A stretch of 47,797 nt of DNA from NCBI GenBank assembly GCA_022843885.1, contig JALHMU010000001.1, positions 1 to 47,797 of the forward strand, in the 5' to 3' direction. Below the pieces are notes generated by a model. That model saw nothing but the letters and a program-made list of their open reading frames with translations, was not told the origin of the DNA and ran no database searches. This DNA comes from Candidatus Peribacteraceae bacterium. GTDB lineage: Bacteria; Patescibacteriota; Gracilibacteria; Peribacterales; Peribacteraceae. A program made the translations under genes and the position numbers. This document shows positions 1 through 47,797 of the stretch, piece after piece. Positions within the stretch are counted from its first letter, which is position 1. Every line of letters begins with the position of its first letter.

Positions 1-35
1 GAGGATTCATGGCAAAGCAGGATAGCACATTTCCC

Positions 36-404
36 TCATCCAAACACACTCTCTAGCTCTTGAATATGTTCGGTCACACGATCGTTCGAGACACACAGAA
101 TGTCGATTCGACCTGGCCCGTCATAGTTCTGTTCGATGCACCACGCATGAATCGCACGTTGCAGACAGCGCCGCTTTCGCCGGTCGACCGCAAGACGAAT
201 CGGATAGCGTTCATTATTGGTCGAACGTGTTTTCACTTCAAAAAACACCATCATCTTTTCTCCTGGATCAAACGCGATGATATCCAGCTCATCTCGTCCG
301 AACCGGACATTCGTTCCGCGTATCTCAAAGCCCTCTTTCTTCAAAAAATCGACGGCGACTTGCTCACCTTTCATGCCGAGGATGTGAGATGCAGGAAGAT
401 GCAT
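36..404 (-). CDS. yraN: YraN-family (UPF0102) endonuclease-like protein
   Basis: 122 aa. The GEQVAVDFLKKEGFEI...DELDIIAF...MVFFEVKTRS pattern is typical of UPF0102/YraN. It lies divergent from comM, a common pairing. Confidence 0.75.
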   Translation of the reverse strand: MHLPASHILGMKGEQVAVDFLKKEGFEIRGTNVRFGRDELDIIAFDPGEKMMVFFEVKTRSTNNERYPIRLAVDRRKRRCLQRAIHAWCIEQNYDGPGRIDILCVSNDRVTEHIQELESVFG

Positions 405-494
405 TTAGAACATGAGGTCGAAAAAATGTCTTCGGAAAGAGCTTGCCATAAAGGTGTACGAAAGTACACTCAATCTATTCCCTTCTTCTCTCCC

Positions 495-1997
495 ATGCTT
501 ACACAGCTCACCTCCTTTGAAACCGTCGGCATCGAATCCGTTCCTGTGTCCGTCGAAGTTGGCGTCACGCCCACTGCCAGCGAACCAAAGTTTCTCATCG
601 TCGGACTTGGCGACACTGCCGTGCAAGAAAGCAAGCAACGCGTCGCGATGGCACTGAAAAGTTCCGGCTTCAAACTTCCGATGGGTCGCATTCTCAGCGT
701 GAACCTCGCACCTGCACATTTGCGTAAAGCTGGATCACGGTATGACCTTCCAATTGCACTTGGCATTCTCGGAAGTAGTAACATCGTGGATCTTCCACTC
801 GATTTTTTCAAAGATGCGGCCTTCATCGGTGAGCTCGCATTCGATGGATCACTTCGTCACGTGAGTGGTGTGCTTTCCGCAACACTTGCCGCACGCAAAC
901 ACGGCATCAAACGCATGATTGTTCCACTCGTGAATGCGCCGGAAGCAGGACTTGTTCCTGATATCGAAGTTATCCCCGCATCGAACTTGAAAGAACTCAT
1001 CGCGATCCTCAAAGGCGAGATCGCAAAGCCAGTTGTCATTCCACCTGCATCCAGTCCCGTACGTACGGAACACACGATCGACTTCTCGGACGTTCGTGGG
1101 CAACTTGCGGCTAAGCGTGCGCTCGAAATTGCTGCTGCAGGGGGACATAACGTGCTCCTCTCCGGTGCCCCAGGATCAGGTAAAACGCTCTTGGCGAAGG
1201 CATTACGAACTATTCTCCCACCACTCTCACGCGATGAATCACTGGAAGTCACCGGTATTTATTCCGTCGCAAATCTTTTGCCTGCCGGTACACCACTCAT
1301 TTCCGAACGACCCATTCGCACTGTGCATCACACCGCGAGCGGTGTCGCAATTGTTGGTGGTGGACAGATCCCAGGACCGGGCGAAATTTCCCTCGCGCAT
1401 CGTGGTGTGTTGTTCCTTGATGAGCTCGCAGAATTTCCTGCGCAAGTGCTCGAAGTATTACGTCAACCACTCGAAGATCGTCGTATTACGATCAACCGCG
1501 CGCAAGGCACCGTCACATTTCCGGCTGACTTCATTTTAGTTGCTGCGATGAACCCACCGAAGTTTTCTGCAGGCGGAGAACTCAAAATCAAACGTCGTAT
1601 CAGTGCGCCACTTTTGGATCGCATTGATCTCACGATTGACGTGCAATCGGTCGACATCGCCGATCTCCAACAAAAGAAAGATCCGAATGCGGAAACGAGT
1701 GAAACGATTCGTGCACGGGTACTTGCCGCACGTGAACGTCAACTCAAGCGTTTCAAGAATGCACATCTTCGAACCAATAAAGAAATGAGCGTCAGAGACA
1801 TCGAAAAATTCTGTGTGCTTGATGCAAAGAGCGAACAACTCCTCCGTGCTGCCGCGCAAAAATTGGATCTCTCTGCACGCAGTTATCACCGCACCATCAA
1901 AGTCGCTCGTACGATTGCAGACTTGGCTGGAAGTGACGAAATCGCGGTCACACACGTCGCTGAAGCATTGCAGTACAGGCAGTCGATTGGCATTTGA
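495..1997 (+). CDS. comM: ComM/YifB Mg-chelatase-like AAA+ ATPase
   Basis: N-terminal Lon-protease-like domain (MLTQLTSFETVGIESVPVSVEV...), Walker A GAPGSGKT, and LFLDELAEF. The tracked ORF begins at 60 but runs antisense through yraN. ATG 495 gives about 500 aa, the usual length. Confidence 0.85.
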   Translation: MLTQLTSFETVGIESVPVSVEVGVTPTASEPKFLIVGLGDTAVQESKQRVAMALKSSGFKLPMGRILSVNLAPAHLRKAGSRYDLPIALGILGSSNIVDLPLDFFKDAAFIGELAFDGSLRHVSGVLSATLAARKHGIKRMIVPLVNAPEAGLVPDIEVIPASNLKELIAILKGEIAKPVVIPPASSPVRTEHTIDFSDVRGQLAAKRALEIAAAGGHNVLLSGAPGSGKTLLAKALRTILPPLSRDESLEVTGIYSVANLLPAGTPLISERPIRTVHHTASGVAIVGGGQIPGPGEISLAHRGVLFLDELAEFPAQVLEVLRQPLEDRRITINRAQGTVTFPADFILVAAMNPPKFSAGGELKIKRRISAPLLDRIDLTIDVQSVDIADLQQKKDPNAETSETIRARVLAARERQLKRFKNAHLRTNKEMSVRDIEKFCVLDAKSEQLLRAAAQKLDLSARSYHRTIKVARTIADLAGSDEIAVTHVAEALQYRQSIGI

Positions 1998-2093
1998 TAC
2001 GGTGTTTTGACAGGTATATAATTCATGTTGAAGTAACAGTGATCCTTCACGTATCGGCACGATTTTCTTTCAATCTTTTTGTGGAGAATAGTA

Positions 2094-2588
2094 ATGAATA
2101 CGATTCTATCGGATGAAGATCGACATCTCATATTCATGCGCGAAGCCATTCGCCTTTCTCAAGAAGGCATAGATGGCAATCATGGCGGCCCATTCGGCGC
2201 GCTCATCGTACGAGATGGTGAGGTTGTCGGAAGTGGCTACAACCGCGTTCCTTCGTTATCGGATCCTTCGGCACATGCCGAAGTGACCGCGATCCGTGAT
2301 GCCGGTCACAAGCTGAAGAATCCGCATCTCGAAGGATGTGTGCTGTATACATCCTGTCAACCTTGTCCGATGTGTCTCGGTGCAACTCTTTGGGCGCACA
2401 TCGAAAAAATCTATTACGCCGCGACGGAGCAAGATGCGGCAGAGATAGGATTCGATGATGCGAACTTTTACCGACGGCTGGGGTTTGTCTACACCAAGGT
2501 CGAGATCCCGATGGTCAACTTGCTTCGCGAAGAAGCTGTTACTGTCATGCAAAAGTGGTTCACGAAGCAATATCGGATCCGCTACTAG
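2094..2588 (+). CDS. guaD: CDA-fold guanine deaminase-like nucleoside/nucleotide deaminase
   Basis: HAEVTAIR ... CxLYTSCQPCPMCLGA ... DAAEIGFDD closely follows my memory of Bacillus GuaD. GGAG at 2083-2086 sits 7 nt before ATG 2094. The tracked start at 2079 is TTG. Confidence 0.7.
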   Translation: MNTILSDEDRHLIFMREAIRLSQEGIDGNHGGPFGALIVRDGEVVGSGYNRVPSLSDPSAHAEVTAIRDAGHKLKNPHLEGCVLYTSCQPCPMCLGATLWAHIEKIYYAATEQDAAEIGFDDANFYRRLGFVYTKVEIPMVNLLREEAVTVMQKWFTKQYRIRY

Positions 2589-2665
2589 CAAACGATGAAT
2601 CGTGCCATGCAGCTCCTGTAGCTGCAAACTTTAGGGCTCTCAACGTGAGGGCCTTTTCTTATGCT

Positions 2666-3517
2666 ATGATCCATTCGATGCACTTCGCAGACGCACTACA
2701 GGCCAAGATCAACGCAACATCCCCCGTGTGTGTCGGGCTGGATCCGATCGTTTCCAAGCTCCCAGAAGGAGTCGAGAAGTCGGTCGCAGGTGTGAAAGAT
2801 TTTTGTATCGGCATCATCGATAGCACGAAAGACATCGCGTCATCCGTGAAGCCGCAGATGGCATACTTTGAATTGCTCGGTTGGGAAGGAATGAAAGTGT
2901 TTTGGGAAGTGTGTGCGTATGCAAAAAAACAAGGACTCATCGTTATCGCAGATGGAAAGCGCAATGACATCGGCTCAACCTGCGAAGCCTACGCCGATGC
3001 GTATCTCTTCAAAGATTCTCCGATCGATGCACTGACCGTGTCGCCATATCTCGGATCAGATGGCATCAATCCATTCATCGAACGTTGCGAGAAAAACGAA
3101 AAAGGTATCTTCGTCCTTGTGAAGACAAGCAACGCGAGCTCCGGTGAACTGCAAGATCTTCCGGTTGGAGATGAGGCCGTGCATGAACACATGGCACAGC
3201 TTGTCGAAAGTTGGGCGGCACAGAAGATCGGACCAACCACAAATCTCTCCTTCATCGGTGCTGTCGTTGGCGCAACGTATCCGGAAGAACTCAAATATCT
3301 CCGCACGCTCATGTCGCACGTTCCGTTCCTGATCCCAGGCTACGGTGCACAAGGCGGTGGAGCAGAAGATGCCAAGTACGGCTTCTTGCCAGATGGCACA
3401 GGTGCCATCGTCAACGCGGCACGTTCCATCAACTACGCATCAAGCAAAGCAGACTGGCGTGATGCAGCACATGCTGCAGCGGTTGCAATGCGTGACGATC
3501 TTCAGAAGGTTCGTTAG
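2666..3517 (+). CDS. pyrF: Orotidine 5'-phosphate decarboxylase, type 2
   Basis: Motifs VCVGLDP, KPQMAYFE, VIADGKRNDIGST, VSPYLGSDG. The start was moved to ATG 2666 to avoid overlapping the upstream gene. Confidence 0.85.
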   Translation: MIHSMHFADALQAKINATSPVCVGLDPIVSKLPEGVEKSVAGVKDFCIGIIDSTKDIASSVKPQMAYFELLGWEGMKVFWEVCAYAKKQGLIVIADGKRNDIGSTCEAYADAYLFKDSPIDALTVSPYLGSDGINPFIERCEKNEKGIFVLVKTSNASSGELQDLPVGDEAVHEHMAQLVESWAAQKIGPTTNLSFIGAVVGATYPEELKYLRTLMSHVPFLIPGYGAQGGGAEDAKYGFLPDGTGAIVNAARSINYASSKADWRDAAHAAAVAMRDDLQKVR

Positions 3518-5175
3518 TACGACAACGTCGGACCTTCGGCAATCGGTGCCGGCAACGCAATCCAGCGGAACTGACCAGCTTCGTCCGTCCATTGAATGCT
3601 GCCGAATTCACTCGTGGATCCTGCTTTGTCGAGTGTCACTTTCACCGTACCGGTCGCACCGTTCGGAATCTGTACATCGGCGCGAAGCTCAAGTGCACGT
3701 CCGCTTGCGTCGACACTTCCGATAGACGTCGGAATGATCGGACAGCGGATGCCTTCCTGTGTCATCGTGCATTCCGCAACGCCGACTGAACCCGGAGATG
3801 ATAGTCGCATGTTCGAAAGCTGCACGTTTCCGGTGATTGCCGGCGTGAAGAGAATCGAAGATAGGAACACACGCTTGCTCGGTGCAACTTTTGCAATCAC
3901 ATCAAATCCGCCGAGCAATTTGCCTGTACCGCTTTGCAATGTGCCTGTGGCGTTTCCACGTCGTTTCACCGAACTGATGGTGCCGTAGGACGTCTGGTGC
4001 GCAGGGAATGGTGCAGGGAACACGATTTCCGATGTGATGCCCGTTTGCTTGCCATAGATCGACATGCTGAATGTTTGCATCTGGAAAAATTGCTCCGAGC
4101 CACCGCCGTTTTCCGGAGTTTTCATATTGGCCAACGCGACAAAGCGATAGCTCATGTTTGGTTGCAATAAGAAACCCGAACCGATGTTCGTAAATTCATA
4201 AATGCGTTTGTAGTTCGCAACATCAGACGTGATGCGTCGCTTCAAAGAAATCACCTGCACGCCGGAACTCGTCACAATCTCGATCGATTCCAATGCTGGA
4301 ACTTCCTGCAACAGCACGATCTTTGCAGAACGAACTTCTGTCGGTTCTGTTTGCGCAGGCAATCCGACATCCGCAGCTGGCGTCGCAAGTCCTGCAACCA
4401 AGAATGTATTTTTCACCGGCAAGTCATACAACGATGTCTTCACGCTGGAAGAAGATGATGAACTTGAAGATGACGAAGAAGAGGAAAATGAGCTCGAAGA
4501 CGAAGAGCTGCTAGAACTGGAGGAACTACTTGAAGAGCTCCACTTGCCGCGCTCTGCAGCACGATATTCAGAGAGTTTGCCTTGTGATTCCGAGAGGAAT
4601 GCTGCGGCTAAACGTGACATCTGTCCACGTGTCAGTCCTGCATCAAATGCAATCGCAATGGGAAGTTCTACACCCTTATTTTTTGCAGAACGGTAGTACA
4701 CGTCGTACCAATTCGGGCTGGCCATCTTATCCATCGGATAGTTGTACAGCTCGACCATGATCTTGAGTGCTTCGGCATAGTTCACCGTATTAGCCGGGCG
4801 GAATTTTCCATCCGGATATCCTCCTACGATCAGATTTTCCTTCGCGTAACACACGTATCGACTGAACCAATCATTCGCCTGCACATCCGGAAAGCAGTTA
4901 TCAGAATCAGTAGTGGCGACAGTAGTACCAGAGTGACTTTCCAGAACGATCTTGAGGAATTCAGCACGATTCAACGTTTGATTCGGGCGGAATGTTCCGT
5001 CGCTGTAGCCCTCCAGTACCCCTTCCGAGGTGAGCAGACCGATAGCTGCTGCTTCGGCGGAGCCTTTACGGACATCCGTATACGGAACGTTGCTACCGGT
5101 GAAATCGAGCGCTGCGGCTGCGATCGGCAATGCGAACGTGAGGAGAGTAAAAAGGGAGAGGGTGCGGTTTTTCAT
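3514..5175 (-). CDS. SLH-domain surface (S-layer-type) protein with poly-Ser linker
   Basis: Signal peptide MKNRTLSLFTLLTFALPIAAAA. Three SLH-like repeats (e.g. GYSDGTFRPNQTLNRAEFLKIV and GYPDGKFRPANTVNYAEALKIM). A 32-codon Ser tract is followed by a beta-rich C-terminal region of about 300 aa. Confidence 0.7.
   Translation of the reverse strand: MKNRTLSLFTLLTFALPIAAAALDFTGSNVPYTDVRKGSAEAAAIGLLTSEGVLEGYSDGTFRPNQTLNRAEFLKIVLESHSGTTVATTDSDNCFPDVQANDWFSRYVCYAKENLIVGGYPDGKFRPANTVNYAEALKIMVELYNYPMDKMASPNWYDVYYRSAKNKGVELPIAIAFDAGLTRGQMSRLAAAFLSESQGKLSEYRAAERGKWSSSSSSSSSSSSSSSSSFSSSSSSSSSSSSSSVKTSLYDLPVKNTFLVAGLATPAADVGLPAQTEPTEVRSAKIVLLQEVPALESIEIVTSSGVQVISLKRRITSDVANYKRIYEFTNIGSGFLLQPNMSYRFVALANMKTPENGGGSEQFFQMQTFSMSIYGKQTGITSEIVFPAPFPAHQTSYGTISSVKRRGNATGTLQSGTGKLLGGFDVIAKVAPSKRVFLSSILFTPAITGNVQLSNMRLSSPGSVGVAECTMTQEGIRCPIIPTSIGSVDASGRALELRADVQIPNGATGTVKVTLDKAGSTSEFGSIQWTDEAGQFRWIALPAPIAEGPTLSY
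4444..4539 (-). repeat. Low-complexity poly-Ser coding tract (31 Ser and 1 Phe)
   Basis: Read codon by codon on the minus strand. All six Ser codons are interspersed, so there is no perfect DNA-level tandem repeat. Confidence 0.9.
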
Positions 5176-5273
5176 AGACCCTCAGCATAGCAGACCTCGC
5201 AATGCACACGAGTCTTTCGCATTCTTTTTCCATTTTGCCCGGGCTCTGTTTTGTTTTACGATTGTCTAAACAT

Positions 5274-5453
5274 ATGCAAATTCTCTTTTTCTCGGTCATT
5301 GCGCTGCTCCTTGTTGCTCTCACTGCAGCGGTATGGAAAGAGCATGGAAAAATTCACGCAATCGTCATCACGACGATTTCCGTTCTGCTCATCGGCATTT
5401 TTTACATCGTCTATTTAACTATTTTAGCTGATACCACTTCCTCATTTTTATGA
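5274..5453 (+). CDS. Small hydrophobic membrane protein (59 aa)
   Basis: MQILFFSVIALLLVALTAAVW...ISVLLIGIFYIVYLTIL gives two predicted TM segments. The first in-frame ATG of the tracked ORF 5202-5453 is at 5202; 5274 is the second in-frame ATG. Confidence 0.35.
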   Translation: MQILFFSVIALLLVALTAAVWKEHGKIHAIVITTISVLLIGIFYIVYLTILADTTSSFL

Positions 5454-5614
5454 AAAAACCTGAATCCTGGTTGTATTCCGACTCCTTCCTCAAACGTGCC
5501 TTCGCGATCTGGGGACATTATTTCGTCGCAAACATGATCATTGGCGCAGTCATCTTTGCCGTTGCATTCATGTTTGTCCTCGCGTTTGCAGGAATCGCGG
5601 CGGTGTATCAATAA
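5450..5614 (+). CDS. Small membrane protein (54 aa), absent from the ORF track
   Basis: ATGA overlap with the preceding ORF (ATG 5450, TGA 5451-5453). Sequence MKKPESWLYSDSFLKRAFAIWGHYFVANMIIGAVIFAVAFMFVLAFAGIAAVYQ. Confidence 0.3.
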   Translation: MKKPESWLYSDSFLKRAFAIWGHYFVANMIIGAVIFAVAFMFVLAFAGIAAVYQ

Positions 5615-5619
5615 ATTCT

Positions 5620-6444
5620 TTAGGGAATCGTTTGCACCGAAGGTGCGTCTTTAAAGCGCATGTACAATTTTGTGCCCACACCAAGTATCAACAGACGCTG
5701 CGAGGCGTTATAGAGCGAGCCAAGTGCGCAAACCCCCCAAAACAGGAGTGCGCCGATATAGATATTGGGTGCACCGGCTACGCTTAGTAACCCAAAACCC
5801 ATGATAATGAAAACGACACATCCCATCGCAGATCTTCGTAACTGCGTCGCTGAAAATGATGAATAGGTTTTATCGGCCTGGATGATCAGTTGTAATGCTG
5901 TATCGAGAGCATCTTTTGTAGAAACGTTTTCGAAAACAAGTACGATCTGAAAAATTTCCGACGGCTGAAGGTGCTGTTTATTTCGCAGCAGATAACGAAA
6001 TCCTTTCACGATACTGTATGCAAATGCGTGTGGCTGCGCACCGAGGATTTGTAAAACAGGCCTTGCACCTTTGCGCAGTCCCTCAAAAAAGGTTGTGTGA
6101 CGGTTTTGAATCTTGCATCCCATGCTCCAGATACAGGCATTCATACATGTCACCGAGAAAAACATGCCAATGAAGAGAAGAAATGCGAAGACGAAGAAAA
6201 AAAGTATTCCATATAGAATTGGCGCACCCTCCAGGCCTGTTTGAAGCGTGAGTACCAATGCCGTAGGATTTTCTTTCGGAAGAAAGATAAAGACGAGTAT
6301 AAAAAAGAAAATCAACCAGATCGCACCGATAACTGTTCGTAACACTGCAAAACAAAAGAGATACACCCAAATCCTGAAACTTTCCCATGCCAGAGCTTGG
6401 GCTTCCGAAAACAAGGAGTCGGCACTTTCCAATTGATGTTCCAT
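5620..6444 (-). CDS. Multi-pass membrane protein, unknown function
   Basis: 274 aa with several long hydrophobic segments and no recognisable motif. Confidence 0.5.
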   Translation of the reverse strand: MEHQLESADSLFSEAQALAWESFRIWVYLFCFAVLRTVIGAIWLIFFFILVFIFLPKENPTALVLTLQTGLEGAPILYGILFFFVFAFLLFIGMFFSVTCMNACIWSMGCKIQNRHTTFFEGLRKGARPVLQILGAQPHAFAYSIVKGFRYLLRNKQHLQPSEIFQIVLVFENVSTKDALDTALQLIIQADKTYSSFSATQLRRSAMGCVVFIIMGFGLLSVAGAPNIYIGALLFWGVCALGSLYNASQRLLILGVGTKLYMRFKDAPSVQTIP

Positions 6445-6481
6445 AGAGAGATTCTATCAGGCTGAACGTACAATTTCACGT

Positions 6482-6555
6482 TGGTGACCCTGGCGGGAAT
6501 CGAACCTGCATTTACCCCTTAGGAGAGGGTCGTTCTGTCATTGAACTACAGGGTC
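6482..6555 (-). tRNA. tRNA-Arg (anticodon CCT)
   Basis: Hand-folded cloverleaf of 74 nt: acceptor GACCCTG/CAGGGTC, anticodon stem ACCCT/GGGGT, loop CTCCTAA, T-loop TTCGATT, encoded CCA. The D-loop AATGACA lacks GG and the T-stem has one A-C mismatch. Confidence 0.75.
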
Positions 6556-6597
6556 ACGTAAAAAGACCGTGAGCATCTGCGCGTTACATGTGTGCGC

Positions 6598-7125
6598 TTA
6601 GCTCAAGATGATCGTTTTCCTCGTGTCGGTCGGGAGTGAACTGGATTGCAGTTTCACTTCAGAGACAGTTTCCGGATCAGCAGATCCGCATGCTTTTGCG
6701 ATGGCACCGATATCGGCTTTTTCTCCTGCGATGAGAACAAGAACGCGTGGATCGACCGATTCAACGAGCGCCTTCACAGCCTTCGCTTCATCGGCACGGA
6801 CGACTAAAATGCCCGTATCACCGAGACGTTCAAGATCTGCGTCGCTCCAAGGCAAGACTGGCTCGTCAACAAATGCGATACGCATTCCTTCTGCATCACA
6901 GACGAAAGAAATCTGCTTTCCATCTTCCTGACCGATGCCGCGAATGAACATTTCATCAAAGTCATATTCACCCGGCCAACAGACGATGTTCTGACTGAAT
7001 TCTTCCATCGGATGACTGACAAGCATGCGAGCTTTTCCTTCCGGCTTGTCCGGAAAGACGAGGAAGGTGGACGACTTGGTCGTCACTTCGCATGCGCTGC
7101 CTTTGCTGAGGGCGATCTTCACCAT
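6598..7125 (-). CDS. Hypothetical protein (possibly a degenerate MBL-fold/UPF0173-like protein)
   Basis: 175 aa. PGEYDFDEMFIRGI resembles the UPF0173 family, but no HxHxDH metal motif is visible. Confidence 0.45.
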   Translation of the reverse strand: MVKIALSKGSACEVTTKSSTFLVFPDKPEGKARMLVSHPMEEFSQNIVCWPGEYDFDEMFIRGIGQEDGKQISFVCDAEGMRIAFVDEPVLPWSDADLERLGDTGILVVRADEAKAVKALVESVDPRVLVLIAGEKADIGAIAKACGSADPETVSEVKLQSSSLPTDTRKTIILS

Positions 7126-7176
7126 AGGGCGCTATCCTAGCGCAAAGAACAGACGAGTAAAAGAGCCGTTCGGGCC

Positions 7177-8439
7177 TTATTCTTCCTCTTCTCGAGTGAT
7201 CTTGGCACCGAGTTTCGTGAGCTTTTCTTCCAGCTTCTCGTAGCCACGTTCGATGTAATGCACGTCTGTGATGACGGTCTCACCTTCTGCGCAGAGGGCA
7301 GCAATCACCATTGCGACACCGGCACGAATGTCGTTACTTGCAACCGTGCGACCGCTGAGCTTCGTCGGACCGATGATCAAAGCCTGGTGTGCGTTCAGAA
7401 TTTCGATGTGCGCACCCATCTTCTCCAGTTCATAGAGATATGCCATGCGGCCTTCGTACAAGATTTCAAAAATACGTGAGACACCTTTGGCCTGCGTCAT
7501 CATGACACCGAATGGTGCCTGTAAGTCTGTCGGGAAACCCGGGAAAATATTCGTCTGAATTTTGACGCCACACAAATCCGACTTTGCCCCATCGACGATG
7601 AGCGTTCCATCTTTGCCCCACGAGAACACACCGTTGGCGCGCTTGGTTGCGTCCAAGAATGAGATCAAATGTTCACGCACAACACCGTGTAGCGTGAGTC
7701 TTCCTTTCGTCACGAGTGCCGCGAGGATGAATGCTCCCGCTTCGAGATAATCCGAGATGACCGTGTGCTCACCCGGAGTCAGCTTTCCACCTTCGATCAC
7801 CAATGTGTGCGTTCCAGTATCCGTTACCTTTGCACCACGATTATTCAAAAATAATTCCACATCTTTCACGTGCGGCTCCGATGCGGACATGTGGATCGTC
7901 GTTGTGCCAGGGAGGAGTGCCGCTGCGAGCATCACATTTTCCGTCGCTGTGACGGAGAATTCAGACAAGATCACTTCTCCCGCTTTCAGTTTTCCTTCCA
8001 ATCGTAAGACGTCGTTCGTGCTCGTGTCTTTCGCACCCAGTTGCATCAGCGCAAGTGTGTGCGCGGAGACAGGACGCTTTCCAAGCACGCATCCACCCGG
8101 GTAGGCCATCTCAACTTTGCCGAAACGTGCCAAGAGTGGTCCAAGGAGCACAATCGATCCGCGTAACTTCGATACCATTTCATGTGGGATCGCTTTATTC
8201 TCGATCTTTGTCGCATCAATCGTCACCGTATTTCCTTCGAAGGTTGTCTTCGCACCAAGGAATTCCAAAATTGATAACATCGTGAAGATATCTCGAAGGC
8301 GTGGCACGTTTTGGAACGTCGATACTCCGGCACACAAAAGTGAACCGGCCAACAGTGGCAATGCGGCATTTTTGGAGCCACTCATCTGTACGTCTCCCGT
8401 GAGCGGTGTTCCGCCCTGAATGCGGTAGCGAATCGTCAT
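7177..8439 (-). CDS. murA: UDP-N-acetylglucosamine 1-carboxyvinyltransferase
   Basis: IRYRIQGGTPLTGDVQMSGSKNAALPLL, the catalytic-Cys context YPGGCVLGKRPV, and C-terminal HYIERGYEKLEEKL. ATG at 8439; the tracked start at 8451 is TTG. Confidence 0.9.
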   Translation of the reverse strand: MTIRYRIQGGTPLTGDVQMSGSKNAALPLLAGSLLCAGVSTFQNVPRLRDIFTMLSILEFLGAKTTFEGNTVTIDATKIENKAIPHEMVSKLRGSIVLLGPLLARFGKVEMAYPGGCVLGKRPVSAHTLALMQLGAKDTSTNDVLRLEGKLKAGEVILSEFSVTATENVMLAAALLPGTTTIHMSASEPHVKDVELFLNNRGAKVTDTGTHTLVIEGGKLTPGEHTVISDYLEAGAFILAALVTKGRLTLHGVVREHLISFLDATKRANGVFSWGKDGTLIVDGAKSDLCGVKIQTNIFPGFPTDLQAPFGVMMTQAKGVSRIFEILYEGRMAYLYELEKMGAHIEILNAHQALIIGPTKLSGRTVASNDIRAGVAMVIAALCAEGETVITDVHYIERGYEKLEEKLTKLGAKITREEEE

Positions 8440-8478
8440 AAAGTGAGACAAGAGGATAGCGTACGGACCCCTGAAAAA

Positions 8479-8898
8479 CTACCGATCGAAGAAACTTTCT
8501 ATGATCAGGAAGGCGACTCCGATGCAAATGGCTGAATCTGCGATATTAAAGGTTGGGAATGTGCCTACGGAGATAAAGTCCGTCACCGTTCCATCCAGAT
8601 AGCGGTCGACCAAATTCGCGACCGCACCCCCTAAAATAAGGCCGAATGCGACCGCACGATTTTTTGATTCCTGATGAAAATACGCTGCAATTGCGACAAG
8701 AATGAGCGCTACAACGATGATGCGCGTTTGCCATGGATCCGGAATACGGAGGCCAAATGCCACTCCAGGATTATGTGAAAGTTGTAATCCAAAAAATCCA
8801 GGCACGAAATTGATGCGCCCCTGAATGTTTTCCGCGAGTCGCATGGCAAGCAGCGACACGGAGGTTGTGGCCAAAAATGTGATGAGCAATGCAGGCAT
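8479..8898 (-). CDS. lspA: Lipoprotein signal peptidase II
   Basis: NPGVAFGL, GGAVANLVDR, VTDFISVG, FNIADSAI. Confidence 0.85.
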   Translation of the reverse strand: MPALLITFLATTSVSLLAMRLAENIQGRINFVPGFFGLQLSHNPGVAFGLRIPDPWQTRIIVVALILVAIAAYFHQESKNRAVAFGLILGGAVANLVDRYLDGTVTDFISVGTFPTFNIADSAICIGVAFLIIESFFDR

Positions 8899-8948
8899 AG
8901 AGTGAGCTTACAGCAATTCCTTTTGGCGCGTCGAGCAAGCTGTACTAG

Positions 8949-10184
8949 ATGCGCGGAAGACGTGATACTGTATCTTTTGTTCCCATGTTTCGTCGCGCCG
9001 ATTATCTCCTCCTTGGAACGGCCCTCGTCTTAACGCTCTTCGGACTCGCGATGGTCTCAAGCGTCAGCGTGTTTGAAAGTTATCAGCTGACGCAACGCTT
9101 TGTTCTTCAAGGAACGTGGGATGCACCATCAAACGCATTCTATTTGTGGCGCACATTCCTGCATGTGATCGCAGGGATGATCGCGATGTTGTTCATGGCG
9201 TTGATTCCCTATCGTTTATGGGAACGTTTCGCGCGTTTACTCTTCATTCTCACAATCACATCACTGCTCCTCTCATTCATCCCGGCATTCGGAAACAACT
9301 ACGGTACCGCACGCAGCTGGGTGCACATCGGATTCATCAACTTCCAGCCGTCCGAGTTCTTTAAGATCACGCTGATCTTCTACCTCGCTGTGTGGCTGCA
9401 GAAAAAAGAGTCGAGTATCTCCACATTCAAAGAAGGATTCATCCCATTCGTGATCCTGCTCTGTCTTTCCACCTTCCTCGTCGCCATCCAGCCGGATCTC
9501 GGCTCCTTCCTCGTGTTCTCGTGCATTGCCACGGTGATGTTCTTTATCGCTGGAGGAAACTTGTTCCACCTCATTCTTGGCGGTGCGACGGCCGCCATCC
9601 TCGGTCTCCCGATTATCTTGAACGAACAGTATGTTCGTAACCGTTTCCTCGCATTTTTGAATCCAACGGATCCACAAATTGCAGAAGGTATCGGATTCCA
9701 GATCAAACAAGCATTGATTGCGATCGGTTCAGGGGGACTCTTCGGTGTCGGCTATGGCAAATCGATTCAGAAATTCGGATATTTACCGGAAGTACAATCT
9801 GACACTATCTTCGCGGCGATGGGTGAAGAGCTCGGCTTCATGCGTCTCATGATCGTGCTTGGTTTGTACACGATCTTCATCATCCGCGGCTACCGCGTCG
9901 CGGTAAACGCACCGGATCGTTTCGGTTTCATGGTGGCGACCGGTATCACCACATGGATTGCTGCACAGACCATCCTCAACATCATGGTAAACCTCGCGCT
10001 CTTCCCACTCACGGGACTCACGTTACCGTTCATCAGTTACGGCGGATCATCGCTCATCACCGTTCTTGCCGGTGTCGGTGTGCTGCTCAACATTTCCATG
10101 TACTCCACGCAAGAACAGGCCAATGTTCGACGCAGTCAGCGCGCGACACTCACACGTTCCTTCCAACGTTTCGTTCATGGATAA
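8949..10184 (+). CDS. ftsW: SEDS-family peptidoglycan glycosyltransferase FtsW/RodA
   Basis: About 10 TM segments. SEFFKI, QPDLGS, LPEVQSDTIFAAMGEELGF, LPFISYGGSS. It lies immediately upstream of murG with an 8-nt overlap. Alternative start at ATG 8985. Confidence 0.8.
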   Translation: MRGRRDTVSFVPMFRRADYLLLGTALVLTLFGLAMVSSVSVFESYQLTQRFVLQGTWDAPSNAFYLWRTFLHVIAGMIAMLFMALIPYRLWERFARLLFILTITSLLLSFIPAFGNNYGTARSWVHIGFINFQPSEFFKITLIFYLAVWLQKKESSISTFKEGFIPFVILLCLSTFLVAIQPDLGSFLVFSCIATVMFFIAGGNLFHLILGGATAAILGLPIILNEQYVRNRFLAFLNPTDPQIAEGIGFQIKQALIAIGSGGLFGVGYGKSIQKFGYLPEVQSDTIFAAMGEELGFMRLMIVLGLYTIFIIRGYRVAVNAPDRFGFMVATGITTWIAAQTILNIMVNLALFPLTGLTLPFISYGGSSLITVLAGVGVLLNISMYSTQEQANVRRSQRATLTRSFQRFVHG

Positions 10185-11247
10185 ACCACTCGTTCTTTTT
10201 TGCGGCGGTGGCACGATGGGACACCTCGCGCCTGCGATGGCCGTTGCCGACGCACTCCGAAAACAGATCGATGTTGATGCATTTTTTATTTGCGGTACGC
10301 GTGAACAAGAAAAGAAAGCACTCGCGCCGTCGGGCTATCGATTCAGTGCGCTCTCAGCACCCAAATTTCCACGCGGAATTTCGCTCGGATGGATTGTCTT
10401 TCCCTTTCATTTTCTTTTTTCACTGCTTGCAGGATTCATCATCCTACTCCGCACGAAACCGACGCTCATTTTCAGTAAAGGCGGCTTCGTCAGTGTGCCG
10501 GTCTGTGTTGCGGCATCCGTTCTTAATATCCCGATTGTGTTGCATGAGTCTGATGCCGTTCAAGGGCTTGGGAATAGGCTGATCGCACGTCTTGCATCAC
10601 GCGTTTGTCATGGCTTCCCGATCGAAAATGAAACAGAGCAAGACGTCTACACAGGTAACCCGGTTCGATCATTCCTCAAAGAACAAACAGCAAGTGAAGG
10701 ATTGATGCTCACTGGCTTTTCCGGACGTCGACCGATCGTCATGATCACGGGTGGGAGCCAAGGTGCGGAAGCATTGAACAGAGCAGTCGACTCCTTCCTC
10801 GATGCACTCCTCAATCAAGCTGATGTTATTCATCTCACTGGTCCCGGAAAGCAAGGTGCGCGCAAACAACATGCACGGTACTTCGTGCGAGAGTTCGTCG
10901 ATCGTGAACTTGGATCACTCTATGCGATTGCATCACTCGTTGTGACACGTGCTGGAGCCGGAACACTCTCGGAATTATCCTACTTTGAAAAGCCCTCCAT
11001 CATTGTGCCGATCAAAGGACTCGCGAATGATCATCAAGTCCGCAATGCTGCACTCCTTGAGCAACGTGGCGCTGCGATCGTGCTCAAACAATCCGAATTA
11101 GATCATCTGTCCGATCGCATCACAACCGTGCTTGCAGACGAACATCGCTTGAAGACGCTTGGCACACAACTCGGACTCTTTTTCCCGAAAGACGCTGATC
11201 AAAAAATTGCGGCCGTCTTACTGGACGCACTGAAAAACCGACGGTAG
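10177..11247 (+). CDS. murG: UDP-GlcNAc:lipid I N-acetylglucosaminyltransferase
   Basis: GGGTMGHLAPAMAVA, and ITGGSQGA within the C-terminal Rossmann domain. The start was trimmed to ATG 10177 (MDKPLVLFCGGG). Confidence 0.9.
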   Translation: MDKPLVLFCGGGTMGHLAPAMAVADALRKQIDVDAFFICGTREQEKKALAPSGYRFSALSAPKFPRGISLGWIVFPFHFLFSLLAGFIILLRTKPTLIFSKGGFVSVPVCVAASVLNIPIVLHESDAVQGLGNRLIARLASRVCHGFPIENETEQDVYTGNPVRSFLKEQTASEGLMLTGFSGRRPIVMITGGSQGAEALNRAVDSFLDALLNQADVIHLTGPGKQGARKQHARYFVREFVDRELGSLYAIASLVVTRAGAGTLSELSYFEKPSIIVPIKGLANDHQVRNAALLEQRGAAIVLKQSELDHLSDRITTVLADEHRLKTLGTQLGLFFPKDADQKIAAVLLDALKNRR

Positions 11248-11258
11248 GGTACGACTCT

Positions 11259-11936
11259 ATGAAACGCACCCTCCTCTTCCTTGTCCCGGTGATTCTTCTT
11301 GCCGGTTGTACTACGACGCCGTCCACAACGACGGACGAATATAACTACGACGCATCATCGTCTGCTCAAACGCAAACATCATCTACTACCTCTTCTTCCA
11401 TTTCTTCCATGTCCGCAAACTCTTCCAAAGCAGCCGCGTTCGACGGCACAATCTTAAAAGGAAAACACTACGTCACACTCAAGACGACGCAAGGTGACAT
11501 CACACTTGAACTCAACGCTGATGCTGCTCCAAAAACTGTGACGAACTTCGTCGCACTTGCACAGAGCGGGTATTACGACGGTGTCACATTCCACCGCGTT
11601 ATTCCTGGATTCATGATCCAAGGCGGCGATCCAAACGGCGATGGTCGTGGTGGTCGCAGCATCTTCGGTGATACGTTCGAAGATGAGATCGATGCATCTT
11701 CTGCGCTCTACAAGACGGGATACAAAGCCGGTGTCGTTGCAATGGCGAACCGTGGACCAGATACGAACGGTAGCCAATTCTTCATCATGGATGCCGACTA
11801 CCCACTCTCGCCTGACTATACGATCTTCGGAAAAGTCACGAGCGGTCAGAACGTTGTCGAAAAGATCGCAAACGTTCCACGCGATGCAAACGACATGCCG
11901 AAGTCAGCAGTGACCTTCACGGTAGAAGTGAAGTAG
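11259..11936 (+). CDS. Cyclophilin-type peptidyl-prolyl isomerase, probable lipoprotein
   Basis: Lipobox LLAGC, an S/T-rich linker, then FHRVIPGFMIQGGDP...GSQFFI. Confidence 0.85.
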   Translation: MKRTLLFLVPVILLAGCTTTPSTTTDEYNYDASSSAQTQTSSTTSSSISSMSANSSKAAAFDGTILKGKHYVTLKTTQGDITLELNADAAPKTVTNFVALAQSGYYDGVTFHRVIPGFMIQGGDPNGDGRGGRSIFGDTFEDEIDASSALYKTGYKAGVVAMANRGPDTNGSQFFIMDADYPLSPDYTIFGKVTSGQNVVEKIANVPRDANDMPKSAVTFTVEVK

Positions 11937-11968
11937 CGCTTTAACGCAGACGCACGTATTCTCGGCTC

Positions 11969-13435
11969 ATGCGAACGCGCTTTGCGCCATCTCCGACTGG
12001 TTTATTGCATGTAGGCGGTCTTCGAACCGCACTCTACGCATGGCTGATTGCCAAGCAATCCAAGGATCACTTTTTGCTGCGCATCGAAGATACCGATCAA
12101 GCGCGCAGCATTCCTGGTGCAACGGAAAATATTTTACGCACGCTCGATTGGGTCGGCATCCCACCGGATGAAGGTGTCATTCTTCGTGAAGGTGTCGCAA
12201 CGCAGACCGGAGACAAAGGTCCATACATCCAATCGGAACGTTTGGAGCTCTACAAAAAATACGCTGATGAACTCATCGCTTCAGGCAATGCCTATCCCTG
12301 TTTCTGTACAGAAGAGCGTTTGAAAAACATGCGCGATGAACAGATGAAACGCAAACAAGCACCCATGTACGACCGTCATTGTCTGTCACTTTCGCCAGAC
12401 GACATTGAGCAGCGTCTAAAGGCAAAAGAAAAACATGTGATCCGCATGAAAATGCCGCACGGCAACGTCATCAAATTTACGGATGACATTCGTGGGCCCA
12501 TCGAATTCCAGGCACACCTGGTTGATGACCAAGTACTTGTGAAGAGCGATGGTTTCCCAACCTATCACTTAGCGCACGTGGTCGATGATCACTTCATGGA
12601 GATCGGTCTTGTGATCCGCGGTGAAGAGTGGCTCAGCTCACTTCCAAAGCATCTTGTTCTCTTTGCAGCACTTGGCTGGGCAGCACCGCGCTATGCGCAT
12701 CTTCCGCTGCTCTTAAACAAAGATCGCTCAAAGCTCAGCAAACGCCAAAATGATGTGTCCGCAGAGTCCTACAAAGACAAGGGCTACCTGCCAGAAGCCA
12801 TGATCAACTTTCTCGCGATGCTCGGATGGAATCCAGGAACGACACAGGAATTATTTACGACAGAAGAACTGCTCGAAGCGTTCACGTTGGAACGTGTACA
12901 GAAAGCCGGTGCCGTGTTCGATTTGGAAAAACTCGATTGGCTCCAAGGTCAGTGGATCCGAAAATTATCATTGTCAGATCTTTCCGAACGCATTCGCCCG
13001 ATCGTTGCAGAAAAATATGCAGCTGCAGAAAATGACAAAGAATTTGAAAAGAAAATTGCGTTGATCCAAGAGAGAGTCACATTGCTCCCTGAAGCTGCGG
13101 ACATGCTGTCTTTCTTCTATGAAGAGCCAGTCATCGACACTGCGATGATCCTCAGTGCCAAGCAAGGTGTCGAAGCGGCAAATGTCACGATGATCATCAA
13201 AGCGCTGGTCGACACGCTCGATGGTCTCTCGGAAAAGAAATGGAATGATGCAGCAATCAAAGATGCACTTGAAGGTGCGATGGCAACGCATGATCTCAAA
13301 CGTGGACAGATCCTCTGGCCACTCCGCGCCATTCTCACAGGCAAGCCATTCAGCCCAGGCGCGTACGAAGTCGCTGCGGCATTGGGCAAAGAAGAGACAT
13401 TGGCACGACTGCAGAAAGCCAGCGCGGCATTCTAG
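11969..13435 (+). CDS. gltX: Glutamyl-tRNA synthetase
   Basis: RFAPSPTGLLHVGGLRTALY (HIGH-type motif) and KLSKR (KMSKS-type motif). Confidence 0.9.
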   Translation: MRTRFAPSPTGLLHVGGLRTALYAWLIAKQSKDHFLLRIEDTDQARSIPGATENILRTLDWVGIPPDEGVILREGVATQTGDKGPYIQSERLELYKKYADELIASGNAYPCFCTEERLKNMRDEQMKRKQAPMYDRHCLSLSPDDIEQRLKAKEKHVIRMKMPHGNVIKFTDDIRGPIEFQAHLVDDQVLVKSDGFPTYHLAHVVDDHFMEIGLVIRGEEWLSSLPKHLVLFAALGWAAPRYAHLPLLLNKDRSKLSKRQNDVSAESYKDKGYLPEAMINFLAMLGWNPGTTQELFTTEELLEAFTLERVQKAGAVFDLEKLDWLQGQWIRKLSLSDLSERIRPIVAEKYAAAENDKEFEKKIALIQERVTLLPEAADMLSFFYEEPVIDTAMILSAKQGVEAANVTMIIKALVDTLDGLSEKKWNDAAIKDALEGAMATHDLKRGQILWPLRAILTGKPFSPGAYEVAAALGKEETLARLQKASAAF

Positions 13436-13469
13436 CGATCGATTTTTAAACGGCGTACACTCTGATCAT

Positions 13470-13928
13470 ATGCATCACTCCGATACAGAAGTTGAGATCA
13501 ATCAGGAAAACGGCAAAGCCGTGATCCAAGGCAAGACGAGCGTTCCATTCAAAACGTTCGTGAGCCTGATCTTGCAACGCAAAGTACAAACGCTTTTCAA
13601 GAAGTGGCAGGACGAACCTGTCATTGTCGGCACCGAACTGCTCACCGGTCTCGCGAGTGCACCGGATGACAGCACAGAAGATCGCGGTAAGCTTGTCATC
13701 GTCACATTGGGTGTCGGTGTCATCCTCGGCGTGTTCCTCACGACGGGAGTCCTCTTCGTTCTGACCATCCTCAAGATCGTGCCAAGCATGGCGGAATACG
13801 GCTTGGTGCTGTTTATTCTCGTGTGTTTGAGTTTCCTGCTTTCCGTTATGCAGCGCAGCCAGAAATCGTCCACGAAGCAGAAGTTGTACGAGAAAATGGA
13901 GCGTGTGACGGACGTTCTCTCACGCTAA
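13470..13928 (+). CDS. Hypothetical membrane protein (152 aa)
   Basis: Two hydrophobic segments (VIVTLGVGVILGVFLTTGVLFVLTIL and GLVLFILVCLSFLLSV). The start was trimmed to an ATG downstream of the gltX stop. Confidence 0.45.
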   Translation: MHHSDTEVEINQENGKAVIQGKTSVPFKTFVSLILQRKVQTLFKKWQDEPVIVGTELLTGLASAPDDSTEDRGKLVIVTLGVGVILGVFLTTGVLFVLTILKIVPSMAEYGLVLFILVCLSFLLSVMQRSQKSSTKQKLYEKMERVTDVLSR

Positions 13929-13931
13929 ATC

Positions 13932-14795
13932 ATGGAGATCAAAGAGCTCGTGTCCGTCGGCGGAAAGACGACCATGCGCATTGGTGGCAATGCACGCTAT
14001 TTTGCAGAACTCAAAACAGAAGATGATTGCACGGAAGCAGTCCGCTTCGCCAAAGAAAAAAATATTCCACTCCTTCCGCTCGGCTCAGGATCAAACACGG
14101 TCTTTGCAGATGAAACAATCGATGCACTCGTTATTCGTATCGGTGTGTCTGATATGACGGTCGAAGGAAATACCGTACGTGTGAAAGCCGGAAAGAATTT
14201 GGCGATGTTGATCAACGAATTGGCCAAACAAAACCTCGATCTCTCAGCACTCACGGGCATCCCCGGAACCCTTGGTGGAGCCATTTTCGGCAATGCAGGA
14301 GAAGGACCGGCCGGAGTGTGGTTGGGACAATTTGTGAAAGAAGTGCGGGCCTGCATCGATTCCGAATGGCACACGTTTTCCGGTGAAGAATGTGACTTCG
14401 TGTATCGAGGAAGCATGTTCAAGCGGCTTCAGAAACCAGTGATCATCTGGGAAGCAGTTCTCACGATTCCATCGCGTCCAGCGAGTGAAATCCAGGCCAA
14501 CATCGAAGCGCTTTTGAAAAAGCGAATCGAAACACAGCCACATGTGAAAACTGCAGGCTCCTGTTTCAAAGCACACAGCGGAACGCCGGCGTGGAAACTT
14601 ATCGACAAAGAGGGATTGCGCGGTCTTCAGATCGGCGATGTGCAGATCGCGGAGAAGCATGCGAATTTTTTGTTGAACACTGGCAAGGCAACCTACGCCG
14701 ATGCCGTCAAAGTCGTCGAAACCGTCAAAGCAAAATTACCGGATCTCGAAGTCGAGATGCGCTTTATCGAGCCCTCAGGGAAGCCAAAATTTTGA
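13932..14795 (+). CDS. murB: UDP-N-acetylenolpyruvoylglucosamine reductase
   Basis: FAD-binding N-terminus GGNARYF...PLLPLGSGSNTVF. C-terminal GSCFK and IAEKHANFLLN. Confidence 0.85.
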   Translation: MEIKELVSVGGKTTMRIGGNARYFAELKTEDDCTEAVRFAKEKNIPLLPLGSGSNTVFADETIDALVIRIGVSDMTVEGNTVRVKAGKNLAMLINELAKQNLDLSALTGIPGTLGGAIFGNAGEGPAGVWLGQFVKEVRACIDSEWHTFSGEECDFVYRGSMFKRLQKPVIIWEAVLTIPSRPASEIQANIEALLKKRIETQPHVKTAGSCFKAHSGTPAWKLIDKEGLRGLQIGDVQIAEKHANFLLNTGKATYADAVKVVETVKAKLPDLEVEMRFIEPSGKPKF

Positions 14796-14831
14796 TATAG
14801 CTTTGGGAAAACAGAGGGATATCATAGTGCC

Positions 14832-15038
14832 ATGCGACATCTCCATCTACGACGACCGGACGGCGTTGCGCCTGAGGTCATGAATGGCACTGTTTCCGAT
14901 CTTCTGGGACGTGGTGTCACTCTTTCGCAAAAAGGAAGAAATACACATCTCTATACCTTGAGTGAAGAACTTCTCCCCGAAGAATTCAAGCGCGTTCGCC
15001 GTGAACTGCAGACGCTTGGAATTCTCGACCAAAAATAA
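14832..15038 (+). CDS. Small hypothetical protein (68 aa)
   Basis: ORF only, but a strong terminator follows directly. Confidence 0.3.
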   Translation: MRHLHLRRPDGVAPEVMNGTVSDLLGRGVTLSQKGRNTHLYTLSEELLPEEFKRVRRELQTLGILDQK

Positions 15039-15069
15039 AAGACCGCCCACGAACGAGCGGTCTTTTTTT
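15037..15069. terminator. Bidirectional intrinsic terminator between convergent genes
   Basis: Stem GACCGC (15041-15046) / GCGGTC (15057-15062). An A-run lies upstream and a T7 run (15063-15069) downstream, so it is flanked by U-runs on either strand. Confidence 0.6.
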
Positions 15070-15077
15070 AAATCCGA

Positions 15078-15941
15078 TTAGAACGGAAGGTCTTCTGCTT
15101 TGATTTCCGATTCGTACTTGATGTCCGGGATTGCCCCAGCTGGAACGGCGTCCATTTCTTGTTCCTGCGATTGCATCGGTGCCTCAGAAGACTTCATGGC
15201 ACTGTCACTCTGGAGTGCGCTCATTGCTTCTGCATTCTTCACACCGAGGATGCTGACCTGATCGGCAATCACTTCAGTTGTGTAGCGCTTCTGACCTTGC
15301 TGCGTTTCCCATGTGCGCGTCTGACTGCGACCAGAAACGTAGGCACGCATGCCTTTCTTTAAGTTCTGACTCAGCGCCTGTGCAAGATCACCCCAGACGA
15401 CGACGTTGTGGAATTCACTGCGCTCTTTCATCTCACCGGATGCTTTGTCTTTCCAGCGTTCATTCGTTGCGACGCTCAAGCTGAGGACGTTCTGTCCGCC
15501 CGTTGTCGTGCGCATTTCAGGATCACGTGTGACGTTGCCGATAACCTGCACACGGTTCAAGCAACCGCTGACGAGTCCTGCACTGCTTGGCAATTCCAGC
15601 TGTCCGCTCTTTGGATCGAGCAGGATCATATCCATCGCGACGATCTTGGTTTTGCTGCGCTTCTCATGCGATTGCTCATCTTCCCAGCTGTCTGTCTGAA
15701 GGCGACCGGAAATGTAGAGCTGTGCGCCGGCACGGACGTATTGTCCTGCGACATCGGCCATGGAACCCCACACCGTGACAGTGTGGAAGCTTTTGCCTTT
15801 CAGCATCTCGCCTGATTCCGTTTTGAATGCATACGGAACAACGATATTCAAATCCGTAACGCTGGTGCCGCCTGGTGTTTGGCGCAGAGTTACTGGTTGT
15901 GTCTGGTAGCCGATGATTTCAATACGGTTGAGTGAGAACAT
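15078..15941 (-). CDS. ssb: Single-stranded DNA-binding protein with two tandem OB folds
   Basis: Two SSB-like OB domains (LNRIEIIGYQTQ...HTVTVWG...LYISGRLQ and LNRVQVIGNVTRDP...HNVVVWG...AYVSGRSQ) and an acidic tail ending EDLPF. Start trimmed to MFSLNRIEIIG. Confidence 0.85.
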   Translation of the reverse strand: MFSLNRIEIIGYQTQPVTLRQTPGGTSVTDLNIVVPYAFKTESGEMLKGKSFHTVTVWGSMADVAGQYVRAGAQLYISGRLQTDSWEDEQSHEKRSKTKIVAMDMILLDPKSGQLELPSSAGLVSGCLNRVQVIGNVTRDPEMRTTTGGQNVLSLSVATNERWKDKASGEMKERSEFHNVVVWGDLAQALSQNLKKGMRAYVSGRSQTRTWETQQGQKRYTTEVIADQVSILGVKNAEAMSALQSDSAMKSSEAPMQSQEQEMDAVPAGAIPDIKYESEIKAEDLPF

Positions 15942-16080
15942 CTCGATTGGGGGAATGGAAGTAAAGGAGGTCTCGTGCACTTTTGTACACCTGCCGTTTT
16001 TGAGCGGCAACCAGATCTGATTGTTTGAAATATTTTTTTGTGTGGCAATCGCATTCTCTTAAGGCCGGTCGGAAGTGGCT

Positions 16081-18765
16081 ATGTTATGCTTCCGTCCAAT
16101 GCGAAAGAGACTTTTGTTCCTGTTGTTTCTTGCCTTGGTCCCTTGCGGAACATGGGCGGCAACCTATGAGAGTCCGAAAAAGCCCCCAATGTACTTCGAT
16201 CCACCGAATGGTTCGGTTGATCCAGAAGCGCATATTATGAGTACAGAACTCGGAGAATTGAATGCGAACGTGCAGGCAGTGCAGTGTGGAGGATGGATCG
16301 ATGACAGCATGGCGGCGTGGGGTGACATCATCGAGAGCAGCATGGAATTTCCTGGCCGTAGCGTGAAACCGTTCGAAAATATTGCGACGGGCATGGGCGG
16401 ACGATGGGGTTTTAGTTATCCGGACAATGCCTATGGCTTCATGTCATCGTGCGATCCACATGACCAACAATTCAACCCGGATCGTCTTTGCTTAATCGCG
16501 GAAGGAACTGCCACACCAGAACAATGTCGTCAGTTGTATGAATATTGGCTGAGCAAAGCACAAGATCCGCCACAGGAATTTTGTGACGACGGCACGGCCA
16601 TTCCGACCTGTTATCAGGACACAGAAGACTGCACCGGTTCCGAATGCCGCACGCCGTTACGTCCGATGTTCCAAGTTGATTGTGATCCGAACGGTGGTGT
16701 GAATGTCACGCGTATCGTGAGTTCGTTCTATCGGCACTACATCACAGATGATCTGAATGCGGGTGCAGAAGTCTGGAGTGAAGGGGAAAACCAAGTCGTG
16801 AAAGCCGACTGTTATGAATACTACGATGAGCAGGATGCGCGTTTTGTCCCTGCAACACCCGATCAAAAACGTTGCGAACTTGTAGAAACCGATGAAAGCG
16901 ATGGAGGAACACCGGAATGGATTACGTTGGCTTCCAAAGAAAACTTTTTTCCTGCTGTCGATCAAAATCAATTCAATCACGAACCTGGTGAGCGCGGAAT
17001 TTTGTCTCCATGGTTCCCAGATACGAAAACGAATATCGCATTCCTCGATACTGCAACCGCAAAAAAGGAGGCAGAGGATGCGGGAGAAGAATATGACGAA
17101 CCGGATATGGAGAAGTTGCTCAGCTATAAACCGAAATCCGAAATTCGCGTGTCTAGCGGCAGTACCAATGGCAAATACCACGTCGATAGTTTTGATGATG
17201 CGACAGATCCAGATAATCCGAACAGCGGCAACCGTGAGATCGTGCGATGGTGGCAAGAACAGGAGCGCCGTTTGCTCAAGATCACGCACGCACCATCCAT
17301 TCGCCTCGTCATTCCCGCACGCTTTGCCACCGGTCTCGACCCTGATGATCCGCTTATTCAGATTGCTGCCGGTGTTCCGAATCAGCCGAAAGGTTTCGTG
17401 GAATTGGAACTCCGTGCAAACAGTGATGACTTTGGTCGACTACTCGATTCATTGCACCGTTCGTGGATCTTGCCTATCGAAGAAGTCAGAATCCCCGTAC
17501 TCGTTCCGATTGTCTCTGAAGCAGAGCTCGATAACATCATTCTGGAATGGAAACTGTGGGGTACACGGTACGACCGCATGGACGATGCTGAGCCATTTAT
17601 CGAACGTTTCGAATCATATAAAAATCAGGTCAATCGTGTGCGACTATTGCGTGAAGCATTGGCGCATTATTTATCGGATGTACTCAACACGCAGCAAGAA
17701 CTCCGAGGATTCTTCGCAAATTGGTACATTCAAAATGCGGAACGATTGCAACTCTGGAATCAGAACGTGTCCGATCGTCAGGAAGTTGCCTATCGCTGGC
17801 GTGAGATCAGTAAAATTTTGATCGATACGCATGATGGTTGCGAATTGCAGTGGTGCTCCAATGCTCGGTACACCGCGCCGATCTATTCCTTGCTCGATCC
17901 CTGGATGCCGGACCGTCCAAGCTTGAAAGGCCTCTCGGAAAATGAAGACTATGTTCTTCCAGATTGGGGCGTGCCACCAGACATTTCCGCCGATTTCTCT
18001 GATCTCACGATCGATGCAGATTCCATGCCGCTTCCTGTGCTTGATGTGACGCAAATCAAAGTACGTTTGCCACATCCTCCAACGGAATCAGGCTTCACCG
18101 GAGATGTGAACGATCTTCCGCAAAACATTCCAACAATTCCGGACGATCAACTCCTCCCTGTCACGGATATTTTCGGCGGTCTCGCACTTCCGCAGGTACA
18201 TCTGCCTGATAACGCAAAGCTCATCGACGAACCACCACCACCCGGAGACTTCGGTCGTGTATATGACGTCCTTGATACGATTCGATTCACACTGGAACAA
18301 GCACAGCAAAACTACTGTGAGTTTACGCGCAGCATCGAAGCACAGAAGGACGGCGAAGATGAGCAAAGTCGTCAGTTCCGCAAGATCGTCCACACCGAAT
18401 TCGATTTGCGTGAACGTGTTGGACGATTGTTTGCCCGCCGCGCACCACTCTGGAAGGAGGATTACATGGGCCGCGGTCAGCGCATTGCGACAGCGGAAGA
18501 TCCCCGAGGAGTGGGCCCTGTCTGTGACGGACCGGATTGCATCAAACTCCCTCCGGAAAAATACACGACGTTCCGTTGGCACATCGAAATCACGCCAGGT
18601 CCGCAATTCATGTTCCAGCAAAAGGCAAATGAAGTTCGCGGTGATACAACGCCATTTGAAGAATGGGACAATCCATACGACAATATCCCCATCAAAAGTC
18701 TGAGAAAAATTCTGACCCCGATCGCACCCGTTCAGAACGACTTGTCCGTTCCGCGTACACCATGA
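16081..18765 (+). CDS. Large exported Cys-rich protein, unknown family (operon gene 1)
   Basis: Signal peptide ...MRKRLLFLLFLALVPCGTWA. About 890 aa, acidic, rich in W, P and C. Possible starts are GTG 16075, ATG 16081 and ATG 16099. Confidence 0.75.
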   Translation: MLCFRPMRKRLLFLLFLALVPCGTWAATYESPKKPPMYFDPPNGSVDPEAHIMSTELGELNANVQAVQCGGWIDDSMAAWGDIIESSMEFPGRSVKPFENIATGMGGRWGFSYPDNAYGFMSSCDPHDQQFNPDRLCLIAEGTATPEQCRQLYEYWLSKAQDPPQEFCDDGTAIPTCYQDTEDCTGSECRTPLRPMFQVDCDPNGGVNVTRIVSSFYRHYITDDLNAGAEVWSEGENQVVKADCYEYYDEQDARFVPATPDQKRCELVETDESDGGTPEWITLASKENFFPAVDQNQFNHEPGERGILSPWFPDTKTNIAFLDTATAKKEAEDAGEEYDEPDMEKLLSYKPKSEIRVSSGSTNGKYHVDSFDDATDPDNPNSGNREIVRWWQEQERRLLKITHAPSIRLVIPARFATGLDPDDPLIQIAAGVPNQPKGFVELELRANSDDFGRLLDSLHRSWILPIEEVRIPVLVPIVSEAELDNIILEWKLWGTRYDRMDDAEPFIERFESYKNQVNRVRLLREALAHYLSDVLNTQQELRGFFANWYIQNAERLQLWNQNVSDRQEVAYRWREISKILIDTHDGCELQWCSNARYTAPIYSLLDPWMPDRPSLKGLSENEDYVLPDWGVPPDISADFSDLTIDADSMPLPVLDVTQIKVRLPHPPTESGFTGDVNDLPQNIPTIPDDQLLPVTDIFGGLALPQVHLPDNAKLIDEPPPPGDFGRVYDVLDTIRFTLEQAQQNYCEFTRSIEAQKDGEDEQSRQFRKIVHTEFDLRERVGRLFARRAPLWKEDYMGRGQRIATAEDPRGVGPVCDGPDCIKLPPEKYTTFRWHIEITPGPQFMFQQKANEVRGDTTPFEEWDNPYDNIPIKSLRKILTPIAPVQNDLSVPRTP

Positions 18766-19499
18766 TCCGCACTCGATCACTTCTCTTGGCATTGATATTG
18801 CTCATGACGTGGGTCACACCGACGTATGCGCAACCGACTCCTGATACCTGCAAAACACAAATTGCAGATCGCATGCAGCTTCTGCAGTACGAATATCGTC
18901 GCGTTGTCTTCGGTAGCACCGGTAGTTCATTGTTTGACGGCAAAGCTGCCGTACTCAAAACAGGCGGCGTATTCAGCGGCGGCACGGTCTATGACTACCG
19001 CGATATCCCCGGCATCTTCGGCACCAAGCATCGCATGACATCGGAACTGATCGATCCTGCCACGGAATCGTATCGTGTTTTCCGCTGCAAGCTCCTCAAC
19101 ATGTGCGATGCCGTGACACAAAATATCCACGGACAACCCGGTCAGGTTCATCATTTGGGCTGCCCAATAGAAAGCGTGGAATATTTCGATCAGTGTGATT
19201 TTTCGGACGAAAATACCCAAGTCGATGCGCAGGACGTGATCGAATTCTGCGCGACCGCAGTCGCCGATACGCTTCAAGCTGAGAAGCAAGCACTCAAGCT
19301 CGCCGTGGCGTACGACTCCGGATATCGATCACTCGTGCAAGTAGCAGGCATGTTCGATTTCTTCCTGAAAGAATTCGCAAAGAGCGCGTTCTTGCCGATG
19401 CAACAAATGGTCGCCTTGCTCGGGAAACTGCATCAGATTCCATGTTTCCTCCCACATTGCGATCTTCCCCCTGACTCCGTCCTCGATCCACCAGAATGA
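18762..19499 (+). CDS. Exported Cys-rich protein, unknown family (operon gene 2)
   Basis: The start ATG overlaps the gene 1 stop (ATGA at 18762-18765). Signal peptide MIRTRSLLLALILLMTWVTPTYA. The mature part has 8 Cys. Confidence 0.7.
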   Translation: MIRTRSLLLALILLMTWVTPTYAQPTPDTCKTQIADRMQLLQYEYRRVVFGSTGSSLFDGKAAVLKTGGVFSGGTVYDYRDIPGIFGTKHRMTSELIDPATESYRVFRCKLLNMCDAVTQNIHGQPGQVHHLGCPIESVEYFDQCDFSDENTQVDAQDVIEFCATAVADTLQAEKQALKLAVAYDSGYRSLVQVAGMFDFFLKEFAKSAFLPMQQMVALLGKLHQIPCFLPHCDLPPDSVLDPPE

Positions 19500-20311
19500 A
19501 CGCCCTGATTCCGTACTACCATCGGTATTTGGCGCTCATGAAACGGCGCCTTGGGTTGGAACCACGTGTTGCAGCATTCCTTTTATCGATCGCAGTTATT
19601 GCGGGCGTTACAGCTGGTGCGTGGATTGCAGCCACTGTCATTCGTGTCACGATTTTTGATGCGCGTGAAGCAGTGGACGTCGACCAATCGCTCGCATGTA
19701 GCGGGAAAGACACGCCATTTGCAGACATGACCGATTTCGAGGTCATCCGTCAGTACTATCAGCTACAAGTCTTTAACATGCTCAATGAACAAGAGAAGAT
19801 TGTTCTTGAGACTGCGGGACAATGTAATGCCATTGATGCCGCCGGATTCCTACCGACATCTTCTCTCAATGGCTTTGCACAAACGCTCCCCGGTTGGCGC
19901 GGCGATATTACATTTGCATCCTTTGAGCCTGTTCTTCTGGAGTTCGCACGCGCCTACGAATGTAAGTTGCAAGAACTCATTGCCAACGCACGCGTTACCG
20001 TCTTAGAAGGTGATGACCTTCCCGATGAAGAACCGCCGGAAACCTACGATCAAGTCGAGTCACGCGTGAATACGTACGTACAAAAACTCGAAGAAGAAAA
20101 GACACAAAGTCGTGTCGCATTCGACCGCACCATGAACACTATTCGGTCATTCCAGATGTCCGCACCCATCATCAAAGAGTTGAAGTGTCTGCAGCTAGAA
20201 TCGATCGATTTACGCAATGCCATGAGCCTCCTCTCCGATGCATCGAGTTGTATGCCGCGTATCTGGGATGCTGTGACGTCACTCCATGAACGTGCCCCCG
20301 AAGAAGAATGA
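19496..20311 (+). CDS. Bitopic membrane protein, unknown family (operon gene 3)
   Basis: ATGA overlap at 19496-19499. A basic N-terminus is followed by the TM segment VAAFLLSIAVIAGVTAGAWIAATVI and an extracytoplasmic domain of about 220 aa. Confidence 0.7.
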   Translation: MNALIPYYHRYLALMKRRLGLEPRVAAFLLSIAVIAGVTAGAWIAATVIRVTIFDAREAVDVDQSLACSGKDTPFADMTDFEVIRQYYQLQVFNMLNEQEKIVLETAGQCNAIDAAGFLPTSSLNGFAQTLPGWRGDITFASFEPVLLEFARAYECKLQELIANARVTVLEGDDLPDEEPPETYDQVESRVNTYVQKLEEEKTQSRVAFDRTMNTIRSFQMSAPIIKELKCLQLESIDLRNAMSLLSDASSCMPRIWDAVTSLHERAPEEE

Positions 20312-22224
20312 GATTCCTTTTGAAACCATCACGGGCATTGCTTCTCTCAGCCATTCTCCTGGCTGCGACAGCGTCACATGCGTCAGCCAGTTGGGGCGAG
20401 GTCTATTTCAACTTCTACAACGCTGCAAAAGAAGAGGCACAGTTCCAATCGGATCTTTCTCCGGAACTGATGGAATACGTGCTCTCGACCATGAACAATA
20501 ATCAGAATAATCCGATGACTCTTTCCGCATCCGACGTGCAGGCCGCACTTCGTGGAGAATTCTTCACGCTTTGCCAGAACCAATCTGAAACATACACATT
20601 GTCGCAATGTACCCAGATCAACGAAGACATTCGGTACCTCGTGCAAAGTGAGAAGGAAATTCAAGCGCTCGCAGATGATCTCCTCACAATTGCAAACAGC
20701 TCGGAGCTCGTCGCAGGTGATGAGGCACATCGTCCCAATTCCTTCGGCGTGCAGACCGCTGCTTTCTCTGTTATTTGGACAGGTACGGGCGCCAGCACAC
20801 TGCAATGGCCGGAAGACGATGCCGTGCAAGATGCGTGGGACAATCTTGAGCAGGCTCTTCAAAGCGAAGGCAGCAACATCGAAAAAGTTGTGGCGCGATT
20901 CCACTTCGGACTGTTCCGCATCCTGCGTGAAGAACAAGCAGGGTGGACGGAACTGGAACCATATGGCGATCAAGTACGCTCGGCGCTGGAAGAGCTCGCA
21001 AACGTACTCGATATCACGCAAGACAATGTCGGCAAAGAAGATCTGGGTGAATACGCAACGCCGACAGTGTCCACTGTCAAAAACATTGCGGTCTGGGCAC
21101 GAGAAGACGATATCGGATTAAATTTTATCTACCCCGAACATCAGCCCCGTTTCTCCGTCGAGATTCCCCGCGCCTATCCGATCTACTATTCCGGTGGCAC
21201 GCTGACTGGCGGCACAATTCTTTCCTATCCGTATCGGTACAATGCAGAAGAGCTTCCTGAGCTCTCGGAAGAGAACGTGCGCAAAAACTTAGCGAGCCCT
21301 TTGTGTAGCCGTATTTCCGGTGCACACGGATATCTCTGTCGCTCGGTCGAAGATGCATCCAAAAACTGTCCGACTGTTCCGGACAATGACTTCGCCATTC
21401 ATCTCATCACCTGCGGTGAGCGCGAAACGATCATCAACCCGGGCATCACTGTGTGCTCGGGCGCCAACTTGATGTCGCAGTTTGATGTACGGCTGAACGG
21501 ACAAGTGGTGAAGCCTGCGCCAGGACAAAATCTTGAAGTCTGCACGCCGGGTACATTCACCACGTTCGATAGTAGCTTCGTGACAAACAGCTGCTTCGTT
21601 GGATTCTGCTTGAAGCAATCGTTCAATGAACACAGTTTGGTCGGCGGGCGAAATCCCATTGCCGTTATGGAATCCACATCACCGTATTTGAGTTGCATGC
21701 GCCCCGATCCACAACTTGGCATGCTCGGAGAATTACCTCCGGTTGCCGCGACGGTTCTGCCTCAATACATCGGACACTTTGCGGTCCAAGCATTCGATCA
21801 TGAACAATGCGAGCGCACTGGTTCGCCTCCAGGCGTATCGGGCGTGTGTAAGTATCGTTCCAATCGCACGTTCGCGATGCCGTTCCTCAGTTTCCTCGCC
21901 TCACCGCTCAATGAAGGTCAACAAGCGCTGACAGATCAAGCACAGGCATTCTTGAAAGATGCTGCCACGGCAATCGGCCAGCAGTATGCGGTGAACCAAG
22001 CCGTGCCGGTCTACGAGAAGCTCATCAAATCACTCGCACAAGGTGTGAATGCAATCTCCGATGTCATTCTTGAACTGCAAGACGCGCCACTCTCAACGGT
22101 GGCATGTCCGTGGAGCGGCACATTATGTAACACGCAATGTAACGACGGATTCGATAACGACGGTGATGGCAAAGCTGACTTAGAAGATGACACCTGCGAA
22201 ACGATCCAAACTCCATTCGAATGA
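20308..22224 (+). CDS. Exported Cys-rich protein with C-terminal Asp-rich metal-binding-like motif (operon gene 4)
   Basis: ATGA overlap at 20308-20311. Signal peptide MRFLLKPSRALLLSAILLAATASHASA. The C-terminus is CNDGFDNDGDGKADLEDDTC. Confidence 0.75.
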   Translation: MRFLLKPSRALLLSAILLAATASHASASWGEVYFNFYNAAKEEAQFQSDLSPELMEYVLSTMNNNQNNPMTLSASDVQAALRGEFFTLCQNQSETYTLSQCTQINEDIRYLVQSEKEIQALADDLLTIANSSELVAGDEAHRPNSFGVQTAAFSVIWTGTGASTLQWPEDDAVQDAWDNLEQALQSEGSNIEKVVARFHFGLFRILREEQAGWTELEPYGDQVRSALEELANVLDITQDNVGKEDLGEYATPTVSTVKNIAVWAREDDIGLNFIYPEHQPRFSVEIPRAYPIYYSGGTLTGGTILSYPYRYNAEELPELSEENVRKNLASPLCSRISGAHGYLCRSVEDASKNCPTVPDNDFAIHLITCGERETIINPGITVCSGANLMSQFDVRLNGQVVKPAPGQNLEVCTPGTFTTFDSSFVTNSCFVGFCLKQSFNEHSLVGGRNPIAVMESTSPYLSCMRPDPQLGMLGELPPVAATVLPQYIGHFAVQAFDHEQCERTGSPPGVSGVCKYRSNRTFAMPFLSFLASPLNEGQQALTDQAQAFLKDAATAIGQQYAVNQAVPVYEKLIKSLAQGVNAISDVILELQDAPLSTVACPWSGTLCNTQCNDGFDNDGDGKADLEDDTCETIQTPFE

Positions 22225-23669
22225 AACTTCGATATCTTCTCCTTCCGGCCCTCCTCCTTCCGCAGCTTGCACTCGCCGCGGACCCACCACCGATTTCGCG
22301 CTTCACGGAACAGATCATCGATCGCGCGTTCGTCGGTACGCAATATGTCGAAGGCATTGCTGAAATCGATAACTGCGAAGATTTCGGCGTAAAAGACAAC
22401 GCACTCATGCTGGCAGGCACGTACATCGGCACATTCATCGATACCGACACACTGCTCACGCGTCAGGCGGAATCACTCAAGAGTATGACAGTCTGTCAGC
22501 GATACGATTTGTATCTCATCGAACGTCAATTACGAAGCATGCAAGACCGCATCGGTGAACTTGCGAACAGCTGCAATGTCGTGGGCTTGAAAACGCTCGC
22601 CCAAGTGCATCAATTCTTGGCAGAAGGATATAAGTCCGTCATGCAAGGCGGACTCGATCCGATCTATACCGACTTCCGACTCCGTCCCGGATATTTCTGG
22701 TTCGGTGATCAGCCCAGTCCGGAGGCCGAAGTATGCCCATTTACAACCGATTACGCTGTCCCCGCGATCGTGAAGCAAGATGATGAAGTATGGAGCTATG
22801 GTTGTGACATCGAAAAGCTCGATTTCATCCTGGATCAAGACATTCCGGAAACATTGCGCAGCGAAGCGGAGCAAGAACGAGTAAAGAAAGAGAAGGCAGA
22901 ATCGGTGAGCCAGGTTCTGTTCGATCAGCTCTTCCAATTCGAACAAATTTTCGCGGATCTGCTCCGTCAAATTCGCGGACCGGATGCCAATGTTCCGACG
23001 CCCCCTGAACAGGTCTTTTCAAACGGTCATCGCGTCATCCAAGGCTGCCGCGAGAACACGGATGAAATCCTGAAAGTGAGCACATGGAATCGAGAAGATA
23101 TTCCGGTCGGTGTCGGACTCACGCCAACATATGACGGCTTCTCCATTTACAAAAATGCCTTCGCAATTCTACGTGATTTCACACGTGCTCGTTCCACCTT
23201 CGGATCTGAGCGACCGTTGCCGGAATGGATCAACACGCAAACAGGAACATTCGTTCCGATGTTCCCCAACGCCGGATTCATGGATGGTTGGAGAGGTGCC
23301 ACTGCAGAACAAGATCGTCGTAGCGCCATCCTGAAAGCAGCCAATGCCGATGCCGTGCAGAAGATGCTCGACATTGCCAAGCCACTGCGCAGTGCGGTGC
23401 TGAAATTCGGTTACATCAGTTCCTTCCCAAAGCCAGATTCTGAAGAAAAAATTCCATTCTTTGCGAGCTACGTGCGTGACGTCGCCTACTTCCTCCGACG
23501 CTCTTGTATTTACAGCGCCTGCACACCATTGCTCGATAACATTCTCCGTCGCACCGTTGATCCAAGTTGCTTCCCATACGGTTCGCAACAGGACATCCGT
23601 TGCGCACATTACAAGTGTTTGGATTTGGAACGCCCGGACGAGTGCCCGGCCGACGAGTGGAATCCATAA
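22221..23669 (+). CDS. Exported Cys-rich protein, unknown family (operon gene 5)
   Basis: ATGA overlap at 22221-22224. Signal peptide MKLRYLLLPALLLPQLALA. Contains 12 Cys. Confidence 0.75.
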   Translation: MKLRYLLLPALLLPQLALAADPPPISRFTEQIIDRAFVGTQYVEGIAEIDNCEDFGVKDNALMLAGTYIGTFIDTDTLLTRQAESLKSMTVCQRYDLYLIERQLRSMQDRIGELANSCNVVGLKTLAQVHQFLAEGYKSVMQGGLDPIYTDFRLRPGYFWFGDQPSPEAEVCPFTTDYAVPAIVKQDDEVWSYGCDIEKLDFILDQDIPETLRSEAEQERVKKEKAESVSQVLFDQLFQFEQIFADLLRQIRGPDANVPTPPEQVFSNGHRVIQGCRENTDEILKVSTWNREDIPVGVGLTPTYDGFSIYKNAFAILRDFTRARSTFGSERPLPEWINTQTGTFVPMFPNAGFMDGWRGATAEQDRRSAILKAANADAVQKMLDIAKPLRSAVLKFGYISSFPKPDSEEKIPFFASYVRDVAYFLRRSCIYSACTPLLDNILRRTVDPSCFPYGSQQDIRCAHYKCLDLERPDECPADEWNP

Positions 23670-23674
23670 AAAGA

Positions 23675-23689
23675 GGAGCTCCTTATCGG
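23675..23689 (+). repeat. Left copy of the direct repeat flanking the AT-rich islet
   Basis: GAGCTCCTTATCGGA here versus GAGCTCCTTGTTGGA at 24378-24392 (9 nt exact, 13 of 15 overall). Confidence 0.4.
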
Positions 23690-23764
23690 AGTTTATTAGG
23701 AACATAAGCATCGAAAAGAAATAAAATGAAGAACTCAGATATCCAAATCTGCTAAGATTTTCTC

Positions 23765-23947
23765 ATGAAAATGCTTTTTACAATTATGGGATGGGTGGGC
23801 ATCGTAGTTTTGGAAATTTTTGACTGGGACAATCCTACTCATTACGGTCGAAAACCCGATGAGGAGGCAGTTATCATTGTTGGTGTCATTACAATAACTA
23901 TCACGATAATCATCGTTTCTGCTGTAGTGTATTCTTATCTCTTCTAA
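23765..23947 (+). CDS. Small two-TM protein (60 aa) in the AT-rich islet
   Basis: MLFTIMGWVGIVVLEIF ... IIVGVITITITIIIVSAVVY. The antisense ORF 23735-23959 is a less plausible alternative. Confidence 0.35.
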   Translation: MKMLFTIMGWVGIVVLEIFDWDNPTHYGRKPDEEAVIIVGVITITITIIIVSAVVYSYLF

Positions 23948-23989
23948 TGATTTGAGCACCTTGGCGGAACTTATATTGAATCGGTATAT

Positions 23990-24016
23990 TTGACAAAATA
24001 TAAATTAAGTTATAAT
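23990..24016 (+). promoter_or_regulatory. Sigma70-like promoter (TTGACA, 15-nt spacer, TATAAT)
   Basis: TTGACA at 23990-23995 and TATAAT at 24011-24016. The ATG of the next ORF is only 8 nt downstream (24025), implying a leaderless or near-leaderless mRNA. Confidence 0.35.
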
Positions 24017-24024
24017 TTGCATAT

Positions 24025-24372
24025 ATGCTGCAACCGTTTGATGATCGAAGTCCTGGAAATCGGCAAAAGGAAATTGTGCATTCTCAAAGGGAAATGGATC
24101 CTCACTTAAAGGAAGTTCTTGATTCAGCAACATCAGATCATGTTTTTGATAGAGGAACAGGAATGTATGAAATGCTTATTACAAGTCTGGAGCATCACTT
24201 GAAAAACCCAAAAAATGCTCCATTTGTGTCTAAAATTCTGAATGCATTAGTTGAACTGAGAGACAGAGTAAAAATTGATCCTCTTCGCGCTAAAACTCGA
24301 AGGGAATTGCGAAAAGTCGATCCTCTATTGAATGATATTCTTGGTCCAAGAGGACCGATGGAGTTGGAGTAA
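24025..24372 (+). CDS. Hypothetical soluble helical protein (115 aa) in the AT-rich islet
   Basis: ORF with coding-like composition and no recognisable motif. Confidence 0.45.
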   Translation: MLQPFDDRSPGNRQKEIVHSQREMDPHLKEVLDSATSDHVFDRGTGMYEMLITSLEHHLKNPKNAPFVSKILNALVELRDRVKIDPLRAKTRRELRKVDPLLNDILGPRGPMELE

Positions 24373-24377
24373 TTTTA

Positions 24378-24392
24378 GAGCTCCTTGTTGGA
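24378..24392 (+). repeat. Right copy of the direct repeat flanking the AT-rich islet
   Basis: GAGCTCCTTGTTGGA, paired with 23675-23689. Confidence 0.4.
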
Positions 24393-24487
24393 CATTATCC
24401 AGCATTTTTCGATTAACTACTATGTTTCCTGAAAAAGCCCAAAATCGGCCCGTAACGCGTCAGGTATTCTGCTAGACTCGAAATCCC

Positions 24488-27400
24488 ATGGATTCAAAGG
24501 ATTTCGTACATCTGCACTGTCATTCAACCTACTCATTGCTGGAAGCGCTCCCCGCTCCGGATGAGATCGTCGAACGTGCCAAAGAATTAGGTCAAACTGC
24601 CGTTGGTTTGACGGACAAAGGCTACGCACACGGACTCATCGAATTTTATAAAGCTGCAAAGTCCGCGAAACTCAAACCTATTCTCGGTATGCAAACGTAC
24701 GTCGCCGCACGTTCGCGTCATGACAAAGAAAAAGGAACCGATACGAAGAGTTATCCACTCGTGTTGCTCGCGGAGAATGAAGAGGGATATCAAAACTTGT
24801 TATCACTTGCGACGCTCGCAGCACTTCAAGGCATGTATTACAAACCACGTGTCGATGCCGAACTTTTGTCGCAACACGGCAAAGGTCTCATCGCATTATC
24901 GGGTCCGCTTTCTGGTGCATTGCCGCAAGCCGCACTCGCAGAAGATCGTGAACGTATGAAGATGCTCGTCGAGCAATACCGATCATTCTTCGGTGAGAAC
25001 AATCTGTACTTCGAATTGATGGATTTACCGAATGTCCCAGGTCAAGCGGAGGCAAATCAACAGCTCATCAAATTTGGAAAAGAATTCAATGTACCGCTCG
25101 TCGTCGGTGGCGGCTCGCATTACTGTCGTATCGATGATGCAGAGGCACAGGATGTGCTGCTCTGCATTCAAAAGAACTCGCAAGTAAACGATCCAGGTCG
25201 ATTCTCGATGCGTGACAGCGACCTTTCCATGCGCCCATTTGAGGAACTAGAGAAAGCATTTAGTCATGTGCCGGAAGCACTTGAAAACACGCGTGTGATT
25301 GCTGACCGCTGCAATGTCCCGATCGAATTCGGGAAATATCGCATTCCAAGTTTCCCCGTTCCAGAAGGAGAAACCGAAGCAACGCTGCTTGAAAAGCTCT
25401 GCGCGGCCGGACTCGAAACGCGCTATGGATTTACCATCGACAAGATTCCATCCGACAAACAATCGATCGTGGATCGCATGCAATTTGAATTGAATGTTAT
25501 CAACACGATGGGCTTCGCCGGATACTTCTTGATCGTCGCGGATTTCATCAGTGAAGCGAAGCGACGTGGGATTACCGTAGGCCCTGGACGTGGCTCTGCT
25601 GCGGGCTCCATCGTGAGTTACCTCCTCGACATTACAACACTCGATCCGGTCGAACACGGCCTTCTCTTCGAGCGTTTCTTGAATCCGGATCGCATCTCGA
25701 TGCCAGATATCGATATGGACTTCGCTGATACGCGTCGTGATGAAGTATTGGAATATGTGCGCGAAAAATATGGCGCCGATCACGTCGTCCAAATCTGTAC
25801 ATTCGGAACACTTGCTGCTCGTGCCGCCGTCAAAGACGTGGGCCGCGTCTATGGCGTTCCATTCACGGAGATGAACGAACTTGTGAAGCTCATTTCCGAT
25901 CGTCCCGGTACAAGTTTGGACGAAGCACTCACATCATCCGAACTCAAAGCAGTCGTCGATTCTAGTGAGACCTATAAGAAGATCATCGAAGTTGCTTTGA
26001 AGCTGGAAGGCAAAGCACGCCACGTCTCTGTGCACGCGTGTGGTGTCATCATCACGCCACGACCAGCAGTGGAATACACAGCACTCCAGCGCGCACCGAA
26101 GGATCAGGACATCGTCATCACGCAGTACGGTGCCAAACCACTCGAAGCACTCGGTCTGCTCAAAATGGACTTCCTCGGTCTCAAAAACCTCACGATCATT
26201 CAGACTGCGCTCCTCATCATCGAGCGTTTGCACAACGTGAAGATCGACATCGCGCGTATTCCGACTGATGACAAAGATACATTCGCACTTCTCTCACGCG
26301 GTGAGACAACCGGTGTGTTCCAGCTCGAATCTGCGGGCATGCGTCGCTACTTGAAACAGCTCAAACCAAGCGCCTTCGATGACATCACAGCTATGGTGTC
26401 GTTGTATCGCCCGGGTCCGATGGAAAAGATTCCGGATTACATCAAACGCAAGCACGGTCAGAAAGAAGTGTCGTACATCCATCCAGACATGGAGCCGATT
26501 CTGGAGCCAACATACGGTGTCGGTATTTATCAGGAGCAGATTCTTGAAATGGCACGTGTCTTCGCCGGATTCACACTCGGTGAAGCTGACTTGTTGCGCC
26601 GTGCGATCGGAAAGAAAATCAAAAGCGAACTGGATGCACAGCGTGAGAAATTCATTCAGGGCACCATCGACAAAGGCTATGGCAAAAAACTCGGTGTCGC
26701 CCTGTTCGATGACGTTATCACGCCGTTCGCAAACTATGGTTTCAACAAGTCTCACGGTGCCAGCTACGCGCGTATTGCGTATGAAACCGCCTATCTCAAA
26801 GCGCACTACCCGAGCGAGTTCATGGCTGCGCTGCTCTCCAGTGAAAACGGTGACACCGAACGTATTTCCATCGAAATTGCAGAAGCAAAGATGATGGGCA
26901 TTCGTGTGCTGCCACCAGATATCAACGAATCACTCGCGCATTTCACCGCATTGCCGGACGGAAGTATTCGTTTCGGTCTCACGGCTATCAAAGGTGTTGG
27001 CGAAAGTTCTGTTCGTCAGATCATCGAGATCCGCGATGGCACCGAAGGACAGGGCCAGGGTCGCTTCGCACACTTAGAGGATTTCGCAAAGCGTGTGCCA
27101 AGTAAAATTTTGAATAAGAAAACACTCGAAGCCTTCGCAAAAGCCGGCGCACTCGATTCCCTCGGTGACCGCGGAACCATCGTCCATCAGTACGAACGCA
27201 TCATCGATTACTGTAAGTCTGCTGGAGACATCGGTGCATCGCAGACAGATCTCTTCGGCGCTATGGAAGCCGATACAGATGCAGCGAAGATCGCATTTGA
27301 CCCAGAGCCACCTGCTACGAATACCGAGAAGCTCATGTGGGAAAAAGAAACATTGGGTTTGTATGTCTCCAGTCACCCACTTGCAGGACTGTCCAAATAC

Positions 27401-28210
27401 ATTGCGAAGAAAGCACGTCTCAGCGACAGCTTCACAAAGAAAGATGTGAACCGAAAAGTCACCGTCGCAGGCATCGTTGAATCCATCAAGAAAATGCGCA
27501 CCAAGAAAGGCGAGACGATGGCCATTCTCACATTGGAAGATCCATCGGGGGTCATGGAAGTGACACTCTTCCCACGCACGTATGCGCAGTTTGCGGAAGT
27601 CCTCGAAAAACCCGACACCTTACTCGTCGTTGGGGGCACGCTCGACTTCCGTGGTGGCCAATTCCAAGTTCGCGCCGATGCCATCAAACGCGCTGTCCTC
27701 TCCGTGATGGCTGAGAAAGCGAAGGCTGAAGGCTTCTATGACGAAGAGGAGGCAAAGAACGGCATCGTACGCCGACGTGAGCAGACTGAGGACAAGGTCG
27801 ATGAAGTCGATGAAGAAGGCAACGTCGTGGCTGGGACAACTGTCTCCGTTGCCGAGGTTGCACCAGTCATACAGGAAGATGGTTTCCTTGGTCCGATCGC
27901 CGTGTGGATGCTTGCAGGCATGGACCCCGCGGAAGCATTAACGCAGCTTGGTCTCGAGGCACCTGCTCCGACGGATTCTGCAACGCGCATTTCCATTCAT
28001 ACCGTGACACTCCCGGCCAGTGCACCAAAACAACTCCTCATGGAACTCAAAGAAGTCTTTGAATTGTTCCCGGGTTCACAGAAAATCCAATTGCAGATTG
28101 GCAGCCGTATCGTGCCTGTTCCAATGACGGTCACAGTCTCCCCGATCCTCGAGAACCGCATTGAAAAGGTCCTAAAAAAGTATGCAGTGGAGTTGCATTC
28201 AGAAGTGTAA
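24488..28210 (+). CDS. dnaE: DNA polymerase III alpha subunit
   Basis: PHP domain FVHLHCHSTYSLLEA, palm and fingers (MPDIDMDF, GLLKMDFLGLKNL, FNKSHGASYA), and an OB fold. 1240 aa. Confidence 0.95.
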   Translation: MDSKDFVHLHCHSTYSLLEALPAPDEIVERAKELGQTAVGLTDKGYAHGLIEFYKAAKSAKLKPILGMQTYVAARSRHDKEKGTDTKSYPLVLLAENEEGYQNLLSLATLAALQGMYYKPRVDAELLSQHGKGLIALSGPLSGALPQAALAEDRERMKMLVEQYRSFFGENNLYFELMDLPNVPGQAEANQQLIKFGKEFNVPLVVGGGSHYCRIDDAEAQDVLLCIQKNSQVNDPGRFSMRDSDLSMRPFEELEKAFSHVPEALENTRVIADRCNVPIEFGKYRIPSFPVPEGETEATLLEKLCAAGLETRYGFTIDKIPSDKQSIVDRMQFELNVINTMGFAGYFLIVADFISEAKRRGITVGPGRGSAAGSIVSYLLDITTLDPVEHGLLFERFLNPDRISMPDIDMDFADTRRDEVLEYVREKYGADHVVQICTFGTLAARAAVKDVGRVYGVPFTEMNELVKLISDRPGTSLDEALTSSELKAVVDSSETYKKIIEVALKLEGKARHVSVHACGVIITPRPAVEYTALQRAPKDQDIVITQYGAKPLEALGLLKMDFLGLKNLTIIQTALLIIERLHNVKIDIARIPTDDKDTFALLSRGETTGVFQLESAGMRRYLKQLKPSAFDDITAMVSLYRPGPMEKIPDYIKRKHGQKEVSYIHPDMEPILEPTYGVGIYQEQILEMARVFAGFTLGEADLLRRAIGKKIKSELDAQREKFIQGTIDKGYGKKLGVALFDDVITPFANYGFNKSHGASYARIAYETAYLKAHYPSEFMAALLSSENGDTERISIEIAEAKMMGIRVLPPDINESLAHFTALPDGSIRFGLTAIKGVGESSVRQIIEIRDGTEGQGQGRFAHLEDFAKRVPSKILNKKTLEAFAKAGALDSLGDRGTIVHQYERIIDYCKSAGDIGASQTDLFGAMEADTDAAKIAFDPEPPATNTEKLMWEKETLGLYVSSHPLAGLSKYIAKKARLSDSFTKKDVNRKVTVAGIVESIKKMRTKKGETMAILTLEDPSGVMEVTLFPRTYAQFAEVLEKPDTLLVVGGTLDFRGGQFQVRADAIKRAVLSVMAEKAKAEGFYDEEEAKNGIVRRREQTEDKVDEVDEEGNVVAGTTVSVAEVAPVIQEDGFLGPIAVWMLAGMDPAEALTQLGLEAPAPTDSATRISIHTVTLPASAPKQLLMELKEVFELFPGSQKIQLQIGSRIVPVPMTVTVSPILENRIEKVLKKYAVELHSEV

Positions 28211-28230
28211 TCAGTACACTTCGTGCACTT

Positions 28231-28383
28231 ATGACCAAAAAGCCCCGCCACTGGATCGCAACGATGAGTGAACAAGGCCGTATTACGGTTCCCAAAGCCG
28301 TCCGTACGAAGTCCAAGAACGCCGTCTACTGGATCATCCGTCCAAAAAAGAACGGTTTTGAAGCCATGCCGCTGAAAGACTGA
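28231..28383 (+). CDS. AbrB/SpoVT-like (MazE-type) small DNA-binding protein, 50 aa, absent from the ORF track
   Basis: MTKKPRHWIATMSEQGRITVPKAVRTKSKNAVYWIIRPKKNGFEAMPLKD. GRITVPKAVR matches the SpoVT/AbrB motif. Its TGA overlaps the tsaC ATG (TGATG at 28381-28385). Confidence 0.5.
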   Translation: MTKKPRHWIATMSEQGRITVPKAVRTKSKNAVYWIIRPKKNGFEAMPLKD

Positions 28384-28973
28384 TGCAGATTCTTCCTGCG
28401 GAAACCGGCATCGAACAAGCCGTCGAGCATCTTCGACGTGGTGGCCTCGTGATACATCCGACCGAGACGTGTTACGGAATCGCCTGTGATCTCTCCAATC
28501 TAGATGCAGTGAAAAAATTATTCACGCTCAAGGCTCGCCCGGAGACGCAGCCCGTCAGCGGACTTTTTGCGGATCAAGCGATGACCGAAGGATATGTAGA
28601 ATGGATAGATGGAGCCCTAGATTTAGCGAAGAAACATCTGCCAGGCCCTCTCACCATTGTCCTTCCTTTAAAAGGCGTACTCTATCCACTGCCATCAGAC
28701 GCTGCGACGACAATTGGCGTGCGTATTTCATCGAATGCAATCGCATCCGATCTTGTGAAAACATGTGGCAGACCGATCTCTACGACATCAGCCAACCTGC
28801 ACGGACAACCAAATCCGTATTCCGCAGAAGAGATCATTGATCAGTTCAAAAACACCGATACCACGGACGTACTTCTTTTGGATGGAGGAACACTGCCCGC
28901 AGCGCCTCCTAGTACCGTTCTTCTGTTTCAAAATGGGTCGTGGGAAGTTGCCCGAAAAGGGCAAATCGGCTAG
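28383..28973 (+). CDS. tsaC: L-threonylcarbamoyladenylate synthase (YrdC/Sua5 family)
   Basis: GGLVIHPTETCYGIACD, LKARPETQPVS, SANLHGQP. Single YrdC domain with no Sua5 C-terminal domain. Confidence 0.85.
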   Translation: MQILPAETGIEQAVEHLRRGGLVIHPTETCYGIACDLSNLDAVKKLFTLKARPETQPVSGLFADQAMTEGYVEWIDGALDLAKKHLPGPLTIVLPLKGVLYPLPSDAATTIGVRISSNAIASDLVKTCGRPISTTSANLHGQPNPYSAEEIIDQFKNTDTTDVLLLDGGTLPAAPPSTVLLFQNGSWEVARKGQIG

Positions 28974-28974
28974 A

Positions 28975-29214
28975 ATGACAGACCCTATGAAGCAGAACCT
29001 AAAGCTATTCTACGATCATCCAAAACCGGAAACGCCGGAAGAAAAATCCGTGCGTATCGAACGTGAGGTGAGAACGGCTGATTGGAAATTGCGCGAATAT
29101 GTCGAACATCACATTTGGCGACTCCTCCCAAATATTTTTCATGAATACCAAGAGAAGCCAAATGGGCAGGTTGTGCATGAAGAAATTGATCAGGATATGC
29201 CGATGACAGACTAA
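28975..29214 (+). CDS. Hypothetical protein (79 aa)
   Basis: ORF starting 2 nt after the tsaC stop. No motif recognised. Confidence 0.4.
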   Translation: MTDPMKQNLKLFYDHPKPETPEEKSVRIEREVRTADWKLREYVEHHIWRLLPNIFHEYQEKPNGQVVHEEIDQDMPMTD

Positions 29215-29234
29215 TCTCTTGCTATAGTAAAACT

Positions 29235-29684
29235 ATGCACTGCCCTCGCTGCAAATCGGAAACGACGTCGGTCATCGACTCACGTTTGAGCGAAGACGGC
29301 CGTGCCGTGCGCCGTCGTCGTGAATGTGACAAGTGCGAGCATCGCTTCACCACCTTTGAGCGTCAGGAGCTTTCCACGCTTATCGTCGTAAAACGTGATG
29401 GTACCCGTGAGCCCTACAGTCGTAGCAAACTGGAACGCGGCATTTGGTTAGCCTGCACCAAGCGTCCTGTCAGCCAGAAAGACATCGCCGATATGCTTTC
29501 CACACTGGAAGACAAATGGGGCGCGAACAAAGAAGAAGTCAGCTCACAGACAGTCGGCAAAGATGTGATGGTCGCACTGAGCAAGCTCGATAAAGTCGCC
29601 TACATCCGTTTTGCATCCGTGCACCGCGAATTCAAAGACGTCGAAGAATTTAAAGAAGAACTCGGAAAGCTCTTCAAAAAATAA
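29235..29684 (+). CDS. nrdR: Transcriptional repressor NrdR
   Basis: Zn ribbon MHCPRCKS...CDKCEHRFTTFE followed by an ATP-cone. Confidence 0.9.
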   Translation: MHCPRCKSETTSVIDSRLSEDGRAVRRRRECDKCEHRFTTFERQELSTLIVVKRDGTREPYSRSKLERGIWLACTKRPVSQKDIADMLSTLEDKWGANKEEVSSQTVGKDVMVALSKLDKVAYIRFASVHREFKDVEEFKEELGKLFKK

Positions 29685-29687
29685 TTA

Positions 29688-29912
29688 CTACTCCATTTCA
29701 GACTCAAAATAATCGTGCGGTAACCCTTCAACGGGTGGCTTCATCCCTGTATGTTTCATGAATTCTCCCACAAGCAATTTTAGACGAGTCTCTATTTCAG
29801 CTCGCTCCATACGCACTTTCGTCTGAGCAAGCTCTGCTTGCGCATCACGAATTTCCTGCGTTTTGATCCGCATGTATTGCGTATTTGCCTTGATCAAATT
29901 ATTCATTTCCAT
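29688..29912 (-). CDS. Hypothetical helical protein (74 aa)
   Basis: ORF with a coiled-coil-like sequence. Its stop lies 3 nt from the nrdR stop. Confidence 0.4.
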   Translation of the reverse strand: MEMNNLIKANTQYMRIKTQEIRDAQAELAQTKVRMERAEIETRLKLLVGEFMKHTGMKPPVEGLPHDYFESEME

Positions 29913-29923
29913 AAGTAAAATAG

Positions 29924-30328
29924 TTATTTGCTCAGCTGAATGTGTACCATATTTTCGCGTACCAAATTGTCTGTTCGACGTTCGATTGCACTTTCGAGAA
30001 TATGAAATTGCGCATCTGGGAATGCACCTTTTTCAAATCGAGCGCGAATATCAAGCGATACATTCGTTAATTCTTGCTGGGAAGTTGCAGCTGCGATGCG
30101 ATTGAACTCAGCTGAGAGCAATCCCTTCTGGCATGCATCAAAAAGAGCCTGCAACTCATTTCTCTGATCTGAACTTATCTGCATTGTGTTTACAGCTTGA
30201 TTAATGGAACGACGTACTTCTTCTAAGTCATTCATATCATCGATCACCTGAAGAGCGATCTTGATTTCTTCGTAAACCAAAGATGGATTGAGAGATTCGT
30301 GAGACATAGAATTGGAGAAAGCAATCAT
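29924..30328 (-). CDS. Hypothetical helical protein (134 aa)
   Basis: ORF 11 nt upstream of the 74-aa ORF on the same strand. Confidence 0.45.
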   Translation of the reverse strand: MIAFSNSMSHESLNPSLVYEEIKIALQVIDDMNDLEEVRRSINQAVNTMQISSDQRNELQALFDACQKGLLSAEFNRIAAATSQQELTNVSLDIRARFEKGAFPDAQFHILESAIERRTDNLVRENMVHIQLSK

Positions 30329-30418
30329 AGTTCTTTACTATTAAATAGTAATAACACAATTCTGTCAATATTTGAAATCACCTACACTCCGTATGCGTTC
30401 TTCTCTATCCTAAGCGCC

Positions 30419-32185
30419 ATGTTGAGGACGCATACCTGTGGCGATCTGAACGCTGATCACGTCGGCAAAACCGTCGTGCTTTCAGGATGGGTGCATCGCC
30501 GTCGTGACCATGGCGGACTCATCTTCATCGATCTCCGTGATCGCTATGGTTTCACGCAGATCGTGTCCGATCCGGAGAACAAAGCGATCTTCAAAATTGC
30601 AGAGAAAGTCCGTCCTGAATGGGTCATCAAGATTGAAGGCACAGTTCGTAAACGTCTAGAAGGTGCAGAACGCACCGACAATCCGACAGGACAGATCGAA
30701 GTGCTCATTAGCTCGTTTGAAATTTTGAACGAAGCCAAAACACCGCCATTTGAGATCGATCAAGATAAAGAAGTGAATGAAGAATTGCGTTTGGAATATC
30801 GCTATTTGGATCTGCGCCGCGAAAGTATGCAGAAGAACATGATCATGCGTCACAAGCTGCAGCAAGCCACGCGTAAGTTTTTCTACGATCGTGATTTCCT
30901 CGAAATCGAAACGCCGATTCTGATTAAAGGCACACCAGAAGGCGCACGCGAATATCTCGTTCCAAGTCGTGTACACAAAGGAGAGTTCTACGTGCTTCCA
31001 CAGAGTCCGCAGCAATTAAAACAGCTCACGATGATCGCAGGACTCGACCGCTACATGCAGATCGCTCGATGTTTCCGTGACGAAGATTTGCGCGGCGATC
31101 GCCAGCCGGAATTCACACAGATGGACTTGGAAATGTCCTTCGTCGAAGCGGAAGATGTCATGCAATTAAACGAAGAAGCACTCACGTCACTCACGAAAGA
31201 ACTTCGTCCTGATGTGAAAATCAAACAATCACCATGGCCTCGTTTTACGTATGAACAAGCCATGAATCTGTATGGTTCCGATAAGCCAGACATTCGTTTC
31301 GATCTCGCATTCACGGATGTCACGGAGCTTTGCAAGGATGCTGGATTCTCCGTCTTCGCCAATGCTGTGAAGTCCGGAGGCGTCGTGAAAGCGATGCGCG
31401 TTCCAGGTGGATCTGACTTCTCACGCAAAGATATCGACGAGCTCACGGAGATTGCAAAAATTTACGGAGCCAAAGGACTCGCGTGGATCAAAGTCACTGC
31501 GGAAGGATTCGACGGTGTCCCGGTTACCAAACTCGGTGACGATCTGACGAAACATATCGGAGCCCTGTGCAAAGCCGAAAAAGGCGATCTTCTTCTCTTC
31601 GCTGCCGATCAATTCGACACTGCATGTGTCAGTCTTGGTGCTGTACGCACGGACATCGCACGTCGTAAAAATCTTGCCGATCCAAAACTCTTCGCATTCT
31701 GCTGGATCACGGATTTCCCGATGTTCGAGAAGGACAAAGAGACTGGTGATCTCGTTGCGATGCATCACCCGTTCACACGTCCGAAAAAAGAATTCGAAGC
31801 ATCACTCACGAGCGATCCGACAGCAGCAAAAGCAGAAGCATACGACGTCGCATTGAACGGGTATGAAATCGGCGGAGGATCGATCCGTATTCATGAGGAG
31901 AAACTTCAGAAGAGTGTGTTCGATGCACTTAAGATTTCCGATGACGATGCTGAGAAACGTTTCGGCCACATGCTCAATGCATTTAAATTTGGTGCACCAC
32001 CACACGGTGGAATCGCATGGGGACTCGATCGCATTGCGATGATTTTTGCCGACGCACCGAACATTCGTGAAGTGATCGCCTATCCGAAGGATCAGAAAGC
32101 GAAAGATGTGATGCTCGGCGCACCATCCATGATTCCTGAAAAGCAGCTGTCAGAGCTAGGGATCAAGGTTTTGGAGGAAGAATAA
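30419..32185 (+). CDS. aspS: Aspartyl-tRNA synthetase
   Basis: MLRTHTCGDL...GWVHRRRDHGGLIFIDLRDRYG, class II motifs (FRDEDLRGDRQPEFTQ, GGGSIRIH, PPHGGIAWGLDR). Start trimmed to ATG 30419. Confidence 0.9.
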   Translation: MLRTHTCGDLNADHVGKTVVLSGWVHRRRDHGGLIFIDLRDRYGFTQIVSDPENKAIFKIAEKVRPEWVIKIEGTVRKRLEGAERTDNPTGQIEVLISSFEILNEAKTPPFEIDQDKEVNEELRLEYRYLDLRRESMQKNMIMRHKLQQATRKFFYDRDFLEIETPILIKGTPEGAREYLVPSRVHKGEFYVLPQSPQQLKQLTMIAGLDRYMQIARCFRDEDLRGDRQPEFTQMDLEMSFVEAEDVMQLNEEALTSLTKELRPDVKIKQSPWPRFTYEQAMNLYGSDKPDIRFDLAFTDVTELCKDAGFSVFANAVKSGGVVKAMRVPGGSDFSRKDIDELTEIAKIYGAKGLAWIKVTAEGFDGVPVTKLGDDLTKHIGALCKAEKGDLLLFAADQFDTACVSLGAVRTDIARRKNLADPKLFAFCWITDFPMFEKDKETGDLVAMHHPFTRPKKEFEASLTSDPTAAKAEAYDVALNGYEIGGGSIRIHEEKLQKSVFDALKISDDDAEKRFGHMLNAFKFGAPPHGGIAWGLDRIAMIFADAPNIREVIAYPKDQKAKDVMLGAPSMIPEKQLSELGIKVLEEE

Positions 32186-32225
32186 ACATCGTCAGAAAGC
32201 CATTTTTCTGCTATACTGGGGAGAA

Positions 32226-33182
32226 ATGGATCCACAGCGAAAAGACCCGGCACAACCAAATGATTTTGAGGCGTCCGCTGCGAAAGCGCGCGAACATTAT
32301 GCCGAAACCGATCGCATCAGAAATGAACGCCGCCAAGGAAAATCAGAACATCTTGAACGTGAGAAGGAAGCATTTCTTGCGGCGGAAAAAGAGAAGCAGA
32401 TGAACACGGAAGAGCGAGAAGAGTGGTTGAAATCGGAAAAGAAGAAGCGTCAGGAGATCGAAGTCGATAAGCAGCGTCGAGACGCTGAGCTCGCTGCTCG
32501 TGATGTGGAAAAACAGAAGAAGGTCGAAGCTGCAAAAAAGCGTGAGGAGTACATGAAGGACTTGAATGATATGGCTCGCATGAAGCTTGCCGAGAAGCAG
32601 AAGAAATACGGCACGGATCGTTTGCGCGAAGACTTGATGAAGCAAGCTGATCAAGAAGAGCGCACGAAGCGTGAGCAATACGATCACGAATTACGCGATG
32701 CATTCATCGCTGCTGATGAAGTCGAAAAGAAAAAGAAGCTTGAGGTCGAGAACGAACGCAAGCGTGCACTCATCGAAGCGCAGATGATCCTCGATCGCCA
32801 TGTGAAAGAATTAGCGGAAGTACAGCACGCTGGCTTGCTCATGATCGAAGAAGAAGAGCGATCGGCTATGCAAACCATCGCACGGGGCCGCAATGCCCCC
32901 GACGTTGCGAGAAAGATGAAGATTGACGTCGCAATCCAGTCGCGCCAGAAACGTGCAGCCTTGGACCGGGAATTGGAACAGAAGCGTAGCAAGTTGGAAT
33001 CGGACTTCCGAAATGAGAAGCAGCGCATCGATACCGTCGCCATGCGTGCCATTCAGGCGAACGAAGCCGATGCTCGTCGCGTAAAAGCGGAAGCCGAGAC
33101 TGAGCAGCGCAGAAAGATGCACGAAGCGGAAACGATTGCTGCACAGAAACGCAGCGAAGCCAGACGCGCCGAGCTATCGTAA
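32226..33182 (+). CDS. Highly charged E/K/R-rich helical protein
   Basis: 318 aa dominated by E, K, R, A and Q with no hydrophobic segments. Confidence 0.55.
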   Translation: MDPQRKDPAQPNDFEASAAKAREHYAETDRIRNERRQGKSEHLEREKEAFLAAEKEKQMNTEEREEWLKSEKKKRQEIEVDKQRRDAELAARDVEKQKKVEAAKKREEYMKDLNDMARMKLAEKQKKYGTDRLREDLMKQADQEERTKREQYDHELRDAFIAADEVEKKKKLEVENERKRALIEAQMILDRHVKELAEVQHAGLLMIEEEERSAMQTIARGRNAPDVARKMKIDVAIQSRQKRAALDRELEQKRSKLESDFRNEKQRIDTVAMRAIQANEADARRVKAEAETEQRRKMHEAETIAAQKRSEARRAELS

Positions 33183-33198
33183 GCTATACTGCGGCTAT

Positions 33199-33284
33199 GC
33201 CGGGGTGGCGAAATGGCAGACGCGCCAGTCTTAGGAACTGGTACCCGCAAGGGTATGGAGGTTCGAGTCCTCTCCCCGGCACCA
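33199..33284 (+). tRNA. tRNA-Leu (anticodon TAG)
   Basis: Class II cloverleaf of 86 nt: acceptor GCCGGGG/CCCCGGC, anticodon stem CCAGT/ACTGG, loop CTTAGGA, long variable arm, T-loop TTCGAGT, encoded CCA. Confidence 0.9.
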
Positions 33285-33332
33285 CGTACAATTGTTCGCT
33301 GCGCTCACAATCACGTGGCGCCGTCATTCATC

Positions 33333-35474
33333 TTATGAAGGCAACTTCCCCATCGGGATGCTGAATCCGCCTGGAGCAGGCTGACTAGCGGTGTTTGTTG
33401 CAGGAGCAGGTTCTTGCACAGGTGTTTCCACGGGAGCAGATGCTGTGTTCACCTCTGGCGTGACACCTGCAATTGCATTCATGCCTTCCAAGTGTGTCAT
33501 GGGTTCAACGCCAGCGATCTTGTTCATGCCAGTAAGGAAATCGACGGGTTCCGCTTTCACTTCTGGCGCATTCGATTCATTGACTGTCTGAAGCATATCC
33601 AAATGTTTCTCCATTACTTTCCCAAGCTCTTCATCAGAAGTGGCGATGAAGAAAGGTCCATCACCCTGCAGCATTTTAGAAAATTGCTGTAATTCTGGAA
33701 GATTTTCCACTTCTTTCTTCATCAATTCCGCCATGTCTTTTGGAATTGTAAGTGTTAATGTTTCCGGTTCAGCTTTCAACATGGAGAGCATTTCAGCTGT
33801 CATAGTTTCCATCAACGCCTTCTCTTTTTCATATCCTTTCAAAGGCATTTTTTCGAACACAGCATGAATTTCTGCCGCAAGTGCATCCTTATCGGCAAGT
33901 TTTTCAAGTCCTTTCTTCGTATCCTGAATTGAATCGACATCGGCTTTCAGTGCAACGCTTTCAGCATTCAGCGCGTCGATTGATTTCTGATTTGAAGCGA
34001 TCTGCGTATCGATGTCTTTGAGCTGTGTTTCGATCTGTGTTTTACGCTCAAGAGCAGTTTTGCTTTCCGGATCAGTGGCAGTTGCATCGACTTTGGACAA
34101 TGCGCCGAGCTCAGCTGTAAGCGCATTTTTCTGCGCACCCAACCCATCATTACTCTTTTTCAAGGCATCTTGCTGGTCAGTTTTTTCTTTGATCTGACCT
34201 TCTTTTTTGGTCACGAATTCCGTGACGGTCGCAGGTTTTTCTTTCGTGCCCATGTCCGTCAATTCTTTCTTGATTCGCTGTTCGCGATCTTGCTTCGATT
34301 CGTTTGCATCAATTTTTTCTTTTGGTTTCTCTGCCGAAGCGACTTCTGCATTCTTGAACAATGAGCCGTCGCCCATGCGTACAATGAGTTCACCGATCAA
34401 CGCGATACCTTCCAGAATTGCTTTCGTGCGCTCTTTCGAATCACCACTCTTCACTTTTTCAAGAACGCTTGTGAAGCGATCGGAAATATCATCGATGTTT
34501 GATTTTGGCTCATCTGTGGGCTTTTCAGCTTTTCCTCCTTCTGTTGTAGCAGCGGTTTTCACTTCAGGTGTGCCTCCGGAAATCTTATTCATTTCCGCAG
34601 CAAAATCGACAGGTTCAGGAGCTGGAGCTGGAGGAGGCGCAATGTTATCGGCGCCAGAAATGACATTTATTCCGTTTACAGCGCCCGTTGCAACAGCTGC
34701 TGCCTCCGGCGCTTTATTGATCGTTTCCTGAGGCAATGCCTGTTGCATGCTCACAATCTGCGAACGACGCGACTGCATTTCTGGGATGAATCTATTGAGC
34801 TGATCTACACGTGGTGAACCCGTCATTGCAATCGCGCTCAATTCCGGACCGGCCAGACCTAAGTAGGTATCAATTGCCGTCAAAATTTTCTGAAGGTTTT
34901 CCTTCGAGTATCCGCTGATTTCTGCATCACCTTCAAATTTCTTAATATCGAAATAGGCTTTGTCGGTCGCATTATCTTCGGGGGTTTCTTTTTGTTCAGA
35001 TGCTACAGGACTTTGTGGCTGTGTTTCTGTCGCAGCAGTTTTTGTTTCTTGTGTATTCACTGCCATTTCACCCTGCTTCGCAGCAAAGGCCGGATAGCCC
35101 GGACCAAATTCTGCCTGTGCAGCAGCTTCTGCAGCCGGGTTCTCTAACGTGGCTGTGCCCTGAGCAACAACCTTTCCATCTTGCGTGACAGTGACTTCCA
35201 CATTTCCAACAGCTTTCTTCGCATCAGCTTCGATCTTTGTGAGTTGCTGGTCTGTAAGCTGTAAGACAGCGTCGCCTTTCTGCACATCTTGTTTCTGCGT
35301 GTCAGCTGCTTCCCCCAAGTGATTCAATTGCGAGATCTTCTCATTCGCATTGAGTGATTTCTGCTCTTCCTTCACTTCTTGTACATCTGGAACCTGTGGC
35401 TTGATTTCACCACCTTCTGCAAAGTGGAGCAGACGGGCTTCGCGTGAATCAAACATAGAGAAGAAAGTGCGCAT
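33333..35474 (-). CDS. Large coiled-coil / low-complexity protein with an internal repeated motif
   Basis: 713 aa, no signal peptide, long charged helical stretches. PVDF..MNKI.G..PEV.TA occurs at aa 288-309 and again near aa 643-681. Confidence 0.65.
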   Translation of the reverse strand: MRTFFSMFDSREARLLHFAEGGEIKPQVPDVQEVKEEQKSLNANEKISQLNHLGEAADTQKQDVQKGDAVLQLTDQQLTKIEADAKKAVGNVEVTVTQDGKVVAQGTATLENPAAEAAAQAEFGPGYPAFAAKQGEMAVNTQETKTAATETQPQSPVASEQKETPEDNATDKAYFDIKKFEGDAEISGYSKENLQKILTAIDTYLGLAGPELSAIAMTGSPRVDQLNRFIPEMQSRRSQIVSMQQALPQETINKAPEAAAVATGAVNGINVISGADNIAPPPAPAPEPVDFAAEMNKISGGTPEVKTAATTEGGKAEKPTDEPKSNIDDISDRFTSVLEKVKSGDSKERTKAILEGIALIGELIVRMGDGSLFKNAEVASAEKPKEKIDANESKQDREQRIKKELTDMGTKEKPATVTEFVTKKEGQIKEKTDQQDALKKSNDGLGAQKNALTAELGALSKVDATATDPESKTALERKTQIETQLKDIDTQIASNQKSIDALNAESVALKADVDSIQDTKKGLEKLADKDALAAEIHAVFEKMPLKGYEKEKALMETMTAEMLSMLKAEPETLTLTIPKDMAELMKKEVENLPELQQFSKMLQGDGPFFIATSDEELGKVMEKHLDMLQTVNESNAPEVKAEPVDFLTGMNKIAGVEPMTHLEGMNAIAGVTPEVNTASAPVETPVQEPAPATNTASQPAPGGFSIPMGKLPS

Positions 35475-35476
35475 AC

Positions 35477-35827
35477 TTACGCTTGGGAAGGAGTATTGAT
35501 TGCAGCATCGATATTTTTCATCTGTGTGTCTTCATTGATTGTGGCTTCCGCTTCTGCCCATGCAAATGCATCGACTTTGTACTGCTTAATTTGCTGACGC
35601 AATTGTGCGAGGTACACCTGGTACGCCTCGTCATATTTTTGAAAAGCGTCACGGTACCGATCGAGTCGGACACGCTTCAAACCTTCCGTTTCAAATCCAT
35701 ACTTCTGCTCAAGCAGCGGAATTTCTGATGAAACGAGTTCCGGTTCGATCTTACTCATGATGGAGTCGTATAATTCCGTGCCGTTTTTAGGCAGTACAGG
35801 ACGTGCAGGAAAGGACGTATTCGGCAT
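35477..35827 (-). CDS. Hypothetical protein (116 aa), upstream partner of the 713-aa protein
   Basis: Same strand, with a 2-nt gap to the downstream gene. Confidence 0.55.
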   Translation of the reverse strand: MPNTSFPARPVLPKNGTELYDSIMSKIEPELVSSEIPLLEQKYGFETEGLKRVRLDRYRDAFQKYDEAYQVYLAQLRQQIKQYKVDAFAWAEAEATINEDTQMKNIDAAINTPSQA

Positions 35828-35866
35828 TGGGTGTTTGTGTTATTTACTACTATTATACTTTATTTT

Positions 35867-36949
35867 CTACTTTTTAGCAATCCCTCCGCTATCAAGGTAC
35901 AACATTGGGTTTTTCTTCACGCCATTCACGCGGACTTCAAAGTGCACGTGGATACCTGTAGCGCCGTACACGAGCCCTGTACGGCCCATATCCGCAATTT
36001 GCTCCCCACGCGCAACTTCATCGCCTACTTTTACATGCAACACTTTATTGTGCGCATATAAGGTCACAATCCCATTGCCATTATCGATTTCGACCACGTT
36101 TCCATAGCCACCGTTCCAGCCGTTATCTGCACGAATCACTTTTCCAGCGGCAGCAGCAAGCACTGGTCCTCCGAAGCCACCCTTGCCGTCACGTTCTTGC
36201 ATATCGAGTGCGAAGTGCGATGAGCCGAAGTACTGCGTGATGTAACAACCACACGGACTCTGAAGAATGCCTTTGCCAATCGTGCTTTCATAAATTTGTC
36301 GACGTGGTGGAATCGGTTTCACAGGTGCTGCTGATGAAGACTGCTTTCCTCCGGTAGCCGCAGGCGGAGCAGATGTATTTTGCTTTGGAGTCGTTGCGAT
36401 GACTGTCGGCTTTGTGACGATCGGCTTGCCACCCGGAATGATCAGCTGCTCACCCGCACGCAGGTACCCGTCTTTAATGTCGTTCTGTTGTGCGATGAGT
36501 TCCACAGGCACGTCGTACATTTCGGAAATGCGAATCAAGTTCTGGCCGCGTGCGACGATGTGCACCATGCCGTCGACCGGCAAGATCAGCAGTGATTGCC
36601 CCGGTTTGACACCCGCATTGTCATCCAGTTTGTTTGCCCAACGAATCGTTTCTACTTTGATCTTATAAAGCTTCGCAATCGACGTAATAGATTCACCACT
36701 TTCTACTGTGTGATAAATCCCTTCAGCATACGCGAGACGTGAACCTTGTTCCGTGAGTGATGATGTCTTCATCAGGAATCCATCTTCCACCAGCAGGAAC
36801 TGCATCTTTTCTTCTTCTGGTTCTTCCGCAGCGAGAGAGCTCGTCGGAACGTACGGCGGTAAGAATAGTGAGATCACGAAAATGCCTGCACATGCGAAAC
36901 GCACTCTGAGAGACAGCCAACGCAAAACCGGAGTCCGGTGTATTCGCAT
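35867..36949 (-). CDS. LysM-domain M23 family metallopeptidase
   Basis: N-terminal anchor, two LysM repeats (ESGESITSIAKLYKIKVETIRWANKL and ARGQNLIRISEMYDVPVELIAQQN), and the M23 core HFALDM...GGYGNVVEIDNGNGIVTLYAHN...GIHVHFEV. Confidence 0.85.
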   Translation of the reverse strand: MRIHRTPVLRWLSLRVRFACAGIFVISLFLPPYVPTSSLAAEEPEEEKMQFLLVEDGFLMKTSSLTEQGSRLAYAEGIYHTVESGESITSIAKLYKIKVETIRWANKLDDNAGVKPGQSLLILPVDGMVHIVARGQNLIRISEMYDVPVELIAQQNDIKDGYLRAGEQLIIPGGKPIVTKPTVIATTPKQNTSAPPAATGGKQSSSAAPVKPIPPRRQIYESTIGKGILQSPCGCYITQYFGSSHFALDMQERDGKGGFGGPVLAAAAGKVIRADNGWNGGYGNVVEIDNGNGIVTLYAHNKVLHVKVGDEVARGEQIADMGRTGLVYGATGIHVHFEVRVNGVKKNPMLYLDSGGIAKK

Positions 36950-36958
36950 GGGAGAAGA

Positions 36959-37819
36959 TTAGAGAACAGAAGGAATGAGAGCCCGCATCATTTGCGAGGC
37001 GTCATTGTAGCGGTTACTAGATCCCAGGAGTACTAAAAGATAGGCACGATTTCCTTCGCGGAACAGCGTGATTAAACACTGTCCTGCAGCGGCAGTTGTC
37101 CCTGTTTTCACACCTTCTACGTTGACGCGCGACTTTAAGAGTTCATTCGTCGTCACGAGCGGAAATTCCTGTCCATCGGCGCTGACAATCACCGTACTTG
37201 GAGTATCCACGATCTGTTTGATCAACGGTTTTTTGATGGCTGCTGCGGCAAGCCATGCGAGATCTCTTGGACTACCGTAATTATCCGGTGCGTCAAATCC
37301 GGCTGGATTCTGGAAGTGTGTATTCGTCAGACCAAGTTGTTGCGCACGCACGTTCATCTTTTCGACGAACGCATCGGCGGATCCGCTATCAAACACGGCG
37401 AGAGAGTACGCAACATTATTTGCTGAGTGAATCAACATCGCTTTGAGAAGATCGCGTACCGTGAACACTTGTCCAGGCGTGACGTTCAATGTGCTCCCGT
37501 CGATGTATCCCAAGTCTTGAATCGTGACGCGTTCATCTGGACTGTGATTTTCCAAAATGATGATCGCAGTCATGAGTTTTGTCAGGCTGCCGATCGGGCG
37601 TGGTGTGTCTGCATTTTCTCCGAAAATTTTCTCACCACTGGTGAGATCAAGCAGCATCACTCCCGATGCAGATGTGGCTGGAGACGTGAACCCAGAAACG
37701 GACGTTGGAACCGCCACAGAAAGGAGTTCCGTACTAGGCAGTGGCTTGGCTGCTTCCGGTGCGGCGATTGCCGCAGGGAAAAGCCCAAGAAGGAGAATAG
37801 AGGCGAGTGCGCGGATCAT
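36959..37819 (-). CDS. dacA: D-alanyl-D-alanine carboxypeptidase (S11, PBP5-like)
   Basis: SxxK (SLTK), SxN (SAN), KTG (KTGT). Signal peptide MIRALASILLLGLFPAAIAAP from ATG 37819. The tracked start at 37885 is TTG. Confidence 0.8.
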   Translation of the reverse strand: MIRALASILLLGLFPAAIAAPEAAKPLPSTELLSVAVPTSVSGFTSPATSASGVMLLDLTSGEKIFGENADTPRPIGSLTKLMTAIIILENHSPDERVTIQDLGYIDGSTLNVTPGQVFTVRDLLKAMLIHSANNVAYSLAVFDSGSADAFVEKMNVRAQQLGLTNTHFQNPAGFDAPDNYGSPRDLAWLAAAAIKKPLIKQIVDTPSTVIVSADGQEFPLVTTNELLKSRVNVEGVKTGTTAAAGQCLITLFREGNRAYLLVLLGSSNRYNDASQMMRALIPSVL

Positions 37820-37908
37820 TCGAAATGTGAGGCGAAAAGGTTCCCGCGAATCGGGGCGCAAATGATTGAAGCGATTGTAGCGCAAGTCAAGACAAGCTCA
37901 GTACTTTT

Positions 37909-38886
37909 TCACTGGAAAACCACCTTATCTGCAAGTCGCAGATCAACGTACTTTTTTACCTGATTCAAGCTTGTTGCGCGCAAAAATTCTCGTAGGCGCT
38001 GGAATTGTTCATCCATCGGTGTTGCTGCATCAAACCAGAAAGATTTTCCTTGGTTCTGCAAATGAAATTCATTCGCACGTACGTAGACGGTCATCGCGGT
38101 CACAGGCGTTGCGAAAAATTCTTCTAATTCATCACGCGTATCAAATAATGCTTTCATAAATTCCGGATCAAGTAAGAACGAACGATGGTCCGGACGAACC
38201 GCCCAGTCGAGTATTTTGATGACGGGCAATGGTTCGTTATCCAGCTTTGCCGGCGAAACGACGACATATCCTTTCGCGGAAAGATACGTATAGCCACTGG
38301 AAGTTGTTGGCAAAAGAAAGCCACTTCCTACTTGTACAGGAGCCTCCCCAGCAATGGTGAGCTCGGCAATGAGTGGGTCCAGTGTGAGGCTTACTTCTAA
38401 CGTCGAAGGGTATGTTTTATTGATCGAGACGCCCGTGATATCCGCAAAATTTGGCATCAACAAATTTTCTACCTGACCACGCGTGACGAGAAAGAGCCGA
38501 TGATGAAAAAGCGGTGAGAGTGCGCGTTGAATTTCTTCGGTATCCAAACGGGTGTCTTCGCGCTGTACGCGAATTTGTTTAATGTCGAACAGTGGTGAGA
38601 ACACCAAAATACCGATACCGACAACCATGATGACGGTCACGCCACCAATCGCCCATATTTTCAATTCAGATAGCACGACTTTTCCGACTTTCATGGAGCG
38701 TCGTCGCCAAAAACTGAAGATTTGGTGCCGCTTCCGCACATTCTGCTGTGTGCGTTTTTTTCGTACCAACGTGCGTGTATATCGGCTGACCGGACGGTTG
38801 TAGCTGCGCGGTAGCTTGCGGGGGGATCTGAGAGCCATCGGAGACAGCAGTGTAACAGATCGGCTCCTTCGGTATGCTCTCTTCAT
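37909..38886 (-). CDS. ftsQ: FtsQ/DivIB-like cell-division protein (POTRA)
   Basis: Basic N-terminal tail, a single TM (IWAIGGVTVIMVVGIGILVF), then FDIKQIRVQ, a POTRA-like start. Start ambiguous: ATG 38886 preferred over 38940. Confidence 0.55.
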   Translation of the reverse strand: MKRAYRRSRSVTLLSPMALRSPRKLPRSYNRPVSRYTRTLVRKKRTQQNVRKRHQIFSFWRRRSMKVGKVVLSELKIWAIGGVTVIMVVGIGILVFSPLFDIKQIRVQREDTRLDTEEIQRALSPLFHHRLFLVTRGQVENLLMPNFADITGVSINKTYPSTLEVSLTLDPLIAELTIAGEAPVQVGSGFLLPTTSSGYTYLSAKGYVVVSPAKLDNEPLPVIKILDWAVRPDHRSFLLDPEFMKALFDTRDELEEFFATPVTAMTVYVRANEFHLQNQGKSFWFDAATPMDEQFQRLREFLRATSLNQVKKYVDLRLADKVVFQ

Positions 38887-39990
38887 ATGAAGACGGCCCT
38901 GATCGCCGATTGGCTTCCTACGTTTGGTGGCGCAGAACATGTGCTGGCATCCATTCGCAAACTTTTTCCGGATGCGCCGATCTTCACGACGGTCGCAAAG
39001 AAAGAAAAACTCGGACCACTCGCGACTGCGGATATTCGCACATCGTCATTGCAGAAGTGGTATCGATTACTTGGTCGTCATCAGTATTTATTACCGTGGA
39101 TGCCACGCACGATCGAAAACATCAATCTCTCTTCATTCGATCTCATTCTCAGCTCCTCACATGCCGTCGGGAAGGGCATCATTCCGCCGAGTCATGCAGT
39201 ACACGTCTGTTACTGCCATACGCCGATGCGCTACGCATGGGAGATGGAAGGTGAGTATTTGAAAGATTTCAAACTGCGCGGTCCGCTGAAGTGGTTCGCA
39301 CAGTCACAACTCAAAAAATTGCGCCGATGGGATCTCTCAAACAGCAAACGCGTGGATGTCTTCATCGCGAATTCCAAAGAAACACAATCACGCATCAAAA
39401 AATTATATAACCGTGACAGCGTGGTTATTCAGCCACCAGTCGATGATCGTTTTTTTGTGCAGGATCTTTCTTCGGTACCCAAAGAAAATCATTTCCTTGC
39501 GATCGGCCGCTTCGTTCCGTACAAGCGATTCGATCTGCTGATAGAAACGGCGAATGCGTTGGGATTCCCCTTGAAGATTATTGGTCGCGGGGATGATGAA
39601 AAACGTCTGCGAAAGCTCGCAGGACCCACAGTGGAGTTCCTTGGGTTTATTCCTGACGAGGAATTGCCACGTCAGTATATGGCAGCTCGAGCCGTGCTCT
39701 TCCCGCAGTTTGAAGATGCCGGCGTTGTTCCGTTGGAGGCCCAAGCAAGTGGCACGCCCGTCATCGCATTTGCGAAAGGTGGCGCACTGGAAACAGTCAT
39801 CGATCAGAAAACCGGATTGTTCTTTGCAGCACAAACACAGGACGCACTCAAAGATGCACTCGTGCGATTCGATAAAAGTTCGTTTGATCCAGCAGTTATT
39901 CGCGAGCATGCGCAGCAATTTTCTGAAGCACGGTTTTTGGAACAGACGAAGAAAACGATTGATGACGCGCTTCATACATTCGGACGATGA
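38887..39990 (+). CDS. GT4-family glycosyltransferase
   Basis: MKTALIADWLPTFGGAEHVL at the N-terminus and an E-x7-E region (FPQFEDAGVVPLEAQASGTPVIA). Confidence 0.8.
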   Translation: MKTALIADWLPTFGGAEHVLASIRKLFPDAPIFTTVAKKEKLGPLATADIRTSSLQKWYRLLGRHQYLLPWMPRTIENINLSSFDLILSSSHAVGKGIIPPSHAVHVCYCHTPMRYAWEMEGEYLKDFKLRGPLKWFAQSQLKKLRRWDLSNSKRVDVFIANSKETQSRIKKLYNRDSVVIQPPVDDRFFVQDLSSVPKENHFLAIGRFVPYKRFDLLIETANALGFPLKIIGRGDDEKRLRKLAGPTVEFLGFIPDEELPRQYMAARAVLFPQFEDAGVVPLEAQASGTPVIAFAKGGALETVIDQKTGLFFAAQTQDALKDALVRFDKSSFDPAVIREHAQQFSEARFLEQTKKTIDDALHTFGR

Positions 39991-40634
39991 AGATCGGATT
40001 CGAACATCGTTTCTTTTTTCGCGATGACTCGGTTGCTGATGCGATCGACGCTGCAAAGCGCATGAAAGCCTCAAGCATTGCATTTCCGAATCAGGTTCAC
40101 GGAAACCGTACGATCATCATGCGTGAATCATCACATGGTGTGATCGATGCGGATGGCATCGTGGCCGATGTTCCTGGGCTCACACTTGCGATTCGCTTTG
40201 CGGATTGTCAGAACTTTTTGATTTACAGTAGACAGCAACATGTACTGGGATTGCTCCACGCTGGATGGCGCGGACTCGCCGCACACGCGATCGAAGAATT
40301 CTTTCGTGTTCTTACAAATGAATGGAACATCGATCCGAAAGATACGATCGTCATCGCAGGCCCATCACTGTGCAAGAACTGCGCTGAATTTTCTGATCCT
40401 CACAATGAACTGCCCGCGCATCTGCATCCATTCATTGATGGGCGATGTGTTGATCTGATTGCAGCGGCAGAGCATGTATTCGACACGCTTGGTATTCCGA
40501 AAGAACAGCGAGAACGACATCCAGACTGCACCAAATGTAATTTGGTATCGTACTGGAGTCATCGCGCGATGAGCAACGAAATGCCCAAAGAAAAAAATGT
40601 ACATCGCAATTTCCTTCTCGGATATTTGAGGTAA
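39987..40634 (+). CDS. pgeF: YfiH/PgeF (DUF152) peptidoglycan editing factor / laccase-domain protein
   Basis: NQVHGN, ADCQNFL, HAGWRG. ATGA overlap with the GT4 gene. Confidence 0.85.
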   Translation: MKIGFEHRFFFRDDSVADAIDAAKRMKASSIAFPNQVHGNRTIIMRESSHGVIDADGIVADVPGLTLAIRFADCQNFLIYSRQQHVLGLLHAGWRGLAAHAIEEFFRVLTNEWNIDPKDTIVIAGPSLCKNCAEFSDPHNELPAHLHPFIDGRCVDLIAAAEHVFDTLGIPKEQRERHPDCTKCNLVSYWSHRAMSNEMPKEKNVHRNFLLGYLR

Positions 40635-40728
40635 GATGAGTACCGTCTCGACGATTCGTAAGTGCGCTCATTGCTTTTTCTCTATTACGTCTTAAAGGGA
40701 GGCCTAATCTCACCCGCTCGCGGGCGGG

Positions 40729-40980
40729 CGATGCGGTCACCCACCTGAGAAATCAGGGGACTAGCAGAGATGCACGACGGTCGTCTTGATAATGCGTGGG
40801 TGAAACCTACGGTTTCCCCCACGGACCCTCTTCCCTTCAAAGGTGTCCTCACAAGATTGGGCCCCGCGAGACCCACTTGTTCGGACGTTCTTTTTACATG
40901 AGCGCGGGTAGCTACCCGCGCTGGACGATCAATATTCCCCGCAGCTGTGATTCGCAAATCGCAGTACGGTGACGCAGTCG
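40729..40980 (+). ncRNA. Candidate structured ncRNA, class unassigned
   Basis: A closing helix (40729-40741 with 40968-40980) encloses at least six further helices. There is a GAAA tetraloop (40749-40752) and a GCGA loop (40866-40869). Three G-U pairs exist only on the plus strand. The region lies in a 388-nt gap whose only ORF reads as noncoding. Confidence 0.45.
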
Positions 40981-41022
40981 CCGTTTTTCGGAGCATTTTC
41001 AATACCTAAATTTATATGCACG

Positions 41023-41322
41023 CTATCCCTTATATCTTTTTAGAAGCACCCACAACAAACAAAGAAAAGGCAGCAAGCCCAAACTTATGGAAATAAGCAA
41101 AACTTCTGATCGTGCAAACCAAAAAAGAGATCCTGCAGCCCCACATGCAATAAAAAGTAAAAAAAGCGTCGAATTTCTGTTCCAATGACGAGCGGCTAAC
41201 CAGAAAGACAAAAAATTTATGGCTATGATGCCCGCCAGCATTAGCACCTCAAGGCCCACAATAACTATTCCTGTCATCGGATCCATCGTTGTGAGTCTAG
41301 GGAGAAGAGATGATAAGATCAA
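41023..41322 (-). CDS. Small membrane protein (99 aa)
   Basis: Three hydrophobic segments and no motif. Confidence 0.45.
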   Translation of the reverse strand: MILSSLLPRLTTMDPMTGIVIVGLEVLMLAGIIAINFLSFWLAARHWNRNSTLFLLFIACGAAGSLFWFARSEVLLISISLGLLPFLCLLWVLLKRYKG

Positions 41323-41326
41323 TCGT

Positions 41327-42403
41327 ATGAATCTTCAGGAACGCATCGCACAGGCCAACAGTCAGCTCGCAACGTATGCGATTCCGCATCTTGAGAGTCG
41401 TGATGCGCCGGATACACCGGATGAAACACGATTCCCCTTTCAGCGTGATCGTGATCGCATCATTCATACGACAGCATTTCGCCGCTTAAAACATAAGACA
41501 CAAGTGTTCGTCGCGCCATACGGTGATCATTTCCGCACACGCCTCACGCACACACTTGAAGTGGCGCAGATCAGTCGTGACATCGCACGCACGCTTGGAC
41601 TCAATGAAGATCTCGCCGAATGTATCGCATTGGCTCATGATCTTGGACACACACCATTCGGCCACGCCGGTGAAGAAGCGATGAACGAATGCATGCAGCA
41701 GTTTGGAAAAACATTTGAACACAATGAACAAAGTTATCGCATCGTGACATTGCTCGAAGAGCGAAAGCCCGGTGTCTTCGGATTGAATTTGAACCGTGAA
41801 GTGTTGGACGGACTCTTGAAACATTCCACGCCACATGATCATCCGACCAATCCTGATATCCCGCAGCTTGGTCACGCACCGTCACTGGAAGCGCAAGTTG
41901 TGAACCTCGCCGATGAGATTGCCTACACCGCTCACGATACCGAAGATGGGCTTCGGGCAGGGCTCTTCCCGGAATCGAGCTTACGCGAATTAAGCATTGT
42001 GAAACGTCTGAACGGTGCGTCATCTATCCGCAGCAATTTGATTCATGTACTCGTGCACGATTTGTATCGCACCTTCGATGAGAACATGAAAAAGTTTGGC
42101 ATCGTGACGTGGCAGCAGGTCTATACGACGGAGATGCCACTCGTTCTTTTCTCATCCGAGATTGCAGCCGACCTCAAACAAATCAGAACATTCCTCTGGG
42201 AGAAGATGTACATGACGGAACAAGTCATGACACAAGCCGAAGCAGGAAAAGCGCTCATCAAAAAACTCTTCAATGCATACATCGCTGCTCCTCCGGAAGA
42301 AGTGACGAAGCTGATGACACGATCCATCACGAAAGAAGACGCCGTGAAAGATTACATCGCGGGTATGACGGATACATTCGCGATCGAAGTCTCAAAACAT
42401 TAA
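41327..42403 (+). CDS. dgt: dGTP triphosphohydrolase-like HD-domain protein
   Basis: FQRDRDRIIHTTAFRRLKHKTQVF, RLTHTLEVAQISR, LAHDLGHTPFGHAGE. Start trimmed to ATG 41327. Confidence 0.85.
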   Translation: MNLQERIAQANSQLATYAIPHLESRDAPDTPDETRFPFQRDRDRIIHTTAFRRLKHKTQVFVAPYGDHFRTRLTHTLEVAQISRDIARTLGLNEDLAECIALAHDLGHTPFGHAGEEAMNECMQQFGKTFEHNEQSYRIVTLLEERKPGVFGLNLNREVLDGLLKHSTPHDHPTNPDIPQLGHAPSLEAQVVNLADEIAYTAHDTEDGLRAGLFPESSLRELSIVKRLNGASSIRSNLIHVLVHDLYRTFDENMKKFGIVTWQQVYTTEMPLVLFSSEIAADLKQIRTFLWEKMYMTEQVMTQAEAGKALIKKLFNAYIAAPPEEVTKLMTRSITKEDAVKDYIAGMTDTFAIEVSKH

Positions 42404-43278
42404 TGCGTGTGTTGCTCACCGAACTTTGTGAGCCCTGGCCATGTTTCAAGATACTTGAGGGGATCCACGAGTTGGCCTTTGTAGCGTACGGCGAAGTGCA
42501 AGTGTGAGCCGGTCGTCATGAGACCTGCTCCCGGAGAGCCCGGACGTCCGCCGGAATAGGCCACAGGATCGCCGCGATCAACTTTGTCGCCCACTTTCGC
42601 GATGAAGCCACTTACGTGACCGTACACCGTCTCCAATCCGTTTCCGTGGTCGATGGTCACGTAGCTGTATCCAAGACCGTTATCTTTGACGACGCTGACC
42701 GTTCCCGCGGCAGGCGCCTTGATGACCGTGCCTTGTTCCACGGGAATGTCGACCGCATGGTGCGCGACACCGAAGCGTTTGATGTAGTCGGTATCTTCAA
42801 ATGTTGCAGAGATTCCAAGCGTTGGTTTTGCCGGCCACGACAATTTCATGCCGATATCTCCGGTTTGTCCGGTATACGCGATACCTTGTGATTCCCAGAT
42901 TTGCTCTAAGGATTTCTTGAGCAGTTCTTCCGACGCGCGTTTCTCTTTCAAGATCGCGAGCAATACTTTGCGGTTCTCAGACAGTGTTTCCTCGGCTTCT
43001 CCCCCGAATTGCTTCGCTTCTTCTTCAAGTTTCTGAATGTTGTATCGAAGAATTTCTTCACGACGTGACAGCACCGCTTGTTTGATCCGCTCACGATCCA
43101 TGTCTTGTTCGGCTTCGACATTTGCCTGTGTTTCGGTTTGACCACCGACAGCATCAACGGCATCCACGGTTGGTGTTTCCTTCTCCCATCCGGTCGCAAT
43201 GAAGACACCCATGATCAGGCCGATCACAAAGATCATGTACGCAGGGCGCGGAAACGGGATGCGGATTTCGATATGCAT
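42400..43278 (-). CDS. M23 peptidase with N-terminal coiled coil (EnvC-like)
   Basis: TM anchor, a coiled coil, then HHAVDI...GYSYVTIDHGNGLETVYGHV...GSHLHFAV. Confidence 0.8.
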   Translation of the reverse strand: MHIEIRIPFPRPAYMIFVIGLIMGVFIATGWEKETPTVDAVDAVGGQTETQANVEAEQDMDRERIKQAVLSRREEILRYNIQKLEEEAKQFGGEAEETLSENRKVLLAILKEKRASEELLKKSLEQIWESQGIAYTGQTGDIGMKLSWPAKPTLGISATFEDTDYIKRFGVAHHAVDIPVEQGTVIKAPAAGTVSVVKDNGLGYSYVTIDHGNGLETVYGHVSGFIAKVGDKVDRGDPVAYSGGRPGSPGAGLMTTGSHLHFAVRYKGQLVDPLKYLETWPGLTKFGEQHTH

Positions 43279-43400
43279 TTCTCCTCAGTATAGCGTTTTT
43301 TCGGCTTTTTTTCGAGCATTTGGCATGCAGAAGGGCTGGGATGGATATTGTAAAAAACTATAAATATGTTATAATAATATAAACACCCACCAACACACCT

Positions 43401-43763
43401 ATGCAAGCCCTCCGATTCTTCGCTCTCACCTTCATGATCGTCGGTTCAGCGTTGTTTCTTTCATCCGGTGCCCAGGGCATCCAAGCCAAGATGGAAGACG
43501 AAGTCGTCATGCTCGTAAACGTGTATGCACCAAAGGACGGAACAGATACGTATACAGTCGAAACTCTCCCGGTCCACGGTGCTGCGTATGTTCCTGCGGC
43601 TAGTCGCTCTATGGAAAAGATCTCTCTCGCTATTCTCTTTATCGTCATTGGATACGCATTACATGTCATCGGTGAGCGCACCCCACTCCTTGCGATTCAT
43701 TGGAAGAAATATCTTCAAGTTCGTGTGAAGCGCGTGAAGGCAAAGAAGCCTCGCCGCAGATAG
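43401..43763 (+). CDS. Hypothetical membrane protein (120 aa)
   Basis: N-terminal and central hydrophobic segments with a basic tail. Preceded by TTGTAA (43348-43353), a 16-nt spacer and TATAAT (43370-43375). Confidence 0.45.
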   Translation: MQALRFFALTFMIVGSALFLSSGAQGIQAKMEDEVVMLVNVYAPKDGTDTYTVETLPVHGAAYVPAASRSMEKISLAILFIVIGYALHVIGERTPLLAIHWKKYLQVRVKRVKAKKPRRR

Positions 43764-43930
43764 GAAAATAACATTGCACTGCAGGTTTGAGGGGGATAGA
43801 TTATCGCTCCTTATGGTTATTCTTTTGCCACGAATCGACGATCTCACGGGCAGTCCCGTTCTTGTAAATGTGCAGGACAAGATTGATATGGAGAGTACTT
43901 TACCGATGCCGGAAATTGTAGAAACGATTG

Positions 43931-44539
43931 ATGACACGAACGATGCAATCGATACTCTTTTCTCCGATGAACTCTAGGAATATTCATCTATCGGTTGCAT
44001 CGGAGATTGAGGCTCCTCACAAGCCGACAGTTCTTGATCATGAACGCGCACGCATCCTCAATCTCTTGTCAGAGGCAAAACTTTTGATGCCGACAGCAGA
44101 AGATATTGCTCGTTTTGGAAAAATTTATGACCGAAATGAACGCGACGGTAAGTATCGCCGTCGTAGCGTCAGAGAAATGAACGAGATGTATGACGGATAT
44201 CGCGTTCTCAAAAGCACAGAAGGAGAGCCGCTCGGAGGTATTTCCATGGCAAGGCAGGATGAAGATACGGAATTCGGAACGATCTGGGCGACAATCGAAA
44301 AGGCCGGCATTGCTGCCAAGCTCGTTGAGACGGCAGTTCCTCATGTGAATGGCCGAATCATTGGTCTGACGCGTGAGTCCCGTTCCGCATTCTTGAAATC
44401 AGGTTTTATCTCTCGTGGATACGTTTCTGAAAATAGTGAGATGCCTGACATGCCAGAATTTATTCGATCGTATGATCTTTCCAAGCGCAAACTTGATCCT
44501 GAAATCTTTGTGTTGGATCGAACTACTGAAACGCAATAA
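43931..44539 (+). CDS. Hypothetical protein, weakly GNAT-like
   Basis: EKAGIAAKLVE loosely resembles the GNAT acetyl-CoA motif. Start uncertain (ATG 43931, 43943 or 43967). Confidence 0.35.
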   Translation: MTRTMQSILFSPMNSRNIHLSVASEIEAPHKPTVLDHERARILNLLSEAKLLMPTAEDIARFGKIYDRNERDGKYRRRSVREMNEMYDGYRVLKSTEGEPLGGISMARQDEDTEFGTIWATIEKAGIAAKLVETAVPHVNGRIIGLTRESRSAFLKSGFISRGYVSENSEMPDMPEFIRSYDLSKRKLDPEIFVLDRTTETQ

Positions 44540-45359
44540 CAACGATACCGAGGATCACAAGCGTGACGGCCATCATGAGACGCGGTAAGGATTGATCACG
44601 TTCTTTAAAGATGTAATAGCCGCCGAGTGCAGCAAAAAGAATCGAGAGGCGTTTCACCGCGAGAACGTACGGCGCGGGTGCGAGGGCAACGGCTGCGATC
44701 GTAAAGACATCTTGGAACCACACAGTCAGTGCGAAGAGTGTCATGAACCCGACACGTCGCCAGCTCCATTTTGTCGTGAACCATTTCTTTCCGGCAACAA
44801 CAGCGTTGAAGAAAAATCCGCCAGACAAGAACGCGCTGCTCATCGGGATGACATGCGGGAAAAATTTGTAGACCTCACGTGCCATCACAGTATTGATGCC
44901 GAAGATCAGCACACCAAAGAGAATGATCCACGGATACGGCGTCTTCCAGACATACCATCGGCCTTTGTACAGGAGCAGAAGCCCGAGCGTCGTAAGCACG
45001 ATGCCAAGAATGCCGAGCAGCGGAAATGTCTCGTGAAAAAGGACGACGGAGAAGAACAGCGCTGCGATGGATGTGAGTCCCGTGAGCGGTTTAATAATAC
45101 TGACTTCCACGCGTTGCGATGCGTACGTAAAACCAAGCAGAATGATGGGGCCGATGAACGTATTAAATCCCAGATAAAAAATCCACAGCGGCTCATGCCA
45201 TGGAAAATCCACGACCCATGCCGAGTGAATGAGGACGATCGGACCGATCGCAAATTGTGCAGACGTAACGACTGCGACGGGGATACCTTTACTTGCTCTG
45301 GCAAACAGCCACGTCGCGGCATAGAGAACGGCCGATGCAAGCGCGAGGAGGATCCACAT
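44523..45359 (-). CDS. EamA/DMT-family transporter
   Basis: About 10 TM segments in two EamA-like halves. Start trimmed to MWILLALASAV because the tracked N-terminus reads through tRNA-Trp. Confidence 0.8.
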   Translation of the reverse strand: MWILLALASAVLYAATWLFARASKGIPVAVVTSAQFAIGPIVLIHSAWVVDFPWHEPLWIFYLGFNTFIGPIILLGFTYASQRVEVSIIKPLTGLTSIAALFFSVVLFHETFPLLGILGIVLTTLGLLLLYKGRWYVWKTPYPWIILFGVLIFGINTVMAREVYKFFPHVIPMSSAFLSGGFFFNAVVAGKKWFTTKWSWRRVGFMTLFALTVWFQDVFTIAAVALAPAPYVLAVKRLSILFAALGGYYIFKERDQSLPRLMMAVTLVILGIVVIAFQ

Positions 45360-45379
45360 TGAAGATACTTCGAAAGAAG

Positions 45380-45455
45380 TGGCAGGCGCGGTAGGGATCG
45401 AACCTACGACCCTCGGTTTTGGAGACCGATGCTCTACCAACTGAGCTACGCGCCT
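45380..45455 (-). tRNA. tRNA-Trp (anticodon CCA)
   Basis: Cloverleaf of 76 nt: AGGCGCG/CGCGCCT acceptor, D-arm GCTC-AGTTGGTA-GAGC, anticodon loop CTCCAAA, T-loop TTCGATC, discriminator G, encoded CCA. Confidence 0.9.
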
Positions 45456-45496
45456 AGGTCCTCTTCAGTATAGAGGAAAAAGGGCGTTTCTTCTCC

Positions 45497-47797
45497 CTAT
45501 TTCTTTTTACCACCTCCGCGGTTCCCCCACTTTCGTGGCGGTGCATCGCGCTTCTTTTGCAAATGTTCGACAGCCTGTTCATGCGTGATCGTTTCAGGAT
45601 CGAGTTTCTTTCCAAGCGAGGCATTCGTTTTCCCATCCGTAATATACGGTCCGAAGCGGCCGTCCTTCAGCAAGATCGGATTTCCTGAGACTGGATCCAC
45701 GCCAAGTTCTTTCAGCGGTCCTGCGGCCTTCCGTTCCTTCGTCTTCGTGAGGAGATCTTTCGCAATCTCTTCCGTCACCGTAAACGGATGCATGCCTTTA
45801 TCCAATGATGCAGATACTGTTCCAGCTTTGAGGTATGGACCGAAACGTCCGAGGTGCAATTCAATCGGTTCGCCATTCAAATCTCCAAGTCGCTTCGGGA
45901 AGGACAAGAGATGCTGAGCATCTTCAAACGTGACGGTATCGATGCTCATCTCAGGCATGAGCGATGCAGCTTTCGGTTTGTCTTTCTTTGGTGCTGGCGG
46001 ATCGCCTTTCTTGCGGCGTGTCTTTGGCTTCTCTTCTTTCTCCCATGCGCCAAGCTGTACGTACGGACCGAATCGTCCAAGACGTGCGATGACCATCAAG
46101 CCTGTGGCTGGATCGATACCAAGTTCGCGAACTTTCACTGCATCTTCTTTCTTGATTTCTTTCGTCTTCAATTCCACGAGTGCCTTGAATGGTTCGTAGA
46201 AATTTCGAAGGAACGGCACGAGCTCTTCCTTCGCTTCCGCAATGTGGTCGAGCTTCTCTTCCATGTGCGCGGTGAATTGCAAATCAACGATGTCGGAGAA
46301 ATGTTCTGCGAGCAGATCCGTCACCGCAAATGCGACGTCAGCTGGAGCAAGCTGCTTCCCTTCTTTCTTGATGTACCCACGTTGCTGGATCGTCGAGATC
46401 GTCGGTGCGTACGTACTTGGACGACCGATGCCTTCTTCTTCGAGTTTCTTCACGAGCGATGCTTCCGTGTAGCGTGCAGGTGGCTTCGTGAAATGTTGTT
46501 CTGGAAGAAGTTCTTTCAAGTTCAAGTTCTCGCCTTCATCAAGTGGTGGCAAGAATTTTTCTCCATCACCGGCTTCGTGTTCCTGTGGTGTGTCTTCATC
46601 GCGATCTTCCAAGTACACGCGCAAGAATCCGTCAAACAAAATCGTCTGACCAGTGGCACGGAAGGTGTAATCCTTCTTTCCTTTTGCAAGGATGTCAGCA
46701 CCGACACGCTTGAGTTCTGCGCCTGCCATCTGTGTTGCAATCGTGCGGTTCCAGATGAGCGTGTAGAGCTTGAGCTGTTGTGTATCGAGCTGCGATGCGA
46801 GTGATTCCGGTGAACGATTCATCTCCGTCGGACGGATTGCTTCGTGTGCTTCCTGTGCGCCCTTGGACTTCGACTTATATTTTCGTGGTTCGGATAACAC
46901 ATATTCGCGACCGTACGTTTTTTCGATCATCTCTTTCGAATCATCCAATGCTTTCTGGCTCAAGTTCACGGAATCGGTACGCATGTACGTGATCAAACCT
47001 GTGTGACCCTGACCTTTGCCAAGGTTCACTCCTTCATAGAGCTGCTGTGCGACAACCATCGTTTGCTTCACGGAGAAACCAAGCTTGCGCGATGCTTCCT
47101 GTTGCAACGTTGATGTCGTGAATGGCGGAGCCGGCGTTTTCTTCAGCTCTTTCGTTTCGATATTTGCAACAGTGAACGTCGCACCATCTAAGTCAGCGAC
47201 TGTTTCATCGGACTCTTGTTGATTCACTGGCACGAACTTCACACCTTCTTTCTCTTTCAAGTCAGCAGTGAAGGCTTGCTCTTTTCCTGTTTCCAGATTT
47301 GCAGCGATTGTCCAATACTCTTCAGCTTTAAATGCTTGGATTTCACGTTCACGATCCACGATCAATTTCACAGACACGGACTGCACACGACCGGCGGACA
47401 ATCCGCGATACACCTTCTTCCATAAGAAAGGAGAGAGTGTATATCCCACGAGGCGATCCAGAATGCGTCGTCCCTGCTGCGCATTTACCAAATTCATATC
47501 GAGTGTCCTTGGATGTTCGATCGCCGCTTTAATCGCGCTTTCTGTGATTTCATGAAAGGCGATACGTTTGATCGTATCCACTTTTTTCAAACCAAGTGCC
47601 TGTGTGAGGTGCCACCCAATGGCTTCTCCTTCGCGATCTTCGTCGGTTGCGATCCACACGTCGTCAGCTTCTTTCATCGCTGCTTTCAAATGTTTGATGA
47701 CAGTTTGCTTCTCCTTTGGAATGACGTACGTCGGTTCGTATTCGTTCTCCGTATCGACTGCGAGCGTGTTCGTCGGAAGATCACGGACGTGTCCCAT
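45497..47797 (-). CDS. topA: DNA topoisomerase I (5'-partial, runs off the window)
   Basis: GHVRDLP, the Toprim DEDREGE, the active-site region GLITYMRTDS, and three C-terminal GRFGPY repeats plus a basic tail. Confidence 0.9.
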   Translation of the reverse strand: MGHVRDLPTNTLAVDTENEYEPTYVIPKEKQTVIKHLKAAMKEADDVWIATDEDREGEAIGWHLTQALGLKKVDTIKRIAFHEITESAIKAAIEHPRTLDMNLVNAQQGRRILDRLVGYTLSPFLWKKVYRGLSAGRVQSVSVKLIVDREREIQAFKAEEYWTIAANLETGKEQAFTADLKEKEGVKFVPVNQQESDETVADLDGATFTVANIETKELKKTPAPPFTTSTLQQEASRKLGFSVKQTMVVAQQLYEGVNLGKGQGHTGLITYMRTDSVNLSQKALDDSKEMIEKTYGREYVLSEPRKYKSKSKGAQEAHEAIRPTEMNRSPESLASQLDTQQLKLYTLIWNRTIATQMAGAELKRVGADILAKGKKDYTFRATGQTILFDGFLRVYLEDRDEDTPQEHEAGDGEKFLPPLDEGENLNLKELLPEQHFTKPPARYTEASLVKKLEEEGIGRPSTYAPTISTIQQRGYIKKEGKQLAPADVAFAVTDLLAEHFSDIVDLQFTAHMEEKLDHIAEAKEELVPFLRNFYEPFKALVELKTKEIKKEDAVKVRELGIDPATGLMVIARLGRFGPYVQLGAWEKEEKPKTRRKKGDPPAPKKDKPKAASLMPEMSIDTVTFEDAQHLLSFPKRLGDLNGEPIELHLGRFGPYLKAGTVSASLDKGMHPFTVTEEIAKDLLTKTKERKAAGPLKELGVDPVSGNPILLKDGRFGPYITDGKTNASLGKKLDPETITHEQAVEHLQKKRDAPPRKWGNRGGGKKK

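Follow-up and report, generated by a model that had tools for sequence, protein, structure and literature searches.

What do five consecutive genes for exported, cysteine-rich proteins do between ssb and dnaE on the chromosome of a Candidatus Peribacteria (CPR) bacterium? Here, we analyzed the whole stretch of 47,797 nucleotides that carries them (hereafter the window), and our observations suggest that this module most likely encodes a new membrane-tethered complex of the cell surface. A mechanical listing of ORFs in the window recovered the five plus-strand ORFs that the original prediction had placed there (16099/16081-23669; 888-894, 245, 271, 638, and 482 aa), and the four junctions that it had described as 4-nt overlaps all read ATGA:

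15078-16010, minus strand: ssb, upstream flank of the module
16085..16090, plus strand: -10-like hexamer TATGCT, at -14 to -9 relative to the ORF1 ATG (16099)
16099..18765, plus strand: ORF1, 888 aa (894 aa if the start is 16081)
18762..18765, plus strand: ORF1-ORF2 ATGA stop/start overlap
18762..19499, plus strand: ORF2, 245 aa, with an ATG internal to a longer mechanical ORF (18663-19499)
19496..19499, plus strand: ORF2-ORF3 ATGA stop/start overlap
19496..20311, plus strand: ORF3, 271 aa
20308..20311, plus strand: ORF3-ORF4 ATGA stop/start overlap
20308..22224, plus strand: ORF4, 638 aa
22129..22206, plus strand: C-terminal acidic Cys-flanked repeat of ORF4, residues 608-633, CNDGFDNDGDGKADLEDDTC
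22221..22224, plus strand: ORF4-ORF5 ATGA stop/start overlap
22221..23669, plus strand: ORF5, 482 aa
24488-28210: dnaE, downstream flank of the module

For ORF1, the end at 18765 stands as first proposed and the start does not: among the mechanical options (16075, 16081, and 16099), the ATG at 16099 is likelier than 16081, because its Met is aligned and conserved among homologs and because TATGCT lies downstream of 16081. This box is, judging by its sequence, the probable single promoter of the operon, whose mRNA would in that case probably be leaderless or carry a very short leader; a TAnnnT box at -14..-9 also precedes many other genes of the window, themselves devoid of Shine-Dalgarno motifs. 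By a pattern defined post hoc, 34/50 loci have a -10-like hexamer in the 40 nt before ORF1, versus 3/190 for ORF2-5 and 2.3% of random positions, and a scan of the window revealed neither an internal terminator nor an excess of promoters within the module. ORF2-5 lack separate promoter-like and Shine-Dalgarno signals and each begin within the preceding stop, so that their translation is expected to proceed by termination-reinitiation, although the missing Shine-Dalgarno motifs are weak evidence for coupling since such sequences are rare genome-wide here. Overlapping or abutting junctions are seen throughout the loci of the family, and overlaps of exactly 4 nt occur, depending on the junction, in 17-33 of 46-49 loci (ORF1-ORF2, 33/47; ORF2-ORF3, 17 of 49, with 8 nt in 19 others; ORF3-ORF4, 29/46; ORF4-ORF5, 32/46), counts for which the choice of starts was biased toward those near the preceding stop. 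Where relatives end these genes with TAA or TAG rather than TGA, the stops fall at the same alignment positions, which, together with the recurrence of overlaps across loci, argues that the ATGA arrangement exceeds chance. ATGA overlaps are common in operons, and equal stoichiometry is not proven by them.

The co-conservation of the five genes is strict. Besides the window, 44 further loci carry the five families in the order 1-2-3-4-5, all except one in genomes named Peribacteria or Peregrinibacteria; incomplete cases all lie at contig ends, and no partial or rearranged module was seen among contigs long enough to tell. The ORF1 family itself, for which 1.84 billion proteins yielded 246 representatives at the 50% identity level, is found in 48 species-level genomes, 47 of which bear one of these two names. 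The absence of a recognisable family, noted at the outset from the letters alone, was borne out by profile searches: none of the five proteins had a significant match in Pfam, NCBIfam, PHROGs, or PADLOC, Pfam searches with all family members gave none to the core proteins, and the family profiles found nothing better than E>0.2 among PDB sequences. Structure searches covered a confident AlphaFold2 model of ORF1 (pLDDT 82.7, pTM 0.76) and a moderate one of ORF5 (pLDDT 69.5, pTM 0.57), for which Foldseek retrieved no neighbor in PDB (best E 4.4 and 2.2, respectively) nor, for ORF1, in BFVD (best E 0.86). The module is thus made of five proteins without detected relatives and, as far as the ORF1 and ORF5 models go, without folds matched in PDB/BFVD.

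These proteins share an export signature and a cysteine skeleton. As predicted earlier, ORF1, ORF2, ORF4, and ORF5 bear signal peptides and ORF3 a basic N-terminus followed by one TM helix; the signal peptides are not artefacts of wrong start codons, since 225/228 family members have a hydrophobic segment at the N-terminus. The Cys counts were likewise reproduced (17, of which 16 in the mature part, 8, 5, 17, and 12 for ORF1-5) and amount to 1.9-3.3% of residues versus 0.71% in the other genes of the window, "Cys-rich" being here a relative term (about 3-4 times the neighboring genes). Conserved columns are dominated by Cys, with 14, 8, 5, 13, and 8 conserved Cys columns in ORF1-5. This fits a lineage already known, from one genome study, to invest in exported Cys-rich proteins with a proposed attachment role and to encode a disulfide-forming protein (PMC4736985).

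Individually, ORF1 opens with a signal peptide at residues 1-20 (M-RKR-hydrophobic-TWA/A, GTWA/A), followed by a Cys-rich, beta-rich N-terminal domain (about residues 60-320) and then by a conserved C-terminal core, in which residues 494-554 form a helix of 61 residues; its model is mixed alpha/beta with a long helical hairpin, and residues 765-773 form an invariant H-x-E-x-D-L-x-E-R motif. ORF2 (signal peptide 1-23, TYA/Q) keeps 8/8 Cys invariant among 49 homologs. ORF3, whose TM helix spans residues 26-44 (nt 19571-19627) with a predicted N-in/C-out topology, would on this basis be the membrane tether of the module; in 15/46 homologs a lipoprotein signal peptide with a lipobox replaces the TM anchor, which is kept elsewhere, and the 5 Cys of ORF3 are invariant. 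ORF4 (signal peptide 1-27, ASA/S) runs from a helical N-terminal part through a Cys-rich center to a helical C-terminal part, at the end of which residues 608-633 resemble one unit of the acidic double-disulfide repeat NF033662 of NCBIfam, with an Asp-rich D-x-D-x-D-G loop between Cys, but as a single copy scoring under the cut-off (E 4.8e-5, 23 bits versus 41). Since it is found in few homologs (the D.D.DG..D motif in just 4/44) and scores below the cut-off, this repeat is peripheral and does not identify the protein; its sequence suggests that it is probably a variable Ca2+-binding decoration. ORF5 (signal peptide 1-19, ALA/A) consists nearly throughout of alpha-helices, two of them long (residues 210-252 and 347-401), and has 8 invariant Cys; in one relative (locus L026) it carries a C-terminal T4SS_pilin-like two-TM domain.

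On this basis, we propose that a single operon supplies five unrelated, lineage-specific extracytoplasmic proteins that act jointly. ORF1, ORF2, ORF4, and ORF5 would be exported through cleavable signal peptides of the Sec/signal-peptidase-I type, ORF3 would be held in the membrane by its TM helix (in other Peribacteria, by a lipid anchor), and about 24 conserved disulfides would form after export. Adjacent genes encode ORF3 and ORF4, the sole two proteins whose conserved Cys are odd in number (5 and 13), and an interchain disulfide between them may fasten the soluble subunits to the anchor in the membrane, an argument that presupposes that every conserved Cys is oxidised. An elongated stalk could be built from the long helices, one of 61 residues (about 9 nm) in ORF1 and two of 43 and 55 residues in ORF5. 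Its exposed, lineage-variable end would be formed by two Cys-rich regions, the N-terminal domain of ORF1 and the center of ORF4, and it is there that other members of Peribacteria carry an inserted zincin-like HExxH domain, N-terminal extensions, or acidic repeats. Such a structure would most likely serve in adhesion or spacing, by touching another cell (a partner or a host) or the outer layers of the envelope, rather than in an enzyme pathway. We are confident that the module is co-expressed, functionally linked, and exported, and we consider it fairly probable that its products form a physical hetero-oligomeric complex; the fuller picture of a vertically inherited, co-translated, disulfide-stapled extracytoplasmic complex with a surface-contact/adhesion or spacing role falls slightly on the favorable side. 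As the window's copy holds no functional domain, the role is deduced entirely from topology, architecture, and lifestyle: it is probably surface contact or envelope architecture, and surface contact or adhesion in particular is a tentative suggestion. With regard to lifestyle, Absconditabacteria, a related group, live as epibiotic predators and have elaborate surfaces (PMC8080830).

The genomic setting is what lends weight to the alternative that survives best, namely a housekeeping envelope machine without any cell contact, acting as a strut or spacer between membrane and wall or S-layer, or as a scaffold for peptidoglycan or surface polymers. The module is single-copy, its gene order is fixed, and so, across the lineage, is its position beside murA-ftsW-murG-murB, ssb, and dnaE (GltX-MurB-SSB(-)/module/DnaE-YrdC in most loci); conservation this strict, with genes of replication and of the cell wall as neighbors, fits this explanation at least as well as adhesion. 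The tether is also maintained while its chemistry shifts from TM helix to lipid, helices of about 9 nm could span the wall zone, and genes for a wall protein with an SLH domain, for M23 peptidases, and for a D,D-carboxypeptidase are also present in the window. However, in locus L004 the flanks differ while the module is intact, and the divergently transcribed ssb that separates the module from murB places it outside the transcription unit of the latter. In addition, no LysM, SLH, SPOR, or transglycosylase domain was detected in the module, and its proteins are 28-36% identical where neighboring housekeeping proteins are 61-67% identical, a divergence about twice as deep that, at the sequence level, may count in favor of surface-type evolution. 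We therefore regard a purely housekeeping role as rather unlikely.

A domain carried by relatives raises the question of whether the module is instead a tethered hydrolase or effector, with a protease or toxin activity toward prey or host surfaces and the non-enzymatic subunits as its scaffold. In 15 of about 22 loci of a divergent clade, a Cys-rich domain of about 200 aa is inserted in ORF4 after a 'GPDVC' motif, and in other lineages the same domain is found in ORF1 (at least 4 loci and 7 further representatives). This domain resembles gluzincins in its invariant HExxH and in a conserved Glu that comes about 25 residues later, and it gave weak Pfam matches to zincin metallopeptidases (M76/Atp23, best 1.9e-4; M91; PhageMetallopep); it differs from them in being unusually Cys-rich, with 7 invariant Cys. 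The invariant H-x-E-x-D-L-x-E-R of ORF1 could be read in the same direction. Nevertheless, the zincin matches are below every curated threshold, the domain profile found no PDB sequence, and no known toxin or secretion component lies near the module. Above all, the domain is absent from ORF1 and ORF4 of the window and from most of its clade, which argues that it is accessory to the core function and makes a hydrolase improbable.

The insertion of this domain in either ORF1 or ORF4 according to lineage does imply that these two proteins are functionally linked, which speaks against an equally improbable explanation, that of five independent exported proteins sharing an operon for co-regulation and forming no physical complex. 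Such independence would agree with the five families being non-paralogous by hhalign. It is at odds with an order and completeness that are invariant in 45 loci at identities down to about 22%, with the conserved overlapping junctions, with a membrane anchor borne by one subunit only, and with the complementary odd Cys counts of the neighbors ORF3 and ORF4. A distant pilus or fibre system of the chaperone-usher, Pam, type IV, or sortase kind is very improbable: CPR bacteria do have lineage-specific pilus operons whose exported proteins were missed by earlier annotation (bioRxiv 10.64898/2026.03.03.709456), and the sizes of ORF1 and ORF2 are superficially usher- and chaperone-like, but the class III prepilin motif and LPxTG occur in 0/228 members, neither the ORF1 nor the ORF5 model is Ig-like, and the genes next to the module include no ATPase, sortase, or small repeated pilin.

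Finally, the idea that the module is left over from a mobile element, a phage, or a defence island, for which the L026 domain is the sole point, is effectively refuted by the lineage-wide synteny at a fixed chromosomal position, the module also having no match in PHROGs, PADLOC, phage and plasmid records, or IMG/VR and no integrase or repeats nearby. A host-like composition (GC 0.50-0.52 and GC3 0.50-0.58, resembling the neighbors) and the ssb/module/dnaE synteny instead support a native origin, as had been proposed from composition; 3' of ORF5, an 820-nt spacer holds a single unconserved 115-aa ORF.

Returning to the preferred reading of a tethered surface complex, the closest proteins by lineage are the large Cys-rich extracellular proteins described in the study on Ca. 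Peribacter riflensis (mean 1,655 aa, about 7% Cys; a 14-gene cluster among them), which are strain-variable and have been proposed to serve in attachment or rigidity (Anantharaman et al. 2016, PMC4736985). Like them, the module proteins are Sec-exported, enriched in Cys, and without functional annotation; they are smaller (245-890 aa, 1.9-3.3% Cys), single-copy, fixed in order, translationally overlapped, and lineage-wide, and the searched parts of that article make no mention of the five-gene module. Pam operons, found mainly in Saccharimonadia and Microgenomatia, are also CPR-restricted and encode exported proteins left unnamed by sequence annotation, which build a surface structure thought to mediate host contact from Ig-like pilins with donor-strand exchange and chaperone-/usher-like partners (Troman et al., bioRxiv 10.64898/2026.03.03.709456). 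They differ from the present module, in which the ORF1 model is mixed alpha/beta with its helical hairpin, the ORF5 model is all-helical, and Foldseek matched neither to pilins, chaperones, or ushers. Among reduced, host-dependent bacteria, Mycoplasma form operon-encoded, membrane-anchored hetero-oligomeric surface complexes termed 'Nap' (P1/P40-P90, P140/P110), in which every subunit has a C-terminal TM anchor of its own and none is rich in disulfides. Sequence or structural similarity with the module was not detected, and, in a comparison drawn from general background, the Nap complexes are a possible functional analog of the one proposed here.

Five consecutive plus-strand genes, ORF1 to ORF5, fill the interval between ssb and dnaE and form one conserved, vertically inherited operon, here called the module. 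The original prediction had taken them for an exported operon of no recognisable family; the finding is real and this interpretation holds. The module and its surroundings in the window are laid out as follows.

15078-16010, minus strand: ssb, neighbour upstream of the module
16085-16090, plus strand: TATGCT, -10-like box, at -14..-9 from the ORF1 ATG at 16099
16075/16081/16099-18765, plus strand: ORF1, 888-894 aa, 17 Cys
18762-19499, plus strand: ORF2, 245 aa, 8 Cys
19496-20311, plus strand: ORF3, 271 aa, 5 Cys
20308-22224, plus strand: ORF4, 638 aa, 17 Cys
22221-23669, plus strand: ORF5, 482 aa, 12 Cys
24488-28210: dnaE, neighbour downstream of the module

The ORF table and the junction sequences bear out that all four junctions are ATGA, the ATG of each start having its TG in common with the TGA stop of the preceding gene, and a direct count returns the protein sizes and Cys numbers that had been claimed. 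Cys makes up 1.9-3.3% of module residues, against 0.71% in the 27 other window proteins, and the GC content (0.50-0.52) and GC3 of the module agree with those of neighbouring genes, as befits the native composition attributed to it. For the start of ORF1, the ATG at 16099 is preferred to the presumed start at 16081, because the TATGCT box lies at exactly -14 to -9 from it, because it coincides with the aligned conserved Met (M7), and because the transcript would begin only downstream of 16081. An alternative reading with genetic code 25 (TGA=Gly), which is in use among related Gracilibacteria, was rejected: code 11 leaves the long housekeeping ORFs uninterrupted, and in relatives TAA or TAG stands at the same positions as the stops of the five genes. 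Between ORF5 and dnaE, the spacer of 820 nt is occupied by a 115-aa ORF without family match (24025-24372), behind which a terminator-like hairpin is found (24386-24404); this small ORF is not conserved, the dnaE of the related locus L001 beginning about 120 nt after ORF5.

Profile HMMs built from the first six loci and run against all stop-to-stop ORFs of 54 loci and the window recovered the five families, in the order 1-2-3-4-5 and on one strand, in the window and 44 further distinct loci, and each incomplete module is cut by a contig end (in one locus, L050, ORF1 was detected by tblastn only). The co-conservation on which the original prediction depended is thus observed. When one genome per GTDB species was scanned with the ORF1 alignment, 48 loci were returned, 47 of which are titled Candidatus Peribacteria, Peribacteraceae or Peregrinibacteria. 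Module junctions overlap or abut nearly everywhere among the loci, as counted here with a start choice that favoured starts close to the previous stop:

ORF1/ORF2 junction: 4-nt overlap in 33 of 47 loci
ORF2/ORF3 junction: 4-nt overlap in 17 of 49 loci, 8-nt overlap in 19 of 49
ORF3/ORF4 junction: 4-nt overlap in 29 of 46 loci
ORF4/ORF5 junction: 4-nt overlap in 32 of 46 loci

Most loci also display the order GltX, small membrane protein, MurB, SSB (minus strand), module, DnaE and YrdC, with ssb upstream in about 42 loci and dnaE downstream in about 33, these counts having been adjusted to include two "conserved" flank clusters (2 and 7) that are antisense ORFs inside dnaE and ssb. In L004, the flanks are others (DnaJ upstream, a prepilin peptidase downstream) and the module is whole. 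The module is a unit inherited vertically, and a mobile, phage or defence origin is rejected, given that no module match was found in phage records, plasmid records or IMG/VR and that PHROGs and PADLOC yielded nothing significant for the five window proteins. Mean identity to the window amounts to 28-36% for the five families versus 61-67% for GltX, MurB, SSB and DnaE, a fast divergence that is typical of exposed extracytoplasmic proteins.

The module is flanked in the window by core genes, of which many serve the cell wall or cell division: ComM, PyrF, an SLH-domain protein, MurA, FtsW, MurG, a lipoprotein PPIase, GltX, MurB and SSB, together with DnaE, YrdC, AspS, LysM-M23, D,D-carboxypeptidase, an FtsQ-like protein and TopA. 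The exported protein with two SLH domains (5e-25; 3514-5175, minus strand) implies that at least one protein is anchored to wall polymers in S-layer manner in this organism, which is background for any envelope model. The SSB (15078-16010, minus strand, about 300 aa) shows by its sequence an OB-fold that is repeated within a single polypeptide (…NRIEIIGY… and …NRVQVIGN…), resembles in this the two-domain SSBs of Deinococcus-Thermus, and is conserved upstream of the module in most loci. Unlike the Cys-enriched module, a 713-aa ORF (33333-35474, minus strand), situated where the AT skew is strongly negative, and a 318-aa ORF (32226-33182, plus strand) contain zero Cys, and neither has a Pfam match. 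Between gltX and murB, 21 loci encode a conserved unannotated protein, about 160 aa long and with two TM helices at its C-terminal end (L012:7139-7633, L023:7376-7864 and 19 others), of which no counterpart was clustered from the window itself.

At most window genes, a Shine-Dalgarno motif is missing and a TAnnnT box is found instead 9-14 nt before the start, for example before ORF1 (16085-16090), 5175 (the SLH protein, minus strand), 24488 (dnaE), 32226, 38887 and 43278 (minus strand), a sign that mRNAs in this Peribacteria genome may as a rule be leaderless or have a very short leader. With a hexamer pattern that was defined post hoc, a -10-like box lies at most 40 nt upstream of ORF1 in 34 of 50 loci and upstream of ORF2-5 in 3 of 190 cases, compared with 2.3% of random positions. 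Ahead of ORF2-5 there is no -10 box or Shine-Dalgarno motif, and a generic promoter/terminator scan gave no excess within the module, the simplest reading being one promoter and one transcript for the whole of it. With overlapping stops and starts present and independent initiation signals absent before ORF2-5, these four genes would be translated by ribosomes terminating at the overlapping stop.

All five products are predicted to be exported. ORF1, ORF2, ORF4 and ORF5 begin, as had been proposed, with signal peptides made of a basic n-region, a hydrophobic core and an A-x-A-type signal-peptidase-I site (TWA↓A, TYA↓Q, ASA↓S and ALA↓A), and ORF3 has the expected basic N-terminus followed by one hydrophobic helix (residues 26-44). 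That these signals might be artefacts of wrong start codons is countered by the N-terminal hydrophobic segment present in 225 of the 228 homologues aligned across the five families, which argues that they are real. The ORF3 of the window has a plain TM signal-anchor helix without the lipobox [LVI][ASTVI][GAS]C, as is the rule in its clade of Peribacteria, and 15 of 46 ORF3 homologues, all from a divergent clade, carry a lipoprotein signal peptide with lipobox. Because of this exchange of anchors, membrane tethering by ORF3, as predicted here, is conserved and its lipidation clade-specific; lipoprotein processing does exist in the lineage, as seen from the LLAGC of the window PPIase and from LspA in the syntenic neighbourhood. 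In the family alignments (44-49 homologues each), the invariant columns are mostly Cys, and columns with at least 80% Cys number 14 in ORF1, 8 in ORF2 (all its Cys), 5 in ORF3, 13 in ORF4 and 8 in ORF5, consistent with a conserved disulfide skeleton. Adjacent genes encode ORF3 and ORF4, and in none of the other three proteins is the number of conserved Cys odd, which suggests that an interchain disulfide between them may tie the soluble subunits to the anchor.

In relatives, the module carries accessory parts. A Cys-rich domain of about 150-200 aa, with 7 invariant Cys and an invariant HExxH that is followed some 25 residues later by a conserved Glu (…YLxxHELVHAxQxC..PPG…CC..EGEAY..QC…), is inserted mid-ORF4 in 15 of about 22 loci of the divergent clade and near the N-terminus of ORF1 in some other Peribacteria:

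L004:8663-9316, L031:14899-15552 and 13 further loci: HExxH domain in ORF4
L006:191-844, L011:9260-9913, L013:3572-4225 and L014:4029-4682: HExxH domain near the ORF1 N-terminus

Seven more ORF1 representatives bear it near the N-terminus. The ORF1-borne and ORF4-borne copies align well; against Pfam they gave weak zincin matches only (M76 at 1.9e-4, M91 and a phage metallopeptidase family), the domain profile matched no PDB sequence, and the HExxH zinc-binding motif, which zincins combine with a third ligand, is absent from all five window proteins. The migration of this domain between ORF1 and ORF4 is "Rosetta-stone"-type evidence that the two subunits act together, and it marks the Cys-rich domain at the N-terminal end of ORF1 and the Cys-rich middle of ORF4 as the part that tolerates insertion and is presumably exposed. 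The ORF4 of the window has, at residues 608-633, one acidic Cys-flanked D-x-D-x-D-G repeat unit (NF033662, 23 bits, E 4.8e-5, under a family cut-off of 41 bits that corresponds to several repeats). Some ORF1 homologues have N-terminal extensions of 400-700 aa; among six long extended ones, Pfam gave a match in P0124 only (1430 aa), a sub-threshold collagen triple-helix repeat within the extension (residues 352-393, 3.8e-5) which, if real, would hint at trimerisation or a fibrous extension. The ORF5 homologue of L026 (L026:9368-11428, 687 aa) ends with a Pro/Ser-rich linker and a two-TM domain (T4SS_pilin PF18895, 8.8e-9) and is the sole family member anchored in the membrane C-terminally.

The module has no relatives in the searched sequence libraries, in the PDB or in BFVD. 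Pfam and NCBIfam gave nothing significant for the five window proteins, and Pfam searches of every member of the five alignments gave scattered one-member matches with E>1e-4, the exceptions being accessory parts, namely T4SS_pilin in the L026 ORF5 and M76 in one ORF4; weak one-off matches (DUF5106, SF1-HH, Goodbye, PARG_cat_N, Talin_R4, LegK1, RacA) were dismissed as noise. Against PDB sequences, phmmer and the profiles of all five families reached a best E of 0.21, and coiled-coil matches to dynein stalk, syntaxin and TRIM63 (E 0.2-0.7) were likewise dismissed as indicating long helices only. In these searches none of the five proteins matched a described family, as anticipated. A word-indexed search of 5.8 billion proteins returned 5-6 relatives per query (6 with a 45-sequence ORF1 alignment) and zero proteins with concatenated ORF2-5, while HMMER, run exhaustively against 1.84 billion cluster representatives, retrieved 246 members of the ORF1 family, 181 of them below 1e-30 and every one a long protein. 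The five families are not detectably paralogous to one another, since in all-pairs hhalign comparisons signal peptides alone align (probability 40% for the ORF4/ORF5 N-termini, 1.4% for ORF2/ORF3); three Cys coincide in a forced alignment of ORF2 and ORF3, which is not significant.

The AlphaFold2 model of ORF1, built from 78 ORF1-family sequences, is confident (pLDDT 82.7, pTM 0.76). In it, the signal peptide is followed by a Cys-rich beta-rich domain (about residues 60-320), where 11 of the 14 conserved Cys lie, and by an alpha/beta region; next come a helical hairpin that includes a helix of 61 residues (494-554), a long beta-hairpin (628-655), an extended Pro-rich segment that is well ordered, and a helical C-terminal region. 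The ORF5 model, from a 15-sequence alignment, is of moderate quality (pLDDT 69.5) and almost all-helical, with helices of 43 and 55 residues, so that both models depict a long-helix architecture. Foldseek found no structural relative, whether for ORF1 (best E 4.4 in the PDB, to generic long helices, and 0.86 in BFVD) or for ORF5 (generic helix-bundle matches only in the PDB, best E 2.2), again as the original prediction implied.

Because an operon, predicted export, a dedicated tether, a Cys skeleton, long helices and a lack of relatives come together here, we infer that the five products would form, on the outer side of the cytoplasmic membrane, a single complex that is elongated, stabilised by disulfides and tethered by ORF3, with a conserved core and a distal end that may vary by lineage. 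As to its role, we tentatively favour surface contact or adhesion, because the distal decorations vary, because divergence is fast, and in view of the group's biology: Peribacteria are known for exported Cys-rich proteins, for which a part in attachment has been proposed (PMC4736985), and the Absconditabacteria, a related group, are epibiotic predators with elaborate surfaces (PMC8080830). A housekeeping role in envelope architecture, which we hold to be somewhat less likely, agrees with a module that is kept strictly in single copy next to genes for the cell wall and replication. A putative hydrolase or effector role is supported only in the HExxH-bearing lineages; the module of the window lacks that domain. 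It is possible, though less likely than not, that the module encodes a previously unseen surface machine, elongated, disulfide-stapled and tethered by ORF3, in which at least two folds (ORF1 and ORF5), and possibly five, have no structural relative known; Peribacteria would be defined by this organelle of the envelope or of host contact, and each lineage could fit its exposed end with exchangeable tools (zincin protease, acidic Ca-binding repeats, N-terminal extensions).

Peribacteria belong to the uncultured CPR bacteria and are presumed to rely on other cells, and CPR genomes abound in uncharacterised exported proteins. The module, limited to this one uncultured lineage, belongs to the small number of gene sets that span the lineage in single copy, clearly co-evolve and have no counterpart elsewhere, and it offers a concrete handle on how Peribacteria build their envelope and contact partners. 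It yields five new protein families, which include a confidently modelled 888-aa ORF1 without PDB or BFVD structural neighbour and constitute a marker set to recognise Peribacteria. The unusually clean co-conservation, the ORF1 model, the ORF3 anchor swap and the ORF1-ORF4 domain migration lead to concrete testable predictions, and the assembly model is open to test through its membrane tether, its interchain disulfide and its variable distal end.

Among known surface systems, a pilus, including the Pam pili recently described in CPR bacteria (bioRxiv 10.64898/2026.03.03.709456), does not fit, as there are no prepilin or LPxTG signals and neither modelled protein is Ig-like. Type IV pili and type II pseudopilins bear a prepilin-peptidase signal, whereas the signal peptides of the module are of A-x-A type, and the class III signal (G↓F/M-T/S-L-I-E) is absent from the first 50 residues of 228/228 members. 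Sortase-anchored proteins end with LPxTG and a hydrophobic segment; in contrast, no LPxTG occurs in the last 60 residues of any of the 228 members, and hardly any of them carries a TM-like segment C-terminal to residue 80. Chaperone-usher and Pam pili rely on Ig-like folds, donor-strand exchange and an usher-like platform, whereas no Ig-like fold is seen in the models of ORF1 and ORF5, for which Foldseek returned no pilin, chaperone or usher; for ORF2-4, the comparison was made by sequence only and gave none. SLH, LysM and other wall-binding Pfam domains are found in no member of the module families, the genuine SLH protein of the same window serving as detection control with its score of 5e-25. 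Of conjugative or type IV secretion, the only trace is the T4SS_pilin-like two-TM tail fused to the L026 ORF5; VirB4/VirD4 ATPases, VirB6/8-like proteins and a VirB2-like pilin are missing in and beside the module in the window and in L001-L006. By sequence, and by structure for ORF1 and ORF5, the module is far from every described system. Should its complex serve in attachment or in envelope spacing, this would be a new answer to a task that is accomplished elsewhere by pili, S-layers and lipoprotein tethers.

Follow-up and report, generated by a model that had tools for sequence, protein, structure and literature searches.

A probable diverged 6S RNA followed by a conserved hairpin trailer downstream of pgeF in Candidatus Peribacteria

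A rod with a small hairpin in the 3′ side of its central bubble is the architecture described for 6S RNAs, and in B. subtilis 6S-1 RNA this hairpin has been described as preformed (PMC8876501). B. subtilis 6S-2 provides a precedent for a 6S RNA that retains its terminator hairpin (PMC10578484). Ms1 of Actinobacteria is likewise rod-shaped and 6S-like and regulates RNA polymerase, but its target is the polymerase core, its length ~300 nt, and the 6S model misses it (PMC9130861). A limited literature search, which is not proof of absence, returned no report tying 6S RNA to Peregrinibacteria or the candidate phyla radiation; the terms "6S RNA" and "Patescibacteria" co-occurred in one paper only, on mitochondrial SRP.

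Here we describe a structured RNA encoded downstream of pgeF in a 47,797-nt stretch of DNA from a Candidatus Peribacteraceae bacterium (the window; contig JALHMU010000001.1), which we assign to the 6S family as a diverged member, and not to a new class of RNA. Like the RNAs of Rfam family RF00013, and B. subtilis 6S-1 in particular, it is rod-shaped, its closing stem and apical stem lying on either side of a central bubble; as in 6S-1, where it is described as preformed (PMC8876501), a small hairpin sits in the 3′ strand of that bubble, and all related genomes examined carry the RNA as a stand-alone gene, like 6S RNA. Unlike the family, whose members are roughly 200 nt long (PMC8876501), the Peribacteria RNA has a predicted core of only ~146 nt; deletions in the Rfam alignment place the shortening between the bubble-proximal helix and the apical loop. 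As with B. subtilis 6S-2, the transcript would end in a putative terminator hairpin that is either part of the RNA or trimmed off (PMC10578484). By contrast with 6S-2, the Peribacteria 3′ extension is ~100 nt long, comprises two conserved hairpins, a conserved pyrimidine-rich linker and a conserved internal loop, and occurs in part of the lineage only.

The RNA is encoded in a gap (40635-41022) bounded by a PgeF-type ORF and a 99-aa minus-strand ORF (Table 1). G+C content is 0.57-0.59 within the gap, compared with 0.43-0.49 in the flanks. The plus strand of 40700-41000 folded at -120.6 kcal/mol (z -3.74), with none of 100 shuffled sequences folding as well, and the plus strand of the whole gap (40630-41010) gave a z-score of -4.36, whereas the minus strand of the gap folded less well (z -2.88). 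Since the plus-strand folds beat those of shuffled sequences, the structured plus-strand element is real. This agrees with a preliminary description of the same DNA, in which the gap was considered non-coding and structured on the plus strand; the local hairpins proposed there at 40744-40757, 40795-40823, 40845-40886, 40902-40921 and 40945-40964 were likewise recovered. At gathering thresholds, Rfam reported three tRNAs alone in the whole window and no family in the gap, and ARAGORN made no call on the gap. Simple promoter and terminator scans, the criteria of which are too strict for interrupted stems, flagged nothing within it. The longest open frames of the homologous regions were uninformative, because in G+C-rich RNA several frames run on for long without a stop.

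An E-value-mode scan of 40550-41100 (551 nt) with Rfam returned a 6S (RF00013) match at 40641-40795 on the plus strand, with a score of 35.3 bits (E 1.4e-5) and coverage of model positions 1-187. This was the sole match at E ≤ 10 in the gap; across 40500-41100, no tRNA, tmRNA, RNase P, SRP or riboswitch match appeared at that level. The preliminary description had assigned the element to no standard class of non-coding RNA, which stands for RNase P, tmRNA and SRP but not for 6S, given the full-length match. Its statement that no 6S-like helix was present was mistaken: its model began at 40729 and so passed over the rod's 5′ half (40645-40728). Unlike called members of RF00013, the Peribacteria RNAs (~24-35 bits, the window's 35.3 bits and the scores of all relatives included) fall below the gathering score of 46.4 bits, and by Rfam's own rule they are therefore not called members. 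The preliminary description had also held that a significant Rfam hit would make the element known rather than novel. In spirit this is what we found, as the hit, although below the curated cutoff, is backed by covariation and synteny.

Homologues were recovered along several routes (loci are cited by L number). In L001, a Candidatus Peribacteria genome reached via PgeF homology, a full-length 6S match lies right after pgeF and before the dGTPase gene. Rfam 6S matches of 24.6-34.8 bits were obtained for 11 of the 12 further homologues scanned, 10 of them full length (model positions 1-187); the match in L016 is incomplete, the hit being cut by the contig end. Scanning metagenomes for the conserved motif pair CTCGACG and GCGGTCACCCACCTG yielded 70 loci. 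Sorted by eye, 14 of these were true further homologues (15 counting L001, which has the same motif pair), and in the other 55 the motifs had matched G+C-rich coding DNA by chance. The clade model R1, built from 24 sequences, agreed with this sorting, as none of the 55 chance loci scored despite carrying both anchor motifs. The same model gave 139.7 bits on the plus strand of the window compared with 25.1 on the minus strand, reached 119 bits on L089, which was outside the training set, and detected no second copy in the window. A scan of viral contigs returned no matches. When loci were retrieved by dGTPase or PgeF protein homology alone, the element was present in all 10 distinct loci with sufficient flank. 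As a rule, 6S follows pgeF and is separated from dgt by a minus-strand NUDIX gene, by a small ORF or by no gene at all; after dgt comes an M23 peptidase gene on the minus strand. In L084 and L086 the RNA is on the opposite strand relative to dgt, indicating that the 6S RNA is an independent gene.

By folding alone, the 6S core of the window had a z-score of -4.05. We derived RNAalifold consensus structures from 15 and then from 24 homologues. In the 15-sequence alignment, 95% of cells paired, compared with 32-48% when partners were slid, compensatory changes occurred at 11 pairs, and the observed covariation score was reached by none of 500 shuffles. Comparison of related loci for covariation had been proposed in the preliminary description, and the 24-sequence alignment indeed returned a rod of the 6S type, in which 15 of the 40 pairs show compensatory changes. 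The closing stem accounts for 12 pairs, with compensatory changes at 2, while the bubble-proximal helix is invariant or shows wobble-only changes. Within the central bubble, the UUYUYCUC core of the 5′ side is conserved, as is the 3′ side facing it, where GCGGUCACCCACCUG is nearly invariant. The hairpin of the 3′ bubble reads CCUGG..CCAGG in relatives, and both of its sides are altered in L082 (CCUAGC..GCUAGG) and in L080. The stretch GCGGYCACCCACCU is invariant in 24 homologues and aligns to gcaCCCACCUgg of the model consensus. These data establish the structure and the homology of the 6S core. Overall, we estimate at roughly 0.85 the probability that most of the gap's plus-strand structured RNA is a diverged 6S (SsrS) RNA, with a conserved trailer hairpin and terminators downstream of it.

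Table 1. Features of the gap between the PgeF-type ORF and the small membrane ORF, and of its borders. Positions are those of the window.
Feature	Position	Strand	Basis or remark
PgeF-type ORF	39987-40634	+	Pfam Cu-oxidase_4
pgeF stop codon TAA	40632-40634	+	overlapped by the -10-like hexamer
-10-like hexamer TAAGAT	40633-40638	+	TAnnnT kept in relatives
6S (SsrS-type) RNA core, ~146 nt; rod of closing stem, central bubble and apical stem	40645-40790	+	Rfam RF00013, clade model R1, folding z, covariation
Closing stem, 5′ strand (GUC..GACGAU.CGU)	40645-40659	+	partner 40777-40790; alignment columns 3-17 with 143-156
Short internal stem	40673-76 with 40762-65	+	RNAalifold consensus
Central bubble, 5′ side, 20 nt, UUUCUCUAUUACGUCUUAAA	40677-40696	+	unpaired in consensus (columns 36-55)
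Bubble-proximal helix, GGG.GGCC with GGUC.CCC	40697-40704 with 40735-40742	+	100% paired, 15 sequences
Apical hairpin inside the bubble-proximal helix	40710-40731	+	compensatory changes at 8/10 pairs
Small hairpin in the 3′ bubble, CCUGA-GAAA-UCAGG	40744-40757	+	conserved in relatives
Closing stem, 3′ strand ACGGUCGUCUUGAU, including GGUCGUCU (40779-86) of the preliminary description	40777-40790	+	covariation
Hairpin H1, 12 pairs and one U-C mismatch, loop UAC	40795-40823	+	kept in relatives
C/U-rich linker GACCCUCUUCCCUUCAAAGGU	40824-40844	+	unpaired in each independent fold
Hairpin H2, internal loop UC(C)A (5′) / UUC (3′)	40845-40886	+	stem covariation
U-run UUCUUUUU after H2	40888-40895	+	putative intrinsic terminator
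Hairpin A, perfect 22-nt palindrome AGCGCGGGUAG/CUACCCGCGCU	40901-40922	+	folding; no homologue
Hairpin B, 9 pairs, one U-G (C-A mismatch on the minus strand)	40944-40965	+	folding; no homologue
Hairpin C, ACGGUGAC-GCA-GUCGCCGU, 8 bp (40966-84), then U-run; includes GGUGACGCAGUCG of the preliminary description	40966-40988	+	folding; no homologue
Small membrane ORF, 99 aa	41023-41322	-	without family match

Of 25 homologous loci, 21 have a TAnnnT box within -16 to -6 of the invariant GUCUCGACG, ~7 nt upstream of the RNA, and L089 has TAACAT at the same position. A simple sigma-70 scan did not find a full -35/-10 pair, and no convincing -35 element was seen. From the position of TAAGAT in the window, transcription would start at ~40645. 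The first ~146 nt of the transcript would then fold as the 6S rod, with the closing stem, a bubble with a pyrimidine-rich 5′ side and the apical stem-loop; with both ends placed from the sequence, the core would measure ~146 nt, or ~179 nt if H1 were retained, against the roughly 150-200 nt expected of a 6S RNA. By analogy with the family, the RNA would mimic an open promoter and occupy the RNA polymerase holoenzyme carrying the primary sigma factor, and its release would come about through transcription, by that polymerase, of a short product RNA from the 5′ side of the bubble, the expected template region for product-RNA synthesis (PMC8876501). Transcription would probably run on through H1, the C/U-rich single strand, and H2 with its U-run, to end near 40895. 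H1 may act as a 3′ protection or processing element.

The trailer module (40795-40895) lies directly 3′ of the 6S RNA in the window, L013, L029, L062, L078 and L089, and in L035 with an insert in H1. Because MAFFT alignments of the trailer were structurally inconsistent, its covariation was scored in a hand-made register, which is less rigorous. In this register, 60 of 65 cells of H1 pair and both sides change at 8 positions, while H2 covaries at 3 of the 4 pairs of its base stem and at all 4 of its upper stem. Across relatives H1 has 12-15 pairs and a UAC or UAUA loop, the linker follows the pattern GG(A)CYCUCUUYCC in all module-bearing relatives, and H2 combines a G+C-rich 4-bp base with an internal loop that is fixed and an upper stem that varies. 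H2 is followed by a U-run in L013, L029, L035 and L062; the U-run of L078 is weak (AUUUAU), and the L089 contig stops inside H2. H2 was not reported by a strict terminator consensus scan because its stem is interrupted; together with its U-run, it is a putative intrinsic terminator of the 6S transcript. Remnants of the module were found in L066, L077, L085 and L056. It is missing or decayed in most relatives, being absent, for example, from L001, L075, L080 and L082, the last of which has a simple hairpin in its place. The conservation and the shape of the trailer, where present, are direct observations, and this 6S-linked module is the only part of the gap that could hold something new. A candidate pairing between UCACCCAC of the 6S RNA (40737-44) and the H1 arm GUGGGUGA (40796-803) is lost in L013, L062, L078 and L089 and was rejected as a chance match.

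Among the alternatives to a plain terminator trailer, and compatible with the 6S assignment, is that 40795-40895 is a functional RNA itself, either a small RNA released by cleavage of the 6S precursor, the single-stranded pyrimidine-rich part of which would pair with purine-rich ribosome-binding sites, or an attenuator of read-through from the 6S promoter into dgt. Several observations point this way. The order of hairpin, C/U stretch and terminator is kept with covariation where the dGTPases are only ~55-65% identical; sequence conservation extends to the linker and to the internal loop of H2 (UCCA, UUC), which would not be required of a plain terminator; in L013, L029, L035 and L078 the full module precedes a gene on the same strand, either dgt itself or a small ORF with dgt behind it; and a descriptor search covering 211 kb of Peribacteria sequence located the full combination nowhere but beside 6S RNA. 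However, only 7 examples are at hand, and most relatives have lost the module or retain it in decayed form. The gene next to the module in the window is convergent, so that nothing on the same strand is there to be attenuated, and the dgt start of L029, as read from the sequence, has no purine-rich ribosome-binding site. No alternative pairing of H1 with the linker stands out either: a switch in which the 5′ arm of H1 pairs with the linker was rejected, as arms paired with their own linker at a mean of -9.1 kcal/mol, not clearly better than the -8.0 of cross-pairing, and both were far weaker than H1. We regard a function of the trailer in its own right as unlikely. Slightly more doubtful is the fuller proposal that in one branch of Candidatus Peribacteria 6S is made as a ~250-nt composite transcript, the conserved 3′ domain of which (H1, the exposed C/U strand and the terminator with its fixed UCCA/UUC loop) would be a second functional RNA, acting as a 3′-derived small RNA for purine-rich ribosome-binding sites or as a regulated terminator through which 6S transcription is coupled to the dNTP triphosphohydrolase gene downstream.

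It is improbable that the rod merely resembles 6S RNA and is a different RNA with another partner, as Ms1 of Actinobacteria is. The sub-threshold Rfam scores, the short core and the Ms1 precedent (PMC9130861) would fit such a reading. However, the model that misses Ms1 (PMC9130861) matches the Peribacteria RNA in sequence as well as in shape, and it does so at the most conserved segments of the family, GGGAG..CC and, on the 3′ side of the bubble, CACCCACCUGG, both of which belong to the RF00013 consensus. In addition, model positions 1-187 are covered in every relative except L016, where the contig ends, and no other 6S candidate was seen in the sequence at hand.

Still less probable, to the point of being very hard to sustain, is the single novel RNA of ~250 nt (40729-40980) proposed in the preliminary description, closed by a helix of 40729-41 with 40968-80 and by a second one of 40779-86 with 40923-30. 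The complementary segments do exist, and the gap as a whole beats shuffled sequences. However, the closing duplex reached only -13.9 kcal/mol, close to the mean of shuffled sequences (-12.3) and short of the best shuffle (-19.0), and no relative has its partner; the second helix amounts to raw complementarity, its partner region being absent from the fetched relatives. Both 3′ partners fall within 40898-41022, which has no counterpart in those relatives. In the 6S rod, each of the 5′ strands is engaged in another helix: CGAUGCGGUCACC (40729-41) is a conserved segment of the 6S 3′ bubble and of the helix that is 100% paired, and 40779-86 belongs to the covarying closing stem. Furthermore, the minimum-free-energy fold of the full gap splits the 6S domain from the downstream hairpins, and the conserved putative terminator (40845-40895) would stand mid-way in the proposed RNA. 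Because the long-range duplex is at chance level and without counterpart in relatives, and its 5′ strands pair elsewhere in the 6S fold, we reject the nested model; the interval it covers is a composite of the 6S 3′ half, the conserved trailer with its putative terminator, and a hairpin array without counterpart in the fetched relatives.

This array occupies 40898-41022. Its plus strand folded with a z-score of -3.40 (40898-40992), compared with -1.44 for the minus strand (40898-41022). Short-word BLAST against all fetched loci and the rest of the window found no homologue of 40898-41022, the contigs of the closest relatives stopping short of the region. The contig of L074, the one very close relative with a dGTPase 96% identical, does not reach the gap either, and its sequence upstream of dgt is already wholly different. 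The small membrane ORF of the window is unrelated to the small ORF of L082. No convincing terminal repeats or duplications marked 40898-41326 as a mobile insert. On the available evidence, 40898-41022 looks strain-specific. Hairpin C, the last of the array, was not flagged by the strict terminator scan; it can be read, weakly, as a second, back-up terminator on the plus strand, which would face the convergent small ORF.

Lastly, that the 105-aa minus-strand ORF (40685-41002) encodes a protein can be dismissed, in line with the preliminary description, which took it for noncoding: its frame is open for 105 codons, but it starts with TTG, has no Pfam match, is R/A/P/G-rich as expected from a G+C-rich RNA read backwards, lies with its 3′ half over the 6S RNA, where homologues show paired compensatory changes as well as 1-2-nt indels that would disrupt any frame, and has its 5′ third in sequence without counterpart in the fetched relatives.

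For annotation, clade model R1 and the 24-sequence alignment are usable on related genomes, and the case illustrates that covariance-model matches below threshold can be rescued via synteny and covariation. The trailer module tied to 6S is a minor, unexplained addition. In many bacteria 6S RNA regulates transcription globally, and its retention by the reduced-genome Peribacteria, in a shortened form that escapes the Rfam cutoff, fills a gap in their annotation.

Within the window, the three tRNA genes listed in the table were the sole Rfam matches at the gathering threshold. Among the loci fetched for comparison, L035 carried a weak SAM riboswitch match on its minus strand (106–232), which at 30 bits fell below the gathering score of 44.4 bits. 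A long near-perfect palindromic hairpin in L013 (9308–9391) was matched by several microRNA-precursor models on both strands, family assignments that are certainly due to chance.

Features located in the window, with their coordinates
Feature	Position	Strand	Detection
tRNA gene	6485–6555	minus	Rfam, gathering threshold
tRNA gene	33199–33281	plus	Rfam, gathering threshold
tRNA gene	45383–45455	minus	Rfam, gathering threshold
Perfect 22-nt DNA palindrome, AGCGCGGGTAG/CTACCCGCGCT	40901–40922		
99-aa membrane-like ORF	41023–41322	minus	

In the window, a conserved segment of the 6S RNA, UCACCCAC (40737–40744), was exactly complementary to the 5′ arm, GUGGGUGA (40796–40803), of H1, the trailer hairpin directly 3′ of the RNA. 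This complementarity was not retained in relatives and is therefore probably due to chance. At locus L060 (~3140–3290 in locus coordinates), the 3′-terminal sequence of the 6S RNA (GGTCGTTTGGACGTGA) recurred approximately 130 nt downstream, bracketing an inserted segment; the repeat looks like a duplication left by an insertion event. The palindrome, for which a search for homologues found none, could serve as a protein-binding site, instead of or besides forming an RNA hairpin.

The 99-aa ORF had no Pfam match. Because it was not kept in L074 and was unrelated to the 109-aa ORF of L082, it may be strain-specific or spurious. It was overlapped by the plus-strand dGTPase ORF as listed, with a start at 41219 (stretch 41219–41326); alignment with homologues puts the probable true dGTPase start at the ATG of position 41327.

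Gene content and orientation around the 6S RNA varied between loci. In the pgeF–dgt gap of L084 and L086/L087, the 6S RNA and dgt lay on opposite strands, and in L088 a gene for an IS200/IS605-type Y1 transposase (PF01797; 1289–1987) was located between the NUDIX gene and dgt, adjoining the 6S locus. Across relatives, the stretch that separates the 6S RNA from dgt, occupied by a NUDIX gene, small ORFs or nothing, is a hot spot of gene gain and loss.
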